Source of the DNA: Schmidtea nova
Taxonomy: Eukaryota
Length of the DNA: 64,000 bases
Assembly: GCA_044892505.1 (NCBI GenBank)
Contig: CM097882.1
Coordinates: 404,922,001-404,986,000 of the forward strand
Direction of reading: 5' to 3'
The notes under the pieces were generated by a model. The model had not been told where the DNA came from and searched no databases. It saw only the letters and a list, made by a program, of their open reading frames with translations. The translations under genes were made by a program, and so were the position numbers. This document shows positions 1-64,000 of the stretch, piece after piece (positions within the stretch are counted from its first letter, which is position 1; every line of letters begins with the position of its first letter).

Positions 1-954
1 TAAGTAACCTTGATTTGACAAACTCCAGAATATATTGAAGACTGTATTGACGGGTTTTAAACTTCTAACATCAAGGCGTCGGTGCATCTTGATAAGCTAC
101 ATTGACAATACAAGTAAGGTAGAAATAATACCATTAACAATAACAATACAAATTCAAACTCTCAACCTGAAGGGCCTTGTATATTTAGGTGACTTATATA
201 ATTATTTTACTGAAACCCCAAAGCTTGTTGATTTATTTCATTTAAATAATAAATCATTTAAAACCTTTTAATAAAGGGTTTCTCGGGCTATTTCGTCATC
301 TTCTCACTTAACTTCGTCAAGTAAAAAAAATAAATATTATAAAAAAAAAGTTTAATTAAAAATAACTTCCATAAAATAATGCATATTTTATTATCATATG
401 AAATATGTTGTACACCTCTAGTGTGCTGAAGTATTTTCAATTTACATAAATCTTTAGTGCATTTTTTTTTATTTCTTTACTTGACCAAAATGCCTGAGAT
501 AAGAACGAAGTTACATGAAACGATGACTAAATTGCCTGGGAAAACCTGCAATTCTATCATTAATTTTCATCTTTGATCTTTTTTCAATTTCATATATTCT
601 CTTCATTTTGAAAATAAAGTTAGTTAATTAACTATTTCTTTTTTAAAATTAATGTTGAAAATTTATCAATTAGTTAAGGGCTAAAGCTTATCTACACACT
701 TTACTACTAATCTACACTCTTTATTACTAATTACATTTAATTTTTGGTTTTTCTTATTATTTTGTGTATGTACTGTGACTTTTTAAAACTCGGACTCGGT
801 TTTCTTTATTTTTTTATTTCTTATTTGTAATATTTCCTTTCAAAATATGTTTTTTGTATTGGTGTTTTTATAATATGTAGATTAGTAATTTGGTGTGTAT
901 AGTGTTAGTACATTTTAGCAATATAGTGTTTATATTAGTAATGTAGTGTTTATT

Positions 955-3313
955 CAGTGGAACCTTGCTTAACGAGCATAATTCGTTCCAGAATGTTCCT
1001 CGTAAAGCGAAACACTCGTTAAGCGAATCAACGCTTCCCATATAAATTAATGTAAAATACGATAATTCGTTCCGTGCCGAAAAAAATACTCAAAAATTTT
1101 ATGTACATATACATTTATTGAATGAAAATTATATACATGATCATGTTGTTAAGGATGGTAAATCATCTTGATCTTTCCTTCTGTCGCGGAATAAACCAAC
1201 CTGTAATACGAATTCATTTTACAAAATTTAAAAAGTATTCGAAATAATAAGTTTGTTGTAATGATACATAACTAATTTTTTTTACTAAAAAGCTGTCTAG
1301 TGACGTTTGTTTTTGGCGACGCTTCAAAATTTGGTGAAAAGGCAATACAGCATTATCATTAAATAAATTTGTAGCGCGCATAGCTATTGCTTTATTGGGG
1401 TGATATTTCTCAATGTACGACGCAACAGTTTCCCATGATTTCAACATTTCTCTTATTGCGCCAGAAGATTGCTGTTTTATTGTTTCCTCCTCCTTCTCTG
1501 ACATACTCTCCTCCACAACTTCTTCTTGAGAAACATAATGTAACTCCATTAGCTTTTCAGTGGTCAGCTCTTGGCTGTGCTCTTTCACAAGCTCGTGGAT
1601 ATCATTGCCATTTACCTCTAGTCCCATAATCGTGGCCAAAGACACGATCTCGTTAACTACAGACTCCACAGTTACCCCCTCAAAGTTACATTCGCCATTA
1701 CCATCTGGCCAAAGTTTCTTCCACGCAGAAATGAGAGTTCTCTTGGTAACTGCCTCCCATGCCGTTTCGATCATCTTGAGTCAGGCAACGATGTGGAAGT
1801 GATCTTTCCAAAACTCTCTGAGAGTGAGATTGGTCTTTTCAGTTATTTCAAAGCAGTGCTCGAAGAGTGCCTTAGTGTAGAGCTTCTTAAAGTTCGAAAT
1901 AACCTGCTAGTCCATAGGCTGGAGTAAGGCAGTGGTATTGGGAGGCATGAAATGGATCTTGATGAATTTGAATTCTTCAACGAGATCATCTTGTAGGCCT
2001 GGAGAATGAGCAGGAGCGTTATCCATAACAAGCAAGACATGTAACGGCAGATTCATATGAAGTAAATATTTTTTTCACAGAAGGACCAAACACATTATTG
2101 AGCCAATCAGTAAAAAGGTCACGTGTCACCCACGCCTTTTTGTTTGACCTCCACATCACATTTAGCCTGTTTTTTTGGACTTTACACTTCTTGAATGCTC
2201 GTGGGGTTTCAGAATGATAAACAAGCAGCGGTTTAACTTTCAAATCGCCGCTTGCATTGGCACAAAAAAGCAGCGTGAGGCGGTCTTTCATTGGCTTATG
2301 CCCGGGCATTGCATCCTCTGCAGTAATATAAGTTCGCTTCGGCATCTTTTTCTAGAAAAGACCCGTCTCGTCACAATTAAAAATTTGTTGCGGCAGATAG
2401 CCATTAGAATCTATGAGCTTCTTGAAGTCACCGATGAAGTTCTCTGCTGCCCTCTTGTCGCAGCTTGCTGCTTCACCATGCCTCACAACGCTTTGGATGC
2501 CGGTTCTTTTCTTAAATTTTTCGAACCACCCATGACTTCCCTTAAATACTTCTTCTTCGGCCGTTGATGTTCTTGGCTTCTTCTTTACTAGGTCGTCGAA
2601 AATCATTTTTGCTTTCTCACAAATGATGTTCTCGTTAATAGAGTCGCCTTGTAATTGCTTCTCGTTTATCCATATAAGAAGCAGCCTTTCAACATCGTCG
2701 AGAACACGTAACCGTTGCGTAGATATTCTTGTAACTCCTTTTGAAGCATCTATCTCCATAATATTATCCTTGTTTTTAAGGATAGTACAGATCGTAGATG
2801 TAGACCGGTCGTATGTGCGCGATAAATCCGCTACGCTCACACCCCGTTCTCGATTTTCAATAATTTTACGCTTCGTTTCTATGGGTATTTTTATTCTCTT
2901 ATGGCTGTCTTCTTGCGACTTTTTTTTCGGCGACATTTTGCAAGGTTTATTGATTTTACAATAAAAATCACAAATAATTATTAAACTTTATTTAATTATT
3001 ATTAATAATTATTACTAAAAAAATCAAAAAAAACATTGTATAAACACGGGTTTGTAAAAATTTATATCATAAGCAAAAGATGCTAGCGGAACAATTGTAA
3101 ACACATACTGATGTATCCATAAATAATGATAACAAGAATGCTGCAAATATTTTTGTTTTTAAATTTTTGTTTACGTTAATTTTTTTTACAATCCAGGACT
3201 TTCACTCGTTATGCGAAAAATCGTTCGTTAAGCGAGTCGTTTTTTTACAATTTATTTTACTCGTTATGCGAATTTCTCGTTATAAGAGGTGCTCGTTAAG
3301 CGAGGTTTCACTG
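955..3313 (-). mobile_element. Tigger/pogo-family DNA transposon with broken transposase (2936->1214)
   Basis: TIRs CAGTGGAACCTTGCTTAACGAGCA / TGCTCGTTAAGCGAGGTTTCACTG, TA at right end. ORF pieces give CENP-B-type HTH, FKGSHGWFEKFK, IFNCDETGLF, DRLTLLFCANASG, WRSNKKAW; split by a stop and frameshifts. Lies upstream of the first visible DNAAF4 exon, probably intronic. Confidence 0.95.
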
Positions 3314-3696
3314 TATTAGTAATAGTGTGTGGATTAGTAATATAGTGCGTGAGGACCACATTAAAACGTTTGGTATAGTATTTCATTTTTGTTTATTGAT
3401 TCACTTAATAAGTGGGATGTCTCTGGCTGTGGGTTGCACAGTTCCAGGATTATTGACAAAATACAAAAGGGTATATTATCCACGAACAGAAAATTTAGCT
3501 CAAATGAGATTAAGATGGAAACAAGTATTATATTTTCTGTAATCGGGCAAACACGGAGGTATGTCGAATTTTGCATAAAATAGGTTGAGTAAACATCAAT
3601 CAAACCGTTTGAAATACATAACAACCATCCTTGAACAACATTGTCTACACTTTTGTATTTCACTATTTCTCATCAATATTTTATAATTGCTTTTAG

Positions 3697-3990
3697 TGGT
3701 TACAAAAGCAATTGAACATCAAACAACAGAATACCATAAAAGTCACAGCTGACATGAAACCCGAAGAGAATAACCCCGAATGGCTTAAGAACAAAGGAAA
3801 GTAAGTTATTTTCTATCAATATTTAACTAGTTATGTAATCTTTAAGCTTCACCTTTTGATCTATTTGTATGTTATATATAATAATCGTATTTAATTAAAA
3901 ATTTGTATTGAATTTGAAAAAAAATAATATTTTAAATTTATAGTTTGATAATATGAAAATATTTAATATGAAAATTTAAGAACTCCAATA

Positions 3991-4051
<61 letters not shown>

Positions 4052-5604
4052 CCGGACCTACCAAAAGTCTCCAGTCAGGTAGTTATTTACATATTGCAGT
4101 TTATAATGAACAGCAATGGGAACAAATGTCACAAACACACATGAATACTGAATGTCTGTAGTGCTGAGGGAGTTAGTACTTCGTTAAATTACCTTTCATC
4201 TGGATAACAAGGCGCTCTCGTTTAGGTATTGTATCGACCACTTTTGCCAGGAATTCAAGGGAGATGTGTGACTACTCCTCATGCAGATCCGTTTCCAGTT
4301 CGGAGGCGTTACGGGCAATGGGAATCCTTTTGCGAACTCACCTACCAAGGACGTCCCACAGAAACTCAATAGGATTCAGATCAGGGCTTTGTGAAACTCA
4401 ATCGAAAACGTCGATGCTGTGTTGCAGAAAGAATTCCTTCATAATGTGCGAAGTATGGATTGGTGCATTATCTTGTTGGAAAATGAGCTCAGAAGTTTAG
4501 GGTGTCCTGGACGTAGCTTGTTAACATGTGTCTGCTCCTGGCTGTACTTCCTAGCAAAGTAGTTAATAGTTCCTTTGGGATGGACAGTAAATGCAGCAGT
4601 TTCACTCTGACTTTTTCCACAAAGGTAACATCCGTGAATAATGCCTTTCTGAAAGTCTGTAAGCTCTCTCCACATAGCCATATTATAAGAAAATGACAAT
4701 CCTTCATTAACATGACTCACTGTTATCACTGTTGTGTATCTGGTGTGAGTAGTCATATTCTAAGAAAGTGACAATCCTTCATTAACATGACTCACTGTTA
4801 TCACTGTTGTGTGTCTGGTGTTAGTAGGACGACCTTATGGAAAAAAGGTACTTTAATGAAATAATGAATGAAGAAGTGGATGAAGAAATGGATGACCCTT
4901 TGGAAGAAGGTTACCCCTTCAAATTCGACCAACGTGGCTACTCCAAGAGCAAACCTAATGCTGATCGATATAAGATGATATCAATCATCTCAGAAATTAG
5001 GAAACAGCTTAACACTAAAGGAATCTTACTTGTGAAAGAAAATATGATCCATACAGAGATATGGTATCCATTCGTCTTACAATTTAGATATAAAATTCAG
5101 AAATGCCTCAAAGTTCCAAAGAGAAAAATGATTGAAATTATCAAAGAAGCCCAGCAATATCATAAAACTAATAGCTTAGCTGAGCTTATTTCTCCTACTT
5201 TAGAAGAATTTGATAAAGAGTTAGAACTCTATTGCAATGATGAAAATCTAGGAATTATCAGTGAACATTAGTCCACTACTTTCAAATATTATGGCCACCT
5301 GCCTGATGGTAATATTATATTAAGCATTAAAAAACTTATTATTTCAAGACTGAGCATGCTCCTCTTATAGCTTTGATTAGCCCCTTGTTTTCATTGAAAA
5401 CACGTGTTTATTAGATAAAACTTTACTTTTTTATATTCTGTGTTTGTCTGTGTGTGAGTGCGTGCGTGTGTACATTTGTGCATGAAGCATGTTGAAGGTG
5501 TTGGTGACCTTTGTTCCCATTGCTGTTCATATTTGCAATGCAGACATTAATTATAAACTGCAATATGTAAATAACTGCCTGACTGGAGACTTTTGGTAGT
5601 CCGG

Positions 5605-5662
<58 letters not shown>

Positions 5663-7484
5663 CTATATGGAAAACATTTTGAGCCTAACAGCGTCTCCTT
5701 TAAAATCTATGTTAGTTCTTTTATGTAATGTATATGTAATGGTACGCTATTTTCTTTCGAAAAAAGACAATAAAATTTGAAGATTTCAATTTTCCTTATA
5801 ATGTCTATATGACCGAGCATTTCCATTTTAAATAATATTCTTTGTAGGGCCTCAGACATTCCAATTTAATAATGACATTAATTTATTAATTAAATTATTA
5901 ATGTATTATTAAATTAAATAACTTTATTTAAAAACCTTGTTTAAATAATCATAAAGAAGTCATATATCTTTTTATCGAAAAATCATCATGGCCAACACAC
6001 TCCAAAGAGAACTTGCAATTATCGAATCTGCTCTACAACCCGATACAATTACTGATAAAGTCAGAAAAGATGGAAGAGTAGTCAACCGGAAATGAAACTA
6101 CGCTAATTTCAAAATAAAAGTCAATAGTCCATTTCACATGTAAGATGTAGTAATGGAGAACAAAAGCATTCATACTAAACTAGAGTCACTATTGGCTCTT
6201 GTTAACAGTAAAAACAACAGTCAACATTTTTGTTTTGGCGGAAGACGACTGTTTATTACATCCAAACGGCATCTAGGCGAAGATGCTGAAAACCTTACAA
6301 TCAATAATGTTGAAATATCCATACAATTGTCAACTACAATTTTGAAGAATTTCAAAGAATATTACCAAATGATCAAACTCAGAAAGTGGAGGTATTAGAG
6401 TTGTTCCGAGCTTTCTAAAAATGGACAATTTCGAGATTTTAGGAGGATATTCTACTTTAATTACGAGTGGAACAAACGAGAATGGAACAGCATCTACTTT
6501 GTTGTACCGTGAAAGAGTTAACCATTTTCTCAATGAAAACAGTTCCATGTTAGTTTATAGACCAGATCAAATCAATCTATTAATCGGGAGAGATATCCTA
6601 ACGAAGTGCAACAAAAAGACGACAAAATCTGTTGATTTGAATAGAATGTTTTTTGTAATTAATCTTTTTCTGTTCATAAAATTTATTTTGTCACACTAGT
6701 GTACTATATCGAATTATAACTAAAGAAAAATACAGATAACCCTCGTTTAACGCGGTTGTTAAACTAAAATTATTTTAAATGTTAGATAATTTTTTTTCAA
6801 AATATAATTAAATTTTTAACTTCTTTTCTTATTATAATTTTTTTATTATATGTAAATTTTTAGTTTTATTTAACCCGGTTTTAGATTACACGGGACCAGT
6901 AAACCGCGTTAAACATGGGTTGCCTGTACACTCATTTTGAAACATTTTTCTTGGTAAAATGGTTGAAAATTAGTTGTCAGGTTCGAATATGATATATTTT
7001 GTTACAATCAATGCTAACGTGAAATTAAGATCATGCTATTTTTTAGTAATCTCTTTGCCGCTGGTGATTACGGAGGGGCTTTGGCAGCGTACTCTCTTGC
7101 TCTCGAGATCAATCCAAATTTACATGAGTAATTTTCAATCAAAACTTTTCAACAGGCTTTATCTCTTGTCTAGATTTTATTCCAACCGAGCTGCCTGTCA
7201 TATCAAAATGAGAAATTTCTTCAAATCAGTTGAAGATGCTTCAAAAGCTCTGGAACTACTAAATCCTCCAGTAGCTCAGAATCTCAAATCTAGAATTAAA
7301 GCTCATTTAAGAAGAGGAGCTGCTTTTTGTAATTTGCAAATGTACAGAGAAGGTGACTTTTTATCTTCATGTCTTTTTAGCTTGAGTTCTATCATTAGGT
7401 CTTTTGGATTACGAAGCTGCCTCGAAACTGGATCCAGACAACCAATCAATTATAAAAGACATCGAAAGACTAAAAGCGATTTGA
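3697..7484 (+). CDS. DNAAF4: Dynein axonemal assembly factor 4 (DYX1C1), last four exons: 3697-3800, 7047-7127, 7174-7352, 7399-7484; 5' exons not found in window
   Basis: Phase-compatible GT-AG splicing gives WLQKQ...[32 protein letters not shown]...[32 protein letters not shown]...[34 protein letters not shown]..., matching the C-terminal TPR region of DYX1C1. Two 46-nt introns; AATAAA at 7525. Confidence 0.92.
4050..5606 (-). mobile_element. Internally deleted Tc1-family transposon inside a (TA)n tract, in a DNAAF4 intron
   Basis: Long TIRs (CCCCGGAC.TACCAAAAGTCTCCAGTCAGG...). Minus-strand remnants [12 protein letters not shown] (HTH), FQQDNAPIH and [11 protein letters not shown] at about 4175-4682, with stops and a large deletion. 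Confidence 0.9.
4837..5271 (+). CDS. 144-aa ORF of unknown function carried inside the Tc1 TIRs
   Basis: Uninterrupted ATG-to-stop ORF in AT-rich DNA; no motif recognised. Confidence 0.35.
   Translation: MEKRYFNEIMNEEVDEEMDDPLEEGYPFKFDQRGYSKSKPNADRYKMISIISEIRKQLNTKGILLVKENMIHTEIWYPFVLQFRYKIQKCLKVPKRKMIEIIKEAQQYHKTNSLAELISPTLEEFDKELELYCNDENLGIISEH
5850..6699 (+). repeat. Degenerate copy of an uncharacterised coding repeat family (CTCAGAC leader, [15 protein letters not shown]-terminus)
   Basis: Leader and N-terminal codons are shared with 31660-32400; ORF broken by stops and frameshifts. Confidence 0.45.
6733..6926. mobile_element. Tigger/pogo-type MITE
   Basis: TIRs CAGATAACCCTCGTTTAACGCGG / CCGCGTTAAACATGGGTTGCCTG, flanked by TA on both sides. 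Confidence 0.85.
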
Positions 7485-7688
7485 TTTGAAAATATTTTTG
7501 TACCGTTTTTTGTTTTAAATGAAGAATAAAATGATTAGAAGACAATTTCTCACAATTTTGTTTCTTAAATAAAGAAAATCAAATAAAAATCGGTTCAAAA
7601 GTTTGAATTTTGTCAGATAAAACCACTCAGACATTCCAATTAAATTATTATTATTATTAATTTATAATGTAAAATGAAAAGTAATAAT

Positions 7689-7859
7689 TGCACAATAATT
7701 GGCATCATTATATTATTGTTTTTATTTTTTTCTGTATTTTTTATTATTATTTTTTTTATTTCTGTGTAAAATTAAATTTTACACAGAAATAAAAAAAATA
7801 ATAATAAAAAATACAGAAAAAAATAAAAACAATAATATAATGATGCCAATTATTGTGCA
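7689..7859. repeat. 171-bp essentially perfect palindrome
   Basis: Arms TGCACAATAATTGGCATC...GTGTAAAATT and AATTTTACAC...GATGCCAATTATTGTGCA are reverse complements with a 1-nt centre. Confidence 0.95.
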
Positions 7860-7987
7860 TCATGACCAATTACATAATAGGTCAATGGCAACGTAATATT
7901 TAATTAAATATATTACGTTGCAGTATTTATGTAAGCTTCAAATAATTTAGCGTTAAATAAATCTAGTCAATCTATTTCTTTTTAGCA

Positions 7988-8400
7988 ATGAACGCACAAG
8001 CTATTGCTGTTATATTAAAAAATATTGAGATCTTCCCTAGGTATTCGGTAGAAGGAGACTTTGTTAATGGGAGAGTAATTCGAATTGAAGAGTCCACTGG
8101 TAGGAATCTCCTCGCATATGGGTCAGTTACTTCCCCTGCGTTAACAAGGTATAGCTTAAGATATATGATGTCATCAGAAAAAAATCGCAAAGAGTAGCTA
8201 CTTGGACTAGAAGGCCACTCTGGTGAAAGCTTTCGGTCTAAACCCGTTCGCTGTATTCAAAGTATTTAAATCGATGAGATGGCAATCAGGCGAAACTGTG
8301 GACTCATATTTTGACTCTTTAGCCCGCCTTGGGGAGCTAGCAAGAATCGCCGATTAAGGAATCGTCGTGGCTTTCCAAACGCCAGTACATTGATTTCCGT
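7988..8400 (+). mobile_element. Gypsy-type gag remnant
   Basis: Frame around 8220-8355 reads LVKAFGLNPFAVFKVFKSMRWQSGETVDSYFDSLARLGELA, a retrotransposon gag motif (GExVxxY...L.RL); frameshifted. Confidence 0.6.
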
Positions 8401-9282
8401 AAGTCTTTGTTCCTCACGAGAAGTTAATATTCGTGAGCAGTGGAATGACGGTGAAAGAGCATTGTGACCAACTGGGTAACCCTGAGTTGAAAAGTTCCTT
8501 CCGAGTGGAATACAGGGTCAGCACCGTGAAACCACTGGGAAAGTTTCAAAATCATTCAAATATATATTACAGATACATTTTGAAAGAAGCTCGCCAAGAC
8601 ATCTTCTTGTATGATCTCATGAGCCGAATCAAGTTGTAACCCCGAATGTAAGGGTAAAACACAAATGCAAAGTAATTGACGTCAAGAATAAGAGAAGAAA
8701 GCAGAACCACTTATTTTTAATATATACGTTAACCATGGAGAAGCATAAATCTATTTTATTGAGTTTAGAGTGAGAGTGAAGACGCATCCCTTTAATTGAT
8801 GTTGTAGATAAAATGAAAATTTTTTAATTTATTAATAATATTTTACATTATTTATCACAAAACCGCCACATACTACCAAGCACATAACAAATAAAAAACG
8901 ATTTAAAAATTTTTATTAAATAAAATCGAACCAATAGGTTCGTCATGAAAGAATTTCCAGCATTTCGAACTCATTGAAAGTTTACGAAATCATAAAAATA
9001 AAGGAAAGTTACTCTCATTGCGAAATTTCTTGCGACGAAATCCTAGCGAAAACACGGAAATAAAATTCCAACATAACATATGACTAGGTGTTACTTGGGA
9101 ATATCTTGCCCCAGAGTAGGGAGGAAACCAGATCGGTCCCACGCAACGACGTTTGGCATTTTTAAAAAATTCCAACTTTAGAGTCGAAAGATAACTTTTG
9201 TCCCCATAAAATCGTTTTCAATTTAACAATTTCATGTCTATAATCAGCCGAGCTTACTGAGCCTAAAATCTTCTCAGAAAGC

Positions 9283-10469
9283 GGTATTAGTGAAGTTTAG
9301 CGCCCCCTTAAAAATTAACGCCCCCGGAACCTTTGGTTTAAATTACTCATTTGTTTAAATAATACATTATTTGGCACACTTTCAAATGATGAGCCGCTTT
9401 CGTTTAGTTACGGTAGAAGAGATATTAGACACGGATACCATTTTAAGTGAGAAATGGAATATGAGACAACTTGCAATTGAAACTCAGACAATTGACGCTA
9501 CGATAAGTTTTTTGGCAAAGCGGCGATTATTGGCAAATTACTTGCAATGCCCTACATGCCACCAACCTTACTCAGTCAGCAACTACGAAGCTGGAATTGA
9601 TCGTTGCCGTTGGCGGTGTGACAAATGCAAAAACTACACTCAGTCTATTCGGTCGGGTTCTTTTTTCACCAACAGTCATGCCAGTTTACCCGATTTAGTA
9701 TTCCTGTTATATTATTGGAGTCGGCATTTTCCCAATCATTTGACAATGGAAGAGTTGCAATTATCGAACAAAACAGTAGTCGATTGGTATAATTTTGCCC
9801 GTGATATCTGCGCTTATTGGTTGGAGAAAAATCCTGTTACTATTGGTGGATTTGACGAGCATATTGAACCGTACTTTGTGGAAATAGATGAGACGGTTTT
9901 ATGAAAGCGTAAGTACAATCGTGGTATGTCTTTACCGGAAAGATAGCTATTTGGTGGGATTCAGAGGGGCTCTCTGAAAAGCTTTTTTTCTTGTACCCAA
10001 TCGGAAAGCAGCCACGCTTTTACCGATTATTGAACAATGTGTCCTGCTAGGGTCGAGAGTAATCTCTGATGGTTTCGCGTCTTATAATGGAATTGGTCAG
10101 ATTGGGAATGGAATTTTCTCTCACGATGTAATTGTTCACGACAATAACTTTGTACATTCTGCCAACAGCGATATCCACACTCAATCAATTGAAGGTGCAT
10201 GGGAACGCTTGAAATGTGAATTCAAGAGAATGCAAGGCACTAGTGAACCACTGTTGCAAGCTCAAGTGAATGAATTTATGTGGCGGTGTAATATGGCTAA
10301 TGGTTATGATGTTTTCTCAAGCCTGGTAACATGCATTATTCATAAATATCGTGTTTGAAGAGAGTGGTAATTAATAAAACTCTGATTTGATGTATTTTTT
10401 ACGTATGAGCTTTAGGGGCGTTATTTTGTTCCTGACTATTAACAGGGGGCGCTAAACTTCACTAATACC
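9283..10469 (+). mobile_element. Merlin (IS1595/ISXO2-like) transposon, defective
   Basis: TIRs GGTATTAGTGAAGTTTAGCGCCCC and its reverse complement; degenerate 8-bp TSD CAGAAAGC/CGGAAAGT. Zn-ribbon CPTC...WRCDKC, SIRSGSFF, VEIDET, RKYNRG, HTQSIEGAW; nonsense codons present. Confidence 0.93.
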
Positions 10470-11209
10470 CGGAAAGTATATCTAGGTAAAGTACACAATT
10501 CCCCATCGTAGATTGTAACAATGTATCACTAAATAGGGCGATGGGTAAAATATCATATAATGTAAATAATAGAAAATACTTACTGAGAATTCCCAATATC
10601 CAAAAATACAAATACACTATAGGGATTTTAGTGTTATAAAATACAACAACCAATCAGGTTGCGATAATTTTTCCTTGGAAAGAAGATCAAAGGTTTTAGT
10701 ATTTATATGTATGAAAACTATATAGTGCTACTTTATACAATAAGGGTAATTTAAAAAGGGGGACACCGAAGATCTATACTTTCCGTAATTTAACTTGAAA
10801 ATTTAAAGATATTCTTTCGCAAAAATGTCAAGATAAAATGAAATTAATAGTAAAATTCCATGTACAGCAGCCGTTGCTAATGCCTCGGCGATAATTTAAA
10901 ATTTAAATTTTTGACGAAATTTTTAATATAATTATATATAATTATGTATAATAAAATTAGCATTTACAGCAAAAAAAATTTAATTTTTAAAATAAAATCA
11001 AATAATCAAAAATCGAGAAAGAAATAGCCGATAAAATTCAAACTCACCGGAAATCAAGTAACCTCGAAAAAGTATGTTTATTTTAAAAAAGCTTTAGCTC
11101 CCGAATTGAGTAGTGTACAGTCTTATAAAAGATTTATGTTTATAAATAACTTGTTTGCATGGTATGATGCAGTAGGTCGAATGGTTGAAGTCGTATAAAT
11201 ACTGAATGA

Positions 11210-11611
11210 ATGTCTGATTGGCACAATATAATTGGTGTCTTTTGTTTAATCCAGATAAAAACCAAAATCGATGAACTGTTAAAGAAAGCCGTAGAAAATG
11301 CGCAGTGCAACCGGCGTATCGACATTCAACTCGCTGATATGGAAGCAGAACGGAAGATGAATGCGGACGCCTTAAGGGAAAAGTTCCGGTCCGGTTATCA
11401 TTCCATGGAGGCGACATGGACCAGCAAGGAAGGCGTGGATAAACTAAAGAGGCAAATTCAAATCCTCCAGCAGCAGGCTGCAAAAGATGCAGTGCAATTA
11501 AGGGTGTACAAAACGCTGGTCAAGGACAAGGAAACAATAATCACAAAAATGAAGGTGGAAAGCGGTATTATATCAGCCGTGGTTCCCAAAAATAACTTAC
11601 CCACGTTATAG
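11210..11611 (+). CDS. Probable coiled-coil small protein inside LTR copy A, antisense to the element; likely spliced with an acceptor at 11254
   Basis: 133-aa ORF rich in K/E/Q/L heptads; TTTGTTTAATCCAG acceptor and upstream ATGGTTGAAGTC|GT are in frame. Confidence 0.45.
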   Translation: MSDWHNIIGVFCLIQIKTKIDELLKKAVENAQCNRRIDIQLADMEAERKMNADALREKFRSGYHSMEATWTSKEGVDKLKRQIQILQQQAAKDAVQLRVYKTLVKDKETIITKMKVESGIISAVVPKNNLPTL

Positions 11612-12055
11612 TTATTTCCTGCTCGTGACAAAGATTAAGTGCTGGTATCTCAGGATCCAGTCCGACCAAAGAAATAGAAACCAAGCAAATGTGCTCGAGG
11701 ACACCTCAAACTCAAAAAAGAAGCTCGCTTGCTAGGTCAGGTCCGGAAATTGAATTCCGAGTCAATTGACCTCACAATATTGTGAAACAATCTATATCGA
11801 AATGTTATAAACTTTTGTCTGCGTATCCACATGTATCTTATTCATTGTATACTTTGCTTTGTGAAGTATAAATTAAAATTTCCTTGCCTAAAATTGATTT
11901 TCATTAATATCATTAACATCCCCCATTTGTTTCATTATCAACGTTTCATTGTGACAGGCAACAAGATGGTTAAGCTAATGTTTTATGTGTTGAGTTGTTG
12001 ATGTGAACCATAACAACGTCAGGGCCATATTGACAATCAACAACCCATCAATAAA

Positions 12056-12058
<3 letters not shown>

Positions 12059-12135
<77 letters not shown>
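12059..12135. repeat. (TA)n microsatellite (others at about 3994-4049, 5607-5660, 16414-16439, 20719-20777, 49991-50074, 51857-51913)
   Basis: Direct reading. Confidence 0.95.
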
Positions 12136-12143
<8 letters not shown>

Positions 12144-13300
12144 GTACGGAAAAGTTAAATAATGGCGATTATTTTTATTATTTTTTATGATGTGTGTCGC
12201 GTAGGTAGTCGTAAATTTCNNNNNNNNNNNNNNNNNNNNNNNNNNNNNNNNNNNNNNNNNNNNNNNNNNNNNNNNNNNNNNNNNNNNNNNNNNNNNNNNN
12301 NNNNNNNNNNNNNNNNNNNNNNNNNNNNNNNNNNNNNNNNNNNNNNNNNNNNNNNNNNNNNNNNNNAATTCGAATTTGGCTTACAATAGCAAACGCTATA
12401 GTAAGCCAAATCGACAGAAATTAAAAAATCGATTAAAAAAATTGAAAGTTTATTTATTACAATTTATTCCAATTTACTCCGTTTACTCCAATGTACCTCA
12501 TTTACTCCAATTACTCCAATTACTCGAAATTACTCCAATCGAAATTACTCGAAATTACTCCATTTTTATTACTCCAGAGTTAAAGTAATATTTTATAATT
12601 ATAGTTAATTGAGACATTATATTGTGCTCATCATTTTTTTGTGAATAATGGTGGGTTGTTGATCGTCAATATGACCTTGACGTTTCTATGGCTCTCATCA
12701 ACAACTCAACACATAAAACATTTAAACTACCATCTTGTTACCCGTCTCTATGTAACGTTGGTACTGTAGCAAGTGGGTGGGTATTCGCAATCAGTGAGCG
12801 TCGTCAATACGAAACTATGATTGACCGAATATCTCCTGGGTCCAAGGGCTACCGATAGAAGGTTTAATGCCCGTTTTGTCCCTTCTTTAATGATTGATCT
12901 ATAAGCATTCAACAAAATTTTATCGGAAATTCAACATAAACACTCTACATAACTATAAATTCATTATTGCATCCAAATAAATTATCCCGGCATCAAAAAC
13001 ACTAATATAACCTTATATTTTACCAATATTGCAATTTATGATAGTTGATACATAAAATATTTTATTTTTACAGAAAAATTTTAATCTGCATTTGAAATTT
13101 AAGAAAAACTTTAATTATTACCGTGATTTTATCAAGTTTAGAAATAATAAAAATAAAATTTCCGTTTGTTTAAAATTGCTAATTTAATCAAAAGGACAAA
13201 TTTACTCAATTCAAAAATCATATTAATTTTAAATGTAAGTTTTTGAATTTTTTCACTAAATTGATTAAATAATGATTTTTAAAGCTCAGATCAACAAAAA

Positions 13301-13556
13301 ATGGATATCCCCAGCAACTACGAAGTCAGAGAAAAATTCTCCCACCCAAAATTGGTCAAAAAAACCAGAATTCCAGCTCCTACGAAGCAAAATTGCCAAC
13401 TCTATCGACCAGGTAAAATTTTGATTATTTTAGAATTATAATTTATTTTGAACGATTTTAGAAAAATTTCCAAAGCGAATACGAGGAACCCGGCCCCTTC
13501 AGAACCGCAAACAAGAAAAATCCTTATCGGGGATTTTTATTCCTCAAACGGAATGA
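13301..13556 (+). CDS. Predicted spliced 68-aa basic microprotein inside LTR copy B (exons 13301-13412, 13462-13556; 5'-UTR intron 13235-13284); duplicated at 17605-17860
   Basis: Two GT-AG introns of 50 and 49 nt (host-typical size). Joined frame MDIPSNYEVREKFSHPKLVKKTRIPAPTKQNCQLYRPEKFPKRIRGTRPLQNRKQEKSLSGIFIPQTE*; AATAAA at 13575 followed by a T-rich tract. Confidence 0.5.
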
Positions 13557-15559
13557 AGGCTATCAATTTTGATTAATAAAATTTTTCTTTTGATATTAGT
13601 TTTTTATCCTTTTTCGTTTATTATTTATTATTTTTATGATTTTTTTGTAATCTGAAAAGTAAAAACTAATGTAGATGGCCTATTACACTAAGTTGGCTGG
13701 GTAAATTTAATTTTATACATGGTATGGTTGAATGATCGCAATTTTTGTATGGTTTTTCTGGATGTGTGATGCAGACTAACATAACTGTGTAGAATTTTCG
13801 GTATGGTTTGCTTGTGTGTATATAACTGTTGAATGCTAATGAATGATACTGTGTATGTATGTATATTGTATTTTAAAGAGATGTTGCTTGTGTATTAGTA
13901 TGGAAAATGTTATTGAATGAAATGGATGTAATTTTTTGCAAATACGGATGTGTTATGATTTTGAGATATCGTGGGGGTAGTTATAGTATACTATATATAT
14001 AAATTATATAAAATATTTTTAAAATTAAAATAATAATAATAATTTTCATAATACTTTTTATAAATTTTAAATTTATAATTTTTTGAAAGTAATATAATAA
14101 TAAAATTTCTAATTTTTATAATATACATTTTTAGATTCGAATTTTTATATTTTAAGTATATATATATAGTAAAAAATTTTTCCTATAAAATTTTGAAATT
14201 TTTGATTTTTTTAAAATGATAAAATTTTCAATATAATAATAATATTTTCGATTTAAAATTTTTATGGGTTTCAATATAAGTTTTGATTTATAAATTCTTA
14301 GGAATTTCATAAAATGACAAAATCTTTTATATCATAACAATATTAGGAAAATTTTTGGGTTACAATTTTTCATCATAAGATTTTTTTCAATATAATAAAA
14401 AGTAAATTTTTATTTTTTGATCAAAATGAAATCCACATAATAATAAATTTTTATCCATCAATTTAGAAATCCAAATAAGCATTTAATCTAAAAAGTTTGT
14501 ATATGCAAAAAAAAAATAAAATAAGTTATAAATTTTTCAACGAATATTTTTAACATCAAGTAAAGTAAATGTCGGTTTCGTCCGAGCAAGAATTTCCCAA
14601 TCAAAGTGCGCGCGAATTTTTTGGGACACTTCACTTAGGAACTTCAGGCTCCCGAAAACAAGATTCACCAGAGAAAAATTATTTTTAATTCAGATCAATC
14701 AATACTTGTCCTAAACTCATTTCATTTCATGATCATTATATCAGTTTTGAGCATTATTTCATATGATTCTTTTCCAACATTAGCTTCCATTTACTTGCGT
14801 TTTCGGATAAGATGACGGTTGTTGCGAGAGTGAAGGCGACGACGAGTAAAATGTTCTTGCACAATTATTTTTCATAATGGAAAATACATTGCTGGAGAGA
14901 TTCGTCTTTACGTTTACATGTGGTATTAATTTTTAAAAGATAAATATCAAAAATTATAAATTCGGATAAACTACATTTATTATAAATCAAATATCATTAA
15001 TATAACAACTTGCCTTTGGCCAAGCCACTGTTCCCCAGTTGGGATGAAGTGAACATGGATGTTTAGGCTATTCACCTGGACTCGAAAATATGGGCTGATC
15101 AATTTACGTATCGAACCAGCGATCCGCTCAGGCTACTTCCACCCGATCGGCACAAGGCCAGACACGGGCTTCAGGGGGTACGGAAGCAAAAAAAAATAAT
15201 TAATTAATTTTATCTTCATACAATAAATAAAATAAATTTTAGTTAAACCTGGGAATTTATGACGTGATTTAAATAAAAAAAAATAAAAAATAAAGACAAC
15301 AATTCTCATTTAATATTTTGAATAATAATCAAACATAACTGATGATAATGTAAGGATAATAATTAATAATATAAAATTAACAAGAATAAAATAATACTGG
15401 GTACGGGGTAATCGAAAAGGCATGACATTCGATGACCCCGCACCGAACAAGAAAATGGTACTTACCAATAAAATCTTCCGGAAAATTTCGGTTTGAATAA
15501 TACAAAAGTAAAAATTCTGCTAATTTTTTTTTTCAAATTCTCAAGAATTTCTGATTATT

Positions 15560-15583
15560 GCCATTTTGATGGCGGTATTTATA
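15560..15583 (+). promoter_or_regulatory. Putative LTR core promoter: GCCATTTT-GATGGCGG (paired YY1-like motifs) plus TATA box
   Basis: Conserved at 15560, 19864, 50461, 56826 and partly at 59430; about 550-630 bp from the CA end in each copy. Confidence 0.55.
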
Positions 15584-16413
15584 CCATCGATTTTCGTCAC
15601 CTTCACCAGTGTAATAAAACAAATTATTCTAGAATTTTCCTTTAATTTTTCTAAATTAATTCTAATGATTTTCCAAAAATTAAATCCATATTTTTGGGTA
15701 ATAATTTTAATTCAAATTTTAATTCAAAAAATTAATTCAAAAATTTTTAATTCAAAATATTTATTTTTGGATCGAAATTTGTTCGATTTGATTTAATTTA
15801 CGATATTTCGATTAATATTAGTTCTTTTTATTGTTAATGTGAAATATTTTGATAAAATCACAATTTTCGGCCAAAATTTTGTTAATTTTTTCTGCATGAA
15901 GGTTTAATAACACAATTCCGTTTTTATGGGTATTTTCAATGGGTTTTCCGCCTATTCTAACTTTCAGACATTCTTCTTTTGATGGCATTTGATTTTTCTC
16001 GAGGTTTCAGTGTAAGGGCTTTCAGACTCACAGCTAGCGCGTTCTCTACCGGTTGATGTGTTTTGAGTCCACTTCACCTTTTGGTGTTTTCCACTTAATC
16101 GTTTGGATTTTTAATGGATATTTGGGTTAAAACTGAATCTTGTGCACTTTCTACCTATGGGGTTATCGCTTTATTAAAACAATTTGTGGTTTTTGCCCAA
16201 CAATAATTAATTAATTTTATTATTTTGTTGTTATTATTTCCAGCATAACACTACATTGCATACACCCCGAGTGTCCCCACAATAATCGGGCTGACTCTCT
16301 CGGGCACTTCAATATTTCCGTACAACCGCATTCGTTACATATAGAAAAACATAAATATTTTACATAAAAATTATCATATAACAATTATCACTACATAAAT
16401 ATATTAAAATTAC

Positions 16414-16447
<34 letters not shown>

Positions 16448-16952
16448 GTACGGAAAAGTTAAATAATGGCGATTATTTTTATTATTTTTTATGATGTGTG
16501 TCGCGTAGGTAGTCGTAAATTTCNNNNNNNNNNNNNNNNNNNNNNNNNNNNNNNNNNNNNNNNNNNNNNNNNNNNNNNNNNNNNNNNNNNNNNNNNNNNN
16601 NNNNNNNNNNNNNNNNNNNNNNNNNNNNNNNNNNNNNNNNNNNNNNNNNNNNNNNNNNNNNNNNNNNNNNAATTCGAATTTGGCTTACAATAGCAAACGC
16701 TATAGTAAGCCAAATCGACAGAAATTAAAAAATCGATTAAAAAAATTGAAAGTTTATTTATTACAATTTATTCCAATTTACTCCGTTTACTCCAATGTAC
16801 CTCATTTACTCCAATTACTCCAATTACTCGAAATTACTCCAATCGAAATTACTCGAAATTACTCCATTTTTATTACTCCAGAGTTAAAGTAATATTTTAT
16901 AATTATAGTTAATTGAGACATTATATTGTGCTCATCATTTTTTTGTGAATAA

Positions 16953-19900
16953 TGGTGGGTTGTTGATCGTCAATATGACCTTGACGTTTCTATGGCTCTC
17001 ATCAACAACTCAACACATAAAACATTTAAACTACCATCTTGTTACCCGTCTCTATGTAACGTTGGTACTGTAGCAAGTGGGTGGGTATTCGCAATCAGTG
17101 AGCGTCGTCAATACGAAACTATGATTGACCGAATATCTCCTGGGTCCAAGGGCTACCGATAGAAGGTTTAATGCCCGTTTTGTCCCTTCTTTAATGATTG
17201 ATCTATAAGCATTCAACAAAATTTTATCGGAAATTCAACATAAACACTCTACATAACTATAAATTCATTATTGCATCCAAATAAATTATCCCGGCATCAA
17301 AAACACTAATATAACCTTATATTTTACCAATATTGCAATTTATGATAGTTGATACATAAAATATTTTATTTTTACAGAAAAATTTTAATCTGCATTTGAA
17401 ATTTAAGAAAAACTTTAATTATTACCGTGATTTTATCAAGTTTAGAAATAATAAAAATAAAATTTCCGTTTGTTTAAAATTGCTAATTTAATCAAAAGGA
17501 CAAATTTACTCAATTCAAAAATCATATTAATTTTAAATGTAAGTTTTTGAATTTTTTCACTAAATTGATTAAATAATGATTTTTAAAGCTCAGATCAACA
17601 AAAAATGGATATCCCCAGCAACTACGAAGTCAGAGAAAAATTCTCCCACCCAAAATTGGTCAAAAAAACCAGAATTCCAGCTCCTACGAAGCAAAATTGC
17701 CAACTCTATCGACCAGGTAAAATTTTGATTATTTTAGAATTATAATTTATTTTGAACGATTTTAGAAAAATTTCCAAAGCGAATACGAGGAACCCGGCCC
17801 CTTCAGAACCGCAAACAAGAAAAATCCTTATCGGGGATTTTTATTCCTCAAACGGAATGAAGGCTATCAATTTTGATTAATAAAATTTTTCTTTTGATAT
17901 TAGTTTTTTATCCTTTTTCGTTTATTATTTATTATTTTTATGATTTTTTTGTAATCTGAAAAGTAAAAACTAATGTAGATGGCCTATTACACTAAGTTGG
18001 CTGGGTAAATTTAATTTTATACATGGTATGGTTGAATGATCGCAATTTTTGTATGGTTTTTCTGGATGTGTGATGCAGACTAACATAACTGTGTAGAATT
18101 TTCGGTATGGTTTGCTTGTGTGTATATAACTGTTGAATGCTAATGAATGATACTGTGTATGTATGTATATTGTATTTTAAAGAGATGTTGCTTGTGTATT
18201 AGTATGGAAAATGTTATTGAATGAAATGGATGTAATTTTTTGCAAATACGGATGTGTTATGATTTTGAGATATCGTGGGGGTAGTTATAGTATACTATAT
18301 ATATAAATTATATAAAATATTTTTAAAATTAAAATAATAATAATAATTTTCATAATACTTTTTATAAATTTTAAATTTATAATTTTTTGAAAGTAATATA
18401 ATAATAAAATTTCTAATTTTTATAATATACATTTTTAGATTCGAATTTTTATATTTTAAGTATATATATATAGTAAAAAATTTTTCCTATAAAATTTTGA
18501 AATTTTTGATTTTTTTAAAATGATAAAATTTTCAATATAATAATAATATTTTCGATTTAAAATTTTTATGGGTTTCAATATAAGTTTTGATTTATAAATT
18601 CTTAGGAATTTCATAAAATGACAAAATCTTTTATATCATAACAATATTAGGAAAATTTTTGGGTTACAATTTTTCATCATAAGATTTTTTTCAATATAAT
18701 AAAAAGTAAATTTTTATTTTTTGATCAAAATGAAATCCACATAATAATAAATTTTTATCCATCAATTTAGAAATCCAAATAAGCATTTAATCTAAAAAGT
18801 TTGTATATGCAAAAAAAAAATAAAATAAGTTATAAATTTTTCAACGAATATTTTTAACATCAAGTAAAGTAAATGTCGGTTTCGTCCGAGCAAGAATTTC
18901 CCAATCAAAGTGCGCGCGAATTTTTTGGGACACTTCACTTAGGAACTTCAGGCTCCCGAAAACAAGATTCACCAGAGAAAAATTATTTTTAATTCAGATC
19001 AATCAATACTTGTCCTAAACTCATTTCATTTCATGATCATTATATCAGTTTTGAGCATTATTTCATATGATTCTTTTCCAACATTAGCTTCCATTTACTT
19101 GCGTTTTCGGATAAGATGACGGTTGTTGCGAGAGTGAAGGCGACGACGAGTAAAATGTTCTTGCACAATTATTTTTCATAATGGAAAATACATTGCTGGA
19201 GAGATTCGTCTTTACGTTTACATGTGGTATTAATTTTTAAAAGATAAATATCAAAAATTATAAATTCGGATAAACTACATTTATTATAAATCAAATATCA
19301 TTAATATAACAACTTGCCTTTGGCCAAGCCACTGTTCCCCAGTTGGGATGAAGTGAACATGGATGTTTAGGCTATTCACCTGGACTCGAAAATATGGGCT
19401 GATCAATTTACGTATCGAACCAGCGATCCGCTCAGGCTACTTCCACCCGATCGGCACAAGGCCAGACACGGGCTTCAGGGGGTACGGAAGCAAAAAAAAA
19501 TAATTAATTAATTTTATCTTCATACAATAAATAAAATAAATTTTAGTTAAACCTGGGAATTTATGACGTGATTTAAATAAAAAAAAATAAAAAATAAAGA
19601 CAACAATTCTCATTTAATATTTTGAATAATAATCAAACATAACTGATGATAATGTAAGGATAATAATTAATAATATAAAATTAACAAGAATAAAATAATA
19701 CTGGGTACGGGGTAATCGAAAAGGCATGACATTCGATGACCCCGCACCGAACAAGAAAATGGTACTTACCAATAAAATCTTCCGGAAAATTTCGGTTTGA
19801 ATAATACAAAAGTAAAAATTCTGCTAATTTTTTTTTTCAAATTCTCAAGAATTTCTGATTATTGCCATTTTGATGGCGGTATTTATACCATCGATTTTCG

Positions 19901-20506
19901 TCACCTTCACCAGTGTAATAAAACAAATTATTCTAGAATTTTCCTTTAATTTTTCTAAATTAATTCTAATGATTTTCCAAAAATTAAATCCATATTTTTG
20001 GGTAATAATTTTAATTCAAATTTTAATTCAAAAAATTAATTCAAAAATTTTTAATTCAAAATATTTATTTTTGGATCGAAATTTGTTCGATTTGATTTAA
20101 TTTACGATATTTCGATTAATATTAGTTCTTTTTATTGTTAATGTGAAATATTTTGATAAAATCACAATTTTCGGCCAAAATTTTGTTAATTTTTTCTGCA
20201 TGAAGGTTTAATAACACAATTCCGTTTTTATGGGTATTTTCAATGGGTTTTCCGCCTATTCTAACTTTCAGACATTCTTCTTTTGATGGCATTTGATTTT
20301 TCTCGAGGTTTCAGTGTAAGGGCTTTCAGACTCACAGCTAGCGCGTTCTCTACCGGTTGATGTGTTTTGAGTCCACTTCACCTTTTGGTGTTTTCCACTT
20401 AATCGTTTGGATTTTTAATGGATATTTGGGTTAAAACTGAATCTTGTGCACTTTCTACCTATGGGGTTATCGCTTTATTAAAACAATTTGTGGTTTTTGC
20501 CCAACA
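16953..20506 (+). mobile_element. Giant solo-LTR-like element, copy B' (identical duplicate of B)
   Basis: Same termini, ATAA TSD and flanks as copy B; part of the 4304-bp duplication. Confidence 0.8.
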
Positions 20507-20714
20507 ATAATTAATTAATTTTATTATTTTGTTGTTATTATTTCCAGCATAACACTACATTGCATACACCCCGAGTGTCCCCACAATAATCGGGCTGACT
20601 CTCTCGGGCACTTCAATATTTCCGTACAACCGCATTCGTTACATATAGAAAAACATAAATATTTTACATAAAAATTATCATATAACAATTATCACTACAT
20701 AAATATATTAAAAT

Positions 20715-20779
<65 letters not shown>

Positions 20780-22043
20780 ATTTGTAAATCAAAATAAATG
20801 CATTAAATTAATTTTATGCTCTCTGTTTTCAGCTTTTTAATTATATATCCAATTGTAAAATGCCAAAATAACTGTAAGTTTTATTTATATTTTCATGAAA
20901 CTGCATTGTCTTGCTTCAGACTTAAGCCCACCAAATTCTGCCGAATGCAATGAATTTAATAATAATTTATGCACTGATTTCAATACAACCTTTTACAACG
21001 GATGTCGAAATTGCGCCGTGAGCTGATTATTTATTAATTATTTTTCAAAAGTATTATCTGATAATAAATAAAAAATATTTGATTAATAAATGCACATGTT
21101 TAAAAATTAAGCAAAAATATTAGGAAACACGTGTTAAAAATAATTTTAAAACTGAATGAAATGAATTTTCGTAAATCATGGAAAGACTTTACTTAAGGAA
21201 CTACTAAACACAATTATTTAACTTTTCTTAGGTTATAATAAATTTAAATCTGGGTCCAAAGAACCATGAATTAATTTTCATCTGAAAAGAATTATGTCTG
21301 CAAAATTTCAAGAAAAAATTGGAACAAGGACAAGATGAATGATTCTCGACGCTTGAGATTCATGTAAGAAAAGGTATTTCTGAGTTGCTACAGTTCAGAC
21401 GAGAGGAAGAAGACATTGTATAGAATATTATAGCATACAAAGTGCGAAATGTGAAATTGAAAGAAATTATATTAACAAAGTCTGAAACAAGGATTAAATG
21501 TTCAGTCCAAAAATTAATAAAAATGACTTATACTATAAACACAAAGACGATCGGAAGAACAGGTATACCAATCTGGGAGATAAATTTCATAATTTCGTAG
21601 GAAAAACATATAACACCATCAGAGAAAACATTAATAATTCAAAAGATTAATTTAGTAGGAAAGTGAGAAAGGAAACTGTTAATAGTTTATATGAAGAACA
21701 TAACAAAAAGGTTATACGAATGAAAATAATAATCTTCCTTCCATATCATTTTAAGAGTTAGTTTTTAGCTTTGTTTTAAAAAGCTTTTTTTCTCGCTAAA
21801 GAAGACACAGAAGACAATAAACTTTAGATTAGATTCACGGGTTCTGAGACCGTTTTTTTCATTACGAAAAGAAATGCCATTACGAAATTAAAGATTAGCG
21901 TAAATACATGAAAAAATAGACAATCTACAAGAGTTGATACTGAAAACCTTTTTTGACAGTTTTTTTGCTTATGAATCAAGGTAAAATTTTTATTAAAAAT
22001 GAATAATATAGTGTGGAAAATCATGGCTCATGTGAGTTCATGT

Positions 22044-22200
22044 TGTGTGTGCGCACTTATTATTATTTCGTTTCGCGTCTGTGTGCGCACTCGTTTTTTT
22101 GTTATTTTGTAATTTTCGTTCGATTCGCGTCTGTGTGCGCATTTTTTCTGTTTCTGCTTTTCTCGCGTCTGTGTGCGCACTATCTGCGTCTATCTGCGCA
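22044..22200. repeat. Short tandem repeat of a TCGCGTCTGTGTGCGCA motif (4-5 imperfect units)
   Basis: Direct reading. Confidence 0.8.
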
Positions 22201-22489
22201 ACCTAATTGGAATTTTAGTTATAGAATTTCTGAATTGGTTTCTTAGAATTTATGGATTGTTTATTCGTATTAATTCGAGTTAATTGTTTTGATTTTTCGA
22301 AATTTGTGCTTTGAATTTAAAATAAACGTTTTGAAGAATTTTCTTGCTGAATATTTTTCTCTCGAAATTTGCTTTAGAAATTAGCCTGAGTACTCGCTTT
22401 AACAATCTCTACGATTTAATACCAATTCATTGAAACTGATTTGTTGTTGATTTCGACAATTTGACTTTAATCCCATTCCAATTTCAATC

Positions 22490-23160
22490 CCGAAGAGCAA
22501 TATAAACATCCGAAATATGAAGGCCATAGCTCATGTTGATCATGGAAAGTCTAACTCAACAGATTCGCTAGTAAGTAAAGATGGCATCATAGCAGGGTAC
22601 AAAGCCGATGAGGCTAAATTTACAGAGACAAAAAAAGATGAACAGGGAAGATGTATAATCATAAAATATACAGCTATTTCCATGTACATTGAAATGACTG
22701 AAGACAATTTAGCTACTGTCAAATTTGTTCAACCTGTAACGTTAAGTGACGATGGGAAAACTGACGAAAAAGGATTTATAATCAATTTAATCGATTCTCC
22801 TGGCAACATTGATTTCAGCAGTGAAATGGAAGCGGTATTGTGAGTTAATAATGGAACATTTGTTTTTGCAAATTGTGTTTCCGGAGTCTGCGTTCGAACA
22901 GAGATCTTATTGCGACAGGCTATGGTTGAACAAATTAAACCGGTGTTGTTCACAAATAAAACGGATATGGCAGTTCAAAGTTTACAATGCGCACCGGATG
23001 ATTTATGTCAAAACTTTCAAAGATTTATTGAAAGTGTCAATGTTATTGTAGCGCAATATGGTGAATTGGAAGGACTGATGGGAGATATTCAAGTCATACC
23101 TGAAAATGGCATTGTTGGTTCCGGATCTCGATTACAAAGTTCGGACTTTGCTGTTAAAAA
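22490..23160 (+). pseudogene. EEF2: Truncated intronless pseudogene of eukaryotic elongation factor 2 (G-domain)
   Basis: [67 protein letters not shown]. In-frame TGA at 22841, substitutions in GTPase motifs, ends after about 220 codons. Confidence 0.93.
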
Positions 23161-23446
23161 CTTGGCATGCTTCACGATGTCCTTTCAGTTAAAATATAAT
23201 GTACGCACTCCAACTCAGTTTTGTTTTTTATTATAAGTTGGGAGAGTTTTGTGAATTAGTGTAATTTTTGTCTTTGATTTTGTATTCCCTCATACGGGAT
23301 TTCCCCCCCCCCCATCTTCGCTTGTGGTAAATGCAATTTGTTTAATATCTTGAAATTGTGATTAAGGTTTATTAACTTAAAATTTAAATTAAAAGAAATC
23401 GATAGAAATTACAATTTTCAATAGTAATAACTAGAGATAAAATTCC

Positions 23447-26400
23447 GGATCTCCCCTCATATCCCCCCGGAATGCTATCTCCCCTCATATCCCCTCCGGT
23501 ATTTGACAAAATAATTAAAATAGTGAAATTAATTAAAAAAAGATTTAGAAAAAAAATTGAAAAATAAGTATAATTTTTAAAATTTATCATTGAAAAGTTA
23601 AATCTAAATAATGTTTAATATAATATAAAATAAAGTAATGACGATTCATTGATATAATATTTTAATTATCAAGTTTAATTAAATTGACCAAAGCCTGGAT
23701 ATCGCTTTCCTTATTATGATCGTAAAACATGAATGTCATAAGGAACTCGTTTCGATATTCTGTTTTGACTCCCATACATTTTTTAATTCCACATTTGATA
23801 TTATTATTATAAGATTCAACATGTTGTGCATGAACACCCCTTATTGGATATACAAAATTATACTTATGACAATTATTTTATGTTCGTATTCGAGCATGTT
23901 CAGACTAGGGCATCTAAATAACCGGAGGAAAAGAACAAACCGGTTTTCGGGTATTTTACGTATCAAAAACCGGTTAACCGGTTAAAACCGTCCTCAGAAA
24001 ATTAAGTACGTAATTTGCAAAATTAAAAAAATGTAAACATTTGTTAAAATTATATCTTAATAGTTTGATTGTTTAATAATAGGTATAATAAATAAATATA
24101 AATAGGTAATGAAACACGTAAAGAGGAAATAATTCTTTTATTTTTGTTTTCAAAGGCGGTGAACAAGAGAAGTTATACGTACATTATAAAAAATATACTA
24201 TAAAATTCATCATAATGAACAAAAATATCAAAATGTAAGAAAAATAGAAATTTACAATACTTATTACTTATACAATAAAATAACACACACATTTTTTTAT
24301 TTATTATTTAAACAATAATATTTTAAGAAAACTAACGCATCAAGTGTATTGTGGTGCATAGAATTTCTAATTTTGGTGCAAAAATTATTAGCAACACTAA
24401 ATACATGTTTACTTGCAGTTGAAGTGGGTTTAATCGTTAATAATGCTTTATATAATTTTTCTAGATTTGGCGTACGTTCTTTGGTAGATTCAAATGATTT
24501 GAAATCTTTATTTAACTGCAATGATTCCTTGGAAATGATTTTCGGGAATGGAACTGTCATAATGGAAGATATGCTTTTTTGCAATTCTATAAATAACAGA
24601 CCCGTTATAACAGTTGAGGAAATTGTGTGAGTGTCACTATTTACAAGTACATCGGATAATTCGCCTGTTTCAGTTATATCAGGTTTTTTTGGGAAAAGCC
24701 TTCCTATAATATCTTTTGCGTATGCAATTGTAGAAGCTTTGGATATATATACTTGAGTTGAGTTAAATACTGTTTTAGGAATCACTGTAGTTTGTAAATA
24801 AGTTTTGTGTTTTTTGATTGTGTCTTTCTAATATTCTTTTAGTTAATAACTTTCTCATTTCAGAACTAAAAGGAGATTCAATTTTTATCTGCTCAAATAA
24901 AAATTGAAATACTCCTTCCGCCATTAAAATTGTTGCATTAGTTTTGCTTAATTCTTTAACGCTAATTTCTAATGGTTTCAGAACATGAAAAATATTTTCT
25001 AATATATTAAAATTAATTTCATTATATAAAAAACTCCTGGTTATTATCTTTAAGAGATTTACGTACATACTCCTTAATTTTAATAAACCTTTTAATCATC
25101 GGTGTCAATCGGTTCCACCACGTTTTACAATCTAATAATAAACTAATTCCTTACTTTCTTATTCTAAAACGTATTTTTGTAAAATAGATATTCTTTCTTT
25201 TTTGCGCGATTTTCTTCTGACTCTTCATTATTTTTTAAACTAATGCCGTGTTTAATTTTCAAGTGCGTTGCGAGAACCGATGTCGATCCTCCTTTGCATT
25301 TCATATCTTTACGACATGTAAGACATTTAGCTGTCTCTGTGATAATGTCCTTGTCGAAATAGCTCCAAACGCTAGATTTTTTCGAATTCATTTTTGATGG
25401 TTGCTAAAATATTTTATAAATATATTAATTTCAACTATACACATACATATAATATATTGGTATTTTGATTTAAGTTTATATTTATAACAAATAAAATTTT
25501 TTTATAAAATTGGTAAAAATGAATTTTTAATTTTACTAAACACTTATAACATGCAATACACGTAATATTAATTACCTGATAGACTTGTTGATTGCGATTA
25601 TGGACACGGGTTGCCAAATCACTTTAATTCCCTTCTTGTCAGCAAAACACAACATTCAAACGCAACGTGAAATTAACGACTGATTTTTGTAGTTTAGTTA
25701 TGCTTTGTGTCGTCGTAGAAAAATATAACAATAGATAGTTGGCTGACCCTTTCCCAAAAAAAGTACCTGAACGAACCTTTCTGCGGAACCGAAGGCATAT
25801 TTTGTGTTTCTTAGAAACGGCACTTTTGTTGACGCCGTTTCTATTTTGAATGTAATCCTCGAGTTGAGCGCATAATTTATAACTGTTTGAATAAAAACTA
25901 AATATTCTTTATATTTAATTAAATAATTGGAAAAATTGGTTAACCGTGTAAAATAACCCGGTTTACGGTTTTTTAAAAACCTCCGATTAACCGGTTAACC
26001 GGTTTCGGATTTAACCGGTTTAGATGCTCTATGTTCAGGCCATAATAGCCTCTCCGCTCATCCGTATGAATTTCCGTTCCTTCTCTTACAATTCTCGTTA
26101 TTATAGCAATAAGCGTTTCGGATGTTCTGTCAGGTACAATCTGGCAATATCCAGATGCAGGAGAGGTGCTTGTATCTACCAAACAAAATGCCCAACTTTG
26201 CTCTCCGGGACCTCTTCCTTTATGACTCTTAACTTTATAGTTAAGCATTGTTTCGTCAGCTTGTACGATAACACCCGGACCGCCCATACGAATGACGTTA
26301 TTTTCATAAAAATTGACAATTTTTTTGTTTTATTTTACGAGGTAAACGTTCGACAGTAGCCAAAGATACTCGTGAATTACGAGCTATATACGTTTGTTTT

Positions 26401-26854
26401 AATCCTTGTGAGAAATAATAGACAAACTTGAGTATTCGAGTTATATCGGTTTTAAGTCCTTCAAACCAGCTGCCTATTCGAATGCTTCTTGTAGTTTGAC
26501 ATTTATCACATGAATAATTTGTACAGTGATAATTGTATCCATCTTGAGAGTCTTTCGTTTTTTTCAGCGACATTGAACGCCCACAATACCTGCATGTAGG
26601 TGAATCTACAATCAATTTATTTGCTAATAAAAATTGTATAATTTCTTCTTTGTTTTTGCTGTCAACCATATAAAAAATAATTCAACTATTTTTAGGGTTT
26701 TAATTTATAATTCAATCAATAGATTCAATTATAATTCAATTATATTCATTTTATTATTATTTTCATTTCTTTTCTTTTTATTTTAGATTAATTTAATTTA
26801 TATATATATAACTACCCTTATACCCCCCCGTCGGGGGAATATGAGGGGAGATCC
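23447..26854 (-). mobile_element. Merlin transposon interrupted by a hAT element
   Basis: TIRs GGATCTCCCCTCATAT..CCCCC; TSD AAAATTCC/AAAATTCG. Transposase 26669->26032 (CRYC, SIRIGSWF, GGPGVIVQADET, IHTDE) resumes 23905->23680 (HKYNFV, GVHAQHVES). Confidence 0.93.
23906..26031 (-). mobile_element. Internally deleted hAT (BED-finger) transposon nested in Merlin
   Basis: TIRs TAGGGCATCTAAA / TTTAGATGCTCTA; subterminal AACCGGTT repeats; BED finger (SSVWSYF...CLTC...GSTS.L..HL..KH) at 25391-25164; C-terminal dimerisation motif (LTIKPTST...VFS...RNSM) at 24785-24297. Confidence 0.92.
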
Positions 26855-27232
26855 AAAATTCGATTCGAAAAATACAAAATTAATAACTAAAGAGAAAAAA
26901 TGGATATTAAAAAAATATAAAAATAAATTACTTTAGAAAATTAAATAACAGAATAAACCAAAGAAAATAAAACCAATTGGCAAATAAGAAAACTAAAGAA
27001 ATTGCCTAGGACATTTACAAAGCAAAACGAAAATTCAATAACAAAATCAAAAGACAATAGCAAACAAGACCACTGAAAATCTAAAAAAGAAACTTTGGAA
27101 AATAATTAAAAATTGCAAATAAGAATAAAAATAAGACAATAAAAGTTTCGTTTATGCATTCGCTATTAGTACTGGTTACTTTTTCTTTCTTCTTTAATTA
27201 AATAAAAGTTGGTTTAATTTTTATTCATTCTT

Positions 27233-28120
27233 TGTTGTGATAACGTATACTAGCATACAAGTACACACTATATCGTAACAAACACAGTGTTGGTGTTAGT
27301 ATAAAAATTACAAAAGCAACAAGAAATAATAGTAAAAGCAAAGAAATATCAAAATAAATATAATTGCAAAAATTAATTAAAATTTGTCAAAAGTTTAAAA
27401 TTAATATTGATCGGGGGAAATGGGTATGGTTGAATGCCAAATCAAAAGACGAACCCAAAAATAACTAGAAATTTACTAAAAGGCCCCCAGAGAAAGTTAT
27501 ATATTAAAAACAAACTAATTAAAAGTAATTAATCGCTCAATGGGAAGCCCAAGACAATGGGAAGCCCGAGGCAATGAGAAACCCGAGCGATAAAGGAAAT
27601 CCGAGCGCAGTAGAAACCCGTGAGATCAAAGGCGGGAGATTGCGCAGGGCAATTAGGGAGAATCCATCCGAGCGCAAACATAATAATGTGTTGATGAACC
27701 AATTAAGCTAGAGATTGGGTAACTTTTAGTTGTTCATGAAAATTTAATTGTCATTTGCGATATGTATAAAAGGCGGCGAAAAGTAAAGGACAGGGCCAGA
27801 AACTGAGAGATTAACTAACAAAAAGTTATTAAATTTTTTTGAAATAAACCAAGAGAGAGGAAAGAGAGAACTTTCGGAATTCGATAAGACAGTAAACGAA
27901 GTGAGGAAAGATATTTTGAAACCGTCCTAACGACAGGATCAAATCCGAATCAGAAAGAAAGTGCAAATTGTTGAGAGTGTACATTCTATTGATTTAAACA
28001 AGTTGGAATAAATTGTAATTTGTGGTGATCACCAAATAAATTGTTCTGTGTTGGGTTTCATTGATTTTCGATAATTAAAGAACACGATGAATCAGGTCTT
28101 AGAACCGATCTTTAACAACA
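27233..28120 (+). mobile_element. Possible solo LTR of another family
   Basis: TGTTG start and CAACA end, short enhancer-like repeats (AATGGGAAGCCC, about 27539-27610), TATAAAAGG at about 27765, downstream AATAAA. No TSD found; boundaries uncertain. Confidence 0.4.
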
Positions 28121-30105
28121 CAATAATAACCCAACAACAGCATTCATCCCAGCAGTCCCGACACAAGTTTTACAAGAGACTCTGCTGAGCTCTACAGTTT
28201 CTTTACAGTTCAAACAAGAATACTTCGNNNNNNNNNNNNNNNNNNNNNNNNNNNNNNNNNNNNNNNNNNNNNNNNNNNNNNNNNNNNNNNNNNNNNNNNN
28301 NNNNNNNNNNNNNNNNNNNNNNNNNNNNNNNNNNNNNNNNNNNNNNNNNNNNNNNNNNNNNNNNNNNNNCGTGTGCAATAAGTTAACTTAATTCTCCACG
28401 AGAACATCAATTAGTACAAAGTAAAGATATAAAAAACAAGGATCGGTAAGAACGAGTAATTAAAATACTAAAACGCAAGAAGTACAAGCACTTGAATATT
28501 AGGCATGCAAATCGAATTTCATAAAATCGTCCAGATAAGGGAATGTGATAGAAAAAAGACATTTCAAAAGCGAGTACACAATTTTATTATAGGTAGGATT
28601 TACACACGCAGGACCGCAAGCAAATTGAATGAGGAAAGATCTCAGCAAGTATTAAAATATGAAAAAGCATGAGCAAGGTATAAAAATAGCATTACAAATT
28701 AAAAGAATAAAAATCCCCATTAAAATATCGTTACAATTGAGGAAATAGGATAAAAATTGATTGTTTAAGTCAATCAATTAATATGTGATAATGCTCAGGA
28801 CAGAGCCATGATGGACACACACACATTATGTTGGTAAATTATTGAAAAGATACAAAAATAAATTAATTGAATAAAGATTTTAATCTAATCGAGTGAATTA
28901 TGAAATAAATCAATTTATAATTAGGTGTGCATTAACAATGTTAAAGTTTTCAGAATTTCTCTCCACATGATTCACACGTAGCTGAGAGAAGTTACACATA
29001 CCTCACATATAACCCAACGGCCGAGTATGTGGACATAAACAAATATTTAGTATAAATACGACACTGAAATCATTAATTTAACTTATTTTTTACCAGCCAA
29101 GTTCACCAAGTAAGCAAAGCGATGCGCAAAAGTTTTGAATTATTTTGAATTATTTCTAAACTTTTTTAATTTTATTATTATTCGTTATGCTCATATTGGT
29201 CATAATGATTTCACATTTAACTAAATTATTTCTAGAGTTCGACTAAAAATGAGCAACTCTAGTGGTCGAAAAGGTACATTGACAGTTTCTTGTACTGGTT
29301 GGTAACCTAACTTGGGCTCGATTATAGCTATGGGTAGGTTATATAAAGATCATTTAAAATCAGTTAAGTGTAAAATCTGTTGTGGCTTGAAGAGAGCCAT
29401 ATAGTGTTCTTTTCTTGTAAAATTCATAGCATTGACTCTGCTGCATCAACAAGTAGTTTATATGTTACGGAATCATACAACATCTTTGCTAGATGTACCG
29501 ACTCCTTGCAAATCGATGGAAAGAAATATTGATAAAGAATTTTATCCTCATAAAGTTCTCAAACTTTAAATAGTGTAGTAAATATAAATTATGGGACCCA
29601 GAAAATATGTGGGAAAAAGTAAATCCTTAAAATAAAGTTCATGTAAATTTTTCGAGGAAATATAGGAGGAGCCTTAATAAGGTTCAATACTATATTATAT
29701 TAATCACTTGTCTTTCTTTTCAATACGAATATTTTATTTATTTTCACACCACGATAAAATTGTAAAATGTACGATCAGCTCTAACAACGTAAGCACAACG
29801 AAACATGGTTTTTATATTTTTTACAAGTCGACGCTAGCTATTTGCAAGTGTAGTGATTGACTAAAAGCACCCAACCTTGCCTTGAATTGGTGATAATGTT
29901 CAAATGTATGTTTATTTTTATTCTGCAGAATTAATTAGCAGCTTGTGTCCATGTGCACTCCACCCACTCTGGCTGACCCTGGTGATCAGGATCTCATACA
30001 GGTTGAAGCATTTTATTGAAATAACCATTTTGGAGAAGACATCACTTTTAATTATTATATTTGAAAAATATTTCGTTAATGACAAACAATAGAAGTTTAA
30101 TATTT

Positions 30106-30107
<2 letters not shown>

Positions 30108-30170
<63 letters not shown>
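30108..30170. repeat. (ATT)n microsatellite
   Basis: Direct reading. Confidence 0.95.
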
Positions 30171-30173
<3 letters not shown>

Positions 30174-30175
30174 AA

Positions 30176-30903
30176 GGCTGTAAGTTTTCTTCACCGAAGA
30201 TGAAGAAAAAGTAATCTTCACCGAAAAATTATTAAAATAAAAAATCAATAAAAATGTAAAAAAAATTAAACAAAAATCAGATTTAAATATTCTTCACCGA
30301 TTTTTTGTGTAAAAATATAAACAATAAACAATATTAATTATTTAATGGAAATCTAAATCTAAGTACTATGGCCTTTAATTATTCAACGTCATAATATTCC
30401 TTAAAAAAATTCCATGACATATGAAAGTTCTGTTTTTGTTTCGTTTTCTTTATTGGCATATTTCTTAGTCCAATATTCTTTCATAGAATCACTTATTTTT
30501 TTTGAATTAAATTGATGCTCAATAATCAAGTTTTTTCCAAAATCTTCTAAACTTGAATTTATGGTATTACATACAGAATTAAGGTGTCTGTGGTAGCCTT
30601 CCAAACTATTAGTTGTTCTTGGTAAATTATCCAATCTTCTTTCCTCTTTGGCTCAGCGTTATATGACGTTTTAGATCCATTTGGACTTTGTCACTTACTG
30701 TCTTGTCAGTCTTGTTCTCGTTTTCGTTTTCGGAATTCATTAATGGGTCAATCTAAAATTACAAACAAATGGTAGTTTTCGTAATTTTAGGCATTTTTAG
30801 TACCAACATTGTGGTTAATAGCAATTTAGAATAATTTTAAACAATACTATTAATTATTTATTGATTTATTATTTTAATATTTCGGTGAAGAAATCTTCTA
30901 ACG
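30176..30903 (-). mobile_element. MULE/Mutator-derived deletion remnant
   Basis: Inverted TTCTTCACCGAA / TTCGGTGAAGAA ends; ORF 30634-30401 begins LPRTTNSLEGYHRHLN, the MULE catalytic-E motif (RTNNxxExxH). Confidence 0.7.
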
Positions 30904-31659
30904 AATAATAATAACTATTTAGTAATTTAATTATTTTTTAGATAAATTAAATCTAAACTTTGATATCAACACATAAACTAGTTAAAAATAATTTTACACA
31001 GAAATAAAATTTTCCATAGATATAAAATTTTACTAATAATCTTCATGTTGTAAAATATTTAAATAAATATATTTTTCACAATTTTTTATTTTTAAAATTC
31101 TGAATTCTCACATAAATTATGGTGATTTAAAATTCAGTACTCCTTCATTCCTACCAAGCAACTGGCGGACTACATTTATGATTTGCCAATGTGTATAATT
31201 GACTATGCGTTTAATTATAGAGGCGTCACCGGAATAGATATCAGAAATGGAACATTGCGAGAAAATACGTATTATGTTGTCCTGTGTCCCATAGCAATCT
31301 CATGTTACAGAGCCAATCAATTTTTCATGAGGAACTCCGCGGATAAGGGTTATTATAATTATTTTTTTCATTTTAATGATTTTAATACATTAAATTTTAA
31401 ATTTAAACAATTATTTCATTATAAATCAAATCAACCAAAATGTGAAAAATATGAAAAAAATAAATGTTTTCAAATAAAAGGAATTAATATTTGATAAATA
31501 TTATAAATTGGTATATTTTTTTACATATTATAAATAAAGGTATAGCGGACTCTATAGTTTGTTGTGGTTGAAAGAAAAAAATATCTGGATAATTTCAGAA
31601 CTTCTTCGTTGTTATCCTTTAAATAAAATTGTAATTTTTAGTTTTTTGTATTTGTAATG

Positions 31660-32400
31660 CCTCAGACTTTTCAATTTAACTATGACATTATTTAATAATT
31701 GGATTATTAATTTAATATTATATTAAATACACTTTTTTCTTTTTGTTTTAAATAAGCAAAATAATGCACTTTTACACTTTCAAAAAAACCAACATGACGA
31801 ACATGCTCCAAAAAGAATTTATAATTATAAAATCAAAATCTGAAATGAAATCCAATGAAATGTTTTCAAATCCGAATGAGGCGACGAATCCGAGATCTAC
31901 AGAAATATCGAGTGAAAAGAAGCTCTCTGAATCCAATACTAATACTTATTAACTATCGGATTGTGTCAAAACAATCATCAATCATTGAATACGAGAATTC
32001 TTTCATCTTCATCTCAATTATATTCTCCGTCTTGAAGGGCAAATGCTCATTTACTTCAACAATTTCAAAACGATTCCCAATATTTCTCGTTGCTAAACAT
32101 TCGCAATGTGACTTCGATTTTAAGTGCTTGCAATATGAATCAGATTAATGAGTTTTCCGATGTCGTTCCTATGGATGACAATCATACCAGCAATCGTTTA
32201 TGCATAGTGAAACCAATAAGCAATTCAACCAAAACCCATTGAATACCAAACACAATACGTGTAATGTTCAAACAATGCCAAATCCCAGCAAAATTATTTA
32301 AAATCAACTGGTTAGGCTGTCAAAGATTAGCAATTACAAAAGCCAAGGATTTGATTCATCAACTATTGTAGATTGGAATATATTGTATTTCGTTTTTAAT
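31660..32400 (+). repeat. Second degenerate copy of the CTCAGAC-leader family (MTNMLQKEFIIIKS)
   Basis: GCCTCAGAC.TT.CAATTTAA..ATGACATTA leader and N-terminal peptide shared with 5850-6030. Confidence 0.45.
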
Positions 32401-32637
32401 TTTTTCCTTTTTTACAGTATTATAAAACTAAAGTATAATAACGAAGAACTTTATTTCCCTCAGTTATTAACAGGTGATTCGTGGGATTTCAAGAATCTGA
32501 GTGTTTATAATTTTGTCATTTTTAATTTTTAATACATAAATAATCAAATTATATAATTACTGTTGTATGTAACACCATACATATTGTGTTTGTATTTTAA
32601 TTTTAAAATTTTTTAAATAATTGAACAATTATATTAA

Positions 32638-34063
32638 CCCTTTAAGGACAGGATTTTTTAAAAGAAAGTTTTAAAAAAAATAAAAGTGTTTTTTATTCAA
32701 AAGTTTATTTTTACGATAAATTTCAAAACAATCAACAACACACAACCCAACATCACAATCATTACATTCAAATCTTGATCGCTTATTTGCAAGTTTTTTT
32801 GATCCTGTTGTGCAAACAATTGCATTTTCTTTGGCCGGTAGTGTTTTGATTGTTCTTTTCAATGTAAGAAGGAAAGTGTCTTGAAGATAAACGAAGAGGA
32901 TTAGATATTCTTGGTCTACCAACACTTATTTTACGCATTGAACGTATTTGGTGAAAATTTGTTCAATAACATCAAGTTTATATTTAGTAAATGATAAATT
33001 TACTGGATTTCTCATTTTGTATATTGTTTTCACTATTTCTTCAGCTATTCCAATATCAGATGGTGAATATATAATTGTGTCTGAACCAGTGTAAACAATA
33101 AAATCAATTACATATTTGGTTTCACAGTCACAAAGAATAAACATTTTTATACCAAATTGATTTCTTTTTTATGGTATGTACTGATTGAAAGATAATCTTC
33201 CTTTATGTAATACCAAACTTTCATCTATACATAGATTTTGAAAAGAAATTAATGTTGATGCGAATTTTGACTTGATTCTTTCAATTATTGGTTGTATTTT
33301 TCTAAGACGCGATTCATTTTGTATGTAGCGAAGTATAGCTAAGAATCTATCTCTTGTAAACATCTTAGGAATCATCGACGCTTCAAGTAATGGGTTTGTT
33401 GACCAATAATCTTTAATACACGGCTTTTTCACCATTCCCATTAGCATGATTACACCGATAAACACATACATTTCACTCGAACTTGTATCATACCAAGGAG
33501 CACTATTTGAATATTCTTGATGTGAACACTGTTGATGATAAGTATTTGTTTAATTAACAATATCATTTATAAATTTTTCATTTAAGAAATGTTCAAAATA
33601 ATCAATTGAAAAAAAACAATCTAATTGAATTTCTGAATTTACACCTGGATTAGATGTAAAATTCCATTGTTTAGATTGAAAATGACCATCGAACCAGCCT
33701 GAACTTGATAAATTTGATTCATTTTCACTATCTGAATCATAATCATTTCGATTTCAGTTTCAGAACCAGAATCTTCATCACAAAAAATTTCAGAAATAGT
33801 AGAGTTAGAATTATACATTTCAGGTATTAAATTCAAAATAAAACTTTTATAAAAACTTCTCAATTTATTAATTTTTTGAACAGGATGTGATTTTACAATA
33901 GGAAAAAATATCAAATTTTTTTATTTTTTTCAAAGTAGGTCATTCTATATATCAAAATGTGCATCTTTTAATTATCTTTCAAGCGATTCCTAAATAAAAA
34001 AAATTGTTAATCCGTTATCAAGATATTTGAGTTACTATATATAGTACACACGTCCTGAAAGGG
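32638..34063 (-). mobile_element. Internally deleted piggyBac (PGBD4-like) transposon
   Basis: TTAA-CCCTTT...AAAGGG-TTAA ends; IKDYWST, RDRF, CIDESL...KGRLSFNQYIP, GIKMFILCD, C-terminal Cys-rich domain CNDCDVGLCVVDCF. Confidence 0.95.
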
Positions 34064-34934
34064 TTAAACAATATATTTTTCATTGTTGGTCGATAGCGGA
34101 GTATTTTTAAATGCAATAATAATATTAAGATATAATTCCTAATCTAAAAATAAAATCTAAATATTGTCAGCACATCACGTGATTTTTCACGAGTTTCAGC
34201 TAGTATTACTTAATTAAGTAAAGATTATTTTTACATTTCATGTATTTCAAAAGATTATTTAAAAAATTAAAATGTTTTACTGGATCGGGAGTCTTTAGCA
34301 GTTGTTTCCAAAGTTGGCGATACCGCAAACTTGTGTGTGCTGGGTTTTACAGGGGTAATAGTGACTTCGAATTCAATTTGGAGCCAAGAATGATAATGAT
34401 AATTGGCAAAGAAAAACATGAAGATAAAAAGAAATAATTGTTTTGTTTTATATAGCATGGAGTTAAAGTTTTATTGATTAATTTATTTTCCAATTTAACA
34501 TACAAAATGCAAGTTGCAAATGATTGATGGTCACTGGTGATGGATATCATTAGGTAGTATTATTAACCGTAATTATTAAGAAATAATGTTTAAATTAGGA
34601 GAATTTCGTAGAAAGGGAGGTTTTAAATTAAAGTGTTTTGTTAATAAATTTTATATTTTTTCAGTTTTTAATGCATAGTTACAGGCCATCGCAGCCACCA
34701 AAGTTGGCACAGCTTCTCGGAAATCGCAGTGGGGACGACGAAAATAATGTCAGGGAATTTATTAAGAAAAGCAGACGAGCTGCTAAATTATATAGGAAGC
34801 CGAAATCATGACAATTTTACCACTGATTCTGATTGAGAACGCATATTCAGAATTCGATATGCTGGAAGGAGATTTGAAGGAAAGGATTTTTGTTAGAATA
34901 TGTGCTCTCAACATTGGTAAAACGCCCTAGATGG

Positions 34935-35600
34935 CATGGGCGCCCGCAGAGAAAGGTAGGGGGGCACTTGCCCACCCCCTGGATTGATTAAAAATAGTCA
35001 AATAATGCTACTTTTATCTTAAATCACTTTGTGTTAGCATAAAGAAAGTGTGGAGAGATAGAACTTTGGTCAGCTTGGGGCAACATCATTGCCAGGTTGG
35101 CCAGGCACCAGTGTGATGTGAGCATCAAGCGTTCGGCCCCCACGCCCTTCTGTCTGAAGCAAGTGCCGCATCCCGTAAACTCCGCGCGTCGTATTGTATT
35201 TACCTAAGCAAATACTCCTGTAACCTTTATATAAATAAACTTGTGAATCGAGCCGTGATTATTACTAAACCTTACCTTATCGAAAGTTGGCAAACTTTCT
35301 GATATCAAAATCCTAGTCAATGCCATCTTCCAATAATTAACTCAATGGATAGTCGATTTTGTGAAACCAACAGAAAACAATTTAACTTAGCGTTGTTACA
35401 TCCTTCGAAATTGTGCACACTGAATCTTCAACAGTTTAAGGATATAATGTCTACTATTAGTCAAGTATACCACATTGATAATTTTGAAACTGAAGACTTG
35501 AGTTGGTTTGATTTTTTGAAAACGCGAGAATACAAAAGTAGCCAAGATTTCATCAACTTGTTACCTTTTACAAAGTTTTATCCGAGTGTCAAGCCTTTGT
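34935..35600 (+). mobile_element. hAT fragment (5' TIR CATGGGCGCCCGCAG plus transposase C-terminal remnant) with a GC-rich LTR-like insert at about 35049-35275
   Basis: hAT-type terminus; TQMDSRF...FYPSVK remnant; insert begins TG and has TATATAAATAAA. Confidence 0.45.
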
Positions 35601-36290
35601 TTAATTATATTGGTATTGAAATGTCTTTGTTTAATTATATTGGTTTTGAAATGTCTTTGTTTAGCTTCTTGGCATTGAATTGTCTTTGTTAAGAAATTTG
35701 GCAATGAATATTCTTTGTTAAGAAATTTGGCAATGAATTGTCTTTGTTAAGTAATTTGGCAATGAAATGTCTTTGTTAAGAAACTTGGCAATGCATTGTC
35801 TTTGTTTAGTTTTTTGGCAATAAATTGTCTTTGTAATGAAATTTGGCAATGAAATGTCTTTGTTAAGAAATTTGGCAATGAATTGTCTTTGTTAAGAAAT
35901 TTGGCAATGAAATGTCTTTGTTTGGCTTCTTGGCATCGAAATGTCTTTGTTTAATTATTTTACCAATTAAATGTCTTTGTTAATATTGCACATGGATTGC
36001 AATGTCTTTGTTAATGTTGCACATGGATTGCAATGTCTTTGTTAATATTGCACATGGATTGCAATGTTTCTTGATGACTCACATTTGTGTTTAAAAAATT
36101 TGGGTTAAAAAAATTTGTATTAAAAAAATTTGTGTTAAAAAAATTTGTGTTAAAAAAATTTGTGTTAAAAAAATTTGTGTTAAAAAAAAATTTGAAAAAA
36201 AAATTTTTGGCGCGAAAAAAAAATTTGAAAAATTTTTTTTGGCGCTAAAAAAAATTTGAAAAAAAATTTTATGAGTCATCAAAAAAAAAT
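35596..36290. repeat. Minisatellites: about 30-bp GAAATGTCTTTGTTAAGAAATTTGGCAAT units, then 15-bp TTAAAAAAATTTGTG units; probably a Polinton-type subterminal region ending CTACT at 36387
   Basis: Direct reading; TGACTCA/TGAGTCA motifs at about 36075, 36272, 36343. Confidence 0.8.
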
Positions 36291-36387
36291 TTCTACCCCC
36301 CCCGGGGTCTTTGTTCTTTTTCCCGCCCACGCCACCCACGCAATGAGTCATAATGTCCCTATTCCCGGCTCCACACATCTACCTACT

Positions 36388-39300
36388 CCCCTCAATCTTT
36401 ACAAATGAAATATTGTACTGTGAACATAAGAAATTTTGATAATTTATGTTTCATTTATAGCATTTTAGCTATTTTGAAATACGATGTAGCTGATCGTTTT
36501 CATAGATATAGGGCCGTTAATTATAATATTAATGATCTTGACTTTGACCCTTCTAAAATGCCCATGAGACTCTGTAATATTCCAAAATTTGAGGCTAAAA
36601 ACCCTGGACTTGCTTTTAATGTTCTTTCTTATAATGAAGATGCTCTTCTTGATACCTTAGAAAACCCTGAAGTTTTTAAGCATCCCTGTGTTGACATTAT
36701 CCACAGGTCAAAAGTTGTTGGGGGAATTCCAATCAATTTAATTTTGTTGGAAAGTGGTGATGCATATCATTATATTGCAGTCACCGATCTTGATAAGATT
36801 TTGAATCTTGATGATCGTTCAATTTCTAATACTCGTATTCAAAGTATATGGTGTCATCGATGCTTGAATGGATTTCGAAAACAGGAAGCAATTCGATTGT
36901 CATCAACAGTTGTGTGCTAATAATCAATTAGGCACAACTCTTTATACGTTACCAAGAAATAAAAATTTACAATTTAGTAATTGGGGCAAAACAATTACTC
37001 CACCTTTTGTAGTTTACGCCGATTTTGAGGCAATCTTACCTGTAGATGATAAGTACTTCCAAAGACATGTCCCAACATCTGCCGGTCTTTTACTTGTAAA
37101 TATTTTCACCGGAGAAAAGATTTACAAGAGTTTCTTAGGTCTTGATTGCGTTACTAATTTTCTTACTGAAATTAGTGATATTTCTGAAACTGTTGTTTAT
37201 CCCTTTTATAGAACTAATTACAAGAAACCTCTTTTTATGACAGTGACTAATCAACAATCTTTTGATTATGCTACTATTTGTTATCTTTGTAAGAAAACTT
37301 TAGTACAACCAGTAAGAGACCATGATCACTACACTGGTGAATTTTTGGGAGCTGCTTGTAATTCTTGTAATCAATCCCGTCGTTTATACAAGTTTTTGCC
37401 TTTTATTTTTCATAATTTAAAGAGCTATGACTTGCACCATATTCTTAAATACGGTTTGGCTAATTTTAAAACTTGGAAAATTTCTTGCATTCCAACAACT
37501 AGTGAAAAATTCTTGACATTGTCTGCAAGAGTTGGTGATTTAACCATTAAATTCATCGATTCTTGTCAGTTTGTAAATTCTAGTTTAAATGACTCTGTTA
37601 AGACTCTTACTGTTTGCCTTTGACTAGATCTGAATTTACTGCGACTATTGTTGATTGTAAGGGTATTTTTCCTTATGATTTTGCAACATCTTTAGAAATT
37701 CTTAACAACACTTATGAGTTGCCACCAATCTGGAAAGGTGTTAAACAAGACGAATATGACAAGGCATTGGTGATTTGGAGGGAATCACAGTGTCAAACTC
37801 TTTGTGACTATATGATGGTCTACCTTAAACTGGATGTTTTTCTTCTTGCTGATTTCTTTCAACAGTTTAGGGCTAAATCTATAGCTCACAATAGACTTGA
37901 GCCTTTGAATTTCTTGGGGATTCCAGGTATGTCGTGGACTTCTGCGCTTATTACCTTGGATGAACCTAGCTTCTTCTACGGCTTTAGATAAAAACTATTA
38001 CAAACTCTTGAATAATAGTCTTTATGGAAAAACGGTTGAAAATCTTAAGAAACGACCCAATTTACGACTATGTAATTCAGCATCAAAACTGATTTCATAT
38101 ACTTCAAAACCTACCTTTAGAAAAACTTATAGGATTGACGATGACCTAGTTTCTGTCTTGCTTAATAAAGACTCTGTGTGTTTAGATAGACCCAGCTACA
38201 TTGGCCAAACTGTACTGGATTTATCTAAACTTAGGATGTACCAGCTGCAGTATGAAGAGTTACAAAAATATCGTAACGAATTCAACTGCGAAATTAACAT
38301 CGTTGCTGGTGACACCGATTCATTTTTTCTTGAGATTAGAAATTGTAAGCTTGATATTCTTATACCGGCCGTGATAAGAGATAACTTACTTGATACTTCT
38401 AATTATGATCCGAATCACACTTATACAGTAGGAACCTAGATTCCGTCATTGGTAAATTCAAAGACGAGAATAAAGGATTCAAATATGAGGAGTGGGTATT
38501 CCTTAGGTCAAAGTGTTACAGTCTTTTAGGTGATAAAGAATGCATTAAGGCTAAGGGTATAACATTGAAGGATACTAAACTGAATCATCAGTCGTATCTG
38601 GATTGTTATAATAATAATTCAATAGTTTCTGTTGATCAGTCGAGAATTGTTAGTAGGAATCATCAACTCTTTACTAATAAATATTCGAAAATTGCCTTGA
38701 CTAATCTTGATGATAAAAGACTTTGGGTTGATAAAAATGAAAGTCTTGCATACGGACATTATAAGGGATGTGGGTCGTTTATAGACCAATCAAAAGATCA
38801 GGTTGGTGTTGCAGTTTCAGATCCAGCTCTCAATTCAAATTAAATATCCAATTCAGATTTGTATTGAATAAAACTTTGTTAAAAAATAATTGGTTTCAAT
38901 ATATTTAGTTTTATATTCCTTTATACTGTTATGTTTAATTGTTTTTTAAAAATTTTATGTGTTGTCCAGATTTGAATCGGTTTTTTTTTGTTCAGGGTTT
39001 TCATTTTTTTATGATATGTTTCAATCTTTTTATTTAATGTAAAAATAATTATTTCTGTTTACAAATATTAATAAATTCATCTGTTATTGTAGTTGCACTC
39101 TGTTGAATCGTCTTTTAAATTTCGACTATTGTCACAATTCTCGAATTAATTCCATCCGTTTTCATTGTTCCAACAATCGATTTTCTAAAGTTATCAGTTA
39201 AAAGTATGTGGAACAACTACTCGAAATGTTAGCCAGTACATTAAAACAAAAATGCTATTCAATTAAAAAAACATTATCACGTGTGTTATATATAATAATT

Positions 39301-39650
39301 AATTGTGTGTGTGTTTACCCTAGTAACAACTGCATTGGGGATGATATATTGATGTGTGTATGTGTTTAACTTACCTACAGGTTCCGAGGGGACTCCTTAT
39401 ACGCACGTGTTTACCTTGGCAACAGGTTTCTCGGGGATTGTATATTGATGTGTGTTTACCCTAGCAACATATGTCACTAGGACTATATATTGATGTGTGT
39501 ATACCCTAGCAACATATTTCAATTTGACTATATTGATGTGTGTATACCCTAGCAACATATTTCACTGGGACTTTATTAATGTGTGTGTACTGACCTTAGC
39601 AACAGTTGCTATGTGAAAAAAGTGGTGACGTGCGCTCACTATCCCCTACT
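36388..39650 (+). mobile_element. Polinton/Maverick (adintovirus-like) remnant: frameshifted protein-primed DNA polymerase B (36405-38843) and right terminus
   Basis: NIRNFDNLCF, VYADFEA, CYLC...DHDHYTGEFLGAACNSCN, FHNLKSYDLH, FIDS, KGIFPY, YLKLDV, YKLLNNSLYGKT, GDTDS, GKFKDE, KAKG, DDKR, LAYGHY. Subterminal tandem repeats; ends ...CCCCTACT (AGTAG terminus). Confidence 0.88.
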
Positions 39651-39772
39651 TTCTTATAATTTCTAATATTCTTTACGTTTTTTAATCAATTTTTTTTTCC
39701 AAATTCCTATTGAAATTTATTACAATAGGAATTGATTTTGAAATTTTATAATTTTCATTTTCATTAATAACT

Positions 39773-42139
39773 CAGGGGTGCCCACTAATTTTTCTAGGAG
39801 AGCTACATTCACATCCAAAATGTGTATGCGATCTACTTTTTTAATACTTACATAATATTTACCTCCAATGCAATAAATTCATCACAATAAAACAAATATA
39901 TGTCAAAATATGGAACATTAAAGTATATAACTATTTATTATAAAAAAATGTAACTTAGGAAATCAAATTTAATGAAAATTATTTTTATATAGAACTTTTC
40001 GATGTTGATGCTCTACATTGGGTTGAATCCACTAGATTTTTGTAGTTTGGGATATAAGTGCTAAGACAACTTCTTAGGCTGGATTCCAAATGGTCATCTG
40101 TTAATGTTGCTCGGTACTTTGACTTTATAATTTTCATATGTGAAAAAGCAGACTCACATAAATAAGTTGAACCAAAAAATGATACTAAATTTTCGAAGCA
40201 TTTTTTCAAGTTTGAATATTTATCCTCTGATAGAAATTTCCATACATTTGGTTCGGAAGATCTTGATTTAATGAAGATATCATTTTGAAGTGTGATTATT
40301 TCCATTTCAAGTATAGGGATATCCATTTTAAACAAAGTTGAAATTGAATCTGCAACAATTTCTGGTTTTATTTTTGGATTAAACGGAAAGGACATAAATG
40401 CAGCCACAATTTCAAGTTTCTTGAAGTCTTGAAAACGTCTCTCGAACTCTAAAACCAAAATTTTGATCTGTTCCGCATATCTCGTAATATTAAAGTTGAC
40501 ATTTTCAGATTCTTTTAATTGTGACAACATATTTGGAAAATAACTTAAATTTTTGTCTTCTATTTTGGTAATAAGTAAATGAAGCTTCTGTATAAATGTA
40601 TTGATTGAACTTATCATATCGAATATCAATTTATCCTTACCTTGTAAGTCGAGATTTAATTCATTCAGAATTGCAGTAATATCTACTAAAAACGCCAAAT
40701 CCAAGAGCCAAACTTCATTTTCCAATTGCTTGAACTCATCACCTCTTGCGGCAAGGAACAACTTAATCTCAGAAAGCAAATCTCTAAATCTTTGTAAGAA
40801 TTTTCCTCTACTTAGCCACCTTACATCTGAATGCATCAGTAATTCAGTAGGACCTTCGCTATTACTTTCTTCAATTTATAATTTGAAAAGTCGTCTCTGA
40901 AGACTTCTTGCACGAATCGAGTTAGCAATTTTTAATGTTATTTCCATAATATCTCTCATATTCAGAATTTTAGCACACAAGGCTTGTTGATGAATAATAA
41001 AGTGGTAGGAAAGAAAATCTGGGAATTCACAATCATTCCTACAATATGCTATAAATCCGTTGTGACGCCCTGTCATAGCTGGTGCGCCATCTGTTGTTAT
41101 TGATACAAGCTTACAAATTTGGAGCTGAATGCTGTTGGCATAAGCTTTAAAATTCTGAAATATATCCTCACCTCGAGTTTTACTTTTGAGTGGTATAATT
41201 GTTAATAATTCTTCCTTCGTAGAAAAATCTTTAAAGACCATTCGAATAAAAATTATAAGCTGCGAAATATCAGCCGCATCAGTTGATTCGTCTGCTTGCA
41301 ATGAAAATGCGGTACAATTTCCTATGTCTAACATTAACTGATTTTTTAAATTGGAACTTATTTCTTCGACTCTCCGTGTAACTGTATTACGGGACAATTG
41401 CATATCAGTAATAGCAGAAATTATATCTGATTTATTTTTAAAATCACAAAATAATGATTCTGCCGCTTCTAAAAATGCTTCTTTTACAATTACTCCATCA
41501 CTAAAAGATTTCTTATTTTTTGCCAGAATGTAGCTTACTCGGAAAGATGCAGCTGTAGCTGACTTTGATTTGGATGTTAGCTTCGTAAAAAATGACTGTT
41601 GAAAAGAAATGCATGTTTTCAGTTCCATGATTTTAGACTTGCGTAGTTCACTGTCAAGTGGATAATCAACTGCAAAAGTCTTATGAATTGTCTTGAAATG
41701 CCTTTCCAAATTCCCTCTTTTTGGTAATGAAATAGTAGCTTTACAAATTAAGCAACAACATTTACCTTTAATCATTACAAAAAAGTACTCCTTCTCCATT
41801 TCTTCGCTATAATGATAAGTCTTGGCTTTTTTATTTAGCATTTTTTTATTTAGCATTTGTTTATTGAAACAAAACAAACAAAATTAATTTAACAAAAAAG
41901 CTTAAGAAAATTTTTCACTTTGTTATTTATGTTATTTTTGTTATTTATGTTATTTATGTTATTTAGTATTACCATAGAAATGGAACACAGAACATGAAAA
42001 TTGGCAAAATATTTAAGCATAAAACAGAAATTTTATATAAAATCTAAATTTATATAAAAAATATTTTTTTTATGAAGATCTACTAAAAAATCCTTCGCGA
42101 TCTACCGGTAGATCGCGATCGACCTTATGGGCACCCCTG
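39773..42139 (-). mobile_element. Near-intact hAT transposon of Buster/Charlie/SPIN (GTF2IRD2-like) type; transposase about 41877->39985 with one in-frame stop
   Basis: TIRs CAGGGGTGCCCA / TGGGCACCCCTG; CLIC...NLERHF..H, LSRNTVTRR, FSLQADESTD, TTDGAPAM, HFIIHQQAL, VRWLSRG, FGSTYLCESAFS. The two ORFs are in frame across TAA at 40878-40876. Flanks ATAACT/ATAACT. Confidence 0.96.
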
Positions 42140-43161
42140 ATAACTTTAATTATTAATGAAACAAAATAAATGAGGGGGCCATCACGCACCAGCAGCATAT
42201 AATAAACAAAAATGAAAATTGAACCCTTACACACTCAAACAAAATTAGAAGGTTTGCGAATTGTTTTGCAGAAAAATGATTTACTGAAATGCCTACAAAC
42301 CCTCGTGAAATGGTATCGTGAAGAGAGTTCCCCGAACAATTTAAATGACAATGGCAGGATTGGGTTGTGATGCGGAGAAAGCTGTTTTCTTATACAGATC
42401 TCTTCCGATGAATGATGCTAAAGTAAATTCTGTCCTATCAAATCTGAAATAGTAAGCTTGACGATATCTATTTGATTTTCCAATCTAATCCTTTTAACAA
42501 CCACTTTTATCGAAATTTAAGGTAAGCAATAGAGTTTATGTTAAGTCTGGAGAAGCGCAAAGTTTTACAACATTGAAACTTGGAAATACCATCAGCGTGA
42601 ATTCTGAAACAGCAATATTAGTATATGGAGTTAATTGACACGTATCAAACTTCAGATTGGCATCAATGAAATGTTATCGTAGGCAGAATAGATAGAAGGT
42701 TTTCCAGTAAGAGTACAAACAAAAGTGAGTTTTTATCTTCAGTATAAAGAAGTCTTGATCCTGAGAGTTGCGAGTTAAGAAGGTCAGATCAAATTCGAAG
42801 ATCTCCAAAGTGGTTAGAGAATTACGTCTGAGCTTGAGCTCGGGCAGAGATGTAATTATTATGAAATAATGTTGTTTAAATGGGGAGAATTTTGAGAAAA
42901 TGAAGATTTTAAATTAAAGTGATGTTAATAAATTTTATGTTTGCAGTTAAAATCATTTTGCAATGAAAAAAATTATTAACATCTCTTCATTTTACCTTTG
43001 ACCTTTTATTTTCTATTTCAGAGATTTTATTTTTTAAGACTAGATCAATTTTTTTAAAAGTACACGAATTTTGATTTAAAAATTTTATTAAAAAAAGAAA
43101 TATTTTGAAATCAAATCAGCTTAAATAAACACTGATAGGTTAACCATAAAATCATTAAAAC

Positions 43162-44747
43162 CAGGCGTCTCCAACCTTTCAGCTTCCCTGGGCCACATTG
43201 GAAAAAGGCGAGTTATATTAGGTCACATATAAAATATACTAATCCTAAAGATAGCTGATGAACTAAAAACGTAGAATATATACGTGGTTGATTCATTAAA
43301 TACCTGCAGTCGGTATCAAAAACAAAAGATATTGACAAAACACATTTAATTTTAGAATCTACGACATGTCTAGGCTTATTTTTCAGTGTAAGAGCCATTG
43401 TTCTCAATACACTTTTTCCAACGAACAGGAAGTTCTAAAAACCCGTTATTGTAGAACGATTTTGGTTTTTCGTCGAAGAATTTTGTTACTTCCTCCTTTA
43501 GTGAATCACTAAAAACAAAGAATTTACCAGCCAAGTGTTTCTTCAAATGTCTAAATAAATAGAAATCACTTGAAGCCAGATCAGGACTATAAGCAGGATG
43601 TTCCAATGTTGAAAAGCCACATCGAACAATTTTCTCCGACACAAGTTTTGATGCATGAATTGGAGCATTGTCGTGAAGCAGCCACAAATTTTTGTTTTTC
43701 TTTTTTCGTCGAAGCTTCCGAGTTTGTTCAATGAGATTAGAATAATAAACACTATTAATTTTAACTTGTCTATCTGCGAAATCAATATTGATTATTCCAT
43801 CACTATCCCAAAAAATCGAGAGCATCAAATTTCGACGGTGAATGGTTCCAGATTTCAGCTTCTTTGTCGGCTTTTCATCTAGAAACTTCCATTCTGCTGA
43901 CGATCTTTTAATTTCTGGAATAAAGAAGACTTAGTGGTGTCTCGTCTTCCGTTATAATGTTTTTCAAAAATGACTCACCATGTTCCTCGAACAGTGCAAG
44001 ATTGTGTTCACAAATCATTAGCCTTTTTCACACAATTCAGCTGATAAAAAATAAGGAACAAACCTGCTGCACAACTTCCGCACACCCATCTCTTTTATCA
44101 TTTCATGACACTTAGCGACACTGACATTGACCTCCTTTGCCAAATTTTTTACTGTAATCCTTCGTTCGTCTTTAATTAACGATTCAATCTGATTTTTCTT
44201 TCTGTCTTCATCAATTTCAATCGGTCTTCCTTGCTTTGATTCATCAATAACTGACATTCTTCCACTTTTGAATTCACTAATCCAATAATAAATAGTTCTA
44301 TCACATGGACAGTCTTCTTTATACGTCTCTTGGAGCATTGCTAATATCTCTAATCTTGAAGCCTCGCGCATTACAAAAAACTTAATCACCGACCGATATT
44401 CAATGCTTAAAATTGTCATATTTTGAATGATTAAATATTTGCTCTAAACAAATATTGGTTAAATAAAACAAAATGAATATTTCTAACCTTTTATAAATTC
44501 TCTACAACGGAAACATAAAGTTATTATAATATCTCTTATTTTTGATATCGAGTGCAGGTACTTCGTGAACCAACCACTTAGTTAACTATTTTAAGTATTT
44601 TAAACTTCATGAATTCATGAATTTTTTATTATAAAATTAAAGAAACAGCAACATAAAATAGTTTTTATAAAATTAATTGAGAAAGGTTTTAAGTATATGA
44701 ATTGTTAGGCTACACGCGGCCCCTGGAATGCAGTTTGTACACACCTG
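43162..44747 (+). mobile_element. MER30/Charlie3-like hAT MITE, interrupted by mariner
   Basis: 5' end CAGGCGTCTCCAACCTTTCAGCTTCCCTGGGCCACATTGGAA...GATAGCTGATGAACTAAAAA and 3' end ...ACGCGGCCC...TTGTACACACCTG resemble the MER30 consensus as I recall it. Confidence 0.75.
43283..44578 (-). mobile_element. Mariner (DD34D) transposon, frameshifted transposase 44419->43376
   Basis: TA-flanked TIRs .GTGGTTG.TTCA..AA.TACCTGCA.TCG.TATCAAAAA; motifs EYRSVIKF, RFVPYFL, ITEDET, IFWD, LLHDNAPIH, HPAYSPDLASSDFYLF. Confidence 0.95.
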
Positions 44748-45345
44748 ATGTAAATAGATTAAAGAAATATACCTAGCTTTTTCTTGTTCAGTCACTGATA
44801 CGCAAAAAATTTTTTTGGTGATTACTTTCTAGAATAAACAGTCTCAATACACAAGCTTATCAAACTCTGGTATTCTTTGTTTTCAAAAAATGATTAATTA
44901 ATTAAATAGTTTGTATTTTTTAATTAAAACTTTTGTGGTTTCCGTATTAATTTGAAATTTACAAATTCGTCTTTATTTTTCCACTTACTTCTTTCATCTA
45001 CCTTCCCATCTCCCCATCTTTCTGTATTGTTTTGCACACCTCGGAGATTATCATTTACTTCACTCGCTCCAAAAAATATGACGTCATTTAAAAGATTTAG
45101 CACCTTAAAAATCTAAAAATTATAATAAAAATCTGAAAAAGGTGGCATCGAAAATTTGTGTTAATAATTAAAACAAAATATTGATCAATACACTAATAAA
45201 ATGCGAATAAAAGAAATTGAAAAAATATCAATAATGAAAAAGATTTCAAAAATTATAGAGAAAGGTTAATAATTTATCACAGCCTATTTAGTTTTTCTTA
45301 TTAAAATAGAATTTTATGAACATGAAAAGATGTTTCATAATTTAG

Positions 45346-45860
45346 GTAGGAAACCAGATTGCCTTAGCTTTACAACAAAGCCACCTAACATCACAACTTC
45401 AACAACTAAGAGCTCAACGACAATATCTACAACAACACCCAAACCTGGTAAGATGTTCAAGATGAACAGCTGTAAAATAAAAATAAACTAGGATTCCGTT
45501 GCTATGGTTACCATTCCAATAAATCTGTCGTATTGTTTAAACAGTGTTCCGGATGTGTGGTAAATTTTTCTTTTTCCAATTTTTTTGTGGCTACCCTAAT
45601 TTCTTCCACAGATCACCACAGTTTACAATCGAGAAGAAAAGCGATGGTTAGATTGCATAAGACCAAAGATAGACCCATCTCAGATTTATCATTTATTTTG
45701 TAATCAATATTTTTTAGATCAAGATATTCTGATCTATGTGAAATGTTGTTATTTCGACCTCTGCAACAAGAGGTCAAATTCTTTAAACAAAGAAAGTTTA
45801 GAAATAATTATTTTGCTTATGACTTTGATCATAATTTCTCTTGGAGTCGAGATTTATTGA
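45346..45860 (+). CDS. 3' exons (45346-45447, 45492-45559, 45612-45860) of a probable GPI-anchored protein with a Thr/Ser stalk and a Ly6/uPAR-like domain
   Basis: Spliced frame RKPDCLSFTTKPPNITTSTTKSSTTISTTTPKPGFRCYGY...CSGCVITT...LDC...C...KCCYFDLCNKRSNSLNKESLEIIILLMTLIIISLGVEIY*. Introns 44 and 52 nt; CCxxDLCN signature; hydrophobic tail; AATAAA at 45873. Confidence 0.82.
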
Positions 45861-46188
45861 CTTATTTCAAGAATAAAAAATTATTTAAAATTAAGATTAA
45901 TAATTTATTTCATGTGAAGTTTTTGTTTTTTGCTTAACCTAGTGATAAATAATAATTGTTAGTTTTGAGATGAAATCAAGACTAAAATTAAGATTAAATA
46001 ACTTTTATAATGAACTTTATACTCATAAAATAATTTGGATTTCCTCTAGAAAGATTTATAATACTTAAAATTTATATACTCCGATTAAATTTTTTAAGGA
46101 TAAAATTCAATTTCTTAAAACGTAGATTAGCATTGTATTTTGTAATATAAACCAGATAGGTGAAATTTTTATCAGATGATAGCGATTC

Positions 46189-49100
46189 TGTTAGGTTGTT
46201 GATCGTCAATATGACCTTGATGTTGCTACGGCTCTCATCAACAACTCAACATAAAAAACATTGAATTTAACCATCATTTTGCCCGTCACAATGTAACGTT
46301 GGTAATGCAACAAATTGGTGGGTATTCGCAATCAGTGAGCGTCAAAAAATTCGAAACTATGATTGACCAAATATCTCCTGGGTCCAAGGGCTACCGATAG
46401 AAGGTTTAATGCCCATTTCGTCCTTTCTTCAACGATTTCTTTGTAATCATTCAATGATATTTTAATCGGAATTTAAAAATAAATAATCTAAATCAATATA
46501 AATTTATTATGGTATCAAAAATAACCCAGTTTCCGACATCAAAACATTAATAATTCATGTAAGGATCCATTTACGATGCACATAGCATAAGAACAAACAG
46601 AATAGAATAATGACAATTATTCGTACAAGAAGTGTTAAAGTTCTTTGGGTTTTCCGAGATGTTTTCGTACCTTACTGTCACTGAATTTTCGATTTCTCCG
46701 ATAAATCTAAAGCGTAATAAAATCAATTATTTCAATCAGCTGCTACACATTATATTATAAAAAGAAAAACAAGCATATTCGCATTTTTAGTTGATTTCCA
46801 AGCTCATACGCAAACATATCATCACAACCTAAACTCGGGGGTCGAAATCTCAACTAAAGGCATAGCTTTTTTCGGGATATTTTATCACAATTAATCTTGT
46901 CTAATTACTTATTTTATTTGCAAAATTTTCCGATTTTTACTTTTTTTCCCTTTAATTAACAAATCAATCTGAAAGATTTTAATCCCCTATGCCTAGTGTT
47001 TATCTTGATATATATTAAACTTGTCCATAATTTTATTAAAACTTGGATATTTTATCTTTTCAAAAATCCTAATGAGGCCCTGACAACGGGTAACGAAGCA
47101 AAATTTTCAATATTTTGTTATTTATCCGACAGTTAAATATTGATTTTCATAGATTTTATTGAATCTTTTAGATTACTTATTATGAGTTAATTTAGAAAAT
47201 TGAATTTTATCGCTTTTCCCTCAAAATCACCTGCGTTCCCCCGATGAAAAGAAAACTATATGAACGCAAATGCAAAATTGGCTGATTCCTATTGGATAAT
47301 TTATAGTATTCACTTTTAATTTACTATGATAATTTATTGATTTGCTATTTATTGATTTGCTATTTTTAGAATGACATTCTATTCAGATCGGTGGATATTT
47401 TTGACGATATGGGGTAAAATTGTAATTTTCCTTTCATTATTATTTCAACCGAATTTTTCGTATAGATAACTTCGTTCCATTAATTCATTGATGTGGAAGA
47501 ATTCTCAGCAGAGCTAATATTAATCAAGTACTTTATTCTATCTGATCTAAATTATTCACCTATGAAATTTTCAAGAATTTATTAGGCTTTATGCAACAAT
47601 GTACTTATTGGAAATTTTTCGATTCAGCGGAAACTAAAATCTATTTCCTGATTAATTTTTCTTCGCCGTAAATGGATTATTCTATTGATGGAGGTTTATT
47701 CTCCTAACTTAACCTCATTTTGGGCACATTTCGACTTGGATTGTCTGTTCATCACTGAAATTTGCCTGTACGTCTTGATAACTACATTGTGCTGACATCA
47801 GCTAATAAATAAAGTTTAATTTGTTCTGATTTTGGTTATTTATGCTGACCCAGTATAGTCATTTCCACAGCCTTGTGGGATCTCCCTTTTGGGCATTGAG
47901 TTATAATCTCCATTAACCTCGATGAAACCTGAAACGGTATACGTAAGCTGGTACAGCGTTTTGTTTGTGTTTTTTATTTAAGTGGCTTACATATCTATAT
48001 AATGTCTCTATATATTAATCTATATGCACGTTTATATATCTAATTAATATATCTATATAATACTTTACCTACGTTTGTATAACTCTATATGTGAAGGCTA
48101 TTGTGCTTCAGTTGGGTCAAATTCTTTTTCCTAGGACATTGTAAAACATTATAAGAGAAAATTAGAGATAAATTGGTTGAATTTTATATTGAACACGATA
48201 GATATTGCCACTGGTAAGCTACGAACCGCTATCTACTAGCACTACCGTCTACGTTGGAAAATTTTTAAGTACAAAATCGAATTAGATGACGATCCTGATT
48301 ACTATCTTAATGGTTCACTAAGGGTTAGACTAGATAGAGGTATCCTGAGTGTGATGAGTAATGGTATAGGATGTTATTTGTTGTAATGATGAATTCGGTT
48401 TAGTGACATAGATGAGTGAGATTTTTAGGGGGGTTGCTGAGCGGGTTGTCTATAGTAGAAACTCTACGTAGGTTTTTCTAGATGTAGTATGCTGACTTCG
48501 TGTGACGATATGTTGAATTGAATGATAAGTGAAAAACAAATTAGTTAGTAATGGTGAGATTGGATGAGTGCTTGTGAGATTTTCTGGATGTATGATGCAG
48601 TCAGACGTTGTTTAATGAAACAATGTTGTGTATGTTGGTGAATGGATGTATTGTCTATTGTATTGTCTAATATAGGAGATCTTATTTATTGAAATGTGGT
48701 AGTGTGTGTGTTGAGAATTGAATGGACTTTTGTATTGTATTAGGTATATATGTTGCTAATGAATGGTATGGATGAAAGGTTTTGCAAATATTGATGTATC
48801 ATAATTTTTGCGATATCGGGGGGGGGGGGTATTTATAAAATAATATATATATATATTTATATATAAAATATTTTTAAAATTAAAATAATAATAATTTTAC
48901 AATTCCTTTTACAAAATTTTAAATTTACAATTTTATAAAAGTTATTTAATAATAAAATTTCAAATTTTTATAATATAAATTTTTGTATTCTAATTTTTAT
49001 ATTTTAAGGATGTACATATCTTTTCATTGTAAATTTTTCTACAGAATTTCAAATTTAGAATTTTTTAAAATAATAATAAAATTTTTTGGCTTATAATTTT

Positions 49101-49986
49101 CACGTATTCCAATATAAGGTTTGATATAAGAATTTCTAGGAAGAAATTTTGATTTATAATTTTTATATTATAATTTTTACATAACATAGTATTTTTATTT
49201 TTATAACCGAATCTAAAAATTCTATAAGATTTATACAATAATAAAATTTTTATTCACAAATTCCACAATCTAAATAATTCAATAAATAAAAGAATTTATA
49301 TTAAATTAACTTTAAAAATAAATTATAAATTTTTACAAAAATTATTTCCAATCATATACGAACTTCTGAAATAAAATATATATAAAATTCGAGACGGTTC
49401 TCTTGGCGATCTCTGCACCTCTTAGAAGTTTTTACCAATGATGTTTACGGTTTGGTAAAAATTCATTGAACTATTATCGAGCATAATCAGTAAGCATTAT
49501 TTTAATATAACATTTTTACTATTTTTCGAGTGGTAATTTATGATCTTTTATACATTTGACTTTCCGATCGATATTGTGAATTCTTTCATAGTGAAGTAAA
49601 GGCGACGTTTATGGAGCGAAGGCGAATAACGAGCTGAATATTTTTGTGCTGATAAATTTTACCGTTGAAAAGACATTGATGGATGAATTAATGTTGGTAT
49701 TTTGTTGAAGTATCAGTTTTCAATTGCACTGTATGTTGTAAAATATAGTTCAGATAAAATTACATTAACATAGATTTAATATCATTAATATGAAAAACCT
49801 TGCCCTTGGCCAAGGCACTGTTCCTCAATATGAGATGAATGATCATGGATGTTTGGGCTTCACCTGAGGCGGAAAAATGGGCTGGCCAGTTACGAACCGA
49901 ACAGCGATCCACTCAGGTTACTTTCATCCGTATAGCACAAGGCCGAACGGATGTCAGAATGTATGGAAGTGCTTTTAATAAAGTAC

Positions 49987-50077
<91 letters not shown>

Positions 50078-51107
50078 TGTGTATATGATAAATAATAATA
50101 AAATGATATTAGTTTATGAGAAAATGTGACGAGATTTTATAAATGTTTGAATATAAAAAATTATAATTTTCATAAAAGAATGCATAAAATATCATATAGT
50201 ACACACAGACCAAGGTTAAAATAATTAAAAATACCTATGCCGGGAAGCGAGGGCATGATCTCGAGGGGCCTTTATAATTAGGAAACAAAATCAAGTTTCT
50301 TACGAATAATTCGATTCACGACCACAAATAATCTTCTTTCGTAATATTCTGTTATACTAGTAGTAAGAGATTCTCTGTTAAAGTTTCCCTGCTAAAAACC
50401 TCAAAATATTTAGCAACAAAATTCTTCCGCAAATCTTTTGCAAAATAGCATTAATTTTCTCCATTTTTATGGCGGTATTTATACAATTTTCCGCATTTTT
50501 ATTTCCATTGAGGTATTAAAACAAATCGTTCTAGAAGGAGTTTCTAATTTTCTCAAAATTAATTTCAACAATTTTCCGCAAAGCTAAATTAATAATTTTA
50601 CATCAAATTTTCATAAAACTAAATAATTTCTTTTTAGTCCAAAATTATACTTTTGAATTAAAGTTTATTCTAATTTAATTTAATTTGTTGCATTTTAGAT
50701 CAAAATTATTTTTCTTTTATTTTTACGAATTATTATTACTTTTACGAATTTTTAAGATAAAATCGTATTCTTCCTTCTGCAAACATGCTAAATTTCTACA
50801 ACTGAGGTTTTATAACGTAAATGCGTTCTTCACGTGCATATCCAATGTGTTTTTTGTCTATTCTAGTTTTTAGACGTGCTTCTTTTAACTATTTTGATTT
50901 TTCCTTGATGTTTTGATTAAAGGACTTTAGATTAGGATCTTGCGCGCTCTCTACTTGTTAATGCACTTTGGTCCACTTTAATATTTAGGTGTTTTTTCAC
51001 TTAACTACTTCGATTTTACTTGATGCTCTGGTTAAATTAGAATCTTGCGCGCTCTCTACATGTTGTGTTACCGCTTCATTTAAACAATTTGCAGTTTTGG
51101 CCCAACA
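46189..51107 (+). mobile_element. Giant LTR-like element, copy C (4919 bp)
   Basis: Starts TGTTAGG, ends CCCAACA; all conserved blocks collinear with B and D. Its own flanks (ATTC / TATA) do not match each other. Confidence 0.85.
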
Positions 51108-51129
51108 TATAGAGAGAAATTTGTAACGA

Positions 51130-51843
51130 GGATGATGTGACCATTACTAGAATCTGTGAACAAATATTCAGAGAACGCGGACCTCCGTGCCAGTTGCTCA
51201 TGGATAATAGCAGTTCATTTAGGTCTCGTCAATTAGAGGAATTATGTACAAAGTGGGGTATTAGTCGTATTTTTCGATGCGCCTTCCAACCATCGGGAAA
51301 CGGAATTATTGAGAAGAACCACAGGACCGTGAAGAGAATGGCGACTTTGAAGAGCCTTCGCGACAACTATTTCGCGACTGGAAGGATATGCAAGAAGTGG
51401 AAATCGGGAATGACGAAATTCGTAGTCGTTATTCTAGAGGAGACAAGGTATTCTGTAAGCCGCCGAATGCAAGATGTATAAGTGTTTGTACGGAGGGTAC
51501 CGTCACAAACGTTCACTCGCCCACGAATATCGAAGTGAATGGTGTCCCCAGGCACATAGCTGACATCAGACAGGTTGAGTTGACTGATATGACGGGAGAA
51601 GAGCGAACTATTGCAAATAATGGTCAACCTACGACTGAAATGTCAACCGATAGGCAACAAAGAAACCGATACATACCAGCGTATCTACAAGATTATATTC
51701 TCGGAGGCGACGCGCGTGACGATGATGTTGACATCACGAGGGAACGTGATAATTGATTATTATGTTTGTTTTAATAATGTCAAAAACGTGATTGTTAATT
51801 TTATGAATTTATAAATAAAGTTATTCTTGTGCGTTCGACTTCA
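51130..51843 (+). mobile_element. 3' fragment of a small Gypsy element: integrase core remnant, purine tract and about 97-bp LTR (51747-51843)
   Basis: GPPCQLLMDNSSSF...WGI...FRCAFQPSGNGIIEKNHRTVK (rve D..E region); tail RYIPAYLQDY; GAGGGAACG then TG...AATAAA...CA. Confidence 0.75.
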
Positions 51844-51850
51844 TATTTAA

Positions 51851-51917
<67 letters not shown>

Positions 51918-52162
51918 GTATGCTTATTTATTNNNNNNNNNNNNNNNNNNNNNNNNNNNNNNNNNNNNNNNNNNNNNNNNNNNNNNNNNNNNNNNNNNNN
52001 NNNNNNNNNNNNNNNNNNNNNNNNNNNNNNNNNNNNNNNNNNNNNNNNNNNNNNNNNNNNNNNNNNNNNNNNTGAGTAATTATAGCTAATAATTTTGTTT
52101 GAATACCATCCTTTAATTGTTATATTTTTCTTTTTTAAACCTCTAATAAAAACACATTATAA

Positions 52163-52495
52163 ATGCCCAATATTGAATTGGATAAATTTGGATATGAACA
52201 ATCTGTTCTATCCTCTCGAGTGGATGAGCTGGATCTTTCGTCTCAACAAATCAATAACCTTGCCGAAAATGAAAAGAAAATATGCTACAATTTTGGATAT
52301 TTATCAAGGCTGTTTCATCCAAAATCACAAGCCTGTTTCCCGATTGTGTGGCTTAATCCTATAATATTTGTAAAGCCGGAGCCTATTTCCGAAGATCAAC
52401 AAATCAACTACCGAGGACAATTCAAAGGATTTAAAGTGAAAATCGAGTCGAAAAGCAAACCAATCATGCGAGCTGTTCTGACTCTTTGTCGCTGA
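52163..52495 (+). CDS. 110-aa ORF of unknown function in the cargo slot of LTR copy E
   Basis: ATG-to-stop ORF followed by AATAAA at 52562, positioned upstream of the conserved mid-element motif like the cassettes of other copies. Confidence 0.4.
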   Translation: MPNIELDKFGYEQSVLSSRVDELDLSSQQINNLAENEKKICYNFGYLSRLFHPKSQACFPIVWLNPIIFVKPEPISEDQQINYRGQFKGFKVKIESKSKPIMRAVLTLCR

Positions 52496-53048
52496 AAATT
52501 GTTTGAATGGTATGCTCCATGTTGAGCAGTGTCCTAATGACAAATCAACATCTTTTATTGAAATAAAATTTTTATATATGTACGTAGGCACTACACTATT
52601 GATTGAAAATGGATGTATTAATTTGCAAATATGGCTTTATAGTTATTTCTTAGGATTAATTTTAAAAATTTTTTTAAAATGATAAATCAATTATAGGATT
52701 TGTAATTTTCGAGAATAGATAAATTTGAATTTGAATTTTAAAATTTGTAAAATTTAGATAATAATAAAATTTTTAGATTTATAATTTTTTTAATCTACAC
52801 ATTTAATTTAAATTTTTTAAGTTTTTCATAATATATTGTTTTTGATAATAGAATTATATTTTTACAAAAATTAATTTTGATCGTATGCAAACTTCCCAAA
52901 TAAAATTTACATAAAATTTTCAAGATAATTCATTTGGAAATTTCGAATACCCAAAATTATAGAAACAAAGTTTAAAAGTTTTTATGAATAATGTTTCTGA
53001 TTTAAGCGAAATTCAGCTAAATAAAATCAAATATAATTTGCATAATCT

Positions 53049-56000
53049 TGGTGGGTTGTTGATCGTCAATATGACCTTGACGTTGCTATGGCTCTCATCA
53101 ACAACTCAACACAAAACATTAGAATTAACCATCTTGTTGCCCATCACTATGTAACGTTGGTAATGCAACAAATGGGTGGGTATTCGCAATCAATGAGCGT
53201 CGTAAATACGAAACTATGATTGACCGAATATCTCCTGGGTCCAAGGGCTACCGATAGAAGGTTTAATGCCCATTTTCGTCCCTTCTCACATGATTTAACT
53301 GCAGATATATATTTTAAATTAACAAAAATGAAGTAATTTCATCAATTAAAATTTATTAATTTGTCCCAGTCAATCATTATGCTCGGTATTATCTAAATTC
53401 TCGGGAATTTTCGTACATTCAATTCATTCACGAACCCATTTTCGAACATATTATCATGACCTCATTCGGGGATCGATTATTCTTTAAAAAACAAACAATC
53501 TCAATTCGGGAATCGAATAATCTTTTATCAATACATATTTGATCGTAATTATTTTTGTCTAAATAATCATTGATTGCAAAATTTCGATTTCTGTATTTTT
53601 TCCTTTTAGTAAAAACTCAATTTAAGAATTTTCAATCCCCTATACCTAGTGTCTATCTTGCTTTTAATTTGTGATGTAACTTTTATCAAAAATTTAACAC
53701 TAGCTTTCAAATTTCTGCCGCGTCCCTAACAACAGGCAACGACGAAAATAAAAAAAATCTAAATGACTTTGTTAAAATTTTAATTAAGTTTTTATGACTT
53801 ATTTAGACATCTGAATTTTAGATCAATTTTATATTAGGAAACAAACTACCAAGCGCCCTGGTGTCGATTTCATCACCAAAAAACGGACGAAAGATTAACT
53901 ATATAAACGTCTTTCAAAAAATTCAAAGATCCTATTGGCTAAATTTTATTATGGTAAGTATTATATCATAGCGAAATTTATTGATTTGGTTTTATTTTAT
54001 TTTTAGCAACAGAGGTTTCCGTTTCAAACTGGAAATAGAGGTAAAATTTCATTTTTTCTTTTTTTTCTAAATTACAAGATCATTCCTAATAGCCCCAAGC
54101 ATTATCGGAGAAATCTCAAGTCATACGTCCAACAGAAATGAAATCCTCAATATTGTCAATTAGTCACAAAATCCGATCTCTCTCAGCATTTTCTTCTTAT
54201 TGCGTTTCCGTCGCAAATGGCTGCAGTAAATCTGGCAAATCCTCTATGCCAACCACTATGGAAAGAAGGTCATTATCATTGTGACCACCAAAATCAAGCC
54301 TGTCCTTTCGTGCAGGACTCTTACCTGGATTTTTGGAATATATGGATTAATCTGTGTATATTGATCTTGATGTATTTTTGTTTGGAAATTTTATACACAA
54401 TAAAAAAACTGTTATTTCCGTATGAATTTTCTTTATTAAATGATAATAGTGATTTAATAGATATTTAAACGGAAACCAAGTACAGTAGTTTTGTCGCCCG
54501 TTTCCCTCATGTAATGGTAAACCTCATCGAAATTCCACCTTTCATAGTCAGTATAGTTGGGATGGACGCTATAAATTACATGTTTTCTTTTTTACAATTG
54601 TTCTTATACTTGTAAATTATCCAGAGAATGGTTATTTGTCAATATAAATAAAGAATAAAATCAATAATATTATTGGTAATTAATTATTGGTAAATAATAG
54701 AATGTTATTGGTAAATAATTGGCTTGCTTGAGTTTATAATTAATTAACCTTTTGAATTACATTTCCGAGATGCACCATGCTGCATGGATGATGTGAGTAA
54801 GTGGGGTGATTGAGTATGAAGATAGTGTTGTTGAGTGAGACAAGCGAAGTTATGTGAAATTATTGTGGAATGAATTTGTTGTGTAGGGCGTTTGCTATGG
54901 ATGTTGATTGTTGGATGAGCTGATTTTGCATGGATTTATGGATGTATGATGCTAACTAACATAACTGTATCGATTTTCTGTATGAATTATTTGGGTGTAT
55001 GTTGCTATGAGTGTTATTGAGTGATACGGTGTGGTGTGTGGATTGTATTTTAAATAGATGTTGCTTGTGCTATTAGTATGGACGATGTTATTGAATGGTA
55101 TGGGTGCATTATTCTGCAATTATAGGTGTATTATATCTTTTGTGATACCGTGGGGTTTTGTTTATAATTAATAAATTACACAAATATAAAATTAAATTTT
55201 TACAATAAAAAAATAATTTTATAAAAAATTTTTTTAAAATTTGAATTTTATGAAGTACAATAAAATTTTCAAATTGTACTTTTTATATTTAAAAAAAAAA
55301 TTTTCAATCTTGCAAACTAGTATGAAGATTCGATTTATAAAAATTTTTTAATATTTCTAATGAGAATAGAAAAAAATTTTTCCCTGATATAGTTCCAAAA
55401 AAATGAATTTTGGTTTTATAATTAAGATTTGCATTTTTCACAATAACTAAAATTTTAATTCATAAATTTAAAATAAAGAAGTAACTCAAAATTTTTCCAC
55501 CGTCATACGAATGCTTTTACTATAAATGTCTGGATCAGTAATTTCACAAGGATTCAAGCCTGTTGATCTAAAGTAATTTTCACAATAAATTTTTATTTCA
55601 GCTTTTATATCTTCGTTCGGTTATCATTAAAAATCAACTCTAATTCATAATAGTTTTCGACATAAAGTAGGTGAATTTCGGTTTCGTTCGAGCATGAATT
55701 TCCCGAACAAAGAGCGCGCGGATTTTTCGAGACACTTCACTTGGGAACTTCAGGCTCCCGAAAACAAAGTTCACTGGAGTAAAATTATTTAGATAATTAT
55801 GCATTTAATGAGGTTTAATTCAAATAAATCAATACTTGTCTTCTTATTTCGTTTTTTGGTAATTATTTTATCGGTTTTGAGCGTTATTTTGAACGATTCT
55901 TTTTACAATATTGGCCTCTACTCGACATGTATTTTCGGATAAGATGACAATTTTTGTGAGAGTGAAGGCGAATAACGAGTTGAATATTCTTGTACAGATA

Positions 56001-57456
56001 AATTATATAATGGAAAAGACATTGATGGATAAATTGATGTTAGCGTTTTTATGTAGTATAAGGTTTTAAGTCCACATCATGTTAAAAATATAATTAAGAT
56101 AAAGATACACTACTATAAATTACAGATGATTAATATAACACCTTGCTCTTGGCCATGCCACTGTTCCCCAGTTGGGATGAAGTGATCATGGATGTTTGGG
56201 CGTATCACCTGAAGTCGGAAAAATTGGCTGATCGATTACGAATCGAATTAGCGATCCGCTCAGGCTTCTTTCACCCGATCGGCACAAGGCCAGAAAAGAT
56301 TTCAAGGGGTATGGAAGCAAAAAAAATTATTTATTTGATATCTGATATTTTAAATACTGAAACTTTATGACTATGGGAATCTGTGATAATGTTAATGAAA
56401 AACAAAATTAAGAGTTAAAATTTAAGATAATAAGATCATATAAACTATAAAATATAATATTTACACTAAAATTATTAATATGCAAAATAACAAATATCCT
56501 AATAATAAAATAAAAATAACTAAAAAAAGAGCAATGTCGACATGGAATGTCCAAAGGGCATGACTTTTTTGGGCCTCCCATATCGATGTAATGTTAATAA
56601 AATAAGATAAAACAAGAAAAAAAACATAAAATAAAATAATGATACCCTTAGGTTCAATGTGGCTTTTTTAACAGTTTTTCTTTCTCTCGGGAAAATAAAT
56701 GGTTCTTCTAAAAATTCTGGTTTGAGCGGAAATTTAAATTTTTAATCAAAATTTTTCACAAAATTCTCACAAGTTCTAAAAACAAGAAAATTTCCACACA
56801 AATTCTGAATAAAATTCTGATTCTTGCCATTTTGATGGCGGTATATATACCATCGATTGTGTGTTACCTTCACTAATGCAGTAAAACAAATTGTTCTAGA
56901 ATGTTCTTTTTAATTTCTCTAAATTAATTCTAACAATTTTCCGTAAAATTAAATCAATATTTTTACTTAATAATTTTTATAAACCATAAATAATTTATTT
57001 TTAATCCAAAAATTTTATTTTTGAATCAAAATTTATTCAATTTGATTTAATTTGCTATATTTCAATCAAGATTAGTTCTTTTTATCTTTAATGTGAAATT
57101 TTATGATAAAATCACAATTTTCTTCTAAAATTTTGTTAATTTTTCTGCACTGAAGTTTTATGACACAGTTCTGTTCTTTATGGGCATTTTAAATGGGTTT
57201 TCCGCCTATTCTAACTTTCAAACGTTCTTCCTGTGACGACTTTTAATTTTTCTTGAGGTTTCAGTGTAAGAACTTGCAGATTCCCAGCTAGCGCGTTCTC
57301 TACTAGTTGATGTGCTTGAGTCCACTTCACCTTTTTGGTGTTTCTCACTTAATCGCTTCAGTTTTTAATGGATGTTTGGGTTAAAATTGAATCTTGCGCG
57401 CTCTCTACTTAGGGGGTTACTGCTTTATTAAAACAATTTGCAGTTTTTGCTCAACA
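53049..57456 (+). mobile_element. Giant solo-LTR-like element, copy D (4408 bp)
   Basis: Starts TGGTGGG, ends CTCAACA, perfect 4-bp TSD ATCT (53045-53048, 57457-57460); TATA at 56842. Confidence 0.88.
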
Positions 57457-59409
57457 ATCTAATACAATCAATATTCTCTATTATAATCTAGACATTCCTA
57501 TTATGCTTTGAGTTTCTAGTTAGAAGATTTTTATAAATTCGGTTTTCTAAATGACTTTGCAATTTCTTTCGTGATGAGGTGAAGAAGATGTTCATGTAAA
57601 CGAAGGTGATTTATTGAATAGACGCATAATTTCGATAGCTTTTATTGTGTAAGAACTTTTGTGTAGTTGTGATAATCAATGAATTTTATATAGATACAAA
57701 TAATTACTGTGATATAATACAAATAATTTTAATTTGAGCAACCTTGCGCTTGGCCAAGTCACTACTCCTCATACAGTCAGGTTTGAGATTAAGCATAATT
57801 GGATGTTTGCGCTCACTTCGATGAAAAATGGATCAGAAAGCTGATCGAACCCCAGCTAACAAATGATTCATCAAAGTAAATAATGATGATACAAATTATC
57901 GCTGGACCATCATCAGACGTAAATGAAACAAAGATAATAAATATAATATAATAATAACATTTAAAGTTTTGTCGATCCTGGGACAAATGTGACCGAGTAT
58001 TTGCTTCACATTAAACTTCAAAAATTTATAATGATGAAATCAAAAGCAAAATTTTTAATAAAGTATGATATAATAAAATGAACTGTTTTAAATATCGTCG
58101 GACTCAACCAACAATGACATTACATAATGGTACAAAGAAATTTAAATCAGTAAGGAATAAAATAAAGATAAAATAAATAACATAAAAATAAAAATAAAAA
58201 AAAAATAATATCCAACATCGGACGAACTATGACATGATTCGTTGTCACATGCCATCAGAGTAAAGATTTCTTACATTTTGAAATGAAGCTCTACAGGTTT
58301 TAAAGTCTTCGTTCTACTATCGGTTGATCGTAATTGAGAGAAATGGATCGTCGGTTCTCTTGAAAATTTTCAATGTCGAATGAATTGAATAAGACTTTTG
58401 ACTCCGTTAGGTGAAAGTGGTTTATCAGACTTTTTTTCTCAACAAAAACTTCTTTTTGAATAAAATTATTTGGCAGGGATCTGCCTTTGATGGTAGCTCC
58501 CGTTGGGTAGTTGTAAATTGTGCTTCTATTGAAATTGATGGTTTCAGGCTGTTATTATCGTTGATGCATTTAAACAAATTGTTCTAGAAGGAATTTTCGA
58601 TTCTTCCAAAATTTAATTTAACGATTTTGAGCAAAATTGAATTAATATTTTTGTATAAAGTTTTAATAAAACTTTAGATAATTTATTTTTAATCTAAAGT
58701 TTTACTTTTAAATCAAAGTCTTTCTAATTTTAATTCAATTTGCTAAATTTTTATCTAAAGCAATTTTCTTTTATATTTTATGAGTTTTTAAGATAAAAAT
58801 CGAAATTTTCCTTCAGAAAATATGTTAGTTTTTTCTAATCTGTAATTTTATTTCATAATTGATGTTTTTATGTTATATTTGTGTTTTCAACGAGTATACT
58901 TGATGCATTTTGTACAGTTTGGTTTTTAGACGTGTTTTATTTAATTATTTATGTGATTTGTCATTACTTTGTTTTACATGGTGTTCCTCATCATATGACT
59001 TTAAGTTTACTTCTTGCGCGCTCTCTAAATGTTGTTATACCGCGTTATTCAAACAAATTTCAGTTTTTGCCCAACAATTCGCTTTCTTACTCAGATGAAG
59101 ATGAAGGAAAGAAAAATAATAATAAATAATTTTAATTCTTATATAATCCAACGTATATAAATTTAAAAACATCATAAAATAGTGATCCGGTGAGTTTCGA
59201 TTGTTTGCGTGATGATATCCGCTGTATCCTTTGGCGTATTTCAGTGGTGTCTATCCTGACTTATCCGAACAGGAAGTCTAAATTGAAGTCCTCCTCGGTG
59301 AAGATTAAATTGGGCAGAGGTTTTTGGTAATCACAAATTCACTCGTGAGCTTTGGTCCAAATCTTTAGTAGAGTTTTACTCAATGAAATATTTCATCGGT
59401 CGGAGTCAC

Positions 59410-59984
59410 AAAATCCTGCTGATTATGATTTTGATGGCAGTATATATAGAGGTATTTGTCTGTTGTTTTCGTTGAGGTATTAAAACAAATTGTTCTAGAA
59501 GGAATTTTCGATTCTTCCGAAATTAAACTTAATAATTTTAAGCAAAATTAAATTATTATTTTTGTATAAAATTTTTATAAAACTTTAAATAATTAATTTT
59601 TAATCTAAAATTTTATTTTTAAATTAAAGTTTTTTCTAATTTAGTTTAATTTACTAAATTTTTTTCTAAAACAGTTTTTTTATGTTATGAGTTTTTAAGG
59701 TAAATATCTAAATTTTCCTTCTAAAAAATATGCAAATTTTTATTGATTTGTAATTTTATTTTCTAATTGTTGTTTTTATGTTATATTTGTGTTTTTAACG
59801 CCTATATTTGATGCGCTTTTGTTCATTTTAATTTTAAAAGTGTTTTATTTAACTTTTCAGGTGTTTTGTGATTGCTGTGTTTTACTTGGTGTTTTAACTC
59901 ATAGAATTTTAAATTTACTTCTTGCGCGCTTTGTACATGATGTGTTACCGATTCATTATAACAAATCTCAGTTTTTTCCCAACA
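59410..59984 (+). mobile_element. 3' (TATA-to-end) segment of a further giant-LTR copy F
   Basis: TTTTGATGGCAGTATATATA, ATTAAAACAAATTGTTCTAGAAGG, CTTGCGCGC, ends CCCAACA. Confidence 0.75.
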
Positions 59985-60675
59985 TTTTGCATATATTTTA
60001 GGAGGTCTATTAGGTGTATGTTTCAGATTTTAAATTGACTTCGTGTGTACGTTCAGTTATTGAAATAAATCATATAAATTTCAGTTTATACCCATCATAA
60101 TGTAAAGTTTTAAAGTAACGATTTTAGATAAAAAAAAGATATTTAAGAAATAAATAAAATAAAATGTAAAATTAGTTAAATTATAAAATTATTAGTAAAT
60201 TACCAGAATGTTTTGTAAAAATTAGATTTTGAAAGAAAAATAATAAAAAATAATTGAAAATATGGATGACATCATAAGAGTTNNNNNNNNNNNNNNNNNN
60301 NNNNNNNNNNNNNNNNNNNNNNNNNNNNNNNNNNNNNNNNNNNNNNNNNNNNNNNNNNNNNNNNNNNNNNNNNNNNNNNNNNNNNNNNNNNNNNNNNNNN
60401 NNNNNNNNNNNNNNNNNNNNNCTAATCAGAACTTTTGAGTATTGTAGTACTTTGATTTGAAAAATAGCCATTTTGAATTTAAGTTAGCTGTTAGCATTTT
60501 TAGGCTCCAGTCTATTAGCCTTTTTTATTGAAGTATCAATTTTGCCCGGGATGATTCCATTTTTAAATAATTATTTTAATTTATTAAATGTTTTAACTTT
60601 TGATTTTTTTTTGAGACTCTGAATTGTGAGTTAAATATTTCAGTCAATTTTACAAAGCAAGAATTAAATTACTGA

Positions 60676-61270
60676 CACATGACGCTATCAGAGTTCATTG
60701 AACGCCATTACATCGGCGTGAGAGAATCTTTATGTCATATGGGAAGGATATATTCGTGAGTGGTGGTATGTCAGCGAATTTCCGTCCTGACTGACTGGGT
60801 AGCCTTACCTTGAACAGTTTCTACCTAACGGAATGCGAAGACATCATTGAAAAACCATTGGGAAAATATTTTAAAATATTTATTTTTAAAATTGTCATCC
60901 TAGTTTTCAAGTTAGTTTAGTCATTTTTATTAGACGCCAGTTGGCAGTGCCTTGACTGGTGGCCATGTTTAATTTTATTTGATGTATCGGTTTGTCCCGG
61001 ACAATCTTAAGTACAAGTAACTTGTTTTATTTTCATTAAATGTTTTAGAATTTAAAGCTCTCTTTTTTTAAAACTCCAATTAAGACTTAAATTATGGCAT
61101 ACAAAGACAACATAGCAAGAAGCAAAATAATAACATGACCCTACCAGAGATTATTCAAACGCCAGTACATAGGTGTGAGATAACCTCTGGGCCATTGCTG
61201 TTGTGAGCAGCTGAGGTTTGTGAACGACCTCCCATGACTGACTGGGTAATCCTGCGCTTAACAATTCCAT
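60676..61270. repeat. Two diverged copies (about 60676-60820 and 61133-61270) of a roughly 140-nt hairpin-forming motif
   Basis: Shared ACATGAC.CTA.CAGAG, AACGCCA.TACAT.GG.GTGAGA and TGACTGACTGGGTA. Confidence 0.7.
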
Positions 61271-62773
61271 AATGAAGATATCTAAAATCATTATTATATT
61301 CACAGCTACATCTTGAAAGAGGCTCGCTGTGGCATCTTTTTAGATAGTCTCATGAGCCAAATCAATGATGTAACCCAAATTTGGAGTTAGCACATAATTT
61401 TCGGTGTTCAAGTGAGAAGTGTAGATAACACAAATGTCATTATTATTACAATTTATTGAAGTAACCAGATGAAGTTCAGTCAGTAAATGTTACTCCCATA
61501 TTTTTAGTATAAGCAGTTCATGCACCGGAGCAAGGTTCGCCCAGAGCTGGATCATATATAATATTATCATACGTAGTCTAGACCTTCCCTTCTCTCACTG
61601 CTCGTGGTGATGAAGAATAAATTATATAAAAGAAAGACCCTACCTGGGCGATAGCAACTAATTCCCGATTAAATAAAACAGGCAAGTTAATTATTTATGT
61701 ATTAAAATATTTATATCTATTTGTTTGTGTGATTTTCTCAATTATGAATTTGTAACTGAATAAGGATGATTAAAATATCAGACGTTGTTGAAACAAACGT
61801 AGGCCACCGTACGCAAAATTAAATTAAACAACAACCTTCAAAGATAACTGGCACATAAAACTGATCCCGTAAGATCAAAACAAAATAAACTTAAATTTTC
61901 ACAAATTACACTGAACGGAGTCTATAAAGGGATGATTAGGGAAAATTTCAATAAATTATCTAATAAACGAAACAAATAATTAATGTAAAGAAATTTAATT
62001 GTTTAAAATCGCGAGAAATTATTTGAGATTACGCATGACATAGGCATGGTATACAAATAAATATAGACTGGATAGATAATTGTATAGAATTTTTAAGAAT
62101 AATTAATGTAGTGAAAACACCTGAACCTTCACACTGAAAGAGGCATTAATGTACGTTATGAATGCCATGATCCCAACTTCAGCCGTAGGGGTAATATTCT
62201 ACGAGCTTGGCTTCAAGATCATCTTGGAAGGGGAAGAAAGTTACCCCATTTCCGTGAAAGGTTATCAATCAACAGAATATCCTAAATATATAATTTGTGG
62301 AAGAGGAAACACCGATATATCTACTTAACTCAATCAAGAAAGACGGATACGGATGGCTAGCTGCCAGGAACATTCGTACAACAGACGCGGAATAGTTGGT
62401 CAAACGACAGTGAAGACTACCAAGATCTGAAGTAACAAGAAGAGGCGACGTCGTTGGCGCCGCAGAGAACGAAGAGAGAATAAAGAAAAGTGAATTCATT
62501 GAGTTCACGGAGTTCACGGAGGAAATGAAATGAGTAAGTGCGAGGTAAATGAGAATATCTATAGAAGAAATAAATTTTAACTTTCTTATTTGAATATTAT
62601 TCTTTTGACTTTCTCATAATGAAAATTATAGTCTAGTCGAAAAAGCAGTTACTTTTTAAACTAAGTATAACCAGAGTCTTTGATTCTAGGATTACACTAT
62701 TTTTATGTCAATGTACGACCATGGACAAGAGTTGGATGGAAGAATAAAAGAAAGTGACATATTATGCGTAGAA

Positions 62774-62835
62774 CAGGGGTGGCCAACCCTCGGGCCGCAT
62801 GCGGCACGCCTTGAACATTTTTATGGCCCGCGAGA
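62774..62835 (+). mobile_element. hAT (Charlie-type) terminus
   Basis: CAGGGGTGGCCAACC...GGGCCGCATGCGGC...TATGGCCCGCGAG; partner end not identified. Confidence 0.55.
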
Positions 62836-64000
62836 TTCATCACACTTTTACAAAATATATTTTTTTTATAATGTCCTGGGTAATTTAAACATTCTAATTA
62901 TATCTATAAACACATATTTTTATTGTATTGTCTGTAATATGAAGTATGACTGCGAAGAAAATAAGAATAGTAGACAAAACAGTATCATTATTATTATATT
63001 ATCTATGTTTACATGTAAGAATAATAGTGAACACAATAATTAGAATTACTATCAGAAAATTCCCACTACAATTGCGATATTTATGTTGGGTAGTATGGGT
63101 GTTGTTAAAAAAATTATTACCGACTTCTAGGGGTTAATATAACCCACACCGCAACATAAATATTACTCCATCACACATGTGTACCCATAGTTATTCCCCA
63201 AATAACTATGTTGGTACTGTACACGGTGGCGAGAATCTGGTGAGCAGGTGAGCTCCGTTGCCAAAACTATTCCTCGCCAAATTCTCTCTTTCGGGTTCTT
63301 GCTGCCGATAGAAGGACTTACGCATCTACTTTTTTCCGGTCCATTACTTTTCGCAATCAACAATATACCTTCCTTCTCAATTAATTCACCAAAACGATGA
63401 ATGCTCTTGGTAATCCCATTTCCTCTCGCCCAAATTTGGTTCAAGTACGCCGCATCGCCTAACCCTCTAAAGAGAGTCAGGACGAGAGGCCAACTATTGC
63501 CGATCAGGTCGCGATTTTACCCCGGCTGTTATGAAGGTTTACCCGCAAATAATTATCAAATTTATGCTTCATAATATTTATTTGATGTCATAGCACTTAC
63601 AACAAAACACCAACAAACATGATTAACCACGTCAAAATGATAACTACGCAACATTACAAAACCAAATATACTTACCCACGCGACCGGCTGGCGAAAACAC
63701 GAGATCAAAATTTTGTGTTAACTTGCAGAAACTAACTGAGTTAATTCAATTGATTTTCGCGTCTATTTATACTCAAATAGACTGACACCCACGCATGTTT
63801 TCATTCAAATGATTATATTATGATTGAAACTCAATTTATTTGTTTCAATAAACGATTATTTATTTAATTTTTGTAAATTTAATTTTATATTTAATTTATT
63901 TATTTCTAAAATATTTGTTTTTAATTCCGTTAAATGATGTGTGTGTCCATTGTTTTTGTACATTTATTGATTGATTAAAACAATCAAATTTAATTTAGTT

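Follow-up and report, generated by a model that had tools for sequence, protein, structure and literature searches.

The window, a 64,000-nucleotide stretch of the Schmidtea nova genome (contig CM097882.1, assembly GCA_044892505.1), contains long terminal repeats (LTRs), designated A to D, that belong to a Burro-like giant Ty3/gypsy family. Each harbors a hypervariable segment, the slot, with predicted introns and a poly(A) signal. The features are as follows, in window coordinates:

8912..12050, plus (element sense): LTR remnant A, with its U5 end at 12050 and an undefined left limit
8912..10645, minus (antisense): slot unit of A, with a predicted intron at 10583-10529 and AATAAA at 8917, interrupted by a Merlin insert
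9283..10469, plus: Merlin/ISXO2-type DNA transposon in the slot exon of A, with inverted repeats (PF12762, E 1.8e-11)
10650..10726, no strand: promoter module of A, between two divergent units, with CCAAT at 10650 (element strand) and the near-palindromic CTATATAG at 10718-10725
11252..11611, plus (element sense): orfX of A, coiled-coil-like, between the promoter module and U5, with no start codon and an early stop
12649..16202, minus (element sense): solo LTR B, 3554 bp, TG...CA, imperfect terminal inverted repeat, ATAA target duplication
12649..12900, minus: U5 end of LTR B, a conserved terminal block
13150..13600, plus (antisense to the element): slot unit of B, with an AT-rich exon 1, two predicted introns, exons 2 and 3, and AATAAA at 13575
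13235..13284, plus: predicted intron 1 of B, GTAAGT...AAAG, 50 nt
13413..13461, plus: predicted intron 2 of B, GTAAAA...TTTAG, 49 nt
13301..13556, plus: 68-aa spliced ORF of B, not conserved
16953..20506, minus: B', an identical tandem copy of B, with introns at 17539-17588 and 17717-17765
46189..51107, minus: LTR C, 4919 bp, TG...CA, no matching target duplication
47255..47809, plus: slot unit of C, with a TATA-like word at 47255, ATTGG at 47291 and AATAAA at 47804
47306-47369, 47414-47465 and 47528-47575, plus: predicted introns of C
53049..57456, minus: solo LTR D, 4408 bp, ATCT target duplication
53898..54404, plus: slot unit of D, with TATA at 53898, ATTGG at 53934 and AATAAA at 54399
53954-54006 and 54041-54092, plus: predicted introns of D

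The second copy of B lies in tandem, 4304 nt downstream, and is 100% identical to the first. Target duplications of 4 bp flank B, D and the L119-L121 element, whose LTRs surround an internal region and are 98.0% identical; C has TG...CA ends without such a duplication. The slot unit survives solo-LTR formation, as an earlier note on this DNA had proposed, since B and D are solo LTRs with target duplications. In elements with an internal region, the U5 block is followed by a tRNA-Pro primer site that matches the complement of the 3' end of the genome's own tRNA-Pro(TGG), 10 nt past the LTR end. A polypurine tract before the 3' LTR was absent at 3/3 junctions, which have a conserved but non-purine stretch instead. 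Runs of TA and the tandem copy had raised a Penelope pseudo-LTR, a Helitron and a microsatellite-targeted DNA transposon as candidates; all three were excluded by the TG...CA ends, the 4-bp duplications and the primer binding site. Rfam gave 0 hits across the window, and the U5 block folded no better than its shuffles (z -0.32). Copy number per slot type ranges from tens to over a thousand.

The slot unit is antisense to its element, because the other strand carries the tRNA-Pro primer site and, in 4/4 elements, every internal ORF. The earlier note had read the LTRs backwards, and with the strand reversed its 'conserved 5' block' is therefore the U5 end of the LTR.

Burro/GYPSM1 of planarians likewise has multi-kb LTRs, thousands of copies, and internal SUMO-like, protease, ankyrin, RING, TRAF, MATH and BIR domains (PMC6431247); the available text of that account describes nothing inside the LTRs. 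In the elements here, Pfam identified ankyrin, MATH/TRAF, BIR and RING domains, a SUMO-like match below cut-off and, at L022, integrase plus ankyrin. Burro/GYPSM1 exceeds 30 kb and encodes one Gag-Env-PR-RT-RH-IN polyprotein; the elements examined here are shorter and without signs of RT or IN. Three B-type two-LTR elements, with internal regions of 10-17 kb, no integrase match and no YxDD motif, look non-autonomous from their sequence. A 43-kb LTR pair is rearranged.

All eight introns proposed by the earlier note open with GT and close with AG at the positions listed above (48-64 nt, 75-86% AT), and its TATA-like words and AATAAA signals (13575, 47804, 54399 and, on the minus strand, 8917) are in place, with ACTATATGAACG found at 47255 in C and ACTATATAAACG at 53898 in D. 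Intron pairs were scored with a rough, uncalibrated splice matrix, using 300 shuffles per slot. On this scale, the best pair was equalled or beaten by 1/300 shuffles in B, 2/300 in D, 19/300 in A and 109/300 in C; the opposite strand of D also scored highly with the uncalibrated matrix (6/300). Comparison between families gives stronger evidence for the predicted introns than do the matrix scores. Intron 1 occurs in 10 of 12 family representatives, nine of these ten carry TTGAT at -17 to -26, and seven have a second GTAA donor 34-46 nt on. Donor, branch-like word, acceptor, 41-64-nt spacing and AATAAA lie on one strand and in the correct order across families. When a strict intron rule was applied to LTR copies picked by orfX alone, 4 of 9 copies with the module passed, compared to 1/1769 shuffled anchors and 1/3508 window anchors.

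A-type slots follow the same pattern. Among 17 copies, GTAAGT is present in 16, the acceptor TTTAG in 17 and AATAAA in 16. Four A-type sublineages are 60-87% identical, with only 34% of columns identical; the donor and the AATAAA make up the two longest stretches of unchanged sequence, AGTAAGTA and ATTTAATAAA. Their intron is held at 47-55 nt, while the exon ranges from 195 to 394 nt. The conserved layout described in the earlier note is borne out, in that the signals are kept beyond chance across diverged families (the A-type runs and the 4/9 copies passing the strict rule). Sequence comparison thus points to a slot in which the splice signals (donor, branch and acceptor), the intron size and the poly(A) signal are conserved; the evidence is weaker for C and for the second donor of sublineage Q of B.

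In the B slot, exons 2 and 3 contain 41% and 39% GC and the introns 14-16%. Among the 18 nearest copies, GT and AG of intron 1 are both retained in all, and GT and AG of intron 2 in 18 and 17, respectively. The equivalents of intron 1 are GTAATT with 49 nt in sublineage P and GTAAGT with 41 nt in Q. Intron 2 of B differs from that of P by 2-4%, as against 16-36% in most comparisons of the flanking exons. Donor 2 is weakened in 25/25 copies of Q, 24 of which read GTTAAA. No clear TATA/ATTGG module precedes the B unit, only a degenerate trace; the promoter words of D leave traces in Q.

Slot C is colinear with slot D from its promoter through to AATAAA (local z 4.2, 1/200 shuffles), introns 1 and 2 falling at equivalent positions, and the upstream promoter regions of the two align with z 28. 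No significant alignment was obtained for the B or A slot against C or D. The statement that exons do not align between copies therefore applies to B and A against C and D, but fails for C and D, which are colinear homologues. In C, the donor GTATTC occupies the place of GTAAGT in sister families, and in 23/24 relatives the AG of the third acceptor is shifted one base upstream of its place in the window copy. The second intron had been said to open with GTAAAATT in B, C and D; this agreement is partly accidental, as 22/24 C relatives have GTAAGA and one B sublineage has GTTAAA, as noted above.

On the other side of the promoter module lies orfX. In fuller LTRs it spans ~190 aa and has a pN/pS of about 0.3, with values of 0.31-0.58, which indicates a conserved protein gene. 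A search with it yielded 3988 candidates, the best 150 at 45-71% identity with self excluded; it is absent from B, C and D. In L158, L162 and L182, orfX and the slot flank the same TATA/CCAAT module in divergent geometry, and U5 lies downstream of orfX in 20/24 loci. A module in range is lacking at 14 of the 24 orfX loci; of the 9 with one, 5 fail the strict intron rule. A protein search with orfX of A gave 10 candidates, none significant; Atlas matches had low recognition and were coiled coils of a generic kind, and Pfam gave nothing above cut-off.

The antisense slot unit combines a TATA-like word, a short first exon, GT-AG introns of host size and AATAAA. Together, these results suggest, with a probability of about one half, that it gives a short spliced non-coding RNA, kept for its processing and not for its sequence. 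The module would fire both ways, with orfX and U5 on one side and the slot on the other. A 5' splice site ~20 nt past the predicted start could recruit U1 and the spliceosome and help transcription to start from the promoter that both sides share. The AATAAA, 350-500 nt further along, would terminate the divergent RNA within the LTR. Promoter-proximal splicing can act in cis (PMC6884709); support of the LTR's own promoter by slot splicing would be a function borrowed from mammalian work. Slot introns could not be spliced out during copying, because the RNA that is reverse transcribed comes from the other strand; sense-strand introns would also survive, because an acceptor precedes the orfX start in many copies, and an antisense position is therefore not required for intron survival. 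B, C and D are derivatives that lost orfX and retained the antisense side, and slot content differs by divergence, deletion and nested insertion.

The self-contained cassette of the earlier note persists in this account to the extent that TATA, intron(s) and AATAAA are all inside the LTR; it is antisense, and a conserved microprotein is not supported. Several observations temper the proposed divergent non-coding unit: the orfX loci that lack a module or fail the strict rule, the C pair that does not exceed shuffles, the weakened donor 2 of Q, and the frame kept by most relatives of D. The most abundant family, B, has a degenerate promoter module only, and ATTGG/CCAAT and TATA suit an element-sense promoter equally well, so that conservation of the module says nothing on the antisense side.

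An alternative that we regard as unlikely is that the slot is a fast-evolving or recently decayed microprotein gene, a partner of orfX; each active lineage would retain a short ORF of its own, which most genomic copies have lost. The GC-richer exons would suit a gene of this kind, as would exon divergence of 19-36% against 2-8% in flanks and a 34-51-aa spliced frame common to five of the six copies L213-L218. B alone gives a clean ORF when spliced (C and D give short frames only), as first reported, but its interpretation as a microprotein is not sustained: the 68-aa ORF is intact in 3/18 nearest copies, the start codon is present in 11/18 and its loss is common to the other seven, and exon length classes of 126, 127 and 128 shift the frame. 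The dN/dS check suggested in the earlier note also goes against it, with pN/pS in this frame of 1.02, 1.00 and 0.90, compared to the 0.31-0.58 of orfX. Where the exon of B and P is 128 nt long, most copies retain one ATG and have the first 37 codons open, but most Q copies stop near codon 11. In 19/24 relatives of D, one ATG opens a frame of 30-75 aa, but this ATG is missing from the sister copies L158 and L162. The last exons of C and D have no frame free of common stops, and A-type exon indels are non-triplet. The exon-2 frame of B (25-81 aa only) had no candidate homologue in a protein search, and neither B ORF exon matched Pfam.

The same conserved processing signals could instead serve an RNA that acts in trans or on chromatin, as a small-RNA decoy or source, or as an intron-bearing 'self' mark against silencing; we consider this rather unlikely. 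Rapid exon change could mean escape from sequence-specific silencing, PIWI targets Burro copies (PMC8532177), introns keep HUSH off in human cells (PMC8770142), and retroviral antisense RNAs can have a lncRNA role (PMC10186651). A trans-acting RNA usually needs its exon sequence, however, and this is not conserved across families; a 'self' mark sits poorly with HUSH protection that, in the available text, scales with intron length and leaves spliced stuffers unprotected (PMC8770142).

It is improbable that there is no productive splicing, with the conserved words being DNA-level promoter/U3 elements or bare U1 sites and the GT-AG pairs by-products. Contigs from four runs, none recorded as RNA, read through the predicted introns of C with no junction, which is uninformative if the runs are DNA. 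This reading also gains from the C pair, which does not exceed shuffles, from the high score of D's opposite strand, and from other LTR segments that are equally variable (15201-15530, 31-47%). Against it stand the retention of the processing signals across families, in order and on one strand, and an intron length that stays constrained where exon length varies freely.

Very unlikely is the mobile accessory-gene system of the earlier note, in which unrelated payloads are repeatedly swapped into the cassette. In its favor, neither B nor A aligns to C or D, the slot tolerates inserts (Merlin in A, and a different transposon-like one in L084, L092 and L094), L169 has an orfX tail fused into its slot, and P-type and B-type LTRs appear mosaic, but C and D are diverged homologues with matching introns, Q bears traces of D's promoter words, divergence is graded within lineages (a gradual 19-36% in exons of B sublineages), and no captured host sequence or domain was found in the slot by Pfam or protein search. 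'Rapidly replaced payloads' is thus not supported.

The proposed divergent non-coding unit has partial counterparts elsewhere. Retroviral LTRs can act as bidirectional promoters; deltaretroviral hbz/aph is a spliced antisense transcript begun in the LTR, and solo LTRs are also antisense-active; here such a transcript is predicted. In the available text, hbz, which begins in the 3' LTR, extends into internal sequence and encodes a conserved protein (PMC10186651), whereas the slot has introns and poly(A) signal all within the LTR and no conserved ORF. MMTV sag and rem exon 2 and HIV-1 nef resemble orfX as gene content in an LTR, but these U3 genes are element-sense with promoters outside or upstream (PMC12789967), in contrast to an internal module with a unit on each side. 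Plant Retand also has an added antisense unit in a Ty3/gypsy element; that unit lies between pol and the 3' LTR, codes for TRP28 and is lost in solo LTRs (PMC11963269). The proposed function parallels that of cis-acting spliced lncRNAs such as Blustr (PMC6884709) and multi-exonic enhancer lincRNAs (PMC7035876), in which promoter-proximal splicing matters and exon sequence does not; these are mammalian host loci with experimental demonstration, whereas here a mobile element is involved and the function is proposed.

A broader reading, conceivable but doubtful, is that Burro-type LTRs are complete two-sided mini-loci, in which one internal promoter drives a protein gene in one direction and, in the opposite direction, a spliced polyadenylated RNA with hypervariable exons at the front of a conflict with host silencing (decoy RNA or lineage-specific microprotein). 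If so, a retroelement would have spread independent, intron-bearing genes through the genome in the form of thousands of solo LTRs. Retroelements usually shed introns, and LTRs are regarded as promoter, R and U5 only. If no RNA exists, the slot is ordinary U3 variability. An intron-bearing, polyadenylated antisense unit together with a protein gene in multi-kb LTRs, present in hundreds to thousands of copies, would provide a natural series in which to ask if selection acts on promoter-proximal splicing as such. It also predicts that solo LTRs give rise to many spliced antisense RNAs, which gene annotation would label lncRNAs.

Of the four LTR copies in the window (A to D), each with a hypervariable slot of predicted introns, three were delimited as follows:

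12649-16202, LTR B, with TG...CA ends and a 4-bp target duplication
53049-57456, LTR D, with TG...CA ends and a 4-bp target duplication
46189-51107, LTR C, with TG...CA ends, without a target duplication

All eight introns named in the earlier note begin with GT and end with AG at its coordinates, its TATA-like words and AATAAA signals are found in the window, and, as it had claimed, splicing of B yields an ORF of 68 aa, with nothing beyond short frames from C and D. The unit of A is divided by a Merlin-type transposon (9283-10469). B occurs as two identical tandem copies: at 12087-20777, between TA microsatellites, a unit of 4304 bp, made up of host flank and solo LTR B, is tandemly duplicated at 100% identity, either a very recent event or an assembly artefact.

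Searches of the S. nova genome gave 1346 candidates for slot B (40 scored, 20 fetched, window copies included), 542 for C (40 scored, 25 fetched), 212 for D (40 scored, 25 fetched) and 33 for A (33 scored, 25 fetched), with the window copy included in each of the last three. Among 85 LTR ends in fetched loci, five distinct places run on into a conserved stretch complementary to a tRNA 3' end, a primer site matched by the 3' end of the genome's tRNA-Pro(TGG); one of them, L068, was missed by our pattern but is evident in its sequence. The primer site follows, on the minus strand, the segment previously called the 5' block, and long domain-bearing ORFs lie on the primer-site strand in all four elements fetched from primer-site junctions. 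Because of this primer-site position and the strand of the internal ORFs, that segment is instead the U5 end (the LTR terminal block), and the predicted slot unit runs against the direction of the element.

The ORFs of these four elements carry protease, ankyrin, RING/TRAF/MATH, BIR and, weakly, SUMO-like domains, the same cargo as in planarian Burro elements, as described in part of PMC6431247. Membership in Burro proper is likely rather than certain, because the stretch ahead of the 3' LTR holds no purine tract at three of three junctions and no integrase match or YxDD motif was found in three B-type two-LTR elements (L116-L123). The latter, probably an amplified non-autonomous Burro derivative retaining TRAF/MATH, BIR and RING cargo, have ankyrin repeats close behind the protease and two ORFs ahead of the 3' LTR that begin with hydrophobic, signal-like stretches. 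A gap of 10 nt separates the primer site from the end of the LTR (L119:5036, L118:2354 and equivalents), and both inner flanks there show, outward from the LTR, an A/T spacer and then a G run. A tandem array of tRNA-Pro genes, of 308-bp period, occurs at G000:C1:459.6 Mb (locus L240), and the tRNA-Pro 3' half has 899 exact matches in the genome.

The slot unit is a real feature, and the conserved layout proposed earlier was borne out in nearest relatives, a pattern search, family representatives, loci chosen by orfX (an element-sense protein gene of fuller LTRs) and A-type copies. Among the nearest relatives, a weaker test than the others since these are young copies picked via the slot, those of B have GT at both donors in 18/18 and AG in 18/18 and 17/18; those of D keep their sites in 23/24, 23/24, 23/24 and 24/24; and those of C keep the first five in 20/24, 22/24, 24/24, 22/24 and 21/24, whereas their final AG is shifted upstream by one base in 23/24. 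The pattern TATA-ATTGG-GTAAGT matched 45 times, versus 5 for a reversed control; the 11 loci looked at among 30 fetched included four new LTR types with the same layout and three loci without a match to any LTR. Ten of 12 family representatives (six chosen with the donor in view, six via orfX) have a first intron of 44-64 nt placed 15-20 nt from ATTGG; in nine of these ten, TTGAT occurs 17-26 nt ahead of the end of the acceptor, and in seven another GTAA donor follows after 34-46 nt. The C donor, GTATTC, occupies the position of GTAAGT in other families.

The promoter module (TATA/CCAAT words between the slot unit and the orfX side) was seen in 10 of 24 loci selected by orfX protein alone, one duplicate having been dropped. 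A strict intron rule was satisfied in four of nine module-bearing loci (A's own left out), compared with 1 of 1769 shuffled anchors and 1 of 3508 window anchors. Across 17 A-type copies (16 of 30 fetched loci plus L082), GTAAGT is present in 16, the acceptor in 17 and AATAAA in 16, with the intron held at 47-55 nt and the exon spanning 195-394 nt; their four sublineages share 60-87% identity and 34% invariant columns, and the donor and poly(A) signal are the two longest invariant runs. Counting against a conserved layout, donor 2 is GTTAAA in 25/25 copies of the Q sublineage of B, and the promoter module of B is a degenerate trace only. The slot unit combines its geometry and conserved processing signals with free exons.

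Judged from sequence, the slot is not coding in any conserved way. The 68-aa ORF of B is intact in 3 of the 18 nearest copies and its start codon present in 11; a different, 73-aa frame occurs in 5 of the 18, and exon 2 measures 126, 127 or 128 nt. In the frame of this ORF, exon 2 gave imprecise pN/pS values of 1.02, 1.00 and 0.90 between sublineages, on ~20 differences per pair. The last exons of C and D have common stops in six of six frames; protein search found no homologue of the B exon-2 frame, and B exons 2 and 3 have no Pfam match. A fast-evolving microprotein gene would fit a 30-75-aa frame retained from one ATG in 19/24 D relatives and a 34-51-aa spliced frame common to five A-type copies; we consider it unlikely, and the foremost alternative. 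Burro is expressed and PIWI-controlled, according to part of PMC8532177, and a slot RNA acting in trans or against silencing ranks next, as a doubtful reading.

Scored with a rough, uncalibrated splice matrix, the best intron pair of B was matched or exceeded in 1/300 shuffles, that of D in 2/300, that of A in 19/300 and that of C in 109/300, and the opposite strand of D also scored high (6/300). Set beside site retention among relatives, a complete lack of splicing at the slot sites is rated lower again. The upstream regions of C and D are clearly homologous (z 28), and their slots align colinearly, introns 1 and 2 falling at corresponding positions, under strict scoring (z 4.2), not significantly under soft scoring; the B and A slots gave no significant alignment to C and D. 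Three B sublineages show graded change, with exons diverged from B by 9-16% in L118 and 19-36% in L119 and L122, flanks by 2-8% and intron 2 by 2-4%, and other U3 segments equal the slot in variability. Swapped content, as the earlier note had it, was not shown, C and D being colinear homologues and the B lineage changing gradually, and a cassette with swapped payloads is very improbable. The slot carries insertions, deletions and one chimera among fetched loci: L169, in which a C/D-type slot head is fused within exon 3 to an orfX tail, and which also holds a second, inverted U5. Two short remnants (58549-59082 and 59410-59990) match the LTR U3-end block only.

Elsewhere the window contains what we take to be:

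36354-38843 (+), broken frames resembling a protein-primed-type DNA polymerase, of the sort carried by Polinton-like elements
22451-23236 (+), an elongation-factor-2-like pseudogene (from translation)
6373-7800 (+), a piece of a TPR gene (from translation)
45340-45880 (+), a small gene of several exons whose product has a Thr-rich stretch and ends in a hydrophobic tail (from translation)

Frames similar to the first occur in loci L021, L024, L025, L125 and L127.

On the other side of the module, orfX is a real protein family with 3988 candidates in the genome. In A it sits between module and U5, in element sense, and in three D-type LTRs (L158, L162, L182) orfX and slot stand back to back:

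11252-11611, + strand, orfX of A
363-935 of L162, - strand, orfX

No orfX trace was found in window copies B, C and D; U5 lies downstream of orfX in 20 of 24 loci. The protein is ~190 aa and coiled-coil-like with a basic tail, and its pN/pS across 35 copies, binned by divergence, is 0.31-0.58, values biased downward because copies were chosen on protein similarity. Among 1.84 billion representatives it has one distant relative, P0001 (E 2.8e-4, 33% identity). Read along the element, the module has CCAAT ahead of TATA, the order that LTR promoters usually show; read along the slot, TATA leads to a predicted start near ATTGG, with a donor ~20 nt further on. CCAAT/NF-Y is known in ERV LTRs (PMC10968565, in part). 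An acceptor lies just ahead of the orfX start codon in many copies, which makes splicing on the sense side probable as well. A GC-richer conserved block (CTTGGCCAAG...) in U3 of B, C and D (15035-15170, 49800-49960, 56140-56320, 57740-57860) may be a further promoter, or an enhancer, of the element.

Sections of earlier reports already describe bidirectional LTRs, spliced antisense RNAs (PMC10186651), genes located in U3 (PMC12789967) and Ty3/gypsy elements with ORFs on the antisense strand (PMC11963269). Among the titles and abstract openings of listed papers, we found no description of an intron-bearing antisense unit wholly within a retrotransposon LTR, and the available portion of PMC11410931 does not mention one.

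The reading we favor, at a probability of about one half, is a spliced non-coding antisense RNA that helps in cis via promoter-proximal splicing. The module would fire in both directions, its antisense product being a spliced, polyadenylated, non-coding RNA of ~350-450 nt. Reverse orientation would shield the slot introns during element copying, the same protection for which lentiviral reporters use reverse-oriented introns (PMC8770142, in part). Promoter-proximal splicing of the antisense RNA would then benefit the LTR in cis, as reported, in parts of the respective papers, for Blustr (PMC6884709) and enhancer lincRNAs (PMC7035876).

Follow-up and report, generated by a model that had tools for sequence, protein, structure and literature searches.

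The window, as we call the whole 64,000-nucleotide stretch of DNA analysed here, contains a real family of 3.5-4.9 kb repeats, of a known kind, that begin with TG, end with CA and are bordered by 4-bp target-site duplications (TSDs). We put at roughly three in four the probability that they represent solo LTRs left by a Gypsy-type retrotransposon whose LTRs measure 3.5-4.9 kb, present as several diverged subfamilies in a flatworm host, probably a triclad. The parent would plausibly be Burro-like.

Members of the family, their ends and their target sites

The family comprises three full-length copies (A, C and D), one copy that is both interrupted and truncated by a gap (E), and three fragments (F, G and H). 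Copy A is complete and occupies 3554 bp of the plus strand at 12649-16202, between ATAA duplications at 12645-12648 and 16203-16206. Copy D, also complete and on the plus strand (53049-57456, 4408 bp; ATCT at 53045-53048 and 57457-57460), sits within copy E (52073-59076, plus), whose left end is lost in an N gap and whose homology to the other copies becomes visible from about 52600. Copy C (46189-51107, plus), 4919 bp long including a (TA)n run at 49990-50086, forms the left end of a compound insertion; its flanks are ATTC and TATA, so that it has no TSD of its own. Fragment F (59410-59984, plus) represents only the right-hand 575 bp, from the TATA block to CCCAACA, and fragment G (11922-12050, minus) only the first 130 bp of the left block. 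The divergent member H (63084-63340, plus) consists of the left block, starting with TGTTGGG; the window ends at 64000. It was detected with nhmmer (E 0.0011), and its local scores of 72, 57 and 57 against A, C and D compare with a background maximum of 39 in 1963 windows scored against D.

An earlier note had listed seven copies, a list that does not stand as such. Its copy B (16953-20506, plus) repeats A exactly, base by base, as part of a 4.33-kb duplication in which even the N gaps agree: positions 12110-16439 equal 16414-20743 at 100% identity, including the same 147-N gap and the 84 bp preceding it. Because the duplication is identical down to its gaps, we count A and B as one insertion; judging from the sequence, B is probably an assembly artefact and not an independent insertion. 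An inverted partial copy had been placed at 8830-12050. When this stretch was cut into 300-nt slices, 10 of 11 scored 21-43, against a background with a median of 35 and a maximum of 54 (n = 60), and only the last reached 145-172. These scores rule out G as a 3.2-kb copy and confine its homology to the 130 bp or so at 11922-12050. The stretch 8830-12050 contains an IS1595/Merlin-type transposon. Member H was missing from that list. The coordinates and ends of A, B, C and D were reproduced, as were the right termini at 59076 for E and 59984 for F.

The previously described termini were likewise recovered. Left ends read TGGTGGG (A, D), TGTTAGG (C) and TGATGGG (G), and right ends CCCAACA (A, C, E, F) or CTCAACA (D), with TG at all five independent left ends (A, C, D, G, H) and CA at all five right ends. 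The imperfect terminal inverted repeat (TIR) of about 7 bp reported earlier is also present, complementarity involving 6-7 of the first 8 bases and none further. The TSDs of A and D are exact and exactly 4 bp long; among k = 2-8, a match occurred at k = 4 only. A third exact 4-bp TSD, ATTC, had been missed: it is shared by the left flank of C and the right flank of E. When 12 pairings of a left with a right end were tested, only A-A, D-D and C-E matched; two positions drawn at random from the window share a 4-mer with a probability of 0.008. The window thus holds three TSD-bounded insertions, every TSD being exactly 4 bp long and beginning with AT; F, G and H show one end only. The TG..CA ends, combined with three exact 4-bp TSDs, give good support to a retroviral-type integrase as the agent of insertion.

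Conserved blocks and a promoter-like cluster

As had been noted, the copies are built from conserved blocks separated by poorly aligning stretches, with identities of 68-83% at the right end, 72-78% inside and 83-92% at the left end. Divergence in aligned blocks amounts to 8-40% among A, C, D, E, F, G and H. The left block (12649-12895 in A, plus; about 250 bp, with the left-end identities holding among A, C and D) forms a series of hairpins, in the first of which the terminus pairs with positions ~50-63. A common fold computed on the sequence alignment scored -27.1 on the plus strand, against -13.4 +/- 3.2 after column shuffling, a crude control (lowest of 40 shuffles, -19.9); the minus strand scored -20.3. 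Two-sided changes occur in 13 of 59 pairs, this covariation stemming mostly from one divergent sequence, and single-sequence folding on the plus strand is weak (z -1.7, +0.3, -1.5 and -2.8).

Comparison of the copies further delimits a G/T-rich block and, after it, a quasi-palindromic AT-rich stretch (together 13743-14304, plus) and an internal conserved non-coding block (14543-15208, plus). The latter carries CACCTG in A, C and D, which is E-box-like on the plus strand and acceptor-like (CAG|GTGA) on the minus strand; its short hairpin was no more stable than shuffles in 11 folds (z -1.9 to +0.7). A hairpin with a CATG-containing loop (15398-15449, no strand assigned) is stable in A (z -4.0/-4.6) and D (-2.7/-1.9) only, not in C or E, and showed no common fold among copies. 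Sliding folds reached z <= -2 in 4 of 58 windows of A, 8 of 72 of D and 12 of 80 of C, three of those in C lying on the (TA)n run. No known structured RNA or tRNA was found in the window, nor any self-cleaving ribozyme: a whole-window Rfam search at E up to 1 returned six matches, each of which placed a miRNA model in a (TA)n or T/A run and scored under its cut-off. A 24-nt invariant motif had no match in a bacterial and archaeal genome collection.

Near the right end lies a promoter-like cluster (15576-15640 in A, no strand assigned), consisting of a TATA-like box at 15576-15583, a pyrimidine-purine step about 30 nt beyond it, AATAAA at 15613-15618 and a TTCTAGAA core at 15627, which in A and D forms a perfect three-unit heat-shock-element pattern. 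The TATA box claimed at about 600 bp from the right end is indeed found 608-625 nt away in A, C and D and 537 nt away in F, and is missing in E. Of the five right ends, four thus carry the TATA-like box and all five the TTCTAGAA core; all five also carry a poly(A)-like hexamer, a class of motif that is common (258 in a background of 2 x 25.4 kb, or 50.8 kb). The last 400-500 nt are T-rich. An ATTAAA signal near the right end, also put forward earlier, occurs in A/B and D and is not conserved, as C, E and F differ.

The signals for orientation conflict, and U3-R-U5 signals fit both strands. On the minus strand, TATAAATA occurs in A and C, TCAG follows some 26-29 nt further on in A, D and F, and an invariant ATTAAA lies 219-222 nt from the minus end in A, C and D and is absent in H; the 3' part of the internal block also folds better there (-39.7 vs -34.9). 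The box is a canonical TATA on the minus strand as well, and therefore the promoter may be reversed or bidirectional. We lean towards the plus strand, at about 60:40. In that orientation, a fast-evolving U3 of 2.9-4.3 kb would begin with the conserved hairpin block, TATA would lie ~620 nt from the end with the start ~30 nt later, and a poly(A)-like hexamer ~10 nt past the start would close a short R before a T-rich U5 of ~550 nt.

Coding capacity

The claim that the copies lack retroviral genes was borne out: none of 117 frames matched Pfam in a scan of frames of at least 45 aa overlapping A, C, D, E, F and H (B was omitted as identical to A, and low-complexity frames were dropped). RT, gag and RNase H found no match in the 202 frames scanned, and the Pfam scan revealed no transposase remnant inside any copy. 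Conserved protein coding was rejected, as tblastx among copies gave stop-riddled frames with no open frame in common. Mini-introns of 49-53 nt are predicted on the plus strand of A and D. Copy E contains a 110-codon ORF (52163-52492, plus) with no homologue detected: a word-index search limited to 60-193 aa gave no candidate, 1.84 billion representatives gave no match at E up to 0.001, and the Atlas returned nothing beyond leucine-rich-repeat look-alikes, whose scores of <= 0.79 lie inside the shuffled range.

A TGG-type PBS was found at none of nine ends, nor at G. The only purine-rich flank (10 of 12 purines, at the right end of E, minus strand) was rejected as a PPT, as one in ten ends reaches 10/12 by chance and this flank is the TSD-bearing host flank. 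No direct pair of giant repeats enclosing PBS-gag-pol-PPT occurs in the 64-kb window.

Giant Gypsy LTRs or DNA elements

The proposal that the repeats are solo LTRs of giant Gypsy elements thus holds for its integrase-type insertion (TG..CA, three exact 4-bp TSDs) and lacks a convincing PBS or PPT. It is the best fit because the copies have no long TIRs and no coding capacity and carry a promoter-like cluster ~600 bp from one end, and because the host, a flatworm, shows a triclad-like composition, giant Gypsy elements being documented in this group. A host exon at 7175-7354 matched named schistosomatid proteins in 14 of 15 cases (69-73% identity), with no planarian protein among the matches listed; the window GC of 30% and a host intron of 46 nt are compatible with a triclad and no proof of one. 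A full-length element would have integrated and its two long LTRs would have recombined, so that a single LTR stayed behind, still flanked by the TSDs of the first insertion. As expected of such LTRs, the copies show no gag/pol within and no PBS or PPT adjoining, and D is nested in E.

Among known giants, the legume Ty3/Gypsy element Ogre has a TSD of 5 bp. Its LTRs of 1.9-6.5 kb (PMC6431247) span the range seen here, a likeness of length, and its lineage, unlike ours, is that of plants. Burro has an internal region of up to 25 kb and a total length over 30 kb, and is known from three dugesiid species (PMC6431247). Burro/GYPSM1 and the present repeats would share a host group, judging from the flatworm matches and the GC of 30% in the window; multi-kb LTRs are implied, and TG..CA integrase-type ends expected, for Burro. 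This likeness is one of general description, and the giant polyprotein, PBS and PPT are absent here; none of the Burro-type domains (BIR, BCL2, ankyrin, env of a ~5000-aa polyprotein) appeared in the 202 frames scanned. According to parts of PMC4558846, lennie and ta-TRIM of Echinococcus resemble our family as flatworm Gypsy elements with 4-bp TSDs and TSD-flanked solo LTRs; for lennie and its solo LTRs, a TSD of 4 bp was seen in 63 of 65 cases, and lennie/ta-TRIM solo LTRs remain active as promoters and rely on poly(A) signals of a non-canonical kind. On the same partial account, ta-TRIM differs in being miniature with two LTRs, whereas the giant repeats are several kb long and without direct terminal repeats.

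Alternatively, the repeats may be complete non-autonomous DNA elements without long TIRs, mobilised in trans by a DDE enzyme resembling that of Ginger or Gypsy, which we regard as rather unlikely. Such an enzyme would read the terminal 7 bp, perhaps with the terminal hairpin, and the promoter and mini-introns would belong to a carried transcript. This would suit the TSD-bounded simple copies (A, D), all single and without PBS or PPT, as well as the mini-introns and the ORF in E; Ginger2 elements, in the portion of PMC2836005 available, are 2.7-6.7 kb long with TG ends and 4-bp TSDs. The Ginger groups, so far as these partial sources go, have Gypsy-like TG..CA termini and a similar total length, and Ginger1 and Ginger2 a 4-bp TSD, but they differ in their TIRs, which measure 40-300 bp, and in having either specific targets or a TSD of 6 bp: TIRs are 40-270 bp in Ginger1, with TSD CCGG/CCGT, and 45-297 bp in Ginger2/TDD, with an RTATAY preference (excerpts of PMC2836005), and 100-150 bp in GingerRoot, with a TSD of 6 bp (excerpts of PMC6839031). 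In contrast, our repeats have TIRs of ~7 bp, targets ATAA, ATCT and ATTC, and no transposase, not even a remnant in any copy. Short TIRs thus exclude membership in all three groups, together with the lack of a CCGG/CCGT TSD for Ginger1, of any RTATAY match at the three sites for Ginger2/TDD, and of a 6-bp TSD for GingerRoot.

A more elaborate idea is that the repeats are complete, TIR-less single units, moved by a retroviral-type integrase via the 7-bp end and the conserved terminal hairpin array and carrying a small accessory gene that is spliced, along with a promoter that responds to heat shock and may be bidirectional. We hold this to be a speculative and unlikely scheme. In a milder form, the repeats may be giant LTRs in which heat-shock factor drives the promoter and the U3 codes for an accessory microprotein from a spliced transcript.

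A compound insertion at 46185-59080

Copies C and E border a compound insertion (46185-59080, plus) with ATTC at 46185-46188 and 59077-59080, again matching at k = 4 only. The 8-mer TCAGATGA occurs on the plus strand only at 46172 and 59091, and across the joined empty site runs a Ser/Asp/Glu-rich 25-codon frame, equalled by 19 of 20000 random joins. The insertion consists of C, a truncated compact Gypsy element, a gap, and E with D nested in it. The compact Gypsy remnant (51108-51843, plus) is unrelated to the repeats and lacks its 5' half; it retains an integrase core with the C-terminus (51113-51756; matched by rve at E 7.7e-7, short of the curated cut-off) and a short TG..CA LTR of its own at ~51747-51843, the left edge being tentative. 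Its best relative, 70% identical, is a 907-aa RT/RNase H/integrase protein. With its own short LTR, a compact-pol relative and no PBS, this integrase, the only one found, was rejected as the internal region of the giant-repeat family.

Could C and E be the two LTRs of one full-length element, with TSD ATTC and an internal region within the gap at 51933-52072? The common ATTC, the contiguous flanks and the integrase between the two copies would agree with this, and in the middle blocks C is closer to E (0.79, 0.70) than D is (0.54, 0.51). Their divergence is nevertheless far too high: similarity among independent copies is too low for sister LTRs, C and E sharing 44-79% per 300 columns. Moreover, the right 530 bp of E are nearer to F (82% identity), and C is directly followed by the mid-domain integrase of the compact Gypsy with its short LTR and no PBS. 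We judge the sister-LTR reading quite improbable; it concerns this locus only and is compatible with an LTR reading of the family. Instead, an E-type copy may have inserted at ATTC, the compact Gypsy landed in it, a C-type copy entered the compact Gypsy at TATA, and the middle been deleted via recombination between conserved left blocks, yielding 46189-59076.

Other LTR groups and assembly artefacts

TG..CA ends are common to all LTR groups, and no internal gene is present by which to classify the parent, so that solo LTRs of another group (BEL/Pao or Copia), or internally deleted LTR derivatives, might be considered. BEL/Pao and Copia elements, however, usually have 5-bp TSDs and short LTRs. 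In addition, Gypsy accounts for >90% of LTR elements in Dugesia and Schmidtea according to part of a preprint (bioRxiv 10.64898/2025.12.11.693146), and we consider this option very improbable. That the whole family is an assembly artefact, as the identity of A and B down to their gaps and the (TA)n runs and N gaps adjoining several copies might suggest, is a negligible prospect, refuted for the family by 8-40% divergence among independent members and three insertions with exact TSDs, and would apply only to B.

Significance

Solo LTRs and giant planarian Gypsy elements are already known, and so the surprise is modest. Our literature search found no paper on planarian Gypsy solo LTRs, the original Burro description lying outside it, none on spliced accessory ORFs inside long Gypsy LTRs, and on GYPSM1 only the review PMC6431247; the available parts of PMC8532177, PMC13238120, PMC13309565 and PMC8797187 contain nothing on Burro LTR anatomy. 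Giant LTRs may already have been described in the main Burro paper, its supplements or Repbase entries.

Should the repeats prove to be solo LTRs of Burro-like giants, they would be among the longest animal LTRs. They would offer a first look at giant-LTR organisation: one end of 250 bp is folded and conserved, the middle evolves fast and would contain tiny introns, and the promoter core shows a heat-shock-element pattern. Long similar blocks invite ectopic recombination, from which the 12.9-kb nest at 46189-59076 seems to have arisen; as a recombination product it would fit the enrichment of Gypsy elements at planarian synteny breakpoints reported in the accessible part of PMC11410931.

The repeat family and its conserved blocks

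Self-comparison of the window bore out the earlier note's proposal of a long-repeat family built of conserved blocks, and the coordinates it gave for the full-length copies A (12649-16202), C (46189-51107) and D (53049-57456), as well as for the right ends of the interrupted copy E (59076) and of the right-hand fragment F (59984), were exact. The left 250 bp are 83-92% identical among A, C and D and are followed by a G/T-rich and then an AT-rich block; identity is 76-78% in an internal block some 660 bp long (14543-15208 in A) and 68-83% in the right 650 bp. B (16953-20506), listed as a separate copy, belongs to a duplication: 16414-20743 repeats 12110-16439 without a difference, down to a 147-N gap and the 84 bp preceding it, so B and A are identical. 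With (TA)n runs at its joints, this duplication is most likely a scaffolding artefact; in any case, A and B represent one insertion.

The inverted copy placed at 8830-12050 shrank to 130 bp of family homology, a left-block fragment at 11922-12050 only. Across 8800-11800, the ten remaining 300-nt slices scored within background; a Merlin/IS1595-type transposon that has terminal repeats lies there. Adjoining the fragment, a plus-strand 133-codon ORF of coiled-coil character (11210-11611) had weak Pfam matches below cut-off. Profile searches with alignment slices added a further member, H, which starts with TGTTGGG at 63084 (nhmmer E 0.0011) and reaches local scores of 72, 57 and 57, where the highest of 1963 background windows scored 39.

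Target sites and a compound insertion

When left ends were paired with right ends, 3 of the 12 combinations had a duplication in common, in every case at k = 4 and at no other k: ATAA for A, ATCT for D, and ATTC for the left end of C with the right end of E. The chance of a random 4-mer match is 0.008. All three sites (12645, 46185 and 53045) start with AT and have a purine before them, three being too few for a target preference. The ATTC duplication is backed independently by its flanks, since the 8-mer TCAGATGA has just two plus-strand occurrences, at 46172 and 59091, which flank the insertion, and since a 25-codon frame after AG, 48% Ser/Asp/Glu, spans the empty site; 19 of 20000 random joins equalled this frame, by a criterion picked after the site was seen. 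Shared ATTC, 8-mer and empty-site frame therefore make 46189-59076 one compound insertion. The 12.9-kb nest seems to sit in a short Ser/Asp/Glu-rich exon-like frame (46159-46188 and 59077-59135); exon-like pieces with a Thr-rich stretch, matching nothing in Pfam, lie at 45340-45860.

Because C and E are 44-79% identical per 300 columns and the right end of E is nearer to F, C and E are ruled out as ordinary sister LTRs. The simplest history would be a nested insertion, after which two members recombined once through their highly similar left blocks. E and F are more closely related to each other than to any other copy, yet the 330 bp between them (59081-59409) match no other copy. C runs directly into an integrase that begins midway (Pfam rve, E 7.7e-7). 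The integrase frame ends in a short TG...CA repeat of about 97 bp and has a compact pol of 907 aa as its best relative; it is part of a different element that has lost its 5' half.

Promoter-like signals, orientation and folding

The TATA box that the earlier note placed about 600 bp from the 3' end was found again as a TATA-like box, 608-625 nt from the right end in A, C and D and at 537 nt in F; E has lost it. Read on the plus strand, the box is TATTTATA or TATATATA, with a pyrimidine-purine step some 30 nt after it, then a hexamer (AATAAA in A, ATTAAA in C and F, AGTAAA in D, TTTAAA in E), a TTCTAGAA core in five of five copies, and a T-rich tail. Judged from sequence, this order would correspond to the classic LTR layout with a long U3 and a short R. 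In A and D (2/5), and nowhere in 50.8 kb of background, the TTCTAGAA core makes up a perfect heat-shock-element pattern of three units. A similar 15-mer with a TAAAACAA core stands twice in A, at 15610-15625 within the promoter-like cluster and at 16172-16187, 30 nt short of the right end, with equivalents in C to F; instead of a poly(A) signal it could mark where a factor binds. Two opposed YY1-like motifs at 15560-15576 lie beside the box in A and D.

In A and C the minus-strand reading of the box is TATAAATA, and on that strand TCAG stands 26-29 nt beyond it in A, D and F. There, A and C also have a donor-like GTAAG; A, C and D share an acceptor-like CAG|GTGA as well as an ATTAAA that precedes the end by 219-222 nt and is absent from H. 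The common fold of the left block favours plus (-27.1 against -13.4 +/- 3.2 for column shuffles; minus -20.3), with both-sided change in 13 of 59 pairs; for the 3' part of the internal block, it is minus that folds better (-39.7, column shuffles -26.0 +/- 3.9; plus -34.9). Single-sequence z-scores of the left block were weak, H excepted, and neither Rfam nor ARAGORN detected a structured RNA or tRNA. No copy end has a PBS, and a purine-rich flank at one end is better explained as host sequence. The balance leans modestly towards plus as the sense strand, the strand chosen before.

Coding content

No open frame shared among the copies was found by tblastx, and none of 117 frames of at least 45 aa over A, C, D, E, F and H matched Pfam at E 0.001. 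Elsewhere in the window, 85 frames of at least 72 aa gave no retroelement match besides the integrase after C. E carries a 110-codon ORF for which no homologues were found. The left third of A and D contains plus-strand GT-AG intron-like stretches of 49-53 nt (three found by script), similar in size to a nearby 46-nt host intron; a similar donor motif seen by eye in C did not pass the script filter. Such stretches may be decayed accessory transcripts, a lead only.

Host gene and neighbouring elements

Host coding sequence is seen at 7175-7354, a TPR exon that matches proteins of DNAAF4 type; named schistosomatids account for 14 of its 15 matches, at 69-73% identity. The last exons of this DNAAF4/DYX1C1-like host gene, with the 46-nt intron, occupy 6974-7470 (plus) and are followed by a near-perfect 171-bp palindrome at 7689-7859. 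The window has 30% GC and tiny introns, and it is crowded with transposon remnants of pogo, Merlin, hAT, piggyBac-like, Polinton-like and mariner type; taken with the exon matches, these features make a triclad flatworm likely as the host. Among the remnants are pogo/Tigger (1214-2987), hAT with zf-BED (24300-25403), piggyBac-like (32674-33549), hAT with DUF4371 (39985-41883) and mariner (43281-44580). A weak Flu_PA match below the Pfam cut-off on the pogo C-terminus was judged chance. Two Merlin/IS1595-type transposons lie at 9281-10470, with intact terminal inverted repeats, and 25976-26681. A frameshifted Polinton/Maverick-like protein-primed DNA polymerase with an endonuclease-VII-like motif (36354-38843, plus) adjoins tandem repeats at 35610-36290, and 22451-23236 (plus) is a decayed, intronless elongation factor 2-like pseudogene. 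A small dispersed repeat family, unrelated to the LTR-like one, is present at 8427-8642 and 60571-61376 (68-79% identity).

Relation to known elements

Burro elements of dugesiid planarians exceed 30 kb in total length with an internal region of up to 25 kb, so that their LTRs should be several kb long, and Ogre LTRs measure 1.9-6.5 kb (PMC6431247). For lennie, a flatworm Gypsy element, and its solo LTRs, TSDs are 4 bp long in 63 of the 65 cases (PMC4558846). We put the probability that the present family works like a solo LTR at about three in four. That an integrase moves these repeats whole, as elements lacking TIRs, is improbable, an alternative that keeps its small share because no paired copy with gag-pol was seen. 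Ginger1, Ginger2 and GingerRoot need TIRs of at least 40 bp and other targets (PMC2836005, PMC6839031), and the window repeats have neither. Membership in Burro would have about even odds.

In conclusion, the repeats are a real family of a known kind. To it the analysis adds a corrected inventory, one more TSD and an internal anatomy of which the literature searched yielded no description.

Follow-up and report, generated by a model that had tools for sequence, protein, structure and literature searches.

RNA structure maps of LTR retrotransposons come mainly from yeast Ty1 and Ty3 (PMC11381356). Ty3 RNA dimerises via a short GC-rich palindrome near its 5' end, and PAL6 (nt 391-396) lies outside the LTR and apically within a hairpin (PMC11381356). 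The stretch of DNA analysed here, a window of 64,000 nt, contains several copies of a compact island within giant LTR-like units. Similar to Ty3 and retroviral leaders, the island is a structured, putatively cis-acting element with a short GC-rich palindrome near the predicted 5' end of the transcript (PMC11381356). It differs from Ty3, as described in that source, in that the palindrome resides in the LTR and is half-paired by an internal loop, as part of a 180-nt three-hairpin domain without sequence likeness to Ty3.

The units that carry the island resemble Burro/GYPSM1, the giant gypsy elements of planarians, in the probable flatworm host, the multi-kb LTRs and the high copy number (PMC6431247). 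This likeness is one of description only, with the interior of the element absent here, and the available parts of PMC6431247 do not describe the RNA structure of the LTR. Helenus, Ajax and Cassandra (TRIMp3) have TRGCY, YGG and GGTTC words in the LTR, all three of which occur in copy B, and animal Helenus shares the 4-bp target duplications (PMC10886601). However, the full length of these elements is 311-1,263 bp, and what they conserve is the promoter words, not a fold (PMC10886601), whereas here the LTR alone spans 3.5-4.9 kb, a TATA box is present and the fold is conserved where the B-box word is lost. At 3,554-4,919 nt, the units exceed the miniature size of TRIMp3 (up to ~1.3 kb), and neither ARAGORN nor Rfam found a tRNA-derived segment, the only likeness being a 15-18-nt T-arm-like word. 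The Pol III pri-miRNA cassettes of foamy virus and BLV likewise combine consecutive hairpins (53-58 nt each on the minus strand of the island) and a B-box-like word, here ~70 nt from the 5' edge, with a long LTR (PMC3993851, PMC12498455). Compared to these cassettes, as far as the sources describe them, the island has large one-sided loops, varies in both arms, lacks a terminator at the hairpin base and would lie downstream of the Pol II start rather than in U3. In retrozymes, too, the LTR of a gypsy-related element contains a structured RNA motif (PMC4918200), but the present LTR is ~10 times longer than those described and lacks a hammerhead core.

The original prediction, made from the sequence alone, had placed four island copies at 15009, 49799, 56142 and 57743. 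All four starts were confirmed by coordinates, and the window holds one further copy:

15009..15187, minus strand: island copy B, three consecutive hairpins
19313..19491, minus strand: island copy B', identical to B, a probable assembly duplicate
49799..49969, minus strand: island copy C, 78% identical to B and 79% to D
56142..56318, minus strand: island copy D, 85% identical to B
57743..57925, minus strand: island copy E, the most diverged, with the outer helices retained and the inner stem of hairpin 2 gone

The anchor pattern matched five times in the window, compared to none in 100 shuffles. The segments 12367-16439 and 16671-20743 are arranged in tandem and are 100% identical over 4,073 nt, with an identical flank and an N gap of 147 nt in front of each half, and the duplicate is probably an assembly artefact. 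Since B' lies inside this exact duplicate beside N gaps, it was excluded from the independent copies, and the alignment tests used B, C, D and E (n=4). BLAST aligned E to the other islands over the first 31 nt only. The predicted GC richness holds for B, C and D (49-52% GC), E being lower (40%), in an AT-rich window that mostly has 21-40% GC per kb. Over the 2.5 kb common to B, C and D, no other 179-nt stretch is as well conserved as the island, whose three-way identity is 0.65-0.70 versus 0.42 overall; the right end of the unit comes next (0.66). No reading frame is open in all copies, in agreement with the original prediction (the one stop-free frame occurs in D only), and protein coding was rejected on this ground.

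Searches for island relatives in metagenomes yielded no match to one pattern and 10 loci for a second, none of them similar beyond the pattern itself, and viral contigs yielded no match. In the sequencing runs X1, X3 and X4, the summed depth of contigs aligned to D rises 10- to >100-fold across most of the island; the three runs belong to one study and depth depends on likeness to D, giving no copy number, so that the rise is a hint of better conservation than in the flanks. A second, smaller depth peak is found at 55923-56037 (14790-14900 in B), around AAGGCGA...ACGAG and, on the plus strand, upstream of the island, in a stretch that is conserved in B, C and D and unstructured in the shuffle test. 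The invariant loop word of the island, ATGGATGTTTGGG, recurs on the same strand at 57368-57380, near the other end of unit D (E 0.37, which may be chance), with 12 of its 13 letters found in B at ~16114.

The units start with TGGTGGG or TGTTAGG and end with CCCAACA or CTCAACA, forming 7-nt imperfect inverted repeats. The features of the units and of the putative promoter are as follows:

12649..16202, minus strand (probable orientation): host unit B, a 3,554-nt TG...CA solo LTR with ATAA/ATAA flanks
53049..57456, minus strand (probable orientation): host unit D, a 4,408-nt TG...CA solo LTR with ATCT/ATCT flanks, inserted into E
46189..59076, minus strand: nested LTR stack, with C at 46189-51107, an E remnant to 59076 and ATTC on both outer sides
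15576..15583, minus strand: TATAAATA, TATA box common to B, C and D (TATATATA in D and F), with a predicted Pol II start near 15553
15627..15634, no strand assigned: TTCTAGAA, invariant in five of five aligned copies, 44-51 nt upstream of the minus-strand TATA box
12649..12895 (also 46189-46440 and 53049-53295), no strand assigned: terminal 250 nt of the unit, putative U5 end, with 84% three-way identity

The unit ends fit the LTR consensus TGTTRNR...YNYAACA in either direction, with the starts of B and D departing at one position (PMC3601003). The TG...CA ends, together with the 4-bp target duplications of B and D, led us to read the units as solo LTRs. As the 64-kb window holds no full-length element, PBS, PPT or gag, we infer LTR status, family and orientation from these features. 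The own ends of C (46189 and 51107) have no common target duplication; this mismatch and the ATTC at 46189 and 59076 would agree with nested insertion and later recombination. Four or more copies of the LTR family (C, D, E and F), all in the same orientation, sit inside one another at 46189-59984, which suggests an insertion preference for its own LTR.

The LTR probably reads on the minus strand. TATAAATA is perfect only on this strand in B and C, and the only TATAWAW word common to B, C and D near the promoter-like block is also found there, ~400 nt upstream of the island. Conservation drops sharply downstream of this TATA box, and upstream it continues via the invariant TTCTAGAA and a GCGCG block. 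Against the certainty of this orientation stands an AWTAAA-like word that follows the same TATA box on the plus strand in B, C and F. Over the 2.5 kb tested on the minus strand, between the TATA box and 13714, no polyadenylation hexamer is common to the copies. The promoter-like block (15560-15634 and its homologues) comprises a GCCAT/ATGGC inverted pair, the TATA box, AAACAAA and the invariant TTCTAGAA. The latter resembles a heat-shock element, and the retroelement may be stress-inducible. The terminal 250 nt are more conserved than the island (0.84) and are structured on both strands (1 of 60 shuffles each), with an invariant ATTAAA on the minus strand ~215 nt before the minus end; they constitute a second structured domain, probably the U5 end, and in this role would favour the minus orientation. 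A truncated, opposite-orientation copy of the LTR terminus is located at 11922-12053, adjoining a TA microsatellite.

The window is full of other transposon remains, including Tc5/pogo, mariner and IS1595-type elements, a Polinton-like polymerase and an integrase piece. Directly after the end of C, at 51113-51840, lies a fragment of a different LTR element, with a piece of the integrase core and a short LTR-like end. A DNA polymerase B gene of Polinton-like type, broken and with a segment resembling endonuclease VII, occupies 36354-38843. In addition, an intronless, decayed pseudogene piece of elongation factor 2 (EF2) is found at 22451-23236, with an identity of 74-75% to two proteins, 63-65% to named flatworm EF2s and up to 62-63% to nematode and arthropod EF2s; it has the VQPV linker in common with flatworm EF2s. 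An EF2 tree, with 10 of its 14 inner branches open, did not place the host, which is probably a flatworm.

The island is a real structured RNA, whose three-hairpin fold is kept, with the minus strand favoured, while both sides of the helices change. None of the single copies folds better than its shuffles (200 dinucleotide shuffles, both strands, z from +0.6 to -1.6). In the alignment-fold test, columns were shuffled within conservation classes. On the minus strand, the four-copy alignment reached -29.1 kcal/mol versus -15.0 +/- 3.3 kcal/mol for the shuffles (z -4.3, 0 of 300 as low); it also had 12 pair swaps, whereas the shuffles averaged 6.5 and reached this number in 4 of 300 cases. On the plus strand, the energy gave a z of -2.1 (9 of 300) and the 11 swaps were equalled in 14 of 300. 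Without E, the energy was matched by 0 of 300 shuffles on the minus strand and 46 of 300 on the plus strand, and the swaps by 37 (not significant) and 22 of 300, respectively. For the island core alone, the corresponding minus-strand values were 1 and 17 of 400. Moreover, the covariation term of RNAalifold was -1.97 on the minus strand versus +3.01 on the plus strand. Two control stretches of the same LTR failed on energy, with 7, 7, 12 and 53 of 60 shuffles as low, and one of them had six swaps on the minus strand (2 of 60 shuffles as many). This evidence comes from four independent copies only. The predicted structured RNA within the LTR is borne out by an alignment fold that beats column shuffles and by swaps in five helices.

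The automatic alignment misregistered C in the apical stem, and the pairs of a hand model were set by coordinate. Its components are:

15135..15187, minus strand: hairpin 1 (5' on the minus strand), with a 6-bp base, a 12-nt one-sided bulge, 5-bp and 3-bp helices and a CUUGU loop; one swap (C1-2)
15075..15132, minus strand: hairpin 2, with an outer CCUGA/UCAGG helix, a 7-nt one-sided loop, GCUG/CAGC and an inner 6-bp stem overlapping the B-box-like word; four swaps (B1-2, B2-1, B2-3 and B4-4)
15012..15068, minus strand: hairpin 3 (3' on the minus strand), with a closing 4-bp helix, an A-rich 6x4 internal loop and an apical CCC/GGG stem, holding the palindrome; three swaps (A1-3, A1-4 and A4-3)
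15016..15023, no strand assigned: TTGGCCAA palindrome, candidate dimer contact, 8 nt in B, 10 nt in C and E and 6 nt in D

The model has 49 pairs and hence 196 cells, with 22 missing (21 from E and one from C) and 174 present, the latter comprising 148 Watson-Crick pairs, 18 G.U pairs on the minus strand, five G.U pairs on the plus strand and three others. Two Watson-Crick types are seen at eight of the 49 pairs, which are spread over five helices, with a further one in hairpin 1; four of the eight depend on E alone. The strand bias amounts to 13 versus 4 positions (p 0.049), or 5 versus 3 without helix ends. As the model was fitted on the same copies, these counts describe the fold rather than test it. 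In E, the degenerate copy of the original prediction, the outer helix of hairpin 2 is still present, both of its sides having changed; at the position of hairpin 1, where its alignment is unreliable, E forms a hairpin from different sequence.

The nested helices CCTG/CAGG, GCTG/(C,T)AGC and TCGATT/AATCGA had been predicted correctly, as the coordinates show. CCCA/TGGG in B and D would leave a loop of 2 nt and hence allows only three of its pairs, and its exchange for CTCA/TGAG represents a single compensated pair rather than several. A better supported helix, GCNY/RNGC (56145-48 with 56198-201 in D), had been missed, as had the third hairpin. Among 40 of the 97 variant rows for contigs of four runs aligned to D, five letters of D in paired cells are rare in the contigs, including three of the five plus-type wobbles, and they look like decay of copy D. 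In X5, a soil metagenome, a single contig (record 26, depth 8) has the letter of D at 56147 together with the complementary letter at 56199, representing a third Watson-Crick type for this pair on one molecule.

The best explanation, in which our confidence is evenly balanced, is that the island serves as a cis-acting RNA structure in the Pol II genomic transcript of the retroelement. Pol II would start ~30 nt below the TATA box at 15576-15583. A start near 15553 on the minus strand would place the island at about +370 to +545, in a long R/U5 leader. By analogy with retroviruses and Ty3, the likeliest job of such a fold is dimerisation or packaging, which we put forward tentatively as a possibility; export or 3'-end control, the next likeliest, is unlikely. 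Gag might recognise the hairpins via the one-sided loops and the A-rich loop in them, and the UUGGCCAA palindrome, half-paired in the fold, might switch to an intermolecular duplex when chaperoned, again by analogy, through which the RNA would be dimerised and packaged. Selection would have acted on replicating elements, the solo LTRs seen here being inherited copies that are now decaying. Retroviral packaging signals are usually located near or after the PBS, which counts against packaging, for the PBS would be expected at the LTR end, ~2.4 kb further on from the island.

The palindrome is conserved and GC-rich, as in the dimer initiation sites of retroelements. It had been described as perfect in C and E, and it indeed measures 10 nt there, with the 6-nt core in all four copies; the A that extends it at 56156 makes up ~80-86% of the depth of contigs aligned to D. 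Palindromes of 10 nt come up in 13% of shuffled B sequences. In the fold model, the island palindrome is half-paired beside the internal loop and not in the apical loop. Of the predicted homodimers, that of C is formed through the whole palindrome, that of B through part of it and that of D without it. The proposed dimerisation signal is the leading sub-role, but the half-paired, non-apical position of the palindrome leaves it weakly supported.

Alternatively, the island would be a small RNA gene that the element carries on the minus strand and Pol III transcribes, similar to VA/EBER genes or to the foamy virus LTR cassettes, perhaps derived from a tRNA or SINE fragment and giving a discrete structured RNA of 180-240 nt. 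We regard this as doubtful. Three promoter-like words in copy B bear on it:

15108..15117, minus strand: B-box-like or tRNA T-arm-like word, pattern GGTTCRANNC
15124..15135, minus strand: A-box-like word of the original prediction, 6 nt from the B-box word
15150..15160, minus strand: second A-box-like word, with a TRGCY start and two mismatches to TRGYNNARNNG, 32 nt before the B-box word

GGTTCRANNC occurs in 0.9% of 5,000 shuffles of the B island, and with a TRGCY word 36-43 nt before it in two of 5,000, the motifs having been chosen after the sequence was seen; beyond the B and B' islands, a single further match to GGTTCRANNC exists in the window. The letters of B at 56248 and 56249, where D departs, account for >99% of the aligned contig depth in X1, X3 and X4, and of 120 viral loci with the 15-nt word around the B box, 86 have it within a tRNA called by ARAGORN. 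The island is also sharply bounded and GC-rich, and precedents exist (PMC3993851, PMC12498455, PMC10886601). However, although the GGTTC letters occur in most aligned contigs, the full B-box word is absent from C, D and E, so that the two predicted box words, both present in B, include a B box found in one of the four window copies. According to PMC12498455, A and B boxes are usually 30-60 nt apart and the A of the B box is 94.6% conserved. The A box of the original prediction, which had itself remarked on the unusual closeness, lies 6 nt from the B box; the well-spaced A word has two mismatches, and with it the start of the gene would fall inside hairpin 1. Moreover, in C the near-invariant A of the B box has been replaced, and so has the base with which it pairs; the word is lost while the stem (B4-4) is kept, which suggests that the stem matters more than the box.

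The T-run of the original prediction, internal to the island, is not common to the copies: a T at 56222 (plus strand), present in 65-76% of the aligned depth, shortens it to three unless position 56218, outside the variant rows shown, also varies. Downstream, the first run of at least four T past the island is at the edge in C and ~55-60 nt away in B and D. A terminal stem joining the 5' and 3' ends is a feature of type 2 Pol III small RNAs (VA, EBER and vault). The two ends of the island form no such stem, the fold consisting of three separate hairpins. In addition, neither ARAGORN nor Rfam detects a tRNA, and tRNA alignments extend little past the 15-nt search word. Of the predicted VA/vault-like small RNA there remain the B-box word and the A-like word 32 nt upstream, of which the original prediction had made no use, whereas the loss of the box in C and the lack of a common terminator and of a terminal stem speak against it. 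In its fullest form, a gypsy-type invertebrate giant LTR would carry its own Pol III gene for a three-domain ncRNA, built around a captured tRNA T-arm and acting in trans as a decoy against RNA silencing or dsRNA sensing, like VA and EBER; this is more doubtful still.

A DNA-level element, either a cluster of factor-binding sites or inverted repeats with the fold as a by-product, is distinctly unlikely. Such an element would agree with the ordinary stability of the single copies, with their small number and with the recurrence of the invariant loop word near the other end of unit D, but swaps in five helices, paired indels in E and the strand asymmetry would be unexpected of binding sites.

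An IRES-like element controlling translation in the long leader would suit the ~180-nt, three-domain architecture, and a leader of at least 2.9 kb would be expected to hinder scanning. The CUUG loop of hairpin 1, which is invariant, might reach the CAAG tail in a long-range contact, proposed originally as a closure of the domain, but this contact never varies in the aligning copies and so gains no support from covariation. At ~2.4 kb from the LTR end, the island would be remote from any gag start if the leader is not spliced; B, C and D have no splice donor word in common, Rfam gave no IRES match, and this reading is very unlikely.

A self-cleaving ribozyme as in retrozyme LTRs is highly improbable, despite the plant precedent (PMC4918200) and a faint hammerhead likeness of hairpin 1, where a CUGA word precedes a helix that is followed by GRAAG. 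A hammerhead-core screen of units B, C, D and E on both strands had no match, and a loose HDV screen had six, five of them overlapping matches in E and none in the B, C or D islands; Rfam gave no ribozyme either, and this part of the original prediction found no support. At the gathering score, Rfam matched nothing in the whole window, and by E-value it gave chance-level matches only, one in B (E 5.3) and four in unit D (E 1.5-4.6). This result led to the rejection of supposed likenesses to the U2, 7SL, 5S, RNase MRP and vault RNAs, and ARAGORN reported no gene. An independent SINE insertion, conceivable from the A-run after B and D, was discarded as C has no A-run and the loose ends of diverged contigs resemble the same flank; a tRNA cloverleaf, as the alternative anticodon-like helix breaks in C and there is no acceptor stem; and a pre-miRNA, in view of the large one-sided loops and the variation of both arms.

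Literature searches, confined largely to open-access papers and not reaching the primary Burro paper, which may bear on the question, found no description of such a domain in flatworm LTRs, and the island is apparently an undescribed structured RNA domain in a giant LTR. If a discrete Pol III RNA were made from it, this RNA would be to transposons what VA and EBER RNAs are to viruses, and, if the decoy function were true, thousands of solo LTRs would be dispersed genes for a Pol III decoy RNA. Many diverged copies seem to exist, which would allow a well-powered covariation test. Altogether, a compact, covarying domain that is absent from Rfam, within a multi-kb animal LTR, offers a concrete target for the function of giant LTRs.
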